A stretch of DNA of 51,302 nucleotides from a virus (taxonomy: Duplodnaviria; Caudoviricetes). Location of the stretch: the IMG/VR virus record IMGVR_UViG_3300032237_000709, positions 1 to 51,302 of that record. The stretch is one strand, 5' to 3'. Of this stretch, positions 1 to 51,302 are shown piece by piece. Numbering within the stretch: position 1 is the stretch's first letter; each line of letters opens with the position of its first letter. Made by a program: the position numbers and the translations under genes. Below the pieces are notes generated by a model. That model had not been told where the DNA came from. It did no database searches and saw only the letters and a program-made list of their open reading frames with translations.

Positions 1-111
1 ATTACCCTTATTACCGAATACGCTGTACCCGGGCTTTAGATCGGCTACGTTCACTCTGGTTGTTACTACATCCGCTTGGCGGTTTAATTCATTGAATTGT
101 TTTGTTAACAT
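1..111 (-). CDS. hypothetical protein, 5' part only (runs off window)
   Basis: ATG at 111 after motif copy at 133; MLTKQFNELNRQADVVTTRVNVADLKPGYSVFGNKGN is open to base 1. Confidence 0.6.
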   Translation of the reverse strand, partial: MLTKQFNELNRQADVVTTRVNVADLKPGYSVFGNKGN

Positions 112-170
112 ACGTTTATATTTTTGGTTAACGTGAATATACGATTGGTATTGTGCCTAGCCCCGATTAA

Positions 171-278
171 TTAATTGCCCATTATTATTGATAATACCCA
201 GGCCATTGTAATGGCAGTTGATACTACGATTGCTGATCCAATAATTACTACTACTAATGTTAATGCTTTATTTTTCAT
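171..278 (-). CDS. 35-aa single-pass membrane microprotein
   Basis: MKNKALTLVVVIIGSAIVVSTAITMAWVLSIIMGN; fills the space between two motif copies, A-rich leader. Confidence 0.65.
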   Translation of the reverse strand: MKNKALTLVVVIIGSAIVVSTAITMAWVLSIIMGN

Positions 279-309
279 GTTATTATTTTTGGTTGACGTG
301 AATATATGA

Positions 310-326
310 GCGGGGCTATACCCCGC
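310..326 (-). terminator. GC-rich hairpin overlapping promoter motif
   Basis: gcgggg-ctata-ccccgc just after the stop of 333..605; no clear U-tract. Confidence 0.45.
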
Positions 327-332
327 CCCGTT

Positions 333-605
333 TTATTTAACTGGCTGTCCTGTGAATTGCTCCATCAACTGGAGGAATTGAGGTAGACACTCTGCTGCTG
401 TACGTCCTTTGAGCCCATAATAATTTTTAAGGTCACGGAGTTTCACTTGTCGGTTCTGAATCCCCTTACTCATCAGGCTCAGATAATACTTGTGTACGGC
501 GAGCTGATAGCTGAAGTAATTGATCGTACCCTCTGAGGTGCTTACGGTTGGAACGTTTTGTTTTCCTGCTTGTACATTTAGTACTGATTGTTGGAATGGA
601 GTCAT
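333..605 (-). CDS. hypothetical protein
   Basis: 90-aa ORF with motif copy at 627 upstream. Confidence 0.75.
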   Translation of the reverse strand: MTPFQQSVLNVQAGKQNVPTVSTSEGTINYFSYQLAVHKYYLSLMSKGIQNRQVKLRDLKNYYGLKGRTAAECLPQFLQLMEQFTGQPVK

Positions 606-687
606 AATTAATAATTTTTGGTTAATGGGAAAATAACGATGGGACTCTGCCGAGCCCCATCTAATTGGTTTATATGGTATTATTAAC

Positions 688-777
688 CTAGAAATTCGAA
701 GGTAATACTACATACCCCTTTTTAATACTAAATACGTTTGTGTAGATCTTAAACTTTACTAGTCTAATGTACTTCAT
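688..777 (-). CDS. 29-aa microprotein
   Basis: MKYIRLVKFKIYTNVFSIKKGYVVLPSNF downstream of motif copy at 799. Confidence 0.5.
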   Translation of the reverse strand: MKYIRLVKFKIYTNVFSIKKGYVVLPSNF

Positions 778-832
778 AATTATTGATTTTTGATTAATGT
801 GAATGTATGAAATGAATTTTGCCTTACCCTAA

Positions 833-976
833 TTATCTAATCCTACCAGGACCAAATCCATGCTGTGCATTAATAGGACATCCAATACGTCTTGTTGTAC
901 AACTTGTTAATAATACTACTGTTAATACTGTAGCGATCGCTATGTAAATACTAATTCTAAGAATTGATTTTTTCAT
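833..976 (-). CDS. 47-aa predicted lipoprotein
   Basis: MKKSILRISIYIAIATVLTVVLLTSC-TTRRIGCPINAQHGFGPGRIR; lipobox LTSC; motif copy at 998. Confidence 0.7.
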   Translation of the reverse strand: MKKSILRISIYIAIATVLTVVLLTSCTTRRIGCPINAQHGFGPGRIR

Positions 977-1012
977 GTTTTTTATTTTTTGGTTAACGTG
1001 AATGTATAATTA

Positions 1013-1189
1013 CTATTCTGCCCCCTCACGTGCTATTATCATTTCAGCTACTAAATATCCTAATGCTAATAGGAAGTTTAGGAACATAATTAAACACGCT
1101 GCTTCATTCTCTAACCTAAATGAGACGATGAAGTTAAGAATAATAAATCCAATCATCATTAATCTAAATAATAATAATTTTTTATTCAT
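1013..1189 (-). CDS. 58-aa two-TM membrane protein
   Basis: MNKKLLLFRLMMIGFIILNFIVSF...CLIMFLNFLLALGYLVAEMIIAREGAE; motif copy at 1210. Confidence 0.7.
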   Translation of the reverse strand: MNKKLLLFRLMMIGFIILNFIVSFRLENEAACLIMFLNFLLALGYLVAEMIIAREGAE

Positions 1190-1234
1190 AATTTTATTTT
1201 TTTGGTTAATTAAATATACGCGTTGTGTTTTGCC

Positions 1235-1432
1235 TTAACTAATTACTTCAAACTGATCCACCTCCCAGATCATTCCTAACATACGCCCATTATCCCACTT
1301 TACTGTTATAACATCTGCTCCCACATTTAAGACAATACCTTCAGTTCCTGACTCTATGGGGAATGGATCCTCAAACATCTCTATCAGTTTTACTCGTTTG
1401 CCTACTAAATCGTAAATCGATAAATCACTCAT
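1235..1432 (-). CDS. DUF4314-like protein
   Basis: GKRVKLIEMFEDP..GTEGIV..ITVKWDNGRMLG..DQFE pattern; start moved to MSDLS, downstream of motif at 1452. Confidence 0.75.
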   Translation of the reverse strand: MSDLSIYDLVGKRVKLIEMFEDPFPIESGTEGIVLNVGADVITVKWDNGRMLGMIWEVDQFEVIS

Positions 1433-1478
1433 TTTAATTGTTTTGGTTAACATGAATATACAAAACGGATTGTGCCAT

Positions 1479-1509
1479 AAAAAGAGCCCCGATGTAGAAA
1501 CATCAGGGC
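1479..1509 (-). terminator. intrinsic terminator
   Basis: gccc.gatg/catc.gggc stem with A-run (U-tract on minus strand). Confidence 0.6.
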
Positions 1510-1526
1510 GTATTAACCATTAAAAA

Positions 1527-1742
1527 TTAAAAGTATGACCGATTTGAATGATGGGGGTGTTGCTGGTAAAAGGATCCCTTGTGCCCGTATCTGCTTCCAA
1601 ACTTAACCTCCTGTACCCACGTTTGTTCATCTGGACGATTTTCTGGATAGGTGGATCGAAAGGTGGGATCGGAAATCATTTCTCCTTTAGCCGGCTTACC
1701 GTATAATAATGTTATTAGAAAAAATTTGATTTGATTTATCAT
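1527..1742 (-). CDS. hypothetical protein
   Basis: 71-aa ORF with AACCAAAAA leader. Confidence 0.65.
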   Translation of the reverse strand: MINQIKFFLITLLYGKPAKGEMISDPTFRSTYPENRPDEQTWVQEVKFGSRYGHKGSFYQQHPHHSNRSYF

Positions 1743-1770
1743 AATAATAATTTTTGGTTAGTATAATGGT

Positions 1771-1814
1771 AAAAAAAGGACCTCGCCGGAAATACATCTC
1801 TGACGCGAGGCCCT
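1771..1814 (-). terminator. intrinsic terminator
   Basis: cctcgc/gcgagg stem plus A7 run (U-tract on minus) after 1830..2159. Confidence 0.6.
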
Positions 1815-1829
1815 ACATAAAATAGACCA

Positions 1830-2159
1830 TTAAGCAGCTACTGCTGCGGTCTCGGTTTTAATGCCGGTACCTTTTGGGCGACCTGGCTTTATTGCAACTC
1901 CTGCTGCTGCGCGTGCAGCCTGAGCTGTTAAACGGGCTTGACGCTTGCTTTCCGGATTAGCCGGTCTGCCTCGTTCTATAGAACCACCCGCCGCAATACG
2001 TGCATCGCGGGCAGCTAATTTAGCTTGACGAGCTGATGTTCCTACTACAGGACGACCTCGCTTAGCTGCTGCTTTTTCTGTTATTACTGCTGTAACGATT
2101 TCTGCTGTTACTGTCTTTTTCTCCTTTGTAGCTGGAGTAGCTTTAGTTTTTGTACCCAT
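1830..2159 (-). CDS. basic Ala/Lys-rich protein with AT-hook-like motifs
   Basis: KRGRP, ERGRP and KPGRPK motifs; histone-H1-like composition. Confidence 0.75.
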   Translation of the reverse strand: MGTKTKATPATKEKKTVTAEIVTAVITEKAAAKRGRPVVGTSARQAKLAARDARIAAGGSIERGRPANPESKRQARLTAQAARAAAGVAIKPGRPKGTGIKTETAAVAA

Positions 2160-2221
2160 AACCTTAATTTTTGTTTTTTAATTATTAATTGTATAACGTG
2201 AATGTAGTGAAAAAACTGTGC

Positions 2222-2377
2222 CTAAAACACGATGTAATTAATTGCTTCCTCTCCTATACCAACACCATCCTTAGTGATCTCATAATTTGGATCCATACCT
2301 GAAATCATGATGTGGGCGATTAAATCACCTAATGTTGTAAACTCAGCACCGTAATAAGAACAATTTAAACTATACAT
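2222..2377 (-). CDS. 51-aa hypothetical protein
   Basis: MYSLNCSYYGAEF...NYIVF; start directly after motif at 2399; longer track ORF reads through the motif. Confidence 0.7.
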   Translation of the reverse strand: MYSLNCSYYGAEFTTLGDLIAHIMISGMDPNYEITKDGVGIGEEAINYIVF

Positions 2378-2423
2378 AATTTTAATTTTTTGGTTAACGT
2401 GAATGTACAACAATAATTTTGCC

Positions 2424-3062
2424 TTATCCACGTTTCGGTCTACCTCTCTTACCGCCAGACTTAGCCGTACGAACAACAGCCTCACGCGCGCGAGCCTCTT
2501 TGATCGAAGGATCGAGCGGCTTCCGTCCACGCTTTCCACCTGGTGTCTTTGGTGTCTTGGGTGCTGTACTTGTGCTTTTAGGTCGCCCACGCTTACCACC
2601 CGAAACACTTGCTCTACTCGCTTTATCCGCCTCTAACTGCGCTTTAACCGCCGGATCCATTGCTGGACGTCCTCGGCGTCCACCCTCAACCTTGGGTCTG
2701 GAGTTACGCTCAACATCTCTTGCGCGCGCGCGCTCATCCTTCTCTTCCTTCCGCTCCATCAGATCAAGTGCTTGACGGTGCTTAGCAACTGATGGGTGTA
2801 CAATCACTTGGTTCAAATCATAATAACGTCTGCTTCCGCCATCAGCTGATATCTCAAACCCACCATTAGGCATCAGGCTGTACTCACCAGGCTCGTGTCG
2901 CTTGATCAGTTCAAAGTGACCCCCACGCTCGTAAAAAAAAGCGGCTGGTAGTACGCGTGTACCTGGTTTGTGAGCCTCAAGTATCGGATCAATGTCTGTA
3001 TAAAAAGGTATGGTACCAATCTTGTGGCCACCTACAATAAAATCCCGTTCTGCTAATTGCAT
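2424..3062 (-). CDS. protein with C-terminal AT-hook repeats
   Basis: GGRRGRP, GGKRGRPK, GGKRGRKP, GGKRGRPKR; start MQLAERDF after motif at 3085. Confidence 0.75.
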   Translation of the reverse strand: MQLAERDFIVGGHKIGTIPFYTDIDPILEAHKPGTRVLPAAFFYERGGHFELIKRHEPGEYSLMPNGGFEISADGGSRRYYDLNQVIVHPSVAKHRQALDLMERKEEKDERARARDVERNSRPKVEGGRRGRPAMDPAVKAQLEADKASRASVSGGKRGRPKSTSTAPKTPKTPGGKRGRKPLDPSIKEARAREAVVRTAKSGGKRGRPKRG

Positions 3063-3127
3063 ATTAAATATGGTTTTGGTTATCGTGAATATAATGACAC
3101 AACATTGCCTAACAAAAAATATTGGTT

Positions 3128-3152
3128 GGCAAAACAAATCGCGTATATTCAT
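3128..3152 (+). promoter_or_regulatory. only plus-strand copy of the 25-bp promoter motif seen (divergent promoter)
   Basis: ggcaaaacaaatcgcgtatattcat has the same spacing as the minus-strand copies. Confidence 0.7.
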
Positions 3153-3236
3153 GGTTGCGAGTTTGCAGGCGCCTAATGAAACGGGTGAAGAGATCAGAGG
3201 TAGATTCCTTAAGATTTCTTACGCGTGTGCGTATAC

Positions 3237-3281
3237 AAAAAAACCACCACCCCCCATGACGGGGGATGATGGTGTATTTTT
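3237..3281. terminator. probable bidirectional terminator
   Basis: A7 - acca..ccccc/ggggg..tggt - gtattttt. Confidence 0.65.
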
Positions 3282-3305
3282 AACCAAAAAAATGTCTTGA
3301 AGCAG

Positions 3306-3533
3306 TTACGCTGCGTCTATGGGGTTTAGTGGGATGAAGTGCGCTGCGAACTCCTTCTTGGGCGCCGCCTTACCATATCCCTTTCTACTAACTGAGTGTA
3401 TGTAATAAAAATCTCTCCACTCACTCATCATATAATAACGTTGTCCACGGCGTACTCTACTACCCATATTATCAGTAAAACCTCTATAACATTCGTACGT
3501 AACGCCTGGTTGTGCTTTAATTTTTAATTTCAT
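3306..3533 (-). CDS. hypothetical protein
   Basis: 75-aa ORF, motif at 3553. Confidence 0.7.
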   Translation of the reverse strand: MKLKIKAQPGVTYECYRGFTDNMGSRVRRGQRYYMMSEWRDFYYIHSVSRKGYGKAAPKKEFAAHFIPLNPIDAA

Positions 3534-3584
3534 TTTAATTTGTTTTGGTTAATTGAATTTAGTAATAAAACTTTGCCTAACAAA

Positions 3585-3797
3585 CTATTTTTCTAACCAA
3601 TCTTTAATTCTATTTTTACCTCTATCAACTAAAAAAGTCAAAAACATATAAGCAATAACCATAACAAACAAATACCAAATATATTTGAATGGTGGTATTG
3701 CACGCAAAATGTAGGAAACAAGTAATATAACAAATGTTATCCAAAACATTGGTGTGGCAAAAATGTATTCAGGTCCAGATCCGAATAATAAAATCAT
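3585..3797 (-). CDS. two-TM membrane protein
   Basis: two hydrophobic stretches; motif at 3819. Confidence 0.7.
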   Translation of the reverse strand: MILLFGSGPEYIFATPMFWITFVILLVSYILRAIPPFKYIWYLFVMVIAYMFLTFLVDRGKNRIKDWLEK

Positions 3798-4090
3798 AAC
3801 TAATTATTTTTGGTTGACGTAAATATAATAAAAAAACTTTGCCAAAAAACAGTATATACTTTTCGAAACAATTAAATGGAACGGGGTGGGGCGAAGCAAA
3901 AAACCTTTTCACAACTATCCATACCACATACTCACCACTTATTCCACATACATAATTAATCGTATATATGGTCTATATTATAAACCAATTTATATTACAA
4001 ACAAAACCCTGTTTTCCACCCACTACTATAAACACTTTGCATAAAAAAATACGTTATCTGTTGCGTATCAGCGCAAAAAAACGTATGTCT

Positions 4091-4180
4091 TTATTTTTTC
4101 AATTGGCGCATTGTATCTATAATTCCCCACATACAAACGCCGTATAACAAAACTATTGATATTCCAATTACATATTCCAT
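4091..4180 (-). CDS. 29-aa single-TM microprotein
   Basis: MEYVIGISIVLLYGVCMWGIIDTMRQLKK, starts 6 nt after the previous stop. Confidence 0.55.
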   Translation of the reverse strand: MEYVIGISIVLLYGVCMWGIIDTMRQLKK

Positions 4181-4186
4181 ATTATA

Positions 4187-4375
4187 CTATTTCAACAATT
4201 CAGCCAATAAAAAAATAACTAAATTAAACAAAAAACCTATAGCAAATGCTACATTAATAGCATTCATACCATACCTTACCTCTTCATCCTTAAACAACTT
4301 AGGTAACAAAACACCAAATAAACAAAGTGCTATTATAACAATACTATCGATTAAAATTAGATTACTTGTATTCAT
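4187..4375 (-). CDS. two-TM membrane protein
   Basis: start MNTSN after motif at 4396; two hydrophobic segments. Confidence 0.7.
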   Translation of the reverse strand: MNTSNLILIDSIVIIALCLFGVLLPKLFKDEEVRYGMNAINVAFAIGFLFNLVIFLLAELLK

Positions 4376-4423
4376 AACATTTATTTTTATTTGATGTGAA
4401 TATACACACAAAATTGTGCCTAA

Positions 4424-4717
4424 TTAAATTTTATTTTCACCGAATATTTCCCCGTCCTGTGCTTCCATATCCGCTGGATTATTATTATCATTCCATTCAT
4501 CCACAGTGATATCTACTCCCCATTCATCATCCCCCCACACATCATCACTTTCACTCATTTTGGTTAATTCATATTCCTCTATGATTTCCCTACATATACC
4601 AACTAAGCGATCTTTATATCCTTTTTCTCTATCATCTAATCTGTCATTCATTGCACTTAAGCAATCTAATAAATCACGGTATGTGTTTTCGAATCTGCAG
4701 TAAGACATGTTTGCCAT
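4424..4717 (-). CDS. hypothetical phage protein (NMSYCRFENT motif, acidic tail)
   Basis: 97-aa ORF, motif at 4753. Confidence 0.75.
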   Translation of the reverse strand: MANMSYCRFENTYRDLLDCLSAMNDRLDDREKGYKDRLVGICREIIEEYELTKMSESDDVWGDDEWGVDITVDEWNDNNNPADMEAQDGEIFGENKI

Positions 4718-4776
4718 TTTTATGTTTTTTTGGTTAAATAATTTATTATGTAGTGAATGTACGATTATTATTTTGC

Positions 4777-5004
4777 CTACTTCAACACATTATACTTATC
4801 TTCACTAATCATTTTTAGTATCGTTTTAGCATTTTCTTTCACCTTAAAACCACCATTGTTATGACATGTTGTACCTACTACTGTATACATTTCATGTTTT
4901 TCATATTGTTCTTTCTTTTCATATTCATATATGTGACCAATTGAGTCAACATTAATGTAAATTAATTTACCATCGAAGTTACTTGTTAATGCAATAATTT
5001 TCAT
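4777..5004 (-). CDS. hypothetical protein
   Basis: 75 aa; motif at 5026. Confidence 0.7.
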   Translation of the reverse strand: MKIIALTSNFDGKLIYINVDSIGHIYEYEKKEQYEKHEMYTVVGTTCHNNGGFKVKENAKTILKMISEDKYNVLK

Positions 5005-5053
5005 AATTTTATCTTTTTGGTTAATTGGAATGTACGATCATTATTTTGCCATC

Positions 5054-5482
5054 CTAATCTTTTGGTTCATTATCGATAATATCTATAGTTATTATTTCGC
5101 CATCAACAAAACGATTAATACTGAATAATTCTACTTCCACTCCGGTATGTATTAATTCTCCTATTTGTTGATGTATTTCATTTAGTTGATCTTCATTCTC
5201 TAATGCACCACATTGATATGCAACTGAATCATTATATTTTATTCGATATGCCCCGTATGGATTCTTTAATTCCTTTATTTCCATTATTAGGTTATCAAAT
5301 GCGTAATTTTTTGTTCCGTCTTTAGTAATGTATTTACCTTTATCATCCGTCTTATATGTGGCTGAGTAATGATATCCACAATTTTGACAGTTAATATATT
5401 CTTCTCCTGTTTTGTAATAGAAGTCGCAATATGCTTCGTATTTGCAATTTGGACAATCGATGTAGTCAATAACTGATCCCAT
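5054..5482 (-). CDS. zinc-ribbon protein
   Basis: CPNC...CQNC at N-terminus; motif at 5505. Confidence 0.75.
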   Translation of the reverse strand: MGSVIDYIDCPNCKYEAYCDFYYKTGEEYINCQNCGYHYSATYKTDDKGKYITKDGTKNYAFDNLIMEIKELKNPYGAYRIKYNDSVAYQCGALENEDQLNEIHQQIGELIHTGVEVELFSINRFVDGEIITIDIIDNEPKD

Positions 5483-5548
5483 ATGTTTTTATTTTTTGGT
5501 TAATGTGAATTTATAAATTGGATTTTGCCTAATCACAACCAAGTATTG

Positions 5549-5707
5549 TTACCTGGGTATAATATTTGTACTCTCAATTATATCCCCTCGTACATAGCCG
5601 AGCCCTGTTTTCTTGACTTCAACCTGATGTCCTGTTGATGTTTTTTTAATATACTTGGCTGGTATTAACTCAGCACTTTGAATATAAACCAGATTACCTT
5701 TCTTCAT
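5549..5707 (-). CDS. 52-aa hypothetical protein
   Basis: MKKGNLVYIQSAELIPAKYIKK...NIIPR; motif at 5729. Confidence 0.6.
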   Translation of the reverse strand: MKKGNLVYIQSAELIPAKYIKKTSTGHQVEVKKTGLGYVRGDIIESTNIIPR

Positions 5708-5741
5708 AACTATTTATTTTTTGGTTAATTAAATATATGGA

Positions 5742-6044
5742 TTAGATTTTGCCTAGAGCGTCATACATTTCATTCTTGGCTTGTTCTGTTATCGCTTTAC
5801 TCATTCCGCCAATATGAAACTCAATTATTTCGTGTTCGTGTAGTATTTTATATTCTTTCCAATCATATACTGTAAATACATCACCATTATCTGTTTCCAT
5901 TTCCCACTCATAATTAACCTTATCCATACCTGTATTATCAACACATACTGGTTCACCCAATAGCTTTCTTAATGTATGGACTGTAGTACCTACTGTTGTG
6001 TCGTGGAATGATGTACCACCTGTTGATTTGTTTGTTTTACGCAT
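5742..6044 (-). CDS. hypothetical phage protein
   Basis: DKVNYEW..FTVYDWK pattern; motif at 6063. Confidence 0.75.
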   Translation of the reverse strand: MRKTNKSTGGTSFHDTTVGTTVHTLRKLLGEPVCVDNTGMDKVNYEWEMETDNGDVFTVYDWKEYKILHEHEIIEFHIGGMSKAITEQAKNEMYDALGKI

Positions 6045-6077
6045 AACTTATTTTTTGATTAATTCAATGTACAAACA

Positions 6078-6278
6078 TTACTTTGCCTCTTCAATCTCTA
6101 CTGATTCGAGTATTTCTACAGCAACAAATTTACCACCATTCGCTACAATTCCATCGTATATAGCTTTTGCTTTATCCTGATCGAAATCTAAACTGTTAGT
6201 AATAAATTTACCATCAACTTGGGTAAAATAGGTTGTTAAACGATTTGCGTTTATTTCTTTAACGAATTCAATTTTCAT
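6078..6278 (-). CDS. hypothetical protein
   Basis: 66 aa; motif at 6300; ends AK-stop inside next motif. Confidence 0.7.
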   Translation of the reverse strand: MKIEFVKEINANRLTTYFTQVDGKFITNSLDFDQDKAKAIYDGIVANGGKFVAVEILESVEIEEAK

Positions 6279-6314
6279 AATTATTTATTTTTGGTTTAAA
6301 TGAATATACGATTG

Positions 6315-6590
6315 TTACTTTGCCAATGTTACTAAAGCAATTGGTATATTAAGTGAATTACCATATTGTCCTTTAACTGTGGCTCGTTTGCGTCTAATTT
6401 CTGTAATGGTAAATATTATTCCTTGTGTTCTGGCATGATTAACTGTTACTTTGGAGCCGACCTTAATTTGGTCCTTAATATTTTCAATTTTTTCGTTTTG
6501 CCTACCCCTAAGTATACCAACAATCATATTATTCATTGCTCGTAGATCTTCGGTACTCATTGCGTTGTAATCGCTCATTTTTAATTTCAT
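6315..6590 (-). CDS. hypothetical protein (SH3/KOW-like C-terminal half)
   Basis: IKVGSKVTV..ITEIRRKRATV; motif at 6612. Confidence 0.7.
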   Translation of the reverse strand: MKLKMSDYNAMSTEDLRAMNNMIVGILRGRQNEKIENIKDQIKVGSKVTVNHARTQGIIFTITEIRRKRATVKGQYGNSLNIPIALVTLAK

Positions 6591-6617
6591 AACTATTAAT
6601 TTTTGGTTAACGTGAAT

Positions 6618-6869
6618 TTACGACTTGAGTTTTGCCTCCAAGTACATTTCATCAAAATCCATCCATTTACCACCATATTTATAACTATCAACTAATACTA
6701 ATACTTTATCACCTGTTTCTTCCTTAGCAATCATACTAAAACCAAATCCTTCACATATATGTGGTACTCCATATCCTGGTGTTAGTTTAGACCATTCATA
6801 ATATACATCAAAGTCACCATCAAAGCCCATGTTATTTAGTTGACAATACTGTTTACTGAAATCTGCCAT
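6618..6869 (-). CDS. hypothetical protein
   Basis: start MADFSKQY after motif at 6891. Confidence 0.7.
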   Translation of the reverse strand: MADFSKQYCQLNNMGFDGDFDVYYEWSKLTPGYGVPHICEGFGFSMIAKEETGDKVLVLVDSYKYGGKWMDFDEMYLEAKLKS

Positions 6870-6916
6870 ATTATTTTGTTTTTGGTTAGTGGAAATATAC
6901 GTAGGAAGCAGTGCCA

Positions 6917-7234
6917 TTAGGCATCTGCTTTATTGTTATCAATATAATTTTCTAATGCATCTCTAACTGCTGCTTTAATTTTACCTTCATTTAGATCAAT
7001 ACTATCTAATTCAACTTCTCTATAACTCATACTTAATTCATAATCATCTACTATATCTGTTCCTTCACTAGATAATGCTTCTGATATGTCTTCACTTAAT
7101 GTTTTAACCATTTCATCTGATATTTCAAATGAACCTGATTCTTCAATGTCAGTAATCATTTTAATAACTTGTTCTACTGAATAAAATCCAGGTAATTGTT
7201 TTCCTAATAAGTCAATTGTTTCTTGCTTTGTCAT
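6917..7234 (-). CDS. acidic hypothetical protein
   Basis: 105 aa; motif at 7272. Confidence 0.75.
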   Translation of the reverse strand: MTKQETIDLLGKQLPGFYSVEQVIKMITDIEESGSFEISDEMVKTLSEDISEALSSEGTDIVDDYELSMSYREVELDSIDLNEGKIKAAVRDALENYIDNNKADA

Positions 7235-7286
7235 AACGATTTGTTTTTTGGTTTAATTAATTATTTATAACGTGAATGTACGATCA

Positions 7287-7469
7287 TTACTTTGCCTCTT
7301 TTACTTTCTTTACTGTGTAAGAATATTTGTAGTAGTGTCTCTCCCCAGGTGTTAGGTGTTTTCTTCTATTTTTAGCATATTGTTTTGCTTCTTCATGGCT
7401 ATCAAATGTAGCTACTACTTTACCACTATATTCGCTTATGCGACCACCTTTTTGAATTACTTGTGTCAT
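7287..7469 (-). CDS. hypothetical protein
   Basis: 60 aa; motif at 7484. Confidence 0.7.
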   Translation of the reverse strand: MTQVIQKGGRISEYSGKVVATFDSHEEAKQYAKNRRKHLTPGERHYYKYSYTVKKVKEAK

Positions 7470-7498
7470 AACTTATTATTTGTATGAATGTACGAACA

Positions 7499-7789
7499 CT
7501 ATTTTGCCGTCAACATCTCTTTTACCTTAACAAAATAATCTTCTATTTCCTTAACAAAGGTCATTGCTCGATTTTTAGTTTTTGCATATGCAAAGAACTG
7601 ACAGTATTCACTATCGAAATCTATTCCTTTGCAGTTAATTTTTGCTTGAATGAATTCTTCTACTTCATAGGCACCATCAAATTCCTTCATTGTTTCTGAT
7701 TTGAGTAGTTTACCTGTAATGGTGAATTGATCATCCCAGTCATATTTTTCGACTGATAATCCAAGTGGTGATTTGTAAATACTTTGCAT
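7499..7789 (-). CDS. hypothetical protein
   Basis: 96 aa, directly downstream of the tRNA-like RNA. Confidence 0.7.
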   Translation of the reverse strand: MQSIYKSPLGLSVEKYDWDDQFTITGKLLKSETMKEFDGAYEVEEFIQAKINCKGIDFDSEYCQFFAYAKTKNRAMTFVKEIEDYFVKVKEMLTAK

Positions 7790-7804
7790 AACTCTAATTT
7801 TTAG

Positions 7805-7919
7805 TAGTCAGGACAGGACTTGAACCTGTATGAAAGTCGCCCAATGCTCTCTCCGTATTGCCGTTCTTTATTGCGGGGGCTTTCGGCACGGTACGTCTAC
7901 TCTATTTCGCCACCTAACT
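7805..7919 (-). ncRNA. tRNA-Leu-like RNA with non-canonical insert in place of the anticodon/variable arms
   Basis: acceptor AGTTAGG/CCTGACT+A, D-region TGGCGAAATAGAGTAGACGT, T-arm ACAGG-TTCAAGT-CCTGT; 115 nt; motif copy ends 7 nt upstream. Confidence 0.7.
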
Positions 7920-7941
7920 TTATAATGTGAATATACGAATA

Positions 7942-8142
7942 CTACTGTGCCTTCCAATCGCCATCTTCATCCATCCATTCAGACCAATCATTGAGAATGG
8001 CTTCATCTGTTATACCAACATAATCTTCAAATGAACTATAAGCAAGTATGCAATCAATATAGTTGTCAATATAACCAATTGGTATATCACCTTCTGCTGT
8101 TAATACATCTCTAATGCGTTGTTCTATTTGTTCTTGTGTCAT
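7942..8142 (-). CDS. acidic hypothetical protein
   Basis: 66 aa; motif at 8162. Confidence 0.7.
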   Translation of the reverse strand: MTQEQIEQRIRDVLTAEGDIPIGYIDNYIDCILAYSSFEDYVGITDEAILNDWSEWMDEDGDWKAQ

Positions 8143-8185
8143 AATTATTTATTTGTGTGATGTGAATATACAAACACTATTTTGC

Positions 8186-8410
8186 CTATTGGAATAATTC
8201 TTTTATGATTTGTTTATGAGCCCATTTTATCATTTTCTGTGCTGTTACTTCATATTCATCACTATCTCCATTCATACAAATATCCCATTTTTCTTGATTA
8301 AATTTAGGGTGCGTTTTAACTATTTTAAATTCGTATTCTTCATAACCTTCAATTTCATTAATGTTATTTATAACGAATTGTTTAATATTCTTTTTTAACT
8401 TCTTTATCAT
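8186..8410 (-). CDS. hypothetical protein
   Basis: 74 aa; motif at 8428. Confidence 0.65.
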   Translation of the reverse strand: MIKKLKKNIKQFVINNINEIEGYEEYEFKIVKTHPKFNQEKWDICMNGDSDEYEVTAQKMIKWAHKQIIKELFQ

Positions 8411-8451
8411 AATTATTTATTTATAGAGTGAATGTAGGAAAGAAGTAGTGC

Positions 8452-9267
8452 CTAAGCATCTACTTCTTCTCTCATTACACCATAAGATATAGTTCCTTGT
8501 TCTAATTGATAACCGAACTTAATACCTACATTTCCGTTTCTATTCTTAGTAAATGTAATATAAGTACCACCACCATCTCTTTCAGATTCGCGTCTCATTT
8601 CACCCATAGCATCAAACAAATGCTTCAGTTTATTACTACCTACGAATTCGCCTTGTTTAGTTACTTGCTGAATGGCTAGAAACGATGTATATTTTCTTTC
8701 TGTATTATCACCTTTGTTATGCTTAACACATATATCAACAAACCATGCTTCAGCGGTTTTTCTATCCCAACCATTATCATCACGTACACCATCGATGATT
8801 TCAGCAGCACTATCAATTAGAATCAAATCCCATCCTTGTGCTAATACTTGCTCAAACACATCTTTAGTATTATACTCAAGATAATCCGCCATGAATAATG
8901 TCTTAACAAATCCGAATTGTGGGAAGCGTTCTGTGTATTTGAACATTTGCTTACGTCCCATTTCACCACTAATAAATAAACACTTACGTTGTCTATTATG
9001 ATTCTGGACCATAGCTAATACATCAAGTAACACTGTAGTTTTACCTACACCAGGATCTCCAATCATCATATAATTTGATGCACACGGAATACCTCCTTCT
9101 TCACTAAATAACTGATTAATAACTTCGCTTTCTGTCTCCATTGATTCCAACATACGTTGGTCAATATTTAATTGATTAAGCATTGTAATTTGTCCGAAAT
9201 CGATCAACGACGGAACATGAACTACATTTTGTACTTTAGAGGGTCTACCTCTTCTTTTTTGTTGCAT
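8452..9267 (-). CDS. RadA/Sms-like RecA-family ATPase with N-terminal AT-hook
   Basis: Walker A GDPGVGKTT, FISGE, Walker B LILIDS, QVTK.G, KNR.G; no Zn finger or Lon-like C-terminal domain. Confidence 0.8.
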   Translation of the reverse strand: MQQKRRGRPSKVQNVVHVPSLIDFGQITMLNQLNIDQRMLESMETESEVINQLFSEEGGIPCASNYMMIGDPGVGKTTVLLDVLAMVQNHNRQRKCLFISGEMGRKQMFKYTERFPQFGFVKTLFMADYLEYNTKDVFEQVLAQGWDLILIDSAAEIIDGVRDDNGWDRKTAEAWFVDICVKHNKGDNTERKYTSFLAIQQVTKQGEFVGSNKLKHLFDAMGEMRRESERDGGGTYITFTKNRNGNVGIKFGYQLEQGTISYGVMREEVDA

Positions 9268-9314
9268 AACTTATTATTTTTTGGTTAACGTGAATGTACG
9301 ATTGTTATTTTGCC

Positions 9315-9503
9315 CTACACATTTTCTTCTAGGTAAGTAATTATGGTTGTTTCTAAATCACCCTTAACTACTTCACCATTCTCATCATACACATCATATT
9401 GTGTGTAACCTAAGCTAACACTGTCTTCTAACACTGTAACGCTATATATTTCTTCATTATACTCAACTTCGTATGTTGTTTCTTTTTGTATCAATTGCAC
9501 CAT
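9315..9503 (-). CDS. hypothetical protein
   Basis: 62 aa; motif variant at 9519. Confidence 0.7.
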   Translation of the reverse strand: MVQLIQKETTYEVEYNEEIYSVTVLEDSVSLGYTQYDVYDENGEVVKGDLETTIITYLEENV

Positions 9504-9574
9504 AACTTTTTATTTGAAATAAAGATAGCTAGGCAATTTTGCCTAGCCAATCTTATAACCAAAAATCAAAATTC

Positions 9575-9742
9575 TTATTTAACCCATTCATCCATAGCCA
9601 CTTGCATTGCTTGTGCTGGTGTAATGGCATCGTCTTCTCTCATTGTTTTTAGAGCCGAATAAATCACTTCTATTTCTAAACCATGTTCCATTGCTTCATC
9701 CAATAAAACACTTATCACTTTCATGTCTGTTTGTGCGCTCAT
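9575..9742 (-). CDS. 55-aa hypothetical protein
   Basis: MSAQTDMKVISVLLDEAMEHGLEIEVIYSALKTM...DEWVK; ATATTTAT motif upstream. Confidence 0.65.
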   Translation of the reverse strand: MSAQTDMKVISVLLDEAMEHGLEIEVIYSALKTMREDDAITPAQAMQVAMDEWVK

Positions 9743-9774
9743 TTTATTTAATTTTTACTTATAAATATAGTGTA

Positions 9775-10044
9775 TTACGCTTCCCCTACAGGTCCGGTAT
9801 AATACATTTTACCTGAATTTATTTTAGGATCTTGTTCAACTAAATATTTAAGTATCTCAATATGTTGAAGAAGCATTTCATCGTGTTGTGATTTATATTT
9901 CATCAACTCCATTATTTCCTTATTTTGGATGTGTTGTTCCTTATCCAATAAATTAACTTGTTGTTGTAGTTTATTTATGTGGAGAATAATTGAAAATGAA
10001 ATTATTGCTAATATAATAATAAATGCAAATATTACTTCTACCAT
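9775..10044 (-). CDS. membrane-anchored coiled-coil protein
   Basis: N-terminal TM then heptad-like region. Confidence 0.7.
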   Translation of the reverse strand: MVEVIFAFIIILAIISFSIILHINKLQQQVNLLDKEQHIQNKEIMELMKYKSQHDEMLLQHIEILKYLVEQDPKINSGKMYYTGPVGEA

Positions 10045-10232
10045 GTTTGATTTTTATCTTTTTGTCTTTTCTTTAATTCAACCCATTTCAATTGATCCTC
10101 TAATGACACTAAATCACTAAATTTTCTTTCAAGTAATGGAATATACTTCTTTGGTCTTGCCGGTTGATTTAGATTTCTATCTAATCGTCTGTCTGCTTTA
10201 CTCTGAGCATCATCTTTGGTTTGAATAGCCAT
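10038..10232 (-). CDS. hypothetical protein
   Basis: 64 aa, overlaps the start of the next gene. Confidence 0.65.
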   Translation of the reverse strand: MAIQTKDDAQSKADRRLDRNLNQPARPKKYIPLLERKFSDLVSLEDQLKWVELKKRQKDKNQTW

Positions 10233-10250
10233 TTATGTTTTGGGGTTTAG

Positions 10251-10811
10251 TTACGAATTTAAGTATAAACGATTGTGATTATATTCTGCTACAGCATTAC
10301 CTTCAGCTAACATACCATAAGTATATCTAATGTGTTGATACATTTCATCTAATGATCTCTCAGATACACTACCTAATTCTTTAGCGAAATAATTATTTGA
10401 CTCATCAACTATATTTTGTGGTGTGTCTGGTAGTCCACAGTAATTTGCTTCGCCTACTTCTGATATAAACATTCCACTGTATAAACCTTTTAGATTATGT
10501 GCTTCAACAAATTTATCTGCGTTACACCAAATGAATATACATTCTTTATTTTGCAACAAAGGAACTGTAGCTGGACCAATAATCATTCCTATTGCTCCGA
10601 ACTGTCCTATAGCAAACAACCCATGTGGTGAACCATGTCCCATCATCATGATACGATCATGTTGTTTGATTTGTTCATCTACTTCATCTTTAGTCACTCC
10701 CCCACTGATGATTGTTACATCATCAAAGTCGGGGAATGATTTTAAGTTCATATAGATTGGTGTTAAAAAATCCGTTGATCTGTCGTTTGGATGTATTACT
10801 AATGTTTTCAT
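10251..10811 (-). CDS. hypothetical protein, possible caspase/gingipain-fold (His-Cys) domain
   Basis: IMMMGHGS and IFIWCNA motifs; motif at 10828. Confidence 0.6.
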   Translation of the reverse strand: MKTLVIHPNDRSTDFLTPIYMNLKSFPDFDDVTIISGGVTKDEVDEQIKQHDRIMMMGHGSPHGLFAIGQFGAIGMIIGPATVPLLQNKECIFIWCNADKFVEAHNLKGLYSGMFISEVGEANYCGLPDTPQNIVDESNNYFAKELGSVSERSLDEMYQHIRYTYGMLAEGNAVAEYNHNRLYLNS

Positions 10812-10842
10812 AACCTTTTTATTTGAATTGAATATACGATTG

Positions 10843-11175
10843 TTATTTTGCCAATTTATCTAAATCTTCTTTTAATCGTCTATGAAATGATTCCTCACTG
10901 TCATCACAGCTAATCAACCAATCAATACGCTGAGCATATACGTGAGCTTTTCTGAGTATCTCTACTCCTTTTTTAAACTCCTCGATAACTTCGTCGGAAT
11001 ACTTATAGTGGTTCAAATCCCCAGGGTATTTTTTATACCATTCAGGATCTCTCCAACCTTCATCCTTCAATTCTTCTCTTGTTTTAGGACGACCGCTACG
11101 TTCTATTCTTTGCTCAATCTCATCAGCAATCATTGTAATGTTGTATTGTTTGTAATCAAATGTTCCTCCGCTCAT
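10843..11175 (-). CDS. hypothetical phage protein
   Basis: MSGGTFDY...YAQRIDWLIS.DD.EESF pattern. Confidence 0.75.
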   Translation of the reverse strand: MSGGTFDYKQYNITMIADEIEQRIERSGRPKTREELKDEGWRDPEWYKKYPGDLNHYKYSDEVIEEFKKGVEILRKAHVYAQRIDWLISCDDSEESFHRRLKEDLDKLAK

Positions 11176-11180
11176 AGTAT

Positions 11181-11405
11181 TTATTTTTTATATAGTTCTT
11201 GATGATTAGATTTCTCTAGTACAGCTTTCACCTCCGTCCACCATTCATACCCTCTATCTGCTCCCATATACCCTAACACCTCATTGCAGATGCTAATAGC
11301 AATGTCCTTAGCAGTTATGTAGTTCTTCTCGTGTGAGAGTTCAAAGCACCATCTGCTGTATGCTTTGGTGTATAACTCCTGTGCTTTATCCTGCGCTGTT
11401 GTCAT
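11181..11405 (-). CDS. hypothetical protein
   Basis: 74-aa ORF in operon. Confidence 0.7.
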   Translation of the reverse strand: MTTAQDKAQELYTKAYSRWCFELSHEKNYITAKDIAISICNEVLGYMGADRGYEWWTEVKAVLEKSNHQELYKK

Positions 11406-11943
11406 TTTCTAATCTATTTAGTTCATTTCTTAATGAATCAATACTATACCCTTTATCGTATTTAGTTTTTGGATTTAATTCCTTAATTTGATCAGCTAAA
11501 TCTTCTCTAAGACCATCACTATACACTTTATGTTCAATAGCGTCAGCTAGATCCTGCATTTGATCAGTTCCATATACTGATATTCTTAAATCATAACATT
11601 CCCATTTAGTTTTATAGTCAGTGAGTTGAATACCTTTAGTTAAGCGTTGTTCTAAATCATATAAACGGTGGTTTCTAATCCTAACAATTGAATTATCACT
11701 ACCAAATAAATGTAAAAAACGTAATACCCACCTTGGACACCATTTAGGTTTAGCTTTGTAATCCATAAAGATTACTAGCGGTTCCATTGCTTTGAATATA
11801 TCTCCATCTTCATTCCAAGGTACTGAGCCTAGATATTTATATCTTTCATGGAAGTTTTTTGGAAAGAACACAGCACGGATATCATCTAATGTGATGTCTC
11901 GGGTGTGAATGTATTTACGTTTTTTACCTTTAAATATTATCAT
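11386..11943 (-). CDS. hypothetical protein
   Basis: 185 aa; motif ends 3 nt before ATG. Confidence 0.75.
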   Translation of the reverse strand: MIIFKGKKRKYIHTRDITLDDIRAVFFPKNFHERYKYLGSVPWNEDGDIFKAMEPLVIFMDYKAKPKWCPRWVLRFLHLFGSDNSIVRIRNHRLYDLEQRLTKGIQLTDYKTKWECYDLRISVYGTDQMQDLADAIEHKVYSDGLREDLADQIKELNPKTKYDKGYSIDSLRNELNRLENDNSAG

Positions 11944-11973
11944 AACGTGAATGTACGACTATTATTTTGCCTA

Positions 11974-12261
11974 CTAGTAATTTTCATCACAATCATAACA
12001 ATTATCTTCATATGATTCAAGTAATGAATCTAATTCATTTTCGCATTTATCAGCAATATGATATGATTTTCCTACCTCAAACATAATATCACTAATATTC
12101 TCTTCACCTTTTAAACCATCCAATGCGCGTCTAATATCCGCTAAATCAGATGAAATGTTTTTAAGTGTTTGTAGTTGCTCATTAGTTAAAATGTTTGCTT
12201 TAGGAGTTGCTTTAATCATTTCCTGTAATTCTTGTACTGTTGTTTTTTTCTTTGTTGCCAT
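11974..12261 (-). CDS. hypothetical protein
   Basis: 95-aa ORF. Confidence 0.7.
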   Translation of the reverse strand: MATKKKTTVQELQEMIKATPKANILTNEQLQTLKNISSDLADIRRALDGLKGEENISDIMFEVGKSYHIADKCENELDSLLESYEDNCYDCDENY

Positions 12262-12262
12262 T

Positions 12263-12538
12263 TTATATTGTTTTATTTGTTTCTATTTTTAATCCGTAAT
12301 TCATATCAAACATAGCCATTTGTCTACTAGCATATGCTTTAAGTAGGTGTTTTTGTTTCTTAAGGTATTTCACCCCCCATTCTCTCCATTCTTTATTTTG
12401 TTCTTCAGTCATTGTCCATTGCTGATACCAATTATCAGTTCGACCTTTAATATCTTCGAATGTAACGTTGTGACCTGCTATTTCAAACATTTTGTTGATT
12501 ATTGTTTCAACAATGATTTCGTCTTTACTTTTCTTCAT
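12263..12538 (-). CDS. hypothetical protein
   Basis: 91-aa ORF, WYQQWTMTEEQ..W..W motif. Confidence 0.7.
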   Translation of the reverse strand: MKKSKDEIIVETIINKMFEIAGHNVTFEDIKGRTDNWYQQWTMTEEQNKEWREWGVKYLKKQKHLLKAYASRQMAMFDMNYGLKIETNKTI

Positions 12539-12539
12539 T

Positions 12540-12629
12540 TTAATCGTCGTTTACTACTTTATCAAATATCTTCCTTACTAACCACTTAGTGGTTTCCCAA
12601 ACAATTATTACAACCGCTACTTGTATCAT
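12540..12629 (-). CDS. 29-aa membrane microprotein
   Basis: MIQVAVVIIVWETTKWLVRKIFDKVVNDD between motif at 12645 and the next gene. Confidence 0.55.
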   Translation of the reverse strand: MIQVAVVIIVWETTKWLVRKIFDKVVNDD

Positions 12630-12669
12630 TTTATCTTTTATAACGTAAATGTAAGATTATTATTTTGCC

Positions 12670-13218
12670 TTAATTAATTTTATTTCGTTTAATAAATCTA
12701 TTATAATATGAACATAACGGTTTTAAATTACTGTAGTGGTTTAATTTAATTACATCTTCTGCTGTTTTAGCTGTACTTAATGGAATAATATGGTCTATAT
12801 CCCAATATGTATTAGGTTCTAATATCAATTTACCTCCTCTATTATCCCAATTCATCCAAGGTTCAAATTGAGATTCAATATGTTGGCGAAATTCCTCTAA
12901 TGAACATCCTAATGTATTAGCAGTGTTACTATTCTTATTAAAAGATTTTTTTTCAAAAGATCTATATATTAATGATCTTATATTTTTAGCCAAAGCAAAA
13001 TTAGGATCTTCATTTCTTCGTTTAGTATGATACTTATTTACAACCTCTTGTACTTTTTCTTTATTTTTTTCTTTATATTGTTTATAATATTCTTTTCTTT
13101 CAGAAAAATATTTCTTCTGTTTTTCCTTATTATTCGATTGATATTCTTTAGAATATTTAAGTTTTTCTTCTTTATTTTTTTGGTAGTATTGTTTACTCCA
13201 TTCCTTTATATCAAACAT
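12670..13218 (-). CDS. HNH-type (homing) endonuclease
   Basis: Lys/Tyr-rich N-terminus; LGCS..F..HIE.QF..WMNWDN..WDIDHIIPLS..HYSNL.PL. Confidence 0.8.
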   Translation of the reverse strand: MFDIKEWSKQYYQKNKEEKLKYSKEYQSNNKEKQKKYFSERKEYYKQYKEKNKEKVQEVVNKYHTKRRNEDPNFALAKNIRSLIYRSFEKKSFNKNSNTANTLGCSLEEFRQHIESQFEPWMNWDNRGGKLILEPNTYWDIDHIIPLSTAKTAEDVIKLNHYSNLKPLCSYYNRFIKRNKIN

Positions 13219-13238
13219 ATGTTATTTATAATAAATAT

Positions 13239-13258
13239 AAGAAAGGGGCGGAAGCCCC
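13239..13258 (-). terminator. intrinsic terminator
   Basis: GGGGC-TTCC-GCCCC-TTTCTT on minus after the DUF932 gene. Confidence 0.65.
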
Positions 13259-13266
13259 AATCTATT

Positions 13267-14064
13267 TTATGCTGTCAGATATGAACCTGCTAATTCAAAT
13301 AATTGCTCATTTAATTCAATATCCTTCTGGAATGATGTTACTGAACGTGCTTTGCGTTGTTTACGTCCGTAGCTATAGCTACCACCCAACACTTTCTCTT
13401 GTACTCTATTAAATACAGCCCATAAATCATTACCTTGATCTTCAGTACGAGTCGCTTCAAGTAATTCCATAACATTAACTGTTGCTTTGCTACGCAATGA
13501 TATTGCTTTATAAGCGAAATCAGTCATTTGAGCTTCAGTTAGCTTTGTTGATTTAAACAGATTAATCTTCTGTACCAGACCTGGTAACTTCTCAATTACC
13601 TCGTTTACTTTCGCCTGTAACGATTCAAATGTGTAATTCATATGGCGAATGCTCACATTACTAAAATCCGCATCACTAATAACCAATCCATTACTACATA
13701 CTAAGCGGAATATACCTACTCTAAAGTTAAATGCTGCTTTACCATCATGACTATTTGTCAATAGGATTTGTGGAAACGCATCATCACCATTTTTACCCTT
13801 GATCTGAATGTCTGGGTGTCTAAACACGACAATGTGTTTTTGGAATCCTTTAAATTTCTTAGATTTAACTTCTTGTGCTTTAGTTACCTGCCAACCTAGA
13901 GCCATTAAATCCTCTACCACACGTGATGTTGGTGTTTGGATATACTTATCTGTTAAATGGGCTGCTTTTTCAGTAGTAAATACTGATGGAGCCATCATTT
14001 TGATTTGATCCAGCGAATATGAATTGCCGGTCATCATAGCATCTGTGTTTAATTCTTGATTCAT
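13267..14064 (-). CDS. DUF932/DUF945 family phage/plasmid protein
   Basis: ILLTNSHDG, GIFRLVCSNGL, DLWAVFNRVQE motifs. Confidence 0.85.
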   Translation of the reverse strand: MNQELNTDAMMTGNSYSLDQIKMMAPSVFTTEKAAHLTDKYIQTPTSRVVEDLMALGWQVTKAQEVKSKKFKGFQKHIVVFRHPDIQIKGKNGDDAFPQILLTNSHDGKAAFNFRVGIFRLVCSNGLVISDADFSNVSIRHMNYTFESLQAKVNEVIEKLPGLVQKINLFKSTKLTEAQMTDFAYKAISLRSKATVNVMELLEATRTEDQGNDLWAVFNRVQEKVLGGSYSYGRKQRKARSVTSFQKDIELNEQLFELAGSYLTA

Positions 14065-14132
14065 AACTTATCGTTTTTGGTTTTTAATTTTTTAACACGA
14101 TGAAGATACAACCTAGATTTTGCCTCCCAAAG

Positions 14133-15830
14133 CTACCTTGTAAAAGTGATATTTTGTCCATAAGTAGATGCGTAATATGTTCCACGTGGTAGTCCACTAA
14201 CGCTTATAGTAGCTCCATTTGCTATATAACTATAATTTCTAACTATACTTCCAGATATATTTGATACTATCATTACCCCAGCAACATTACAAGTAATATT
14301 GATGCGTCTACTGCCTGAGTTGTAATTAAATTTAGTAATGACTATTGGACTAGTACATGCTCTGAATAAGCTATCAGAATTAGGTAGGCCTACACATCCT
14401 GTTGGATCAAAGGTATATGATCTTGATTGTGATCCATTAAGGCATGGTGACCAGGCACTATATTTGAATGAACATGATATTGGTATTATTCCGTTATATT
14501 GGTATATGCCTATAGATGGTGTTGATCCAATTAAATTACCAGCGAAATCTTTTGTTAATCCTACATTAACACCATTACTTACAGCATATGATGTAGCTAG
14601 TAAATTATAATCCCAATATAATGGGTTTATATTAGTTGTATCAACCCATGTATTTCCCGTTGATCCTCTTTCAGTTATATCTAATGTAAAGTTTGTTATA
14701 CTACCCTTAGAAAGTTTATAAATATTGTTTGTGTGTGTTAAGTTAGTACCAGTCCATTGACCTGTTCTTGCAACAGCAGCACCATTACTTATTTGGAATA
14801 TATTATTCTTAATAACAACAATTCCTGCTGTGAGATCGGCTGTAGCCATAGCAATCATATTTAAATCTCCTGTGCGGCTAGTTACAGTTTGAATAATAAT
14901 GTTATTGTAGCATTGTAGATTAGTTACTTTAGTTTTATATTGACCATTATTGTTGATATAAATTAATGAGCTAGAGTTAATAATCTTATTGTAAGCAATA
15001 ACATTATTCATCTGTGGGTTGTTGGCTATACCATCAGCATTAGAACCAAACTCAAATGTTCCATTACAATCGTAGAATGTATTGTACATAACAATATTAT
15101 TCATAACTGTATCTCCTTCTTCAAAAAATTCAACTCCACCCCCATCATATCCATAATCATAACTCACTGAGTAACAATCATGTAAGTAATTGTTTGTGAA
15201 TGTGTTATTTCGGCTTGAAATTTGAACAGGCACTCCACCATAATCATCATCTGGATTAACAGAGGTTGGTGTATTTCTTATCATCCTTAAATTACCTATA
15301 TCACAGCTATCTATTGTTTGTGCTCTAGATGTTGATGTTATATAAACACCATATCCAATCCTATCCATTGTGCATTTTCTAACAACAACACCACTAGAAT
15401 TACTTTCTACTGTAAATGCAATTTGAATCTTTGCTTGTGTTGTTCTATCTGTAAATGAAATAGTTGTATCAGATATATTCCAACCATAAAATATTACATT
15501 AGTACATCCTCTTAATGTAACCAATGAACTGATTGTAGCACCATTACCCCAAAATAACGGGTCAGCACCGGTTCCATAAGTACCAAAATAAACATTTGAT
15601 TTGCTTTGTAATGTTAATGTACCAGTGAATTTAGAACCTTTAGCAAATAATACAGAATCACCATTAGATACATTACTCTGTACTTTAGATAGTGTTTTCC
15701 ATGGTGTGTTGGGATTTTGTGCTTGTGTAGTAGTGTAAGTATCGCTTCCTGATTGGTTTACATAAAATTTCCTTGCTTGCGCCGTAAACATTGTAATGAT
15801 TAACGTAAACAGCAGAACTAGTTTTTTCAT
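14133..15830 (-). CDS. secreted parallel beta-helix (pectin-lyase-like) protein with TSP1-like segment and T9SS-type C-terminal domain
   Basis: signal peptide MKKLVLLFTLIITMFTAQA; FYV..SGSD..PWKTL..GDSVLF.KG; Asn-ladder repeats; YSAWSPC.NG.QSR; C-terminal ISVSGLPRGTYY. Confidence 0.75.
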   Translation of the reverse strand: MKKLVLLFTLIITMFTAQARKFYVNQSGSDTYTTTQAQNPNTPWKTLSKVQSNVSNGDSVLFAKGSKFTGTLTLQSKSNVYFGTYGTGADPLFWGNGATISSLVTLRGCTNVIFYGWNISDTTISFTDRTTQAKIQIAFTVESNSSGVVVRKCTMDRIGYGVYITSTSRAQTIDSCDIGNLRMIRNTPTSVNPDDDYGGVPVQISSRNNTFTNNYLHDCYSVSYDYGYDGGGVEFFEEGDTVMNNIVMYNTFYDCNGTFEFGSNADGIANNPQMNNVIAYNKIINSSSLIYINNNGQYKTKVTNLQCYNNIIIQTVTSRTGDLNMIAMATADLTAGIVVIKNNIFQISNGAAVARTGQWTGTNLTHTNNIYKLSKGSITNFTLDITERGSTGNTWVDTTNINPLYWDYNLLATSYAVSNGVNVGLTKDFAGNLIGSTPSIGIYQYNGIIPISCSFKYSAWSPCLNGSQSRSYTFDPTGCVGLPNSDSLFRACTSPIVITKFNYNSGSRRINITCNVAGVMIVSNISGSIVRNYSYIANGATISVSGLPRGTYYASTYGQNITFTR

Positions 15831-15863
15831 TGATGAGAGTTTAATTATAAACATAAATATGAT

Positions 15864-15888
15864 AAAAAAAGCCCTCAAAATGAGGGCT
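15864..15888 (-). terminator. intrinsic terminator
   Basis: AGCCCTCA-TTT-TGAGGGCT plus U-tract on minus. Confidence 0.75.
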
Positions 15889-15915
15889 TAATGCGTAAAT
15901 GAAAAGTAATTCAAA

Positions 15916-16077
15916 TTACTTATTCTTGATAAGTGACCATACAGCACCAACTGCTGTGATAACTGCTCCAATTACTTCGTTAGTTACAGCTTCTGTAGCT
16001 ATACCTTTAACAATAAGAATACCACCTACAAATGTTAATGCGTGGCGGATAATGCCTAATACTTGTTCTTTGTTCAT
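15916..16077 (-). CDS. 53-aa two-TM holin-like protein
   Basis: MNKEQVLGIIRHALTFVGGILIVKG...VIGAVITAVGAVWSLIKNK. Confidence 0.7.
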   Translation of the reverse strand: MNKEQVLGIIRHALTFVGGILIVKGIATEAVTNEVIGAVITAVGAVWSLIKNK

Positions 16078-16140
16078 AATATAAAGTTTTTAATTATACC
16101 AATACATATTTGAAAGATATAAAAAAACGCGATTTAGTTA

Positions 16141-16338
16141 TTAATTTAAAATGCTGTATTTGGCGTATATTATTGCTTCGCTGTATCGTTCCATTTCATC
16201 TGTTGTATTAGGTGGAAATACTTCATCAACGGCTGCTACTAATTTTTCATTATCGATAGTGCCTTTTAATACCATAGTTTTAACCATTGATTCAATGGCC
16301 ATACATCTAAGATACATCATTTCTTCTGATACTTTCAT
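16141..16338 (-). CDS. hypothetical protein
   Basis: 65 aa; motif at 16362. Confidence 0.7.
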   Translation of the reverse strand: MKVSEEMMYLRCMAIESMVKTMVLKGTIDNEKLVAAVDEVFPPNTTDEMERYSEAIIYAKYSILN

Positions 16339-16361
16339 AATTTTTGGTTTTAATTTATACC

Positions 16362-16386
16362 ATAAATATAAGATAACTATTTTGCC
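16362..16386 (-). promoter_or_regulatory. 25-bp promoter motif copy
   Basis: ataaatata...gcc at +22. Confidence 0.7.
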
Positions 16387-16443
16387 TTCTTATTCCCGTT
16401 TGTAAAAAACCATCCAAATTTATTATTGAACCATAGTTCAAGT

Positions 16444-16689
16444 CTAATTAATATCTTCCTGAGCATACATTTTCTTTATTGTTTCATAATATTGTTCACG
16501 TAATCGTCTTACAGCACCATCAGCACTTGCTAATCCAAAATTAAACATATCGGGCTCTGGATGTTCCATTTCTTTTATTGCTTTAATAATGTCTTCGAAT
16601 ATTCCAAAGTCGAAGTATTTGTCATTTAATGCTTTGTACTTATTTTCCATTTCATACTCTTTAAAAGGTAATTCTAATTGTGTTGCCAT
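16444..16689 (-). CDS. hypothetical protein
   Basis: 81-aa ORF. Confidence 0.7.
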   Translation of the reverse strand: MATQLELPFKEYEMENKYKALNDKYFDFGIFEDIIKAIKEMEHPEPDMFNFGLASADGAVRRLREQYYETIKKMYAQEDIN

Positions 16690-16704
16690 ATGTTATATTT
16701 TTAT

Positions 16705-16896
16705 TTATTTAAGCCAATTATATCCTTCCCCAGGACGTAGTTTTGCTTTGGGTTTTTCTATTATTTTTGCTTTGCGGCCACGTGGTTTGCCTTTTTCATC
16801 CTCATCAGGCCACTTAGTATCGGTTACACGTTTATAAAATTGCCCTAGTACGCGTGTACGGTACTCAGGATCTTGTTTTGGGTATATAGGCGTCAT
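16705..16896 (-). CDS. small basic protein
   Basis: start MTPIYPKQ; KPRGRKAK. Confidence 0.6.
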   Translation of the reverse strand: MTPIYPKQDPEYRTRVLGQFYKRVTDTKWPDEDEKGKPRGRKAKIIEKPKAKLRPGEGYNWLK

Positions 16897-17053
16897 AACT
16901 TCTTGTTTTTGATTTATAAATGAATCCAAAATTGAATATGAAGAAAAATAATGTCCATCTGTAACCTTTATAGTGATTACCTATTTTCATTAAATTTATT
17001 TCTATTAAGTTAAATCCTGGTCTATGCCATCTATTTTGAAATTCTATATTCAT
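16865..17053 (-). CDS. hypothetical protein
   Basis: 62 aa, A-rich leader, overlaps next gene. Confidence 0.5.
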   Translation of the reverse strand: MNIEFQNRWHRPGFNLIEINLMKIGNHYKGYRWTLFFFIFNFGFIYKSKTRSYDAYIPKTRS

Positions 17054-17063
17054 AACTTTTTAT

Positions 17064-17279
17064 TTAGATGTAATCTAAGATAAGTTCCTTGCCATAACTA
17101 AGATACTTTAGTGCTCTGAATTTAGCTTCATCATCTAATGGCTTAGCTTCTTTATAGTCACTACTCCATACTAATTCACCACCATACATCATTCCACAAT
17201 AGTATTCTAAATCAGAATTCATAACAATAAACCATTCACGTTTATCGTCTTTTTGCTTTACGCGTTTTGATTTTTCCAT
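17064..17279 (-). CDS. hypothetical protein
   Basis: 71-aa ORF in operon. Confidence 0.7.
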   Translation of the reverse strand: MEKSKRVKQKDDKREWFIVMNSDLEYYCGMMYGGELVWSSDYKEAKPLDDEAKFRALKYLSYGKELILDYI

Positions 17280-18040
17280 GTATCAAATGATATTTCGTTA
17301 TCGTTAATAATCATATATTCACCGCTAGTACCTAGCGTATCTATGTAGTAATATCTACCTCCAGTAGCCATTCCCTTAATATCAATCTGTTCTTGCTGAG
17401 TATGTCCTACTACCTGAATTACTTGCTTGCGCAGAGTATCTTTATTTGATCTCATTAATGATTTAGGTCTAATCCATATTGGTGATTGTCCTTCATTATC
17501 ACCAGTAGGATCTTGATAAGTATTATAATGTAACATTGTACCGAACTCAAACGTTTTGGGTTTATATCTGAATAGTTCATTTAAGTCCGTAGCTATATTT
17601 TCTCTCTTCCATCCATCTTTTCCATATACATTATCCATAAATGTACTACTCACTCCAGCGTGTGTAAACAGAAATTTATCCATTTGATATGCCATTTGTA
17701 AGTGATGTCTATTCTCATCTATTACTTGATTAATATTAGGAGCTATACCGAGCTGATATCCACTTGTACCTGTATTACCTATTTCTGGGAAGTAGTGGTG
17801 ATCATGATTACCAATTAATAGTATAATTTCTGTTTTATGTTCATCTAATGTTCCTACTCTTGAGAATGATGTTTCTTTATATTCAATTATCTCTTTAAAG
17901 TTGTGTATTTGATCTAGTCCTGGAATATCCCAAGAATCAAAGTAGTCACCTATAAAAATAACTCGATCTGGTTGTTCTAGATGTGTTATTAATTTCCATA
18001 TTGAGCGACCATGAATATCACCTATTATTATTGTTTTCAT
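17258..18040 (-). CDS. calcineurin-like metallophosphoesterase
   Basis: GDIHG, GDYFD, GNHD, HAG, GHT motifs; ATGA overlap with the upstream gene. Confidence 0.9.
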   Translation of the reverse strand: MKTIIIGDIHGRSIWKLITHLEQPDRVIFIGDYFDSWDIPGLDQIHNFKEIIEYKETSFSRVGTLDEHKTEIILLIGNHDHHYFPEIGNTGTSGYQLGIAPNINQVIDENRHHLQMAYQMDKFLFTHAGVSSTFMDNVYGKDGWKRENIATDLNELFRYKPKTFEFGTMLHYNTYQDPTGDNEGQSPIWIRPKSLMRSNKDTLRKQVIQVVGHTQQEQIDIKGMATGGRYYYIDTLGTSGEYMIINDNEISFDTWKNQNA

Positions 18041-18375
18041 TTCCAAAATAATTGTACTAATATAATTAGTGTTCCTAAAAATAAACAGATTCCTGTTTTA
18101 GTTGTGAATGGTTCTTTAAATAAGAAGTAAGACATTCCTGAAAATACTATTACTCCTAATCCAAACCCAAGTAAACGTGAAGGCCATATCTGACCATCAA
18201 ATGCTGCTACGAAATTCTTTACCGATTGCATAAACATGAATGAAATTGGAATACCCATTAGTACAACAAGCCATGTATACTCTTTCATCCATTGATATTT
18301 CAATTGACCTTGTAGTTGTAAGAATGTAGTTACTTGCGCTGCTAATCCCCATAATATTCCCCAAAATATATTCAT
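18037..18375 (-). CDS. four-TM membrane protein (DMT/SMR-like)
   Basis: four hydrophobic segments, FLFKE.F..K..I motif. Confidence 0.65.
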   Translation of the reverse strand: MNIFWGILWGLAAQVTTFLQLQGQLKYQWMKEYTWLVVLMGIPISFMFMQSVKNFVAAFDGQIWPSRLLGFGLGVIVFSGMSYFLFKEPFTTKTGICLFLGTLIILVQLFWK

Positions 18376-18644
18376 TATTCTACTGTGTGTTTAATTGTTT
18401 CTAATTCTTCTTTACACTCAGGTGTCATTTCTGCTTCAGCTCTATCAAATATTATTTCATATCTACCTACTTCAATTTCCTTAACAAATATTTCTGATTT
18501 GAGTGAATCTATTACGTGGTGTAATGAATCAACATTTGGTCTTGTTGATGTTAATGTTGCAATCTGCTCTTTCTGGTTGAATATTATATAAAATAACATT
18601 CCGACACTAGATAGACTTAAAGCGGCTCCGATGTACTTTTTCAT
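18375..18644 (-). CDS. membrane-anchored coiled-coil protein
   Basis: N-terminal TM, DSL repeats. Confidence 0.7.
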   Translation of the reverse strand: MKKYIGAALSLSSVGMLFYIIFNQKEQIATLTSTRPNVDSLHHVIDSLKSEIFVKEIEVGRYEIIFDRAEAEMTPECKEELETIKHTVE

Positions 18645-18766
18645 ATTTTAAAATAGTTTTTAATATACGATAATGCGTATTGCATTTCGCTTGTTAATAG
18701 TGAAATTAGATTAGTGTGTGAGTTGTGATCACCACAAACACCTAACATATGTAAAATTGTATCCAT
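18641..18766 (-). CDS. 41-aa microprotein
   Basis: MDTILHMLGVCGDHNSHTNLISLL...; ATGA overlap with next gene. Confidence 0.55.
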   Translation of the reverse strand: MDTILHMLGVCGDHNSHTNLISLLTSEMQYALSYIKNYFKI

Positions 18767-18768
18767 AA

Positions 18769-18927
18769 TTATATTTTATCTTCAGTATGAACTTTATCAT
18801 CATCCCAATTTAAAAAATCTTCTCCCTTATAGTCAGGGTGTTTTTCTTTCATATTATCTATGCCTGTAGCCCATGCCCAGCATATAATAACTAATGATAC
18901 GAACATTCCAATAAAAAAATATATCAT
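18769..18927 (-). CDS. 52-aa single-TM protein
   Basis: TM then W..GID.MKEKHPDYKGEDF. Confidence 0.65.
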   Translation of the reverse strand: MIYFFIGMFVSLVIICWAWATGIDNMKEKHPDYKGEDFLNWDDDKVHTEDKI

Positions 18928-18937
18928 AATTTTTAAT

Positions 18938-19396
18938 TTATACTAAATTTGCTTTTTCTGGTCGTTTCTTAATATAGTCTTGTTTGACTGTATTGTATAG
19001 GCACATTAAATCACCATCACACTCTTCCATATACGAATATAATTCCTCTTCTGTGACTCTAAAAGTTATTGTGAAGTCTTTTATTAAAGCTTTCATTATG
19101 TTAGCTTCATCCTTAGCATAATCTTCATTTAAACGTCTGTGACGTTCCATCCATAACGCTCTTTTTTCATGTTGGTCATCAATACTTTTAATTTTAGCTA
19201 AAGCTTCCTCCATCAACTCCAATTCGTATTGAGCTTGATAGAAGTAATCACTCACCTCATAATCACCATTTTTGATTTTATCATATAATGGCGTATATGG
19301 ATGTTTAGTTTCACGCATTTTAAATCTGCGCCACCAATAAAATTGATTGTATTTGCTTGGCGTAAAAGTAGAAATCTTATCTCTAACGTAACTCAT
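18938..19396 (-). CDS. hypothetical protein
   Basis: 152 aa; motif variant at 19400-19423 ends 3 nt before ATG. Confidence 0.75.
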   Translation of the reverse strand: MSYVRDKISTFTPSKYNQFYWWRRFKMRETKHPYTPLYDKIKNGDYEVSDYFYQAQYELELMEEALAKIKSIDDQHEKRALWMERHRRLNEDYAKDEANIMKALIKDFTITFRVTEEELYSYMEECDGDLMCLYNTVKQDYIKKRPEKANLV

Positions 19397-19432
19397 ACGA
19401 TAAAGATAAGATCTTACTTTGCCTAAACCAAA

Positions 19433-20032
19433 TTAAGCTAATAAACTATAGTATTCTTTGAAGTGTTTGATACGATCAGGTAAACCAATAGTACCTCCAT
19501 TAACGCGTTTTGTAACTGATGTTACTACAGCGTCTGTAGCTCCACCGTCAGCAATCTTATGTAAACCATTCTTATGGAAGAACCAAGCAGCTGATAATAA
19601 TGGATATTTAGTTGCTACTAAGTCTGGTGTTTCTAATAAGTTTTCAGGTACAACTGCGTCAAATGCTTTGTAATTATCTTTACCTGTTAATTGGATATAA
19701 CCGCGACCTCTAAATTTATATCCTTCACCTGTTGCCTCAGCACCATTACCCATTCTACCACCATATACTAGATTAGCGATTTTTTCTGGTTTACGCTCGT
19801 ATAATGCTGCTTTAGCTTCTGTTGGGAAATATTTTTTAAATATTCCTAATAAACCTTTAGCACCATAATTTAAGTTTTCGTTTACTGCTTTGAATCCACC
19901 TGATTCATGTCCTGCTTGAGCTAAGAAGTGAGCTAAGCGTAGTGGTGTGTTTAATTCAAATTTAGCCATTGTGTCCGGTAACATTGCTATTACTGCGTCT
20001 GGGATGTGTCCTTTTAGTTTGTCTAAGTTCAT
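19433..20032 (-). CDS. glycoside hydrolase family 19 endolysin
   Basis: AHFLAQ..HESGG..ENLNY, FRGRGYIQLTG..NY, SAAWF, VTKRVNGG..GL.DR. Confidence 0.92.
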   Translation of the reverse strand: MNLDKLKGHIPDAVIAMLPDTMAKFELNTPLRLAHFLAQAGHESGGFKAVNENLNYGAKGLLGIFKKYFPTEAKAALYERKPEKIANLVYGGRMGNGAEATGEGYKFRGRGYIQLTGKDNYKAFDAVVPENLLETPDLVATKYPLLSAAWFFHKNGLHKIADGGATDAVVTSVTKRVNGGTIGLPDRIKHFKEYYSLLA

Positions 20033-20045
20033 TGTTATTTATTAT

Positions 20046-20354
20046 TTATTTTTTATTTATCTGAGTTTGTAGGTAATAATCTTCCATACGTCTCAAATCA
20101 TCTTCTAGTTTTTTAATTCTAGTAGTCTGTTCAACATCCATTGGCCAGGCATTATGCCCATTTGCACTTTCTTCTATAGCACTATTAGTTCTATCTAACT
20201 TATCTTTAACCATTTCATAATTATGCTCTAAATTACTTAGTCTACCACTAACTTCTGAATATGCCCATACGGCCATAGCAACAACGACTACTATTTGAAC
20301 TAGCCATTTTATATTGAGGTTTACTCCGGTTGAATCATTTAGTTGCTTTGTCAT
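20046..20354 (-). CDS. TM plus coiled-coil protein in lysis module
   Basis: single TM; lies between the holin-like gene and the endolysin. Confidence 0.65.
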   Translation of the reverse strand: MTKQLNDSTGVNLNIKWLVQIVVVVAMAVWAYSEVSGRLSNLEHNYEMVKDKLDRTNSAIEESANGHNAWPMDVEQTTRIKKLEDDLRRMEDYYLQTQINKK

Positions 20355-20611
20355 TATTCTTCTACTTTAGGTTCTTCTGGTTTGTTTTTAAATGAGAATT
20401 TATCTAATGAGTCAGCACCCATTCCAATTGCTGTAATTACCATCACCGCGTTCACTAATTCAGCTGCTGGTTTAAAATGTTCTTCTGTAAATGAATTTGC
20501 TGTCATTGTTCCACATAGGAATAATGCTCCTAGAAATGCTATTACTGGTTTAATTGAAGTTGATCCACGTTCATCTTTAAATAAATCGATGATCCATTGT
20601 TTAAAGTTCAT
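20354..20611 (-). CDS. two-TM holin-like protein
   Basis: MNFKQWIIDLFKDERG.TS.K, two TMs, charged C-terminus; upstream of endolysin. Confidence 0.6.
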   Translation of the reverse strand: MNFKQWIIDLFKDERGSTSIKPVIAFLGALFLCGTMTANSFTEEHFKPAAELVNAVMVITAIGMGADSLDKFSFKNKPEEPKVEE

Positions 20612-20652
20612 AATTTTAATGGTTTTATTGGTCATATATAAATATATTAGAT

Positions 20653-20680
20653 AAAAAAAGGCAACCATTTCTGGTTGCCT
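20653..20680 (-). terminator. intrinsic terminator
   Basis: AGGCAACCA-GAAA-TGGTTGCCT plus U-tract on minus. Confidence 0.8.
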
Positions 20681-20683
20681 GGA

Positions 20684-21052
20684 AGTTACTGTTCTTTAAC
20701 TATTTTTATGATTTAATTAATTGTTTTGATCCTGTTGTTCCTAACGCTTTGTCTATTCTTGAATCTGTATAAGCCATTAAATTTCTTTTAAACTCTTCTG
20801 TGTACTGATCAAATCTATTTCGAGTTTCACTTATTTCTGAGTAGATATTTCGCTCAGTATCTGTTATGTGTCTGTGAATATGACCAACTTCCCCTTGGAT
20901 GTTTTTAAATTCTTTGTCGTGTCTAATTACCTTCACTATACCTACAACAATCGCCACTATCATAATAATAGCAACCATCGCAAGCATACCAAAAGCAAAT
21001 GCTAATTGTGTATTCATGTTTTATTTCTCCTGTATGTCAAAGAACAGTAACT
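20684..21052 (-). repeat. 14-bp perfect (17 bp with one G-U) inverted repeat enclosing a single gene
   Basis: agttactgttcttt at 20684-20697 vs aaagaacagtaact at 21039-21052. Confidence 0.8.
20706..21017 (-). CDS. single-TM coiled-coil protein
   Basis: N-terminal TM, YTDSRIDK motif. Confidence 0.75.
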   Translation of the reverse strand: MNTQLAFAFGMLAMVAIIMIVAIVVGIVKVIRHDKEFKNIQGEVGHIHRHITDTERNIYSEISETRNRFDQYTEEFKRNLMAYTDSRIDKALGTTGSKQLIKS

Positions 21053-21058
21053 GTTATT

Positions 21059-21379
21059 TTAAAGAACTTCTTTTTTCTTTCTAGTTTTAGTTTTTTTATC
21101 TAATTGCTTCTTAATCTCACCACATAACTCATATTCCTCTATTTTGATTAGATCATCCAAACAATTCTTTAACATGTCATTATATTGTGCTTTATCAATT
21201 GTAAACAACATTGAACTCATATCTTTAAATGATATATCAAATATATCAATCTTTGCTTTATTGCGTTTAGTTGCGCTTAATACGCACTTAACCATCTTCA
21301 TAATCAAGTCCGTATCTCTATTCTTCATTAATACAAAGAATTCACGTTGATCTTTAAGATATAAATAATGACATGCCAT
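21059..21379 (-). CDS. hypothetical protein with UVR (UvrB/C)-like C-terminal motif
   Basis: start MACHYL; IEEYELCGEIKKQL; longer track ORF overlaps tRNA-Glu. Confidence 0.7.
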   Translation of the reverse strand: MACHYLYLKDQREFFVLMKNRDTDLIMKMVKCVLSATKRNKAKIDIFDISFKDMSSMLFTIDKAQYNDMLKNCLDDLIKIEEYELCGEIKKQLDKKTKTRKKKEVL

Positions 21380-21394
21380 AACTATAAATATTAG

Positions 21395-21466
21395 TACCAC
21401 GTACGGGACTCGAACCCGTGATTCCTCCGTGAAAGGGAGGCGTCTTAACCTCTTGACCAACGCGGC
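21395..21466 (-). tRNA. trnE: tRNA-Glu (UUC)
   Basis: GCCGCGT/ACGTGGT acceptor, anticodon arm CCTCC-CTTTCAC-GGAGG, T-loop TTCGAGT; no encoded CCA. Confidence 0.95.
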
Positions 21467-21471
21467 AGTAC

Positions 21472-21581
21472 TGCTGATTTATTGAGTGCACCGAATCTTC
21501 AAAACCAGCAAAATAACGGCACTCCCTTTCTTGTTTGTTTTTCAGATCACCCCACAAGTCCGGGTTAACATGAGCGATCTG
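21472..21581 (-). ncRNA. structured inter-tRNA spacer (hairpin plus predicted H-type pseudoknot)
   Basis: CAGATCGCTC/GGGTGATCTG; GAGTGC/GCACTC crossing TGCTGGTTT/AAATCAGCA. Confidence 0.4.
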
Positions 21582-21590
21582 TTGATCAAG

Positions 21591-21697
21591 TAGTCAGGAC
21601 AGGAATCGAACCTATAAGGAAGGAGGATTACTATTAAATCTAACAAATGTTACTAAGTTTAGATTCCTCAATGCGTCTACCATTACGCCACCTGACT
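21591..21697 (-). ncRNA. tRNA-Leu-like RNA with aberrant extended anticodon domain
   Basis: acceptor AGTCAGG/CCTGACT+A, D-arm GCGT-AATGGTAG-ACGC, T-arm ATAGG-TTCGATT-CCTGT; 107 nt; no canonical 7-nt anticodon loop. Confidence 0.75.
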
Positions 21698-21758
21698 ATA
21701 AAGACCCGATATCCGCGTTTTCATCTCACTCGGGTCATGATGAGCTTCCGACGGGTTG

Positions 21759-21829
21759 ATGTGACACCTGGATTCGAACCAGAAATGACAGAATCAAAAT
21801 CTGTAGTGTTACCGTTACACCATATCACA
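21759..21829 (-). tRNA. trnQ: tRNA-Gln (UUG)
   Basis: TGTGATA/TGTCACA acceptor, ACAGA-TTTTGAT-TCTGT anticodon arm, TTCGAAT T-loop. Confidence 0.95.
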
Positions 21830-21835
21830 ATTTTA

Positions 21836-22080
21836 ACACAGACTGAAGCAGAGTACGTACATTTACTTTCCTGCTAGCTTTTCAAAGATGTACACTAGAG
21901 TCTTCCCAATCCTCCTCAGAGACCTTTTACAGTCACAGGTACTGTGTGCAACTTTTGAACCTCATTTCAGAGTTGCCAACTGTGTCTACAAACGATTAGA
22001 AGAGCTCAGTGTGCCTGTGCACGACATGAAGTCGATTCTGAGAGGCCGGCTCCGTGTTTCGATCTCCTGGCCTAGGAGCT
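21836..22080 (-). ncRNA. putative ~250-nt multistem non-coding RNA
   Basis: GC-richer stretch with no credible minus-strand ORF and nested helices (see findings). Confidence 0.55.
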
Positions 22081-22082
22081 GG

Positions 22083-22295
22083 TTAATTTACTGTAACTAC
22101 AGAAGCAATGTTTGATGCTACTGCTGCTGTTACTTCAAATGCTTGTTCACCTTGATCTACTAGGTACTGTACCATTCTAGCTTCAGCTTCAGTTACTGAT
22201 TCTGAATCAACTAGATATAATACATTTTGTTTTTTTACTTTACCTTTACTGTCTTCAACAGTGAATTGTACTTTTACTTGGAAATAAGTTGCCAT
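22083..22295 (-). CDS. DUF4494-like protein (Bacteroidota family)
   Basis: YFQVKVQF..G.VKK...YLVD.ESVTEAEAR. Confidence 0.8.
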   Translation of the reverse strand: MATYFQVKVQFTVEDSKGKVKKQNVLYLVDSESVTEAEARMVQYLVDQGEQAFEVTAAVASNIASVVTVN

Positions 22296-22297
22296 AA

Positions 22298-22564
22298 TTA
22301 ATTGTTTTCGTAAACTGAATAATCGTATAAATGTGCTCTGTATCTTAATAATGCGTTAGCGAATCTAGTTCTTAACTTCATATCATCATATGATTCATCT
22401 TCCATTCTACGTGGTGGGCACGCCATATAATAATCGATATTGTCGTTTGTTAATTCAACGTTACTAGCAAACATCATCATTTTAATGAAATTGATAGCGC
22501 CATAACCTCTTTTAAATTCGGATGGGATCTTAAAATCCGCATACTTTTGTGCTAATTCGTACAT
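22298..22564 (-). CDS. hypothetical protein
   Basis: 88 aa; motif copy at 22585. Confidence 0.7.
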   Translation of the reverse strand: MYELAQKYADFKIPSEFKRGYGAINFIKMMMFASNVELTNDNIDYYMACPPRRMEDESYDDMKLRTRFANALLRYRAHLYDYSVYENN

Positions 22565-22584
22565 AACTTGTATTTTTATTTGAA

Positions 22585-22609
22585 GTGAATATATAACTTT
22601 TATTTTGCC
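22585..22609 (-). promoter_or_regulatory. 25-bp promoter motif copy upstream of the RNA island
   Basis: gtgaatatataacttttattttgcc; overlaps TAG of the upstream gene. Confidence 0.75.
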
Positions 22610-23211
22610 TAATCAATCAATCCTAAAGCTCTCATATTATCTAATTGATCATCATCTAAATCCCATTCAAACGATTTAGCTTTAATAGTTTGATTTGTCT
22701 CAACATCACGAATCTGGTCTGGTGTTAATACTTCACCAACGTATAGGAAGTAGCAATTATAACATAATAGTTCAAGATTATCTAATAGATAATTACATTT
22801 GCTACCATCTTTAAAATTCATTAATAATGGTATTTTGTAATCAGTTACTCTACGCTCACTAAACCCACACATATAACATTCATCTCTTAGGAATCCCTCA
22901 GCAATACCTCTAATTCGTATTTTTTCTGTTGTAAATGATTCATACCCAGTACCTTCTGTAAATATTCTTTTCACATGAGGTTCTCTACGTCTATTAGGTA
23001 GGAATTTAGGGATAGCTTTACCGCTTTGATTTTTGTGAGCTTCAAACAGTGTTGGTGACTCTGGATCATTATCATCCACTCTAAGCGCTTTCATAAACGG
23101 CTTTAAGTGTTGATATGAGCAACCTAAATATCTAGCAGCGGCACGAATAGATTTCGTGTAACGCATTGCCGTTTCAATTTGTGATTTTGTAAAATGTTTG
23201 GCTGCTGGCAT
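22609..23211 (-). CDS. HTH plus HNH-like zinc-binding protein
   Basis: SIRAAARYLGCSY (HTH); CYMCG..F.DG..N..LDNLELLCYNC. Confidence 0.7.
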   Translation of the reverse strand: MPAAKHFTKSQIETAMRYTKSIRAAARYLGCSYQHLKPFMKALRVDDNDPESPTLFEAHKNQSGKAIPKFLPNRRREPHVKRIFTEGTGYESFTTEKIRIRGIAEGFLRDECYMCGFSERRVTDYKIPLLMNFKDGSKCNYLLDNLELLCYNCYFLYVGEVLTPDQIRDVETNQTIKAKSFEWDLDDDQLDNMRALGLID

Positions 23212-23254
23212 AACTTAAATTTAGGGTAATTAGTTGGGGCCGTAGCCCCATTAA

Positions 23255-23416
23255 TTACTTTGTTTTTTTTACAGTATCTACTGTTGCTTTAGTAGAATCT
23301 ACTGTTTTTGTGCTGTCAACTTTAGTTGAATCAGTTGTTGTTGCTTCAGTACTTGTACTTCCACCACAAGATGCTAGGGTTGCTACTAATGCAACGATTG
23401 CAATTGTTTTTTTCAT
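23255..23416 (-). CDS. small lipoprotein
   Basis: MKKTIAIVALVATLASC then DSTK repeats. Confidence 0.8.
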   Translation of the reverse strand: MKKTIAIVALVATLASCGGSTSTEATTTDSTKVDSTKTVDSTKATVDTVKKTK

Positions 23417-23444
23417 GTTTGTTTTATTTTTATTTACTGTTAAA

Positions 23445-23882
23445 TTACGATTTTTTCTTTGCCTTCCCACCTTTTTCTCGATCTTGCATAGCTTTCAATA
23501 AATACCAAAGATCTGTGGGAGACGATAATTCTACTATTTCCCCTTCATCGTTTTGTAAACCATTTGCTGTTCCGTCTGGGTTTATTCTTTCGTATAAATA
23601 GAAGAATATTAGTTCAGATGCTTCTTTTCCAAAGTGGAGTTGAAATAATGAGTCAACTACTAAATAAAATTTTTCATCATATGATGTAAAATCTAAATTT
23701 AAATCACCTCCTAGTATCATTGATCTTACTTCAATTTCTTCTAATGTTTGAATAATTTTTTCAAATCGTTCACGATTAGTATCGTCTTCTGATTTTTTCT
23801 TGCGCTTAAGCGAAGTATCAGTACCTAGGATATTATCAATGGATTTTTTAATTCCATTAACATGCTCTTCATTATTACCCAT
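23445..23882 (-). CDS. hypothetical protein
   Basis: 145-aa ORF. Confidence 0.75.
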   Translation of the reverse strand: MGNNEEHVNGIKKSIDNILGTDTSLKRKKKSEDDTNRERFEKIIQTLEEIEVRSMILGGDLNLDFTSYDEKFYLVVDSLFQLHFGKEASELIFFYLYERINPDGTANGLQNDEGEIVELSSPTDLWYLLKAMQDREKGGKAKKKS

Positions 23883-23885
23883 AAA

Positions 23886-24212
23886 TTATAGTTTATTGAT
23901 TAAATCCCTAGCTTCAACACATTTATCGTACTCTTCTTTTTCAACGTAATGTTCGATTAAATGTAAGAGAATAGGTTTCCATTTTTCTTTACCTAACTCA
24001 ATATAATAACTTGAGTCGGCTATCTCAAAGAGAGAGATTGAAGATTTGTGTTTTTCGATACCGTCTTTTATAGCATAAATTGCTTCGTCTAAAACTGCTT
24101 GTTTTATTTCTGGGAGTGTTGTTAGAATTGAGTAATCGGACCCTGGATCAGCTGTTACTCTAAATACAGGGATTTTTCTTCTCATTTTCTTTCTAGTTTT
24201 AATCATAACCAT
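23886..24212 (-). CDS. hypothetical protein with UVR-like C-terminal motif
   Basis: EEYDKCVEARDLINKL; layout resembles 21059..21379. Confidence 0.7.
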   Translation of the reverse strand: MVMIKTRKKMRRKIPVFRVTADPGSDYSILTTLPEIKQAVLDEAIYAIKDGIEKHKSSISLFEIADSSYYIELGKEKWKPILLHLIEHYVEKEEYDKCVEARDLINKL

Positions 24213-24226
24213 TGGTTTATATTATT

Positions 24227-24772
24227 TTACACAGTAACACTATATGGTTCATTTTTACTATTAGAAGCTTCAATGTAAAAAGAGGAATTAGAAAACATAT
24301 CAGATAATCTATTTACCTCAGCTTGAGCTTCTTCTTTAGTATCATAAACTCCTTGATGTCCTATATTGCCATAGCCAGAATCTTCTAATACATGCCAATA
24401 AGTTCTACCTTCTTTAAGACCAGCTAATTCTTGCATTCTCTTCATTTCCTTCATTGGTTCTTCAGGAGCCGCTTCAGGAGCAGGAGCCGCTTCAGGTGCT
24501 GGTTCTTCACTTGACCCACCACCCATAGCATTCTTAATTAATAATTTAATATCAGCAATTGGGATTAAAAATCCAATTACGTTTGCATATGGAACGTCTG
24601 TATCCTGAGATACAGTTAAATTGTATTGTGACAATCCTTGATTTAACTTAGATTGTAATTTCTGAGTTGCTTCTGTCTTTTTATCACCCTCAAGTGTTTC
24701 TGGTAATACAAATTGTACTTTAATACCCTCTTTAGTTGGATTCTTATTAACTGATACTTTTAATTTAGCCAT
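24227..24772 (-). CDS. hypothetical two-domain protein with PAPEAA linker
   Basis: 181 aa; PAPEAA repeat, RMQELAGL motif. Confidence 0.75.
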   Translation of the reverse strand: MAKLKVSVNKNPTKEGIKVQFVLPETLEGDKKTEATQKLQSKLNQGLSQYNLTVSQDTDVPYANVIGFLIPIADIKLLIKNAMGGGSSEEPAPEAAPAPEAAPEEPMKEMKRMQELAGLKEGRTYWHVLEDSGYGNIGHQGVYDTKEEAQAEVNRLSDMFSNSSFYIEASNSKNEPYSVTV

Positions 24773-24794
24773 TATTGTTATTTATATATAAATA

Positions 24795-25334
24795 TTATAA
24801 AATCTCATCTACCAGCCCATATTTATATGCTGTTTTTACATCCATATACCACTCACCACGTTTATCTTTAATCTCATTTAATTGTTTTGTTGTGAATTTC
24901 GTTCGTGAAAGTAAGTAATCATCATAGATTTTCCACATTCGTTCTCCTTCTTTTACTTCTTGCAAATGCAATTGCAATTTTTCCTGTTGCATTGCCCATG
25001 ATATTTCATGGTACATGAATGTAGCACGTTGGCTTGCAAATCGCTTATGCCCAGCCGCGTACACTATTAATGCAGCCGACATGGCATGTCCATGACATAT
25101 TGTGTGAATTGGAGTCTGTGAATTTGAAATGACGTCAACTAAGGCAAATCCATGATACACGTCTCCACCAGGTGAGTTAACTATTAGCTTTATTGGTTCT
25201 TTTTGCGTTTTTTTAACGTCCTCCTCATTAATCTCATATATAACTTCTATAACCTCATTAACATTATCTATTTCGATATCACCTATTGACAGTATGCGGC
25301 CGCTAGGTTTGTTTGATTTTTTTGGAGAAGCCAT
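24795..25334 (-). CDS. clpP: ClpP-like protease subunit
   Basis: IVNSPGGDV, G.AMSAA (catalytic Ser), FMYHE (His), A..YGLVDEI. Confidence 0.85.
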   Translation of the reverse strand: MASPKKSNKPSGRILSIGDIEIDNVNEVIEVIYEINEEDVKKTQKEPIKLIVNSPGGDVYHGFALVDVISNSQTPIHTICHGHAMSAALIVYAAGHKRFASQRATFMYHEISWAMQQEKLQLHLQEVKEGERMWKIYDDYLLSRTKFTTKQLNEIKDKRGEWYMDVKTAYKYGLVDEIL

Positions 25335-25360
25335 AGTAGTGGGTTTTCTCCAATAAATAT

Positions 25361-26230
25361 CTAAATTATTTCAAATTCAATTTCAGTATCTCCAAATCCC
25401 CATGATTCACTATTTTCTGTTTCTTTTTGATATGTTATAGCTCGATATGGATCATTAGTTATTTTATTAACACCATCTAAAAATCCACCTCCTCCTCTCC
25501 CATGTTCAATATGAAATAGAGCAGGAGTATATATTGCTTTAAGTCCAAAACCATGCATTGCTGCTTTCTTTTGAACATTAGTATCAGCATATAATGAATA
25601 TATTAATTCTTCTTCAAATCCACGAATCGTATTCCATACCTTATATGGAGCAATTTGAAAATCACCACAACAATTAATTATACTGTAATTATCTCCATTT
25701 ACTGTTGTTTCTTCAAAGTGGCGCTCTTTAGAAGTTAATATTAAATGTTCTCTTAGTTCTTTCCATTTTTCAAAAGGTATATCGCCATTATGGAATGTTT
25801 TAATCATATCCCAATCAGTGTGTCTTCTACTTATTGTATAGAAGGATTCCTGATCTACTGTGTTAAGGATATTTTCTAATTCATCACGTTTAGGATGAAT
25901 AATATCAATGTTGGTTGATATTAACCAGTCCCCAGTAGCTCTTCTTAATCCAATGTTACGACCCAATACTTCACAACATTTCTGAGCATTAGGATCATTA
26001 TTGGTTAAAATGGATGCTATTTCAGGTGTAATAACAATATGTTTAAAATTACCTTTAAACTTAATATTATCTTTAATGTCATATAATAAACTATGGGTTT
26101 CTGAGTTCCAATCAACATATATTACTTCATCATACGTGTCTATTGCTGAATTAAAACAATATGTTGCTCTTTCATTTAAATGCCCTCCATAGTTATCATT
26201 TCGAGATACTATAACTGCTGATATTTTCAT
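25361..26230 (-). CDS. glycosyltransferase (GT-A fold)
   Basis: SRNDNYGG, VDWNS, RNIGLRRATGDW...NIDII, GDFQ, GFEE. Confidence 0.75.
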   Translation of the reverse strand: MKISAVIVSRNDNYGGHLNERATYCFNSAIDTYDEVIYVDWNSETHSLLYDIKDNIKFKGNFKHIVITPEIASILTNNDPNAQKCCEVLGRNIGLRRATGDWLISTNIDIIHPKRDELENILNTVDQESFYTISRRHTDWDMIKTFHNGDIPFEKWKELREHLILTSKERHFEETTVNGDNYSIINCCGDFQIAPYKVWNTIRGFEEELIYSLYADTNVQKKAAMHGFGLKAIYTPALFHIEHGRGGGGFLDGVNKITNDPYRAITYQKETENSESWGFGDTEIEFEII

Positions 26231-27153
26231 TATTTAAATTGATTAAAATAAATTTCTAAAAATTGTTTTGTTTTTTCTGGTAAATAGGGGGTGTTAGTTG
26301 AAGGTTTTTGACTGAAATCAAATGTATTTCTATATCCAATAACTTCGTTTTCTAAATTTCTAATTAAATCCTGAACATTTCTATCTTGATAGACTGATGC
26401 TCTATTATATATTAATTTATCAAATCCTATCATTTGCTGAGTATAATAACCACCCCAGATATCATCCATTCTACCAACATATGGCCATACAGCATAGTGT
26501 TTTAAAGCATCTCTATGAATAAATGTATTCTGAGAGTTAAATGGAGAGAATTGAGATGAGGCATATGGGCTTGTAATATTGAATTTAACTATAGGTTTAA
26601 ATGTTAAACGACACATAGCATCAATATCTGGGTCTCCGTCCCATAAATCGGCTTGGATTAATGGTGTTATTTTCTTTTTTCCTTTATATTCAACATCATT
26701 TTTTCTTTGTAGAGCTTCAATTGGATATCCTCTATGCCATAGATGAGATTGATTAGTTACTGATAGTGGATCAAATATGTTAAAGCGGGTATTTTCATAA
26801 TAATCCACTTCTACTTCCTTTCCAATATATAAATCAGTTCCCCAATTATCATATGGAATATTATCATCATCAACAGTAGCTACTACATCTGCTCCATTTT
26901 GGTAGGCATAAACAAATCCAATATTACGACGTTGAATTGTTTTCCATCCTATAATTTCACTTAATTCAGGATATAATTCTGATTGTTTATCGGGGTGAAG
27001 GTAAGTACAATCTAATTTTTTATATTCTTCATGAGGTGTTTTAGTATCACCTACCACAACAAACTCCCAATTATCGCGCCTAGCAATCTCAGCAAACTTA
27101 AGAGTGGCAGTTGTTGGTTTATTAATAGTTGTTGTAACTATAAATTTTTTCAT
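26230..27153 (-). CDS. STELLO/RGP-like (DUF288, GT75-related) protein
   Basis: VTTTIN.PT, VVGD.KTP, RRNIGF..A, DDDN, DPDIDA, PFNSQNT, RMDDIW. Confidence 0.8.
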   Translation of the reverse strand: MKKFIVTTTINKPTTATLKFAEIARRDNWEFVVVGDTKTPHEEYKKLDCTYLHPDKQSELYPELSEIIGWKTIQRRNIGFVYAYQNGADVVATVDDDNIPYDNWGTDLYIGKEVEVDYYENTRFNIFDPLSVTNQSHLWHRGYPIEALQRKNDVEYKGKKKITPLIQADLWDGDPDIDAMCRLTFKPIVKFNITSPYASSQFSPFNSQNTFIHRDALKHYAVWPYVGRMDDIWGGYYTQQMIGFDKLIYNRASVYQDRNVQDLIRNLENEVIGYRNTFDFSQKPSTNTPYLPEKTKQFLEIYFNQFK

Positions 27154-28061
27154 ATTAGCTTTTTATTTTTTATGTATTTAATCCACTGTTCAATATAATA
27201 AGGAAATTTTGATTCTATAATATTTCTTTGATTTTCTATTTTATTTAAAACTAATAAGTTTTTATAATAATCAGCAAAATTACTTTTATCATTTTTATCA
27301 GGATGATATTCAAATATTATTTGATTTTGTAATATATATTCATTAACTGTAATTCCATTAGTTACTGCTATATTAGATACTAACATTCCGAAATAATCCC
27401 ATGGTCCATATCCCTTCCATTCCTCTGGGATTGGAATTAATTCTTCAACCAATGATTTGCTATATACATCAAACCATCCTGCCCATTTGAAGTTATTTGC
27501 CTTTCTTAGATATGGTTCATCTAATATATTAGCTAGTTGTTGTATTTTAAATATATTTGATTTGTTCCATTGATCATAAGGAATATTTTGATAGTTTTCA
27601 TTTACTAATTCATCCCAGGTATGATCCCATAGTTTATGGATTTCTGGTGTAATAACAAAATATTTATCTTTAACTTGTTTAGCAGACTCTATTAAATAAT
27701 AAAGTAGATGTTCATGAAACCACATATCCGGACATATACCTATATAGTAATCTATATGTGATTCTATTTGTTTTTTTTCTAAATCTAAATGTCCCCATAA
27801 TTCATCCCCATCATATATTATTGGTTGTACTGTTGCCCAGTCTAATAATGAGAGTAAAGTATTAAATTTATTAATAAAAAATTCTTTAGGCAATTTAGAT
27901 TCATTCCAATTAATAATATAACTAGATAAATTTAAAGCTACATCAATGAATATTTTATCTTCAGAAGATAGATGCTGGTGTGCTTTCTTTAATTGAGTAA
28001 AGGAAAGTAAAGCATAGTCTATTTCCCAAGGCATTAAATGATATTTAATCTTAATATTCAT
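27150..28061 (-). CDS. putative glycosyltransferase
   Basis: 303 aa in glycan operon; CPD motif, GYGPWD. Confidence 0.55.
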   Translation of the reverse strand: MNIKIKYHLMPWEIDYALLSFTQLKKAHQHLSSEDKIFIDVALNLSSYIINWNESKLPKEFFINKFNTLLSLLDWATVQPIIYDGDELWGHLDLEKKQIESHIDYYIGICPDMWFHEHLLYYLIESAKQVKDKYFVITPEIHKLWDHTWDELVNENYQNIPYDQWNKSNIFKIQQLANILDEPYLRKANNFKWAGWFDVYSKSLVEELIPIPEEWKGYGPWDYFGMLVSNIAVTNGITVNEYILQNQIIFEYHPDKNDKSNFADYYKNLLVLNKIENQRNIIESKFPYYIEQWIKYIKNKKLI

Positions 28062-28827
28062 TTTTTAATTTATTATAAACTTCTTTAATTCCTTGTTTTA
28101 ATCCTATAAAATCAATAGGTAAAGCATTCCCTCCATCTCCATTATAGTTAACTCCACTACCATTACTAACTTTAACTTCAACTTTATATTCATCTAACTC
28201 ATTTATTAACTGAGCTATTCTAGTTAATGTACAAACTGTATTATAAATACAATTTATTTCTTTAGGTAAATTTGTATTATTTATATAATATTCTACTATT
28301 TTAACTAGATCAGGCATATAGATGAAATCCATATACTTATCCTGAGAAATTTGAATTGGTTCCTTATTTATATACCTTTTAATATTTGCCTTAATAAATC
28401 TAGTATCTAATTCATTCTCATCGAATACTCCGAATATTCTGGGGTTATAGAAATTATCTTTTTCTAATATTGATTGTCTTATAACATGTTTACTTAAACC
28501 ATAAGGAGTATCTTTAGCATATATTTCTGCTCCAGAACCAAAATGAATTAATTTATCAAAATAAGATTTATTAGCTAGTAAATTATAATACATAGATAAA
28601 TTATCATCTATTATATTTCCGTTATCCTCAGCTAATCTACTTCCACCCTTAACAGCACAATGAATTACCACATCAAATAATCTATGTTTAAAGAAATCAT
28701 TTGTTGCTTCTCTATCAGTTAAATCAAAATCAAATCTACTAATAGACATGACATTATGTATATCTTTAAGAGAATTATATAATGATTTAGCTATATAACC
28801 GTTTCCTCCTGTGATTAATATATTCAT
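28051..28827 (-). CDS. NAD-dependent epimerase/dehydratase (SDR)
   Basis: ITGGNGYIA, YGLSK. Confidence 0.85.
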   Translation of the reverse strand: MNILITGGNGYIAKSLYNSLKDIHNVMSISRFDFDLTDREATNDFFKHRLFDVVIHCAVKGGSRLAEDNGNIIDDNLSMYYNLLANKSYFDKLIHFGSGAEIYAKDTPYGLSKHVIRQSILEKDNFYNPRIFGVFDENELDTRFIKANIKRYINKEPIQISQDKYMDFIYMPDLVKIVEYYINNTNLPKEINCIYNTVCTLTRIAQLINELDEYKVEVKVSNGSGVNYNGDGGNALPIDFIGLKQGIKEVYNKLKNEY

Positions 28828-29300
28828 CGTTTTAGATTAATGTATATTGGAGTATTATTTTGAATTGAGTATTGAAATGATGATTCAAGTTCCTCTATTG
28901 TATTTGGTTTAAATGAAGTTATATTTTTAAATAAGTTCATTACTGATATATCTTCGCTAGCCCAATGAGAGAATCCTAAATAACCATAATCTTCATTTCT
29001 ACCGCCACCTAATATTTTAACTGGGATATATTCATGGTTGATATAATTTCTAATCATTTCAAATGGTCTGTATATAGCAAATGGTGTAATTGAATATGCG
29101 AATGGAATTTTACCATCCATAGCTAATCCAATAGCCATTCCCATCATAGCCATTTCAGATGACCCTACATTATAGAATCTGTTTGGAAATGCCTCTTTTA
29201 TTTCATCCCATAATCCATACCCTAGATCACCTGTAATTAGATAAATGTTAGGATTAGATTGCATTTCATTAAGGAGTAATTTAGCAAATTCACGTCTCAT
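28824..29300 (-). CDS. transketolase-like, pyrimidine-binding subunit
   Basis: TGDLGYG, RFYNVG.SE..M.G.A.GLA, RPFE.IR. Confidence 0.85.
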   Translation of the reverse strand: MRREFAKLLLNEMQSNPNIYLITGDLGYGLWDEIKEAFPNRFYNVGSSEMAMMGMAIGLAMDGKIPFAYSITPFAIYRPFEMIRNYINHEYIPVKILGGGRNEDYGYLGFSHWASEDISVMNLFKNITSFKPNTIEELESSFQYSIQNNTPIYINLKR

Positions 29301-29920
29301 TATAATTGTTGTAAAGCGGTTTGATAATCGGTTTCTCTCATTACATGGTAATGAGCATTTAATCCTTTTAAGAAAGTAAAATGTTCTACTGTTGTGTAAT
29401 GAATATTAACATTAGGGTAAAATGCTTGTAATCTTTGAGTTAAATATTTAGTATCAACTTCTTTATAAGCAGCATATCCATTTATATTAACATGCACTTC
29501 AATATTATTTATTTTTTCTTCAACTATTGTTTTAAGTGCTTCCCAAACACTTCCTTCAGCACATTCCCCATCACTTACTAACACATACACTTTTCTATTA
29601 GGATTGGCAACGGCTCTACCTAAAGCTATAGTAATACCTAACCCTAAGCTACCTGTAGAGCAATGTATTCCTGATTCTTCATCCCAATGGGGGTGACCTC
29701 CGTGTTTTAAAAATAGAGCTTCAGCATCTTGTCCTCTATACTTTTCTAAACAAACATATAAAGCTAAAGCAGCATGGCCTGATGATAATATGAATATATC
29801 ATTTTTATTCATTTTCTGGTAGATAGAGTCTATTATTTCTAATGCTGAAAAATAGCTTCCTAAATGGCCTAATTTATGTTTGTAGGCGATTTCTACTAAT
29901 CGTTTTTTTAATTCTACCAT
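29300..29920 (-). CDS. transketolase-like, TPP-binding subunit
   Basis: GHLGS..S, LS.GH, STGSLG.G, SDGECAEGSVWEAL. Confidence 0.85.
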   Translation of the reverse strand: MVELKKRLVEIAYKHKLGHLGSYFSALEIIDSIYQKMNKNDIFILSSGHAALALYVCLEKYRGQDAEALFLKHGGHPHWDEESGIHCSTGSLGLGITIALGRAVANPNRKVYVLVSDGECAEGSVWEALKTIVEEKINNIEVHVNINGYAAYKEVDTKYLTQRLQAFYPNVNIHYTTVEHFTFLKGLNAHYHVMRETDYQTALQQL

Positions 29921-30858
29921 ATAAATTTATTTTTATAATAATTAATTATATATTGAAGTTCAGTATTAAATTCAGCTTTAGGTTCCCAACCTAATGATCT
30001 TAGTTTAGAATCATCTAAAGCATATCTAACATCTTGGCCTGGTCTGCTATAGGTAAAGTCTATATAATTTTCAATATTGTTTATATTATTTAATGTAAGA
30101 AGTTTTTTAATAACATCCAAATTAGTTTGTTCAAATCCACCACAAATGTTATATATATCATTTTTAATACCAGATTCAATTATTGTGATAATAGCATTAG
30201 CTGTATCTTGAGCATGTAACCAATTTCTAATAGGAGTTCCACCATTATGTAATGGTATTTTTCTTCCTAATTTAAGATATTTACAAGCTTTAGGAATTAA
30301 TTTTTCAACATATTGTCCACTTCCATAGTTGTTAGTAGGTCTAACTATAATATAAGGTTGATTATATGTTCTAGCCCATGCTAGTATTAACATATCAGCT
30401 GCGGCTTTAGTTGCTGAGTATGGGTTGCTTGGGTTTAGTATGTCTGTTTCTATATGTGCTCCGCTATCTATATCTCCATAAACTTCATCTGTGCTAAAAT
30501 GTAATAATGTTGGTTTTTCACTATTTTCACCTCTATGATTCTTAATTAATTCTAATAAATGATGAACTCCATTAATATTAGAATGTATAAATTCATTACT
30601 ATTAGCTATTGAGTTACCAACATGTGTTTCAGCGGCTGTATTAATAACATAATCACAGTCATATAGGAATTTTAAGTCATTTATATCACAATGTACAAAT
30701 GAAAAGTTAGGATATTTTTTAAATTCATCTAATAAATCTTTATTTGCAGCGTATGTTATTTTATCTACACCTTTTACATACCATCCCTTTTCAAGACATG
30801 TTCTTGTTATATATGATCCTATAAATCCTAAGCATCCTGTTACATATACTACTTTCAT
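29914..30858 (-). CDS. rfbB: dTDP-glucose 4,6-dehydratase-like
   Basis: TG..GFIGS, AAETHV, STDEVYG, PYSATKAA, NNYG..Q..EKLIP, RPGQD.RY. Confidence 0.85.
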   Translation of the reverse strand: MKVVYVTGCLGFIGSYITRTCLEKGWYVKGVDKITYAANKDLLDEFKKYPNFSFVHCDINDLKFLYDCDYVINTAAETHVGNSIANSNEFIHSNINGVHHLLELIKNHRGENSEKPTLLHFSTDEVYGDIDSGAHIETDILNPSNPYSATKAAADMLILAWARTYNQPYIIVRPTNNYGSGQYVEKLIPKACKYLKLGRKIPLHNGGTPIRNWLHAQDTANAIITIIESGIKNDIYNICGGFEQTNLDVIKKLLTLNNINNIENYIDFTYSRPGQDVRYALDDSKLRSLGWEPKAEFNTELQYIINYYKNKFIW

Positions 30859-31997
30859 TTATTAAAAAATTCTTTTATTTTATTACAAACATAATCTACA
30901 TCTTCAATTGTCATACCATGGTGTGCACCTAATAAGAAACCATTTTTCATAATAGTATCTGAATTGATGAATGGTTGGAGGTATTCTCTATAAACGGGGT
31001 GCCTTGTTACATTACCAGCAAATGTTACTCTTGTTTGAATGTTATTTTCTTCTAGAAAATTAAGTAATTCATATCGCTTTTCTGTTTGTAACGGGATAGC
31101 TAACCAGTTTGGTTTAATATTATCATCAGGTAATAATATTTCAGGAACGTTTTTAAGATTATCTAAATAACGTTCAATATTTGCTCGTCTAATACCTTCA
31201 AATTCTTTAAAACGCTCTAATTGAACTAATCCAAATGCAGCATTCATTTCTGATGATTTGAAATTATATCCAAGTACGCCATATAAGAACTTATGATCGT
31301 ATGGAATACCATCAACAGTATGATTAAATCTATCAGACATTACTTCTGAGTTATTCCCCATTCTACCCCAATCTCTAAATTGTAGACATACATTACGAAG
31401 TTTTTCATCATTAAACATTACCATACCCCCTGAACCACCTGCTGTGATAACGTGACTAGCATAAAAACTAGTTGTTGCAATGTCTGTTTCTAGAGTATGA
31501 GTTACTGTATCAGCTGAATCTTCAATTAAGATAACATCTTCCCTTCCTATTGCTACTAAACCATCTTTAATTGCTTTCCAATCTGGTTTATTACCTATTA
31601 GGTTAGGTATCATTAATACCTTTACATCATCAGTAATAGCGGATATTACTTCTTTTGCATTAGCACAGTATGTGGTTAAATCAACATCTACAAATACTGG
31701 AACTAATCCTAATTGGATAATGGGTGCTAATGTGGTTGAGAAGGTACATGCTGGTGTTACTACTTTAGTTCCTTTAGGTAACTGTAAACATGCTAGAGCA
31801 AGTAAACATGCTGATGAACCGGAATTAACAAATACACCGTATTTCTTTCCAAAGAACTTTGCTATTTTTTCTTCAAATTCGACTGAGCGAGGACCAAATC
31901 CGGCAATCCATCCATCTCTTAAGCAGTCAACTACTGCTTGAATTTCTTGTTCTCCATAAGATTCAAACTTATTGGGAGCGTACCATACTTTTTTCAT
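30855..31997 (-). CDS. DegT/DnrJ-fold PLP/PMP enzyme, NDP-4-keto-6-deoxyhexose 3-dehydratase type (RfbH/ColD-like)
   Basis: VNSGSSA.LLA, IEDSAD, SFYASHVIT (His at the usual Lys position), RDWGR, GYN. Confidence 0.8.
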   Translation of the reverse strand: MKKVWYAPNKFESYGEQEIQAVVDCLRDGWIAGFGPRSVEFEEKIAKFFGKKYGVFVNSGSSACLLALACLQLPKGTKVVTPACTFSTTLAPIIQLGLVPVFVDVDLTTYCANAKEVISAITDDVKVLMIPNLIGNKPDWKAIKDGLVAIGREDVILIEDSADTVTHTLETDIATTSFYASHVITAGGSGGMVMFNDEKLRNVCLQFRDWGRMGNNSEVMSDRFNHTVDGIPYDHKFLYGVLGYNFKSSEMNAAFGLVQLERFKEFEGIRRANIERYLDNLKNVPEILLPDDNIKPNWLAIPLQTEKRYELLNFLEENNIQTRVTFAGNVTRHPVYREYLQPFINSDTIMKNGFLLGAHHGMTIEDVDYVCNKIKEFFNK

Positions 31998-32017
31998 ATT
32001 AAGTTATTCTTATTAAT

Positions 32018-32974
32018 TTACTTAAAAAATTCTGCACTATCACATTCTTCTCTAAAGAATTTGAGAGTATCTTGATTAAATAATTTTGTTTTATATAGAT
32101 GTGTTAAATAATTAAAATCTTCTAAAGGACGACCATGTAATCCCTCAGCAATGTGCCATACTTTAATATGTTTATGATCATGGGTAAATAATTTACCATC
32201 TTTAACATAATAATGAGAAATAGGAGCTTGAGTTGGATTATTTAGAGCAAGATCAAAGATATGGTTTGTATAATTAACTCCTTTAGCTCTAACATTATAA
32301 ACAACTTCACTTGTAGGATAAGGTCCATCTAAAACTCTAGTTGAATAACCACCTTCTGTCCATATCAACTCATTAAATGCTCCTTGTTCACCAAATACAC
32401 TAGGATGAGTAACCATTAGCTCTACACATCTTTCTAACGCTTTGATATTATTAAAACATATCACTCCAGAATTAAGATTAGCACTATCTTGCATTGTTGT
32501 ACCATCCTCAAATTCTAAAGTATAAAACGGAGTCTCAAAATATTCTGTCCTATCCTGAATATTGTAGTTTAATGTTGCTAATATATCGTTTTCATTATCT
32601 TCTAACATTTCTGTAAATCTAGCACATGTGATAGTATCAATATCTAAAACAATTAATTTATCTGCTTTGTAATATTTCATAGTTTCATATGCTATTACAA
32701 ATTTCTGTGCTACACTACAATTAATTAATTTAGGACTACCAAATAATGTTAAATATTCTTCTAAATTATCATCATTAATATAAACCATTTCAACATCAGG
32801 GTGCCATTTCTTAAAACTTCTTAAACAACAATCTACATACTCATTATACCGAGATTGATCATTGTCATGCATTATATTTAATTCTGTGTATTTATCTACC
32901 ATTTGAGTATGGTGGAGAAATTTACCTGTTGTTACGTTACTAAAAACGGCAATTGTTTTTGGAGGTGTGTTCAT
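32018..32974 (-). CDS. glycosyltransferase (GT8-like)
   Basis: LDIDT (DxD), LNSGV, EQGAFN. Confidence 0.65.
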   Translation of the reverse strand: MNTPPKTIAVFSNVTTGKFLHHTQMVDKYTELNIMHDNDQSRYNEYVDCCLRSFKKWHPDVEMVYINDDNLEEYLTLFGSPKLINCSVAQKFVIAYETMKYYKADKLIVLDIDTITCARFTEMLEDNENDILATLNYNIQDRTEYFETPFYTLEFEDGTTMQDSANLNSGVICFNNIKALERCVELMVTHPSVFGEQGAFNELIWTEGGYSTRVLDGPYPTSEVVYNVRAKGVNYTNHIFDLALNNPTQAPISHYYVKDGKLFTHDHKHIKVWHIAEGLHGRPLEDFNYLTHLYKTKLFNQDTLKFFREECDSAEFFK

Positions 32975-32975
32975 T

Positions 32976-34061
32976 TTATTTTATTAATTGTTTTGTAAAA
33001 TTTAAAGCGGATTCAATTACTTGATGCATATCATAATATTTGTATTCTGCTAAACGTCCGCCGAATATAATATCTTTTTCTTGACCTGCCAAGTTTTTAT
33101 ACATTAAATATTTTTCATTATTTTCTTTATCATTAACAGGATAATAGGGTTCAGTAGTTTTAGCATCATATTCTGTTGGGTATTCAAATGTTATCCAAGT
33201 AATATCATTTTCATTATTTTCAAAATATTTATGTTCTATTACTCGGGTGAATGGTATTTCTTCATCTGTGTAATTCATCATAGCCGTTCCTTGATAGATG
33301 TCTTCTGGTATTCTAACGTGCTCAAACTTTGTTGTTTTATATTCCAATTCACCAAATTGATAATTATAGAATCTATCAATAGGACCAGTATAAATGACTT
33401 TATTATGTTCAGGTAATTCATCTTTAAAGTAATCAACTCCTAATTTAACTTCAACTCCATCAAGTAATTTCTCAAATATTTGAGTATATCCACCAATGGG
33501 GATACCTTGATATTTGTCATTAAAGTAGTTGTTGTCATAAGTAAAACGAACTGGGAGACGTTTAATTATTTCTTTTGGTAGTTCTTTAGGGTCTTTTCTC
33601 CATTGTTTAGCTGTATATCCTTTGATTAGTTTTTCATATACATCTGTACCGACTAATTTAATTGCTTGTTCTTCTAGATTAGTTGGTTCACCAATATGTT
33701 CACTTTGTCCTTTAATAATTCGCTTTGCTTGATCGGGATGTGTTATATTCCATAGTTTAGAGAATGTCCACATATTAAAAGGTAATGAATATATCTCACC
33801 TTTATAATTGGCTACTGGTCTTAAAGTAAAATTATTGAATGAAACGAACTGGTTAATCCATTTCCATACCTCATCATTTGACGTATGAAATATGTGAGGT
33901 CCATAAGTATGAATATTAATTCCCTCTCTATTTTCTGTATGGCAGTTCCCACCAATGTGATTTCTAGAATCAATAACTACTACTTTGAATCCAGCTCTAT
34001 TTAATTCATAGGCACATATAGAGCCAAAGAAACCGGAACCTACTATTAAATAATCGTACAT
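32976..34061 (-). CDS. glf: UDP-galactopyranose mutase
   Basis: VGSGFFG, HIGGNC, H.YGPHIFHT, YQGIP.GGYT, EPYYP, GRLAEYKYYDM. Confidence 0.95.
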   Translation of the reverse strand: MYDYLIVGSGFFGSICAYELNRAGFKVVVIDSRNHIGGNCHTENREGINIHTYGPHIFHTSNDEVWKWINQFVSFNNFTLRPVANYKGEIYSLPFNMWTFSKLWNITHPDQAKRIIKGQSEHIGEPTNLEEQAIKLVGTDVYEKLIKGYTAKQWRKDPKELPKEIIKRLPVRFTYDNNYFNDKYQGIPIGGYTQIFEKLLDGVEVKLGVDYFKDELPEHNKVIYTGPIDRFYNYQFGELEYKTTKFEHVRIPEDIYQGTAMMNYTDEEIPFTRVIEHKYFENNENDITWITFEYPTEYDAKTTEPYYPVNDKENNEKYLMYKNLAGQEKDIIFGGRLAEYKYYDMHQVIESALNFTKQLIK

Positions 34062-34904
34062 TTAAATATTATTAATATCAATAATTTCTTTAAGAGTTTC
34101 TTTAAATCTACTAAATAAATCAGCATAATATTTTGCTAATTCATAGTTATGATTAATAGCATCTTTTCTATTAAAATAATCTTCAGGAGTTAATTTATTA
34201 GTAACTTCAATGATTTCATTTTCATCATTACAATAAATAAAACCATTAACGTCATATCCTAATTCTTCTAAATTTGGACAACCCCAATATATAGGAACTG
34301 TTTTAGATAAGAAAGCATCAATTATCTTTTCTGTATGGTATCCTCTATTTGAGGAATTTTCAACACAAATTGAAAACATACTATCCCATAATCTTTTTTT
34401 ACCATTAATATCCGTTACTATATGATGCCCATCACCATAATCATAATCCGGTAAGGTATAATACCACTGTTTAGGGATTGTTATTTCATCTTCACGTTTA
34501 TGTAATCTGTGTCTTAAATGGTGTCCTTCAATTCGCTGTTTACCACCACATAGAAAGGATACTTCAAATTTTTTATCTAATTTATCTACATTATCTACAT
34601 ACTCTTTATCTAACCAGCTAATTCCAAAAGGGAAAAACACAGAATTAGGACATTTATCTAATATATCCTGTCCCCATGTTAGTACCATACTAAATAAGTG
34701 AGCATTCTGAAGAGCCCAATCATGGATACCAAATAATTGGTTTGGCTCCATTACCATTAATATATTATATGGATTAAAAGTAAGCTGTTCATAACTTACA
34801 TTATGATAGTCATTAAATATAGAGATGGGTTTATTTTTTAAATCTTCTGTAACGACTTCTTCAAATTGTTCTTTAGGGATAAAATTAGAATATATTCTAA
34901 GCAT
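34062..34904 (-). CDS. GT10 (alpha-1,3-fucosyltransferase-like) glycosyltransferase
   Basis: FSICVENS...YHTEKIIDAF...VPIYWG. Confidence 0.8.
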   Translation of the reverse strand: MLRIYSNFIPKEQFEEVVTEDLKNKPISIFNDYHNVSYEQLTFNPYNILMVMEPNQLFGIHDWALQNAHLFSMVLTWGQDILDKCPNSVFFPFGISWLDKEYVDNVDKLDKKFEVSFLCGGKQRIEGHHLRHRLHKREDEITIPKQWYYTLPDYDYGDGHHIVTDINGKKRLWDSMFSICVENSSNRGYHTEKIIDAFLSKTVPIYWGCPNLEELGYDVNGFIYCNDENEIIEVTNKLTPEDYFNRKDAINHNYELAKYYADLFSRFKETLKEIIDINNI

Positions 34905-36021
34905 CTATTGTATAATTAAATTGTTTTAAATATTCATTAAGTATTTTTTCTTCTATCTCTTTATCAATAGAATAATATTCCGAAGTATAAACCATTTCTA
35001 ATACTGCTTTTAAACGATACTGAATCATTTCTTCTTCATCAATATTGGGGTTTGAATCTATTTCAGATATTCTGCCTTTCCAAACTAATGGTAAATCTTC
35101 TAATGTAAATTTGTAATCTGTTCCTGATTTATTATATGCATAGTAATAGTCTTTTTTAGGATTTATATTAGTCCATCCTTCTTTATAATCATTATATCCA
35201 TACCTTATTTTAATATTATTTTCAAAGAATCCTACAGGAATATCAATAGCAGGACATTGATTATTATCAATAATAGGTTGAATATGTTGATAACCATCAA
35301 AATGACGACATAGTTCTTTTAAGGGTGATATTGTTTTATGTATAGGTACTGGTTTAATTTCAGCCAATCCAATTCCAAAATAATCAGGGCGAGGTAACTT
35401 AATATTGCTAAATTCTCCTTCAAACCACCATTGATAATATAGATTTTTAGTTATAATTTGAATACTATCAAAATTATTTGAATCTACTGATACGTAATTA
35501 TTATTGATTTTATAAGTAGGATGAAAGTTAGATAAGGGTTGAGGATTAAATCCTTGTTTTACTGTTCTAATACATTCTGGCCAATGAGAAAATCCAACTG
35601 AGCATAATTCTTCATTTTTTATATTATTAGCTAGTAAATTTAAATATTCTTTAGAAGAATCAAAAAATATATGATCATGATTACAATAATACCAAATTAA
35701 GTTATTATCTAGTAATTTATAATCTTCTCTCCAATCATTTTGATATTCATTTCTTTGCCATTTTAATATTAAATTAAATCTATTAAATTCAGTCTTAATA
35801 AATTTTTCTAATTCTGATTGACGATTTTTGTAGATATTATCTAAAGATATTTTTAGAATTACTTTACTCCAATCATAAGCAACCGCTAAACTAGCTAATG
35901 AATATTTAAAAATATCAAAATTAGAGAATAATTTTAAATTTTGTCTAGCATTATGTTTTTGATATCCCCAATTAGGGTTAACTGGGGTTTCTGTAATAAA
36001 TGTGTTGATAAATAATATCAT
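34897..36021 (-). CDS. hypothetical protein (possible glycosyltransferase)
   Basis: 374 aa in operon; CNHDHIF, RHFDGY. Confidence 0.6.
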   Translation of the reverse strand: MILFINTFITETPVNPNWGYQKHNARQNLKLFSNFDIFKYSLASLAVAYDWSKVILKISLDNIYKNRQSELEKFIKTEFNRFNLILKWQRNEYQNDWREDYKLLDNNLIWYYCNHDHIFFDSSKEYLNLLANNIKNEELCSVGFSHWPECIRTVKQGFNPQPLSNFHPTYKINNNYVSVDSNNFDSIQIITKNLYYQWWFEGEFSNIKLPRPDYFGIGLAEIKPVPIHKTISPLKELCRHFDGYQHIQPIIDNNQCPAIDIPVGFFENNIKIRYGYNDYKEGWTNINPKKDYYYAYNKSGTDYKFTLEDLPLVWKGRISEIDSNPNIDEEEMIQYRLKAVLEMVYTSEYYSIDKEIEEKILNEYLKQFNYTIDA

Positions 36022-36377
36022 ATATTAATATTTTTTATTCCAACATTTCTTTTTACATTAATAGCAAATGCTGCTTCTGTCCCATCTGGTTTAAAATCAT
36101 TTATTAGGTACCTAGGTCCACCTCCTACTCCCATTATTAATTGATCATAATATATTCCTAACTGAGATAGTTGTTTTTCTGTTGCTTGTCTCATAGATTC
36201 TTTCCTTCCAGTTAATAATATTATATTATAACCATTGCGTTCCCATTCGTTTAGTTTATCTATAGTGCCTTCTAATAATTCTGGTAAGTATGAATTTTTA
36301 GCTACTTCACTAGGCTTATTATGTTTTACTAAAGTACCATCTATGTCACATATAATTGTTTTTGGTCTGGGGTCCAT
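36018..36377 (-). CDS. minimal HAD-family phosphatase
   Basis: DIDGTL, LTGR, YDQLIMG, IND. Confidence 0.8.
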   Translation of the reverse strand: MDPRPKTIICDIDGTLVKHNKPSEVAKNSYLPELLEGTIDKLNEWERNGYNIILLTGRKESMRQATEKQLSQLGIYYDQLIMGVGGGPRYLINDFKPDGTEAAFAINVKRNVGIKNINI

Positions 36378-37510
36378 TAGATGAATATTATGTTTGAGTT
36401 AATATTTGTTAATATATCGTTCTTTACTTCATCATTATATACTCCTGCTCTTAATATTACTATAGCTTCAGAAATATCTTTTAATATTTTTGGATTTTTA
36501 GATATTAAAGAAGTACCATATAATCTTTTACTTTCTTTTTTAGTATCATTATCTAATAAACAAACTATTTTAGATATATCTAATCCAAATGAAATTAAAT
36601 ATTGAGAAAAAACATGAGCACCAAATAAGTAAATAGGTAAATCTGTTTTATTTATAATTTCATTAATTTTATTTACATCATCTAAATGAGTATTAATATA
36701 TTGTTGAAATGTTAATTTATTTTTTTCATATAATCCCTCTGGTAAGTTTACAGATACATTATTTGATTTTTTTGCACAATAAAATATACTATGATCCTTT
36801 CTAAAGTATTGTTTTTCAACTAATTCAAAATTATATTTATTTAAAAAATATTCTATATATGGTTCTGTAAAGTATATAGTATGTTCAAAATTAATACAGT
36901 TAGTGTAGTTATTTTCTAACATAACTTGCATATTAGGAAGAGTAAATATTAGTAAATCTCCACCATTCATAAAAGAGGATTTATGACTTATAAATTCATC
37001 TGGGTTGTATACATGTTCTAGGACATGAGAGTGAACTACTGCTTCAAATTTTTCATCTGATGTAAATTTATCATCAAAAAATCCTTTAATTACTTTAATA
37101 GGTAAATTAGGGTCTACTGTTGGGTTAGGTTCAATCATGGTCCATTTAACACTACTATCTAATTCTAGATATTTTTCTGCTAGTATACCATGTAACCCAC
37201 CAATCTCTAAAATACTTTTTGGTTTAAATTTATGAACAAAATTAGCAAATGATGTATGATGTTCACTCCATGCTTTTCCTGTTGTACCTGATCCATGTTC
37301 TGCGCTATACACTACATCTAAAGGAAGTAATGGGTTAAGTTGGATCATTCCTGATTCTTTACTTATTTTCCAATTCATATCGGATAATACATCTTCTGAT
37401 GGGGGTTGATCTGTGCATCCCATGAATACGGGAAATTGTTTAAAGGTATATAGATCTTCTAAATCATTATTGCCAAATAACACATCATTATTTCTATTTA
37501 TATAATTCAT
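36377..37510 (-). CDS. class I SAM-dependent methyltransferase (sugar C-methyltransferase-like)
   Basis: LEIGG..G, HVLEH, FEH..YF, C-terminal YLFGA..LDND..K. Confidence 0.8.
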   Translation of the reverse strand: MNYINRNNDVLFGNNDLEDLYTFKQFPVFMGCTDQPPSEDVLSDMNWKISKESGMIQLNPLLPLDVVYSAEHGSGTTGKAWSEHHTSFANFVHKFKPKSILEIGGLHGILAEKYLELDSSVKWTMIEPNPTVDPNLPIKVIKGFFDDKFTSDEKFEAVVHSHVLEHVYNPDEFISHKSSFMNGGDLLIFTLPNMQVMLENNYTNCINFEHTIYFTEPYIEYFLNKYNFELVEKQYFRKDHSIFYCAKKSNNVSVNLPEGLYEKNKLTFQQYINTHLDDVNKINEIINKTDLPIYLFGAHVFSQYLISFGLDISKIVCLLDNDTKKESKRLYGTSLISKNPKILKDISEAIVILRAGVYNDEVKNDILTNINSNIIFI

Positions 37511-38468
37511 TTAATTTATTTTTAATATTATTTTTTATTTTTTGATCAATATCTAGAAATTGAGATTTTATTGTGGATAAAAATTCAGGAGTAGATAAAA
37601 TATAATGACCACATATTTTAATTATATCAGTTTGATTACTATATGGATTAAAATCATCATTTACCCATTTTACCCATTTTTTAGAATCATAACATATCTT
37701 CCAATATGTGTTTAAAATATCAACCATATTAGGTGTAGTCTGTATTTCATCAAGATACGTTTGAGTTTCTATAAGTCCAAATTCAGGTGCTATATTAATA
37801 GCGTCTAGTCCTAAATTAAATTTTTCTTTAATAACGGATACTGGTATATAATCGCCATTGTGTTCTTTAGATAATAAATTGTATTTTTTAGCTACACCAA
37901 TCATTTCAGTTAAGCGTTGGCTGTCGTAGTGGCCTGTTTGATTTGTACCTTTCAATGAAGTACCGGATTGAATTACTAAGTATTTGATTTGATTATATGT
38001 TTCTGGTTTTAAGCGAGATTGGAGTTGATGAAGTAAATCTGCTAATTCATATGGTTCAAAACGTCTAATTGCTTCTTCTGTTCCTACTTCAAATTGTATA
38101 TTGGGATTTATACTATAGCAATAATTAATCATATCTATTGTCCATTCTAATCCATCAGCAAATATAGGAAATTTTTTCCAAGGATCAATATGAATTAAAT
38201 TTAAATATTGGCAATCATATTTTAATGATTCGTATCCATCATCCTCTATTTGTCCTTGTCCTGGTCCAGAATGATCTCGCTGGAGTAATAGTATATTGGA
38301 ATATTTACTAAACTCTTCTGTTGTCCAATTATTTACATATCCTCCATTCCATTCTACTTGGCGACGAGATGGTATTAATCCAATTTTATTTTCTGTTTCA
38401 TTACAAAATTCAACAATAGTGTCTACTACGTTTTTGGACATCGGTCCTATAAAGTACTTTGGTTCCAT
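37494..38468 (-). CDS. GatZ/KbaZ-like (TIM-barrel) sugar-phosphate epimerase/aldolase
   Basis: GPMSKN, SRRQ, RDH.GP, IHIDP, EVGTEE, KEHN.DY, INIAPEFG. Confidence 0.65.
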   Translation of the reverse strand: MEPKYFIGPMSKNVVDTIVEFCNETENKIGLIPSRRQVEWNGGYVNNWTTEEFSKYSNILLLQRDHSGPGQGQIEDDGYESLKYDCQYLNLIHIDPWKKFPIFADGLEWTIDMINYCYSINPNIQFEVGTEEAIRRFEPYELADLLHQLQSRLKPETYNQIKYLVIQSGTSLKGTNQTGHYDSQRLTEMIGVAKKYNLLSKEHNGDYIPVSVIKEKFNLGLDAINIAPEFGLIETQTYLDEIQTTPNMVDILNTYWKICYDSKKWVKWVNDDFNPYSNQTDIIKICGHYILSTPEFLSTIKSQFLDIDQKIKNNIKNKLNELYK

Positions 38469-40006
38469 AATTTTAAATTTTTATATAAATTGTATTTTCC
38501 AAAATTAAATAAAAAGGTATTAAATGGATATTCATGAAGAGGAGCCATATTAATCCATATAATAGAAGTTAATATTTTTATTTTTATTAAATCATATCCT
38601 TGTTCTTTTATAAAGGAATGTAATACTCCTTTACACTCATTTAATTTACTATTAATTAGAATATAACAATTATCTTTAGAGTAATCAAATAAGTTTTTAT
38701 TTACTATATCATGGTTTATAGATAAATTATGATTTAATTTAGCTAAATCATAGTATATATCTCCTACTTCTAAATCATTTGCGAAATCCTGTCTCCAATC
38801 AATGAGTGTAAATCCGGTTTCTGTTTCAATTATATTATCTAAAATAAAATCACCATGAAACTGAGATGGAATTCCTTTACATAACCAATTAGTATCTATA
38901 GAATCTATTAAATCATTTATTGGTGGAATTAATTCTCCATTAATACATTCTTCTTTATCTTTAGCACCGTTTAAGAACTGATTAATTCGTTTTTTAGTTT
39001 TAGTAATATAGAAATCGTAGCATTTAGTTTTAATATTTGGATCAGTTTTAGGTATCCAAAGATTTTGATTTGACCAATTTAAAAACTCTATAAATTTACT
39101 TCTATTTACTGATTTAGAAAATAATTTTCCTTCTGCTTTAGTATATTTATAAAAATTATCAGTAGCACCTATTATTTCAGGAACTAATCCTTTTAAATTA
39201 TAGGCTCTACTTACTCTATTTTTATTAATAGTTTTATCGTAAAAGAATTTAATTACAAATTCATCAAAGAAAAATATAGATTCATCTTTTTTATCTAATA
39301 CATCAATGCTTGAGCTGAATTTTTTTCTAGTTTTAATTAATTCTGAGGTGTTACCTATATCGAACCAATTACCATATGATATTTCTCTGTAATGAAAGTC
39401 AATTTCAGATAGCATATTATTAATAACGTGAATATCAGAAGTATCTTCATGTTTATTATTAATTAATTTTTCTAAATTATAAAAGAATAATTCAAAATCT
39501 TTTACTCCAGCTATTCCAACATATGAAAAATCATATCCTAATTCTCCTTTTTCATTTATTTTAACTAATTTACCTCTATCAAGATTTAATGTTCTATATT
39601 GAGATGAATCTTCTTTATGTGATCCTACAACCCAATTTTTATCTAATTTAGGTATTTTAAAATCTTTTGCAATAGTGTCTGATGCATGAAATATAAAAGG
39701 GCAATTCAATTCGTGTTTACATTGTAATATAGAGTATCCTAAGCTACTACCTTCACCTTTATATTTATCTACTTCTATAAATGTGAAATTTAGATTGGGA
39801 TATGCTAATTGAAGAAATTGTCTTACATGATCACCATAATGACCTAATGTAATTACAAATTTAGTATCTTTAGGATATGATTCTATAATATAAGAAATAG
39901 CGGGTTTATCCGCTACTCTTATAAGACATTTATTAGTATAGTTTGTTAGTTCTCCTAATCTACTACCTAATCCACTTGTTGTTATTAATACTTTATGCTC
40001 TACCAT
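38447..40006 (-). CDS. nucleotidyltransferase fused to kinase/phosphotransferase domain
   Basis: GLGSRLG.LT...NK.L, WFDIG; C-terminal HGDF.LDN, IDWR, YDLAKL. Confidence 0.8.
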   Translation of the reverse strand: MVEHKVLITTSGLGSRLGELTNYTNKCLIRVADKPAISYIIESYPKDTKFVITLGHYGDHVRQFLQLAYPNLNFTFIEVDKYKGEGSSLGYSILQCKHELNCPFIFHASDTIAKDFKIPKLDKNWVVGSHKEDSSQYRTLNLDRGKLVKINEKGELGYDFSYVGIAGVKDFELFFYNLEKLINNKHEDTSDIHVINNMLSEIDFHYREISYGNWFDIGNTSELIKTRKKFSSSIDVLDKKDESIFFFDEFVIKFFYDKTINKNRVSRAYNLKGLVPEIIGATDNFYKYTKAEGKLFSKSVNRSKFIEFLNWSNQNLWIPKTDPNIKTKCYDFYITKTKKRINQFLNGAKDKEECINGELIPPINDLIDSIDTNWLCKGIPSQFHGDFILDNIIETETGFTLIDWRQDFANDLEVGDIYYDLAKLNHNLSINHDIVNKNLFDYSKDNCYILINSKLNECKGVLHSFIKEQGYDLIKIKILTSIIWINMAPLHEYPFNTFLFNFGKYNLYKNLKLWNQSTL

Positions 40007-40337
40007 AGTTATCTTCTAGTCTAACGATATCATCTTCTCCAAAATATTCTCCAAGTTGTATTTCAATGAATATTAGATCTTCAGTACCGGTATTTTTAAT
40101 TTGATGTTTTGCTTCTTTTTCAATATGATAGGTATAACCTGATGTTACAGGAATAACGGTATCATTTAATTTTAATTCACCGCTACCTTGAACTATAGTC
40201 CATACTTCACTACGTTTAAAATGGTATTGATAACTTGGTGCTTGTCCCGGTTTAATAGTAATTTGTTTTACTTTACATAAATTACTATCTAATAAATTTT
40301 CAAATTCACCCCAAGGGCGTTGTTCTTTATAATTCAT
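39993..40337 (-). CDS. cupin, mannose-6-phosphate isomerase type II C-terminal-like
   Basis: RPWG, S.QYH..RSE.W, IEIQ.G.Y.GEDDIVRLED.YGR. Confidence 0.9.
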   Translation of the reverse strand: MNYKEQRPWGEFENLLDSNLCKVKQITIKPGQAPSYQYHFKRSEVWTIVQGSGELKLNDTVIPVTSGYTYHIEKEAKHQIKNTGTEDLIFIEIQLGEYFGEDDIVRLEDNYGRA

Positions 40338-41361
40338 TGTTTGATTGTTTATTTATCCAATTAAATGTTTCATTAACACCTTCATATAATGGACGATCGA
40401 ATTCAACTCCCATTTTTTCTCTATATAATTTATTATCTGAATTTCGCCCTCTCACTCCTACTGGGCATTTAAAGCCATATTTTGTTTTAAATTCATCTCC
40501 ATCAATATTTCTAATAGTAATTGATTTTCCAGATGAATTAATAGCCATTTGAGCAAGTTGATTAATAGTAACCATTTCTTCAGAACCAATATTTACTGGT
40601 CCTAGGAATGATTCTTGTCTCATAAAAGTAAGAACAGCATCAATACAATCTTCAATATAAAGAAATGAGCGTGTTTGTTGACCATCTCCCCATACTTCAA
40701 TTTCTCCTCCATTTAGTGTTTCAGCTGCTTTACGACACATAGCGGCTGGTGCTTTTTCTTTTCCACCTTCCCAGGTACCATATGGGCCGAATATATTATG
40801 GAAACGAGCTACACGAACATCTAAACCATAGTTTCTATTAAATGCTAAGAATAAACGCTCACTAAATAACTTTTCCCACCCATATTCTGAATCTGGATTT
40901 GCTGGGTATGCACTTGATTCCTCACAATTAGGGTTATTTGGATCTAATTGATTATGTTCTGGATACATACATGCTGATGAGCTATAAAATACTCGTTTAA
41001 CTGATTGTTTAGTTGCTTCGTGAGCTACATTTAAATTAATTAAAGCGGAGTTATGCATTACATTTGCATCATTGTTACCTGTAAAGATATATCCTGCTCC
41101 CCCCATATCGGCTGCTAATTGGTATACTTCATCAAATGAATTTTCTTTATCATCTAATGATGTTTGATTTGGTGCAAATATTACTAAACTTACTATTTTA
41201 GGATCTCTAAGATCACCAATTACAAAATCATCTGCTGCTGTCTCCCAGTGTTCAGGATATTTTAAATCTACTCCTCGAACCCAAAATCCTTCTGATTTTA
41301 ATTTTTTTACTAAATGTGAGCCAATAAATCCACCAGCTCCTAATACTAATGCTGTTTTCAT
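40327..41361 (-). CDS. GDP-mannose 3,5-epimerase-like SDR
   Basis: GAGGFIGSHL, LAADMGGAG, SSSAC.YP, YGWEKL, GGKEKAPAA.CRK, GVRGRNSDN. Confidence 0.85.
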   Translation of the reverse strand: MKTALVLGAGGFIGSHLVKKLKSEGFWVRGVDLKYPEHWETAADDFVIGDLRDPKIVSLVIFAPNQTSLDDKENSFDEVYQLAADMGGAGYIFTGNNDANVMHNSALINLNVAHEATKQSVKRVFYSSSACMYPEHNQLDPNNPNCEESSAYPANPDSEYGWEKLFSERLFLAFNRNYGLDVRVARFHNIFGPYGTWEGGKEKAPAAMCRKAAETLNGGEIEVWGDGQQTRSFLYIEDCIDAVLTFMRQESFLGPVNIGSEEMVTINQLAQMAINSSGKSITIRNIDGDEFKTKYGFKCPVGVRGRNSDNKLYREKMGVEFDRPLYEGVNETFNWINKQSNNEL

Positions 41362-41984
41362 AATGTGTTATAAAAATTATTTTGTTTTTCTTGACGTTCA
41401 ATTGTTTTAGGATGAATTAAATCATATCCTTCAGGCAATGGAACTATTGTTTTAGCTCCAACTAAACGCTCATGTACTTTATTTATCCACTTTATTTCAG
41501 GAATATTTTTAAGTATACGGGTTTGATGATCAGGGTAATTAATCCATCCATTTTCATTAATATACCAACCCCATTTATTAATATGTTCAGATGTTAATCC
41601 TTTAACTGTATTAATTCTAGGTACAGCATATAATTCAATATCAGGATTCATTTCTAATATTTGAGGAAGTGATAATATTAATTCTTCCGATAGATATTCA
41701 TCTGCATCGATTTGAAAGATATAGTCGCGTGAGCAGTGCTCTTTTAGATTATTTTTAAATGATGAAAAATCTCCATTTAATTCAAATATAATTCTATGGT
41801 ATTCATATTTAGGCCCAATAACATTATATTTTTCAACTACTTGTTTTACTTCAAAAGTAGCAGTAGAATCCAATTGAACTACTATTTCGTCTTCAGGACG
41901 AATATATTTATTTAATTGTTCTAATAGACGTTCTAACTCAACATGCTCGTTGCATGCTGTAATTGCATAACTAATTGTTGGCAT
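41358..41984 (-). CDS. glycosyltransferase family 2
   Basis: ISYAITACNE, IDADE, PD.Q.R, VHE.L. Confidence 0.85.
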   Translation of the reverse strand: MPTISYAITACNEHVELERLLEQLNKYIRPEDEIVVQLDSTATFEVKQVVEKYNVIGPKYEYHRIIFELNGDFSSFKNNLKEHCSRDYIFQIDADEYLSEELILSLPQILEMNPDIELYAVPRINTVKGLTSEHINKWGWYINENGWINYPDHQTRILKNIPEIKWINKVHERLVGAKTIVPLPEGYDLIHPKTIERQEKQNNFYNTL

Positions 41985-41987
41985 AAA

Positions 41988-42380
41988 TTATTTTTTATTA
42001 AAGTAACCAATATATTCTAACGCATCCATAAAGTTGCGTTCAACAAATTCTTTTTTGGTAGTCATATCTGTCTTACCATCTTTTGATTGTACCGCTGACC
42101 ATTGCCAATCATTTACTGATGTTCCTTCAGCAAATAACATTGATTTATCTTCTAACATTACGCTATTTGGATACCAGTATTTACCATCAGTATCTTTGTA
42201 TTTAAGTGCTTTATATAGTTCTGGTAATGTGGCTTCCATTTGCTCCATATTATTATCATTGATAGTACTATTAGATGTAAATCCACACCCCATACAAATC
42301 CAAATGGTAACAGTACCGTTTGACATTTCACTACATGCGTTTGATCCGCATCTAAGGCAGTCTATTAATTTTTCTGTCAT
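41988..42380 (-). CDS. zinc-ribbon hypothetical protein
   Basis: CLRC..C...CMGC. Confidence 0.75.
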   Translation of the reverse strand: MTEKLIDCLRCGSNACSEMSNGTVTIWICMGCGFTSNSTINDNNMEQMEATLPELYKALKYKDTDGKYWYPNSVMLEDKSMLFAEGTSVNDWQWSAVQSKDGKTDMTTKKEFVERNFMDALEYIGYFNKK

Positions 42381-42440
42381 TATTAAAAGTATTATTTGTA
42401 TAAATATAAATTATCTTTCCTGTATTAGTTGAGTACCACA

Positions 42441-43748
42441 TTAATCTGCTTTTTTAAGTTTAGGTAATTCAATTTTCTTAAGTTGAGGTAATTTAAGTGT
42501 TACTGGTTTTGGAATTTTTTCATCAATTAATTCAATTAATTTTTCACCCATCTTATCTAAACTAAATTCTGTACGTGAACGATACGCTTGTCTTTTTGCC
42601 CCATCAACATAGTTTTTATAATTTTTATAAACATCTTCTAATATTTCAGATGCTTTAACATAATCTACTGTAAACCAACCTGATTCTGGTAGTAACATAT
42701 TTTGTACCACTGCTGAGGAATGGATTTGCGTTACTTGTCCTGGTAATAATGTTGACATTTCAGCATCTAGAAAATCTAAATGGCCACTGTAATTAGAAAC
42801 AATTACTGGTTTTTGGCTGATTGATGATTCAAGTAATGGTCTACCATATCCTTCTCCTTTAGTAAATGATACGTGTGCTTTTACTTTAGGGTGATTATAT
42901 AATTCATTTACTTCACCATCTTCTAATTCACCATGAAGTAGATATATATTTGGTAAATCTTTATCACCAACGTGGATTCGTATTTTATTTATTTTTTCTA
43001 ATATTTCTTCTCTATCCATTACTGAGTAAGTGGCAGATGATGTTTTTAGTATTAGTCCTGGTTTTTTCTTTTTACCTTTAAATGTTTCAAGGAATGTTTT
43101 AATCAACATACCTACATCTTTTCTATCTTGTCCTAATTCTCCTTGTAACCAATGACCAACAAACAAGTAATTAAATTCTTCATTGATAGTATTCAATACA
43201 TCACCCACTTCACTCTTACCTGCTACTGCGTCTAATTTTTGATATATATTTAAATCAACTCCTTCAAATAAAACCTCTACTGGTTTTTCTAATTTGATAG
43301 TTCCTACTACTTGATTATTTTGATTTCTATCACGTTGTTCAAACGCTGAATTTTCAAATACTGTTTTAGCATGTTTAGATGATACTAAAGTTAAGTTCAT
43401 TCTGTTAACACCTTCAATCCAAGTAGCATCACAAATTGTAGTTTCAATACCAGCTGTTATCCCAATGTTGAATTTACCAATTGCTTGAAATTCATTTGGT
43501 ACTGTAATCTGCATCCAAACATCTGGTTGTTTAGGTAATTGTGGTTGTGCCCAAATACAGTCTAGTATTTGTTTATGTTCAGGATTATCTGCTTGTAAGA
43601 ATCCAAATGGAGTACTACCCCATCTTTGTGGTAAGATTTTAATATCGTATTTATCCGATTTTAAAAGCGCTTTTATAATATCTCTACTACGTGCTCCGTA
43701 GCCGCTGTACGTGTCTATTGGACAGCTAATAAAAAATAGTGGTTTCAT
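42441..43748 (-). CDS. GT-B fold glycosyltransferase (GT4-like)
   Basis: SGYG..SR, RK, GEGYGRPLLE. Confidence 0.85.
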   Translation of the reverse strand: MKPLFFISCPIDTYSGYGARSRDIIKALLKSDKYDIKILPQRWGSTPFGFLQADNPEHKQILDCIWAQPQLPKQPDVWMQITVPNEFQAIGKFNIGITAGIETTICDATWIEGVNRMNLTLVSSKHAKTVFENSAFEQRDRNQNNQVVGTIKLEKPVEVLFEGVDLNIYQKLDAVAGKSEVGDVLNTINEEFNYLFVGHWLQGELGQDRKDVGMLIKTFLETFKGKKKKPGLILKTSSATYSVMDREEILEKINKIRIHVGDKDLPNIYLLHGELEDGEVNELYNHPKVKAHVSFTKGEGYGRPLLESSISQKPVIVSNYSGHLDFLDAEMSTLLPGQVTQIHSSAVVQNMLLPESGWFTVDYVKASEILEDVYKNYKNYVDGAKRQAYRSRTEFSLDKMGEKLIELIDEKIPKPVTLKLPQLKKIELPKLKKAD

Positions 43749-43753
43749 ATAAC

Positions 43754-45214
43754 TTATTTTGCGATTGCGTGTTTTACGTAATGTTTTGGTTGTTTTGGTG
43801 TTTCTAATTGAATTAATTCGAATCTATGACGTGGTTCAAATTTAGCGAATGTTGCTTCTATACCTTCAATAATATTATCAGACATATGTTTTGCTGTCAT
43901 CATTGCTTCATCTGAATGGACCCATTTATGAGCAGCTTCGCATTGTTCTTTATATAGTTCTGGATTTTGTGTTTTATTGGTATATAATTTTTCAATTTGA
44001 GCGGCAATATCAAATGGTTCTGCTCTATCATCATAGATATATGGTGTTGGAATTGAACCTACAATTGATATGTTGCTTGGGAATACGGGGTATGCCCATT
44101 TGCCATGTTTCCTATATTTACCCCTATGATTTGAACCGAATTCTTCAGTGAATTTAATCCAATTACCCTCTTTATCTTCAAAGCGCATTTGATCCTGCAT
44201 ACCACCTGTTACTGTTGCGATAATTGGTTTTCCACAAATCATTGCTTCAGTTAGTGACAATCCCCATCCTTCGTTTGAGCTAATTAAAGCACATCCATCA
44301 GTAGCGTTGTAAAGCAAATTCATTATGTTTGATGGGTATTTATTTTCATCAAAGATAATATTGTATTTTTCTTCATTTCCAAATAACATTTCCTTTACAG
44401 CCCATAAATCAGTTCCATTTTCGTCTCTAACTTGGGTATGTAATACTAATGCTGTTTTCTTTGCTTTATCTTCTGGTAGTGTATCAACAAATATTTTCCA
44501 AGCTAGCATTAAATCAGAAACGCATTTACGACGGATGTTACGCGCATTATATAGTAAAGTAAAATCGTATTCTTTTCCATTATATAAATTCTTTTTAAAT
44601 TCTTGTAAAGATAAGTATTCAGGATGTTCAGTTGTAATAGGGAAGAAGAATTTTTCATTGATACCATGTGGAATATATTTAATAACTTTTTCAGCTGCTA
44701 TTTCTTTACCTAATACTGAATGATTGATATTTTCAGTTTGCTTACTAATTGCTAATAAAGCATCACATGACTCATAGTATGATTTATTATACATTGGATA
44801 AGGTAAATCATCCCAAATATTAAGATAAATAATGGGAATTTCCTTTCTAATTTCATGTTCCATTTGAAATAACCAAATCCAATATCTTGGATCAGTAAAC
44901 ATCATTAATGCATCTGGTTTTTCCATTTGGATCATTTGCTTTAATAGCATTGGGTCACCATATCCATGAATTGGATATAATATAACGCTAGCATCATCTA
45001 TACCAGCATGAGTATTTGTGTCACCATTAAGATCAAATCGTTTACCTTGATCTGGGTGGTTAATAGCTCCTCCTAAATTTACCCAATTGTAGTGATGAGC
45101 TGTACCTAATACGATTTCTCTAGCCATTGTAGAGATACCTGATGTCATTCTAATGTCGTCGCAAAGTAATAGGATTTTTTTACGTTGCGCTTGGGGAATA
45201 TAACCTTCTTTCAT
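43754..45214 (-). CDS. GT-B fold glycosyltransferase (GT4-like)
   Basis: RNIRRK, EGWGLSLTEA..CGKPII. Confidence 0.85.
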   Translation of the reverse strand: MKEGYIPQAQRKKILLLCDDIRMTSGISTMAREIVLGTAHHYNWVNLGGAINHPDQGKRFDLNGDTNTHAGIDDASVILYPIHGYGDPMLLKQMIQMEKPDALMMFTDPRYWIWLFQMEHEIRKEIPIIYLNIWDDLPYPMYNKSYYESCDALLAISKQTENINHSVLGKEIAAEKVIKYIPHGINEKFFFPITTEHPEYLSLQEFKKNLYNGKEYDFTLLYNARNIRRKCVSDLMLAWKIFVDTLPEDKAKKTALVLHTQVRDENGTDLWAVKEMLFGNEEKYNIIFDENKYPSNIMNLLYNATDGCALISSNEGWGLSLTEAMICGKPIIATVTGGMQDQMRFEDKEGNWIKFTEEFGSNHRGKYRKHGKWAYPVFPSNISIVGSIPTPYIYDDRAEPFDIAAQIEKLYTNKTQNPELYKEQCEAAHKWVHSDEAMMTAKHMSDNIIEGIEATFAKFEPRHRFELIQLETPKQPKHYVKHAIAK

Positions 45215-45224
45215 GTAAATTTGT

Positions 45225-45416
45225 TTAAATACTTCCTGTAAATTGTGTGTCTAATGTATTATGAATATTTTTTCTGTATTCTTCGTCTGTTAAGTATAGG
45301 AACATTGATCTTTCTGTTAATTTTTGAACGCTGAACTTGTACTTAACACACGCAATTTTAAATTGTTCAAATAGATCTTCAGGGATCTTTACGGATGTTA
45401 ATTGCATTTTTGCCAT
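45225..45416 (-). CDS. ribbon-helix-helix-like small DNA-binding protein
   Basis: LTSVKIPEDLFEQFK...SVQKL; start after ATATTTAT motif. Confidence 0.6.
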   Translation of the reverse strand: MAKMQLTSVKIPEDLFEQFKIACVKYKFSVQKLTERSMFLYLTDEEYRKNIHNTLDTQFTGSI

Positions 45417-45449
45417 AATAATATATTTTGATATAAATATATCCAATTA

Positions 45450-46391
45450 TCAGGAAACCTCAATCTTATCGCAAAGTTCTGATTTATCTACGTATGGACA
45501 CCATTTGCAACTATTTTCTCCTATTTGTTTAAGGTAAGATTTTATTTGTGGTTTTCCAAACTCATCAAAGCAGTCTTTAATAAAATTTTCCATTTTTTCT
45601 ACTGCTTGTCGTCTTTTGGTTTTTCCGCTAGCGGGCTTAAAGGATTGAACCCTTGGGATTGGGAACTCAGACGCTTCCCAGATTTTCCTTTTGACAATAA
45701 AGTATTCAACTTCGATTCGATCAACGTCGAATCCAAATTGCCTTCCGAAATACTCTTTATAAAGGAGGATTTGAGCGAGTTTATTATCGTCCTTCTTTTC
45801 TCTTTCGCCCCATCCACGCGTCGAGGTTTTGATATCATAAATGTAAACTTTTTGTAAATCTTCATCGTATAATACAAAGTCAATATAACCTTTTAAATAT
45901 ACGTTTTTGTTTAAGCCAACTAATAGTGGCATTTCTATTCCTAGTAATTTTACTTTACGAACAGTAAATAATTTATTTCGTCTAGTTTTAATCCACTTTA
46001 TTATTGCTACTCCATCATCATAAAATTCTCTCATTTCCTGAGCGTTGGTGAAGTGTTCTTTGGTTTTTTCATACTCTTCTGAGTATACAGCTCTAAAACG
46101 ATCAGTGAATAATGTTTCTAAATCTATTCTATCAGCGGCTGCTCCACTCTCATTATACATCACATCAATATATTTCTGTAGTGTTTCATGAAACGCAGTT
46201 CCAAACACAGTATGAATTGTTGCTTGGTATGGGTTTTTATTTTCAACATATGATAAATACCATTGGTGAGGACATGTAGCATATATTGAATATTGTGAGT
46301 AAGAGACAGACCGCTGAAAGGAATAGTTTATTTCTGGGGGAGTGTGGTTCTTAATTCGTAATTCAATTTCTGATAGTTTACTTTTGGCCAT
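45450..46391 (-). CDS. PD-(D/E)XK (Cas4/RecB-like) exonuclease
   Basis: SYSQ...CP, G...H, GYID, DIKT, Q...Y, C..C...C. Confidence 0.85.
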   Translation of the reverse strand: MAKSKLSEIELRIKNHTPPEINYSFQRSVSYSQYSIYATCPHQWYLSYVENKNPYQATIHTVFGTAFHETLQKYIDVMYNESGAAADRIDLETLFTDRFRAVYSEEYEKTKEHFTNAQEMREFYDDGVAIIKWIKTRRNKLFTVRKVKLLGIEMPLLVGLNKNVYLKGYIDFVLYDEDLQKVYIYDIKTSTRGWGEREKKDDNKLAQILLYKEYFGRQFGFDVDRIEVEYFIVKRKIWEASEFPIPRVQSFKPASGKTKRRQAVEKMENFIKDCFDEFGKPQIKSYLKQIGENSCKWCPYVDKSELCDKIEVS

Positions 46392-46740
46392 ATTTTGCTC
46401 TTATTGCTTTACCTAATTCCATATCATTATGGTATTGTTTAACTAAATCCTGAATTGTATTTAATTTGGTAATTTCTTTTTTTAGGTATTGGGCCATGTC
46501 TAATGCCTCTTCATAGGCATGTTGAAGCATATTTTGATGATCATTTTCACACAATGTGGTGTTATATTTTTCCACCCCACGTTTAGAGCGTGATACTAAA
46601 TCCGTTATTACAGATATAGTTATTTTATCTTTAACAGGATAGTAATCATCGGATTGTTTTATTTTAAATCCATCTACGCTTATTCTATCTATATGTTTCA
46701 TATATTCTTTAAATGATTTTGAATCACTAATATACCCCAT
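46378..46740 (-). CDS. hypothetical phage protein (all-alpha NTP pyrophosphatase-like motif)
   Basis: G..KY.TTL...LQHAYEEALD...YL. Confidence 0.6.
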   Translation of the reverse strand: MGYISDSKSFKEYMKHIDRISVDGFKIKQSDDYYPVKDKITISVITDLVSRSKRGVEKYNTTLCENDHQNMLQHAYEEALDMAQYLKKEITKLNTIQDLVKQYHNDMELGKAIRAKYGQK

Positions 46741-47104
46741 TGATTTGTTGTTTAATAGTTTCTAATTCTTCTTTATCAATCATATCAATATATTCCTTAG
46801 CTTCTTTCTTACTAATTTCAAAGTATGATTGTACTGCTTCTATATCTTCAACCTTATAGTCTTTTTTCGTAGTAGGTTTAATGTATTTAAGATACTTATA
46901 CTGTTGTGGAATGAGATCCTTATACAGGTTGTATAGGTATTCTCCTTTCATTTGCCAAGTATTCTTTTGGACATAATTTACTACTTCACAATACTCTTGA
47001 TCCATACTTAGATAGCGATTGACCATCCAATTATTCCAGCCCTCGTCACCTAGGTATGGACCCTTTGTAGTTGTAATATTTTTAATATGATCAAATATAT
47101 TCAT
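46727..47104 (-). CDS. clamp-loader small subunit (T4 gp62-like)
   Basis: IFD.I..I, MVNRYLSM, YLKYIK, YF.IS..EA..Y; near the clamp-loader ATPase. Confidence 0.65.
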   Translation of the reverse strand: MNIFDHIKNITTTKGPYLGDEGWNNWMVNRYLSMDQEYCEVVNYVQKNTWQMKGEYLYNLYKDLIPQQYKYLKYIKPTTKKDYKVEDIEAVQSYFEISKKEAKEYIDMIDKEELETIKQQINGVY

Positions 47105-47379
47105 TAGTAATTTCTATCGTTATCGTTATATTTTTCTGATGCTTTCTGCTGTGATTCTCTCATTTCAAGTTGTCCTGCTAAGTATCTAACACGTTCAACA
47201 GCTGAATTAAAGTCTGATATTAATTGGGTATTAGTAGCGACTAAGTCATCATTTGTTTGTCTTAGTTGTTTATTTTCAACACCTAATCTTTGTGCTACAG
47301 CGATTGCATCAGCAAGTTGTTGTTCTGTTTCTTGTTTTGTCATTATAAATTGTTTTATTTTTTTAAATATATTAAGCAT
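47104..47379 (-). CDS. coiled-coil hypothetical protein
   Basis: heptad pattern. Confidence 0.65.
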   Translation of the reverse strand: MLNIFKKIKQFIMTKQETEQQLADAIAVAQRLGVENKQLRQTNDDLVATNTQLISDFNSAVERVRYLAGQLEMRESQQKASEKYNDNDRNY

Positions 47380-47617
47380 TTTCTTTTTCTTTATCCATTA
47401 AAGCTTTTACTGCTGGTGGGAGCGTTTCATCATTAATTTCATTACATTTTGTACAAACCATTACTGGAATAGGTACATTTTGGTCTGTTGATAATCCTGA
47501 AGCAAAACGAGACCATTTACGTATCATTACTACTTCTTGAAAGAATGAATTTCCACACTCACATGTTATAGGAGTTGTTTGACTTAGATCAAGTCGCATT
47601 TCTTGTTGTTGACTCAT
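47372..47617 (-). CDS. zinc-ribbon hypothetical protein
   Basis: CECG...CTKC. Confidence 0.75.
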   Translation of the reverse strand: MSQQQEMRLDLSQTTPITCECGNSFFQEVVMIRKWSRFASGLSTDQNVPIPVMVCTKCNEINDETLPPAVKALMDKEKENA

Positions 47618-47625
47618 TATAATAT

Positions 47626-48540
47626 TTATTTTTTATTTGTTTCTAATATTTTTGCTATGCAAGCTGCAAAGTTAATTTCTTTATCTGGTACTACACCTGA
47701 TCTCCAAATGAAATCATCTAATATAACTGATATTTCAGCATCGTGTCCATAACTAAATTTATCTAAATTATCAAACATATAGCGGTAAGCAACTTGAAAA
47801 TCATCGACTTGAGCGTCGGCTACAATTTGACGAATAATATACCAAGCTTTCTTATCACGCGCTTTTAACGTTTCTACTACCTTAGATAACCAATCTGTAT
47901 TTAATGCTATCCACTCATATTTACTCTCTTTAGTACCTGCTTGTAGATATTTAATAACTGATCTAATATCAGGATAATATTCCTTAATTAGCATAGCTAC
48001 ATTTTTAATATCATAAGTAACACCTTCAACATCTAGTATGTTTTTACAAACGTGTCTAGCTACATCAGGCATTGATGGTGGCTTCAGTATATGAATCTCA
48101 CAACGTGATGTTAGTGGTTCAATTAAACGCTCAATATAATTACATGTTAATATAAAACGTGTATTAATTGAGTATTCTTCAATAATGTTACGGAGTGCTG
48201 CTTGTGCTGGTTGAGTTAAGAAATCAGACTCATCTAATATTACTACTTTAATAGGATTAAATGTAGCTGATGATGCGAATCCCTTTACCTTTTCCCTAAT
48301 CATATCGATACCATTCTCATCTGATGCGTTAAGGTAGATGTAGTCGCATTTGATATTATTTACTATTAGCTTAGCTAATGTTGTCTTACCAGTACCAGCT
48401 GTACCAGAGAATATAAAATGAGGAATATCGTTTGAAGCAATACAACCGGAGATGCGGTTTTTAACCGCATCGTTCCCGATATATTGTTCTAATGTTTGTG
48501 ATCTATATTTCTCAATCCAGAGTGTATGTTGTTTTTTCAT
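47626..48540 (-). CDS. clamp-loader ATPase (RFC small subunit / T4 gp44-like)
   Basis: WIEKYR, G..GTGKTT, NASDE.G, ILDE.D, SRC motif. Confidence 0.92.
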   Translation of the reverse strand: MKKQHTLWIEKYRSQTLEQYIGNDAVKNRISGCIASNDIPHFIFSGTAGTGKTTLAKLIVNNIKCDYIYLNASDENGIDMIREKVKGFASSATFNPIKVVILDESDFLTQPAQAALRNIIEEYSINTRFILTCNYIERLIEPLTSRCEIHILKPPSMPDVARHVCKNILDVEGVTYDIKNVAMLIKEYYPDIRSVIKYLQAGTKESKYEWIALNTDWLSKVVETLKARDKKAWYIIRQIVADAQVDDFQVAYRYMFDNLDKFSYGHDAEISVILDDFIWRSGVVPDKEINFAACIAKILETNKK

Positions 48541-48543
48541 AAC

Positions 48544-48568
48544 TTAAATATATAACTTTTATTTTGCC
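48544..48568 (-). promoter_or_regulatory. 25-bp promoter motif copy
   Basis: ttaaatatataacttttattttgcc; ends 3 nt before ATG. Confidence 0.7.
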
Positions 48569-48575
48569 TTTCAAA

Positions 48576-49814
48576 TTACATCATTCCACCCATCATATCC
48601 ATTCCCATTCCACCATCATTTTTCTTTTCAGATGGTTTTTCATGAATAACACATTCAGTCATCAATAATGTTACTGCTGCTGCAGCTGCATTTTCAAGTG
48701 CTGAACGTACTACTTTAGTTGGATCAATGATACCTGAACTATAGGCATCTACTAATATTTCTTCTTCAATATTAGGTACTAAAGATGAATCTTCATTATG
48801 GTCTTTTAATTGCATCAACCACTCATAGTGATTTTCACCAGCATTAGTTAAGATCTGTGCGAATGGTGTACTACACGCTGCAGATACAATACGTTGACCT
48901 TTATTAAAGTCATCACCATCTACTTTAGCATAGCTAATTGCTTCTCTAGCATGTAATAATGCTACACCAGCACCTGGTAAGATACCTTCATCAAGAGCAG
49001 CTTTAGTTGCTTGTAAAGCATCATCTAATCTGTCTTTCTTTTCCTTCATTTCAATCTCTGTTCCACCACCTACATTAATGATAGCTACTCCACCAATCAT
49101 TTTAGATAAACGCTCTTGTAATTTTTCAATTTCGTATGGTGATGTTGAATTATCAATTTGATTTTTTAATTCAGTAATGCGTGCTCCAATTTCTACTGTA
49201 TCACCTTTACCATCAACGATTGTAGTTGTATCTTTACCTACAGTAACTGTTCTAGCTTCACCAAACCAATCTTTATTAAATTTATCTAGTTTCATACCTT
49301 TTTGGTGTGATACTACTGTTCCGCCAGTTAATGTAGCGATATCTTCTAAGATCAATGTTCTACGTTCTCCAAAGTCAGGTGCTTTAACAGCAGCTACTTT
49401 CAAAATACCTCTCATTTTATTTACAATTAATGTTGCTAACGCTTCACCTTCAACATCTTCAGCTACAATCAATAACGATTTATTTTGTGTTGATACTGAT
49501 TCTAGAATAGGCAATAATTCTTTTACTGTTGATATTCTACTATCTACAATCAATACTAATGGATTCTCTAATACAGCAGTCATAGTATTGTTATCTGTAA
49601 CCATGTATGGTGACTTATAACCTCTATCGAATTGCATACCCTCTACTACTTCTAAACTAGTTTCCCCAGTACGCGACTCTTCAACAGTTACCACTCCATC
49701 TCTACCTACTTTCTCAATAGCTGTAGCTACTAATTCACCAATTTCAGTATCACCATTAGCAGATAATGTTGCAATTTGTTTAATTTGTGTTTCATCAGCT
49801 ACGGGAACAGACAT
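48576..49814 (-). CDS. groEL: GroEL C-terminal fragment
   Basis: intermediate, apical and C-equatorial motifs; ATG 9 nt after the TAA. Confidence 0.6.
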   Translation of the reverse strand: MSVPVADETQIKQIATLSANGDTEIGELVATAIEKVGRDGVVTVEESRTGETSLEVVEGMQFDRGYKSPYMVTDNNTMTAVLENPLVLIVDSRISTVKELLPILESVSTQNKSLLIVAEDVEGEALATLIVNKMRGILKVAAVKAPDFGERRTLILEDIATLTGGTVVSHQKGMKLDKFNKDWFGEARTVTVGKDTTTIVDGKGDTVEIGARITELKNQIDNSTSPYEIEKLQERLSKMIGGVAIINVGGGTEIEMKEKKDRLDDALQATKAALDEGILPGAGVALLHAREAISYAKVDGDDFNKGQRIVSAACSTPFAQILTNAGENHYEWLMQLKDHNEDSSLVPNIEEEILVDAYSSGIIDPTKVVRSALENAAAAAVTLLMTECVIHEKPSEKKNDGGMGMDMMGGMM

Positions 49815-49823
49815 TTTCTTTAA

Positions 49824-50213
49824 TTATGCTACTACTGTTTTTACAGCGGCTTCAATACCTTTTTTTACTTGTGTTGCATTTGTTGATGCATACGATGTTG
49901 CCTCTAATGCTTGCGATGCTATAGAGTGTGCAAGAACAGTTGATGTTGTTGTACCATCACCTGCGGCATCTACTGTTTTTTCTGCTGCTTGCTTAATTAC
50001 GGTTGCAGCCATGTTCTCGATTGGATCTTCCAATACTACTGTTTTAGCTACACTAACACCATCTTTAGTTGATGCTACTTGTCCGTATTCTTTTTCAATT
50101 AACACATTACGTCCGAAAGGACCCATTGTTACTGATACAGCGTTATTGACCTTGTCAATACCTGCTTTTAATTTTTCTTTTGCTTCTCTGTTAAAACTGA
50201 TTATTTTACTCAT
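49824..50213 (-). CDS. groEL: GroEL N-terminal (equatorial) fragment
   Basis: TMGPFGRNV, TKDGVSVAK, AGDGTTTSTVLA. Confidence 0.6.
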   Translation of the reverse strand: MSKIISFNREAKEKLKAGIDKVNNAVSVTMGPFGRNVLIEKEYGQVASTKDGVSVAKTVVLEDPIENMAATVIKQAAEKTVDAAGDGTTTSTVLAHSIASQALEATSYASTNATQVKKGIEAAVKTVVA

Positions 50214-50230
50214 TTATTATGTTTATTTTA

Positions 50231-50608
50231 TTAATACAATTTATTTCCTTTTTCAATTTCTTTTTGAGAATCTTCTAATAATTCTCCTAAATGTTCTTTT
50301 TTAAGTTCAACTTTAGTTTCATCTTCTAAAATTGCGATTAAATCTTGTTCTTTACATACAACATATTCTTCACCATCTACTGTGATGCGTTGTCCTCCAA
50401 ATGATGGGAATATTACGGTAGCTCCTACCTCTGTTGTATTTGGAATTACTATCCCATTCATATTAACTACTCCGGGACCTGAAGCTATAACTTCACCCAT
50501 TAGTGGTTTTTCTTTACCGGCATCCGGTACAATGATGTTTCCATACATCGTTTCTGTTTCGTCTTGTTGTTTAATTACAACGTGGTTGTGTAACGGTTTG
50601 ATTTTCAT
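50231..50608 (-). CDS. groES: co-chaperonin GroES with C-terminal extension
   Basis: IKPLHN.V, IIVPD..KEKP..GEVIA.GPG, E.DLIAIL. Confidence 0.92.
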   Translation of the reverse strand: MKIKPLHNHVVIKQQDETETMYGNIIVPDAGKEKPLMGEVIASGPGVVNMNGIVIPNTTEVGATVIFPSFGGQRITVDGEEYVVCKEQDLIAILEDETKVELKKEHLGELLEDSQKEIEKGNKLY

Positions 50609-50783
50609 TTTTTATTTTGTTTTTATGTACTAAAATTGCTTCTTCTAATTGCTCTAAACTTACTGTAATTGAGCCATATTCACCATCGGAACAATCAAAA
50701 TGTACTTGATTATCCATAATAGTCATATAAGCGTCTCTGTTAAATTTAGCTTTTGTGTAAATAACGTTTGTTACTATTTTCAT
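50571..50783 (-). CDS. hypothetical protein
   Basis: 70 aa, overlaps groES start. Confidence 0.55.
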   Translation of the reverse strand: MKIVTNVIYTKAKFNRDAYMTIMDNQVHFDCSDGEYGSITVSLEQLEEAILVHKNKIKNENQTVTQPRCN

Positions 50784-50792
50784 AACAATAAA

Positions 50793-51300
50793 ATACGACA
50801 GGTCTTTTGGTTTACAAAACTTTATTTAATTGATATTTTCTTTGGTGCTTTAGATTCGGCATAAGGAATATCTATAATTAGTAATCCTTTATCCAATTTA
50901 GCTGTTAATTTACTTAATTCAAATTTACTAGCTACTTTCCATGCTAAGTCAAATGAACGTCTAGCTATACCTCTAGCGATATAGTTTACTATTTCATTAT
51001 CATTTTTGTTTTCGTGTGATACTCTTAATGTGTCTCCTTCTACTTGAATTTCTAGGTCCTCTTTATCGAGACCTACTACTGCGAGCTCAAAGCATAACCC
51101 ATTTTCTGTTTCGTAGATATCTACGGGGTAATTAATTTTTTCTTGAAATGTGTTGAATGTCGAATTGGAATTCATAAAATTTTTCCAAACGATGTCAAAA
51201 GGGTCTATTGCCCATTCTTTTAGGTATGTCATTTTGTTTGTGTTTGTGCACCCCTAAGGTATGCGGTTAATTAATATATCGTAACTAGGACCTGTCGTAT
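50793..51300. repeat. 12-bp perfect inverted repeat flanking hsp20
   Basis: atacgacaggtc (50793-50804) vs gacctgtcgtat (51289-51300). Confidence 0.75.
50822..51232 (-). CDS. hsp20: small heat shock protein (Hsp20/IbpA-like)
   Basis: YPVDIYE, ELAV.G, RGIARRSF, A.LD.GLL.I.IP. Confidence 0.92.
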   Translation of the reverse strand: MTYLKEWAIDPFDIVWKNFMNSNSTFNTFQEKINYPVDIYETENGLCFELAVVGLDKEDLEIQVEGDTLRVSHENKNDNEIVNYIARGIARRSFDLAWKVASKFELSKLTAKLDKGLLIIDIPYAESKAPKKISIK

Positions 51301-51302
51301 CC

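What the first reader, a model, noticed from the sequence alone, without database searches (positions are those of the whole stretch)
7805..7919. Orphan tRNA-Leu-like scaffold RNA with foreign insert, expressed as its own cassette
Seen: acceptor stem, Leu-type D region, intact T-arm and discriminator A, but ~60 nt (CCGT-GCCG...CGGC-AAT-ACGG stem plus extra sequence) replaces the anticodon/variable arms. It starts 7 nt after a promoter motif and lies ~13.7 kb from the tRNA island. Its ends are nearly identical to the element at 21591-21697 (AGTyAGGTGGCG...GTAGACG and AGGTTCrA.TCCTGTCCTGACTAC) while the middles are unrelated. Known: bacterial LeuRS uses A73 and the D/T elbow rather than the anticodon; RNase P, RNase Z and CCA-adding enzyme recognise the acceptor/T half. 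Inference: a family of tRNA-scaffolded RNAs with a swappable payload, e.g. decoys for tRNA-cleaving defences, stabilised sRNAs/guides or non-ribosomal aminoacyl donors.
Basis: partly seen in the sequence, partly recalled or inferred. Interest (0 to 1): 0.8.

Follow-up and report, generated by a model that had tools for sequence, protein, structure and literature searches.

The report
Phage tRNA frame with swappable middle
This is one copy of a widespread tRNA-shaped gene of uncultured phages that keeps a nearly fixed outer frame, lacks an anticodon loop, and carries different middle pieces at the same genome position in close relatives; it likely makes a stable small RNA that displays an exchangeable folded cargo, whose job is untested.

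Summary
Real. Window 7805-7919 (minus strand, E1) is a tRNA-Leu-type frame whose anticodon and variable arms are replaced by 63 nt; 21591-21697 (E2) has the same frame and an unrelated middle. The window is a T4-like phage, probably of Bacteroidota. The frame occurs in an estimated 2,000 viral stretches; 319 middles fall into 247 clusters. Frame structure is selected (wobble-biased acceptor changes, covarying 15:48 pair, A73, C74). One slot with conserved flanks holds five different middles in six phages; one middle recurs in loci of 51% and 32% GC. E1's middle is more conserved (2 of 63 columns vary) than its neighbour gene (69 of 201). No excision restores an anticodon loop. Corrections: E1 is not a separate cassette but sits between a promoter and a 96-codon gene; its D-loop GG is split, weakening the charging prediction; no source for the insert was found. 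Expression is untested (no RNA run). Phage T5 RNA1 has the same architecture; the multi-copy exchange of middles was not found in ten literature searches. This scan probably noted the family before on other DNA (e1-5828328, e1-5369199). Best reading: processed, non-decoding scaffold RNA with recombination-exchanged cargo.

The parts
7928..7951 (-). Promoter-like motif GGCA-N11-14-TAYATTYR, repeated before the small genes of this region
   Evidence: 27 minus-strand copies, 2 plus-strand; 26 of the 27 have an ATG within 45 nt, the exception is this one, which is followed by E1. Promoter activity is inferred.
7805..7919 (-). E1: 115-nt tRNA-Leu-type frame without anticodon loop
7913..7919 (-). 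Acceptor stem 5' strand (pairs with 7806-7812; discriminator A73 at 7805, C74 at 7804, no encoded CCA)
   Evidence: pair 4-69 U.G/U-A and pair 7-66 G-C/A-U across four copies
7893..7910 (-). D arm, Leu-type (A14, A15, A20a) but with G-A-G in place of G18G19
   Evidence: family has GG in 303 of 328
7830..7892 (-). 63-nt middle: 8-bp bulged stem with 20-nt loop (7853-7891) and 5-bp variable-arm-like hairpin (7832-7851), ending in U48
   Evidence: 2 of 63 columns vary in five copies; one change turns G.U into A-U; fold is predicted only, an alternative fold has similar energy
7813..7829 (-). T arm, 5 bp with UUCAAGU loop
7499..7789 (-). 96-aa ORF of no known family, starting 15 nt after A73; would share the transcript with E1
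   Evidence: no Pfam or PHROG hit; element upstream in 2 of 21 homologous loci
21591..21697 (-). E2: second copy of the frame, unrelated 56-nt middle, full Leu identity set, between tRNA-Gln (21758-21829) and tRNA-Glu (21394-21466)
   Evidence: same slot holds other middles in relatives

Best explanation
E1 is one copy of a multi-copy phage gene family with a near-constant tRNA-Leu-type frame and a variable, anticodon-less middle; it is likely transcribed, likely trimmed by host tRNA-processing enzymes into a stable non-decoding RNA, and likely works as a carrier that displays its folded middle as cargo, probably a protein-binding decoy. Shown: the frame, its structural conservation, the absence of an anticodon loop, different middles at one slot and one middle at different slots. 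Inferred: transcription from the upstream motif; 5' and 3' maturation and CCA completion by host RNase P, 3' nucleases and CCA-adding enzyme, which would also cut the RNA free of the downstream gene; exchange of middles by recombination in the two constant ends of about 26 nt, which would also keep those ends uniform. Least supported: that the cargo binds a host defence or RNA-handling protein. My odds: expressed non-decoding RNA with exchanged middles about 0.8; middle is the working part about 0.5; target is host defence about 0.3.
For: Frame uniform from both sides: 3'-anchored, 169 of 189 have AGTCAGG and 13 of 16 single variants keep pairing as wobbles, 4 unresolved; 5'-anchored, 103 of 113 have a T arm and acceptor, 81 of 103 the same acceptor strand. 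Tertiary pair 15:48 covaries: C48 in 7 of 8 with G15 against 12 of 178 others, p 3e-7, unrelated middles. A73 181 of 199 and C74 194 of 199, C74 as in 102 of 104 ordinary tRNAs of these loci. Exchange: five middles in six loci with flanks 73-95% alike; three middles at the E2 slot plus a fourth in run X4; a 60-nt middle differing at 2 positions between loci of 51% and 32% GC. Cargo constrained: E1 middle 2 of 63 variable columns against 5 of 52 in the frame and 69 of 201 in the next gene; 13 pairs with two-sided change in 16 middle clusters; GNRA hairpins 22 sense, 2 antisense, 12.1 +/- 3.6 shuffled. Engineered scaffolds of acceptor, D and T arms with an insert at the anticodon stem are processed and stable in E. 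coli (PMC3753655, passages). T5 RNA1 and RNA2 are annotated stable RNAs of this shape.
Against: No expression data. E1 as a whole (z -0.22) and its middle (z +0.46) fold no better than shuffles; family middles are only modestly structured (mean z -0.63; antisense -0.55, no strand difference). Covariation in E1 does not exceed shuffles (78 of 500), and the cluster counts come from structures chosen by RNAalifold, with 15 pairs broken in some member. A recent sweep by recombination could give the high identity of the E1 middle without selection on it. No partner protein: 122 downstream ORFs fall into 99 clusters. The element is optional: an allele without it exists. E1's split G18G19 may weaken the elbow that processing enzymes use.
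Confidence: 0.5

Rival explanations
1. The frame is the working part: an anticodon-less tRNA body that would soak up enzymes reading the acceptor and elbow (tRNA-attacking toxins or nucleases, LeuRS, EF-Tu) or carry leucine for a non-ribosomal use; the middle is filler that only has to fold.
For: Frame is constant while middles fall into 247 clusters of 319; 168 of 328 carry the whole E. coli Leu identity set, and tRNA-Leu lacking anticodon and variable arms is still charged (PMC9976931, passages); middles are weakly structured.
Against: E1's middle is at least as conserved as its frame; E1 lacks G18G19 and has changed two acceptor pairs; 160 of 328 lack at least one identity element; no aminoacyl-tRNA-using enzyme among 97 of 138 larger ORFs of G001 and 44 window ORFs scanned.
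Confidence: 0.25
2. A cis element: a tRNA-shaped processing signal that would cut or stabilise the transcript of the next gene, and a repeat that lets small genes be shuffled, like the PeSL cassettes of T4-type phages.
For: E1 sits in the leader position 15 nt before an ATG; family copies are rarely followed by another tRNA-like gene (8 of 279 against 33 of 97 for ordinary tRNAs) and often by an ORF (102 of 279); many slots keep the downstream flank and change the upstream one; PeSL precedent (PMC2839356, abstract).
Against: Does not explain a conserved middle, nor swaps with both flanks fixed; 19 of 21 homologues of the downstream gene lack it; among copies not followed by an RNA gene the ORF rate (102 of 271) is close to that of ordinary tRNAs (19 of 64).
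Confidence: 0.13
3. A selfish or neutral tRNA-derived repeat that spreads by recombination and whose middle drifts by insertion and capture of tRNA pieces.
For: Presence/absence polymorphism; tandem copies; T-arm-like pieces inside 10 of 328 middles against 0.3 in shuffles (one is probably a mis-parse); insertions also in D loop and 3' strand.
Against: Wobble-biased and compensatory changes and 15:48 covariation need selection at RNA level; reverse transcriptase in 0 of 5 and integrase in 1 of 5 carrier records, none in G001; no clear target-site duplication (36 of 241 against 27 expected, maximum 35).
Confidence: 0.08
4. A tRNA gene with a small intron that is spliced to give a decoding tRNA.
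For: E1 has a 5-bp stem at the anticodon position; removing 22 nt gives a 93-nt cloverleaf.
Against: 0 of 8 such excisions in E1 and 0 of 32 in E2 give a loop with U33 and purine 37; 6 of 328 family members have a canonical-looking arm against 2.4 (maximum 7) in shuffles; no intron family in Rfam; RtcB in 0 of 5 records; lengths run from 67 to 196 nt.
Confidence: 0.03

Closest known systems
Phage T5 RNA1 and RNA2 (NC_005859 misc_RNA T5s03, T5s06, 'tRNA-like stable RNA with unknown functions')
   Same: RNA1 folds as acceptor, Leu-type D arm, anticodon stem extended by a long insert, long variable arm and T arm: the same architecture.
   Different: No sequence match to E1 or E2; one gene each inside the tRNA cluster in the record seen; here a shared acceptor sequence, several dispersed copies per genome and hundreds of exchangeable middles.
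Class II tRNA-Leu (Rfam RF00005), especially phage tRNA-Leu(UAA)
   Same: A73, U8/A14, A15:U48, A20a, T arm; a phage tRNA-Leu(UAA) shares 20 nt of variable-arm end and T arm with E1; another has an AGTC...GACT-A acceptor. Likely ancestor.
   Different: No anticodon loop; G18G19 split in E1; acceptor sequence fixed across the family.
Engineered tRNA scaffold for recombinant RNA (PMC3753655, passages seen)
   Same: Acceptor, D and T arms kept; cargo inserted at the anticodon stem.
   Different: Man-made; this would be a natural, diversifying version.
YrlA Y RNAs (RF02553; PMC4201824, abstract and outline seen)
   Same: Non-decoding tRNA mimic found in bacteria and phages.
   Different: No YrlA match at E1; Ro60/TROVE in 0 of 5 carrier records.
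PeSL cassettes of T4-type phages (PMC2839356, abstract seen)
   Same: Short repeats in small-gene regions that can serve as crossover sites.
   Different: PeSLs are promoter-terminator units; this repeat is a tRNA frame enclosing variable cargo.
Phage T4 rnaC and rnaD (species 1 and 2 stable RNAs, NC_000866)
   Same: Stable RNAs beside tRNA genes; rnaC ends in a T-arm-like hairpin.
   Different: No Leu-type D arm in the predicted folds; single copies.

Membership tests
Class II tRNA-Leu (decoding) | 7-bp acceptor, A73, 5-bp T stem with canonical loop | tested here: met
Class II tRNA-Leu (decoding) | U8:A14, A15:U48, A20a | tested here: met
   read from the alignment
Class II tRNA-Leu (decoding) | G18G19 in the D loop | tested here: not met
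   G-A-G in 4 of 4 E1 copies; met in E2 and 303 of 328 family members
Class II tRNA-Leu (decoding) | 5-bp stem with 7-nt anticodon loop, U33 and purine 37 | tested here: not met
Class II tRNA-Leu (decoding) | Charged by LeuRS | not testable with these tools
   needs an assay
Intron-containing tRNA | One excision restores a canonical anticodon loop | tested here: not met
   0 of 8 (E1), 0 of 32 (E2)
Intron-containing tRNA | Group I/II intron core or other Rfam intron match | tested here: not met
T5 RNA1-type tRNA-like stable RNA | tRNA upper body with extended, anticodon-less lower arm | tested here: met
   predicted folds
T5 RNA1-type tRNA-like stable RNA | Sequence homology to T5 RNA1/RNA2 | tested here: not met
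   no T5 hit at E <= 10
T5 RNA1-type tRNA-like stable RNA | Accumulates as a stable RNA in infection | not testable with these tools
   no RNA holder listed
YrlA Y RNA | Match to RF02553 | tested here: not met
   none at E1; best in 20 family loci 23.5 bits against cut-off 69
YrlA Y RNA | Ro60 (TROVE) gene nearby | tested here: not met
   0 of 5 records
tmRNA | Ala-type acceptor with G3.U70 and tag frame | tested here: not met
   U3-A70; ARAGORN finds no tmRNA in the window; G3.U70 rule recalled
allo-tRNA (PMC5389517, abstract and passages) | 8/4 or 9/3 acceptor branch | tested here: not met
   7/5 branch
PeSL-type shuffling repeat | Promoter plus terminator in one repeat | tested here: not met
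   no terminator-like site on the minus strand of 6900-8500
PeSL-type shuffling repeat | Crossovers at the repeat | tested here: inconclusive
   flank and middle similarity change at the frame; mechanism not shown
SINE/MITE-like mobile repeat | Mobilising enzyme and target-site duplication | tested here: not met
   an enzyme supplied by the host was not tested

The most novel reading that the evidence does not exclude
A natural, community-wide RNA display system: unrelated Bacteroidota phages share one tRNA chassis whose constant ends serve both for host processing and as crossover sites, and trade a library of about a thousand folded cargo RNAs that act as decoys or inhibitors of host defence proteins under diversifying selection.
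Probability: 0.25. Interest if true: 0.9.

Novelty: new variant of a known kind. Interest (0 to 1): 0.66.

Why it matters
tRNA-like stable RNAs of T5 and T4 are still annotated as of unknown function. This family supplies hundreds of natural variants with a fixed frame, which separates what the frame does from what the middle does and makes the question testable by swaps. If the middles are working cargo, phages have evolved the same tRNA-scaffold trick used in the laboratory and a new store of small anti-host RNAs. Practically, tRNA finders miscall these genes: ARAGORN labelled 45 of 186 with 32 different anticodon labels, which would distort phage tRNA and codon-usage studies.

Tried and rejected
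No RNA holder listed for the E1 region; this says nothing on expression. blastn of E1 and E2 against 50,697 phage records gave only short T-arm or chance hits. The one metagenome scan used too loose a pattern: of 119 loci only L230 and L289 were E1 copies. Five of seven loci from the E2-slot pattern, three of five from one E1 pattern and twelve of fourteen from another were not family copies and were dropped. Source search for 109 middles in 0.69 Mb of masked loci: 22 hits against 16 for reversed controls, mostly 14-16 nt; rejected as chance, apart from one overlapping-locus self-match, one 21-nt match not followed up, and a 19-nt match of the E1 middle to three near-identical GC-rich loci. 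No Rfam family other than tRNA reached its cut-off in 20 family loci. E1 loop absent from 301 genomes of the phylum sampled; 5' frame in 2 of 151, one being the binned contig that brought the genome in and one a chance coding match. A closing helix at the ends of the middles is no commoner than in shuffles (32 against 29.8 of 90). The Fisher test printed used mistyped counts and is not used. My notebook figure of 187 for C74 was a miscount; one search gives 194 of 199. Literature searches returned nothing; others returned no paper whose listing describes this family; older T4/T5 papers are outside the library and no supplements were read.

Full report
Observation. The minus strand of 7919-7805 (E1) has a 7-bp acceptor stem, a Leu-type D arm, a 63-nt middle, U48, a canonical T arm and A73 followed by C but no CCA. 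ARAGORN finds only tRNA-Glu and tRNA-Gln in the window. Rfam tRNA scores E2 (21591-21697) at 37.6 bits and E1 at 30.4 bits in a small search. The middle can be drawn as an 8-bp bulged stem with a 20-nt loop and a 5-bp variable-arm hairpin, but it folds no better than shuffles (z +0.46) and an alternative fold competes. The D loop has G-A-G instead of G18G19 in all four aligned copies.

Setting. The window is a virus record, 31% GC. Its closest complete relative, G001 (170,255 bp, terminal repeats), aligns at about 70-94% over many blocks and encodes T4-like capsid, portal, gp32 and family B polymerase, 7-deazaguanine enzymes, and OmpA and type IX secretion signal domains (97 of 138 ORFs of 120 aa or more scanned). 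A Bacteroidota host is inferred. Listed holder runs that name a habitat are mostly freshwater. E1 follows a motif that occurs 27 times on the minus strand; 26 copies have an ATG within 45 nt and the exception is the one before E1. An ATG of a 96-aa ORF of no known family follows 15 nt after A73 with no terminator-like site between. So E1 occupies the leader position of a promoter-gene unit. One contig of run X6 joins the promoter side to the ORF through 15 AT-rich letters, without E1 (one contig, 30 letters on the short side), and 19 of 21 homologous ORF loci have no element upstream: E1 is optional.

Family. A 22-nt pattern of T arm and acceptor strand matches an estimated 2,000 stored viral stretches (from 5 of 64 parts) and 30 stretches among 185,579 species genomes, all from metagenome bins, 16 of 30 labelled Bacteroidota. 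199 distinct elements run from 67 to 196 nt. The uniform frame is not an artefact of the pattern: from the 3' side 169 of 189 have AGTCAGG upstream and 13 of 16 single variants are wobbles; from the 5' side 103 of 113 have a T arm and acceptor, 90 with the same 3' T strand, 81 with the same acceptor strand, 86 with A73, 100 with U48. Five large carrier records hold 2-4 copies each; one 62-kb contig has seven matches. The frame is not a host isoacceptor in the 151 genomes sampled. Phage tRNA-Leu(UAA) genes share the T arm or resemble the acceptor, so descent from tRNA-Leu is likely.

The frame is selected as a folded RNA. The 15:48 tertiary pair covaries: 146 of 186 are A:U, and C48 occurs in 7 of 8 with G15 against 12 of 178 others (p 3e-7). 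C74 is kept in 194 of 199, as in 102 of 104 ordinary tRNAs of the same loci. In E1's lineage the acceptor shows one two-sided and one one-sided change and all 112 cells pair, but with four sequences this does not exceed shuffles. The E. coli leucine identity set (A73, A15-U48, G18G19, A20a; anticodon and variable arm dispensable; PMC9976931, passages; PMC2377443, abstract) is complete, with U8/A14, in 168 of 328 members including E2, but not E1.

The middle is exchanged. 319 middles form 247 clusters, 206 of them singletons (Chao1 about 1,060; a few entries are mis-parsed). At the E2 slot, whose downstream spacer is 91-94% identical, the window, L191 and G001 carry three unrelated middles and run X4 a fourth, while runs X2, X3 and X6 carry the window's allele. 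In a different phage group of 51-53% GC, six loci with flanks 73-95% alike carry five middles and a seventh has two tandem copies. Conversely a 60-nt middle differs at two positions between a 51% GC and a 32% GC locus before different genes, and G001's E2 middle has relatives before other genes in L014 and L415. Recombination in the constant ends is the simplest account and is inferred. T-arm-like pieces in 10 of 328 middles (0.3 in shuffles) suggest captured tRNA fragments as one source; no other source was found.

Is the middle constrained? In five E1 copies 2 of 63 middle columns vary, against 5 of 52 in the frame and 69 of 201 in the next gene; one change improves a pair. A recent sweep could also give this. 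In 16 clusters of three or more, predicted pairs show 13 two-sided changes, 12 one-sided, 15 with breaks and 146 invariant (structures chosen by RNAalifold, so biased). Ninety dereplicated middles have mean z -0.63, with no significant strand difference, and 22 GNRA hairpins against 2 on the opposite strand and 12.1 +/- 3.6 in shuffles. The evidence is moderate.

What it is not. Not a decoding tRNA or an intron-bearing one: no single excision restores a canonical loop in E1 or E2, and 6 of 328 members look canonical against 2.4 in shuffles, though three of these (two Lys-UUU-like, one Ile-UAU-like) look like real tRNA bodies in the frame. Not YrlA, tmRNA or allo-tRNA. No reverse transcriptase or RtcB in 5 carrier records, one integrase match with stops and one CCA-adding enzyme match, both in G002. 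No fixed protein partner: 122 downstream ORFs form 99 clusters.

Mechanism. Most likely the frame is a chassis: host enzymes would trim it from the transcript as for any tRNA, giving a stable RNA that displays the middle, as engineered scaffolds do (PMC3753655, passages), while the constant ends allow cargo to be swapped. I favour the middle as the working part (0.5), probably a protein-binding decoy; the frame as decoy or leucine carrier (0.25), a cis processing and shuffling signal (0.13), a selfish repeat (0.08) and an intron (0.03) are the rivals. Expression, processing, charging and targets are all untested.

Known relatives and novelty. T5 RNA1 has the same architecture and is annotated as a tRNA-like stable RNA of unknown function, so the kind is known; there is no sequence homology. 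The shared acceptor, multiple dispersed copies and exchange of middles across unrelated phages were not found in ten searches (listings only, except the papers named above, PMC7609411 and PMC5389517 passages, PMC2839356 and PMC4201824 abstracts). The library lacks most subscription and older papers. Two earlier notes of this scan seem to describe the same family on other DNA; they are not independent support, and the T5, T4 and YrlA comparisons were leads from earlier notes. Verdict: new variant of a known kind, interest 0.66.

Noticed in passing
window 21830-22085 (minus): Non-coding 256 nt upstream of tRNA-Gln, predicted long hairpin (-69.8 kcal/mol); 133 nt match L065 at 83%, with weaker matches in L381 and L161; in L065 it ends directly before a family element. 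No Rfam match. Candidate structured RNA.
   Followed up: partly
window 21698-21757 and 21467-21590 (minus): Two conserved spacers flanking E2: the 60-nt one is 95% identical in L381, where it again precedes a family element with a different middle, and 88% in L142; the 124-nt one is 91-94% identical in relatives. Both contain a GCTCAT...ACCCG motif.
   Followed up: partly
L193-L195 5736-5894, L197 1877-2033: A second tRNA-framed family with a TGTAGGG acceptor, G73 and a conserved insert of about 100 nt.
   Followed up: no
L346, L350, L355, L358, L359 near 600: A third tRNA-framed RNA with encoded CCA directly behind a TTGACA/TATAAT promoter and before an ORF; shares an ATTGGGCG stretch with E1, which was the search pattern.
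   Followed up: no
L332 12109-12217 and 12307-12593: Long tRNA-framed elements with other acceptor sequences, 109 and 287 nt.
   Followed up: no
window 48576-50213 (minus): The GroEL-like chaperonin appears split into ORFs of 129 and 412 aa.
   Followed up: no
L191-L199 downstream of the 106-aa ORF homologue: 8 of 9 related loci carry a tmRNA there; the window and G001 have none by ARAGORN.
   Followed up: no
L115, L025, L064: Family frames that enclose canonical-looking tRNA bodies (Ile-UAU-like, Lys-UUU-like), suggesting exchange with ordinary tRNA genes.
   Followed up: partly
L364, L367, L385; L037, L108, L399: Family copies with insertions in the 3' acceptor strand or in the D loop.
   Followed up: no
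window 25361-45214 (minus): About 20 kb of genes that read like polysaccharide or sugar-modification enzymes (glycosyltransferase Pfam hits for three of the five scanned).
   Followed up: no
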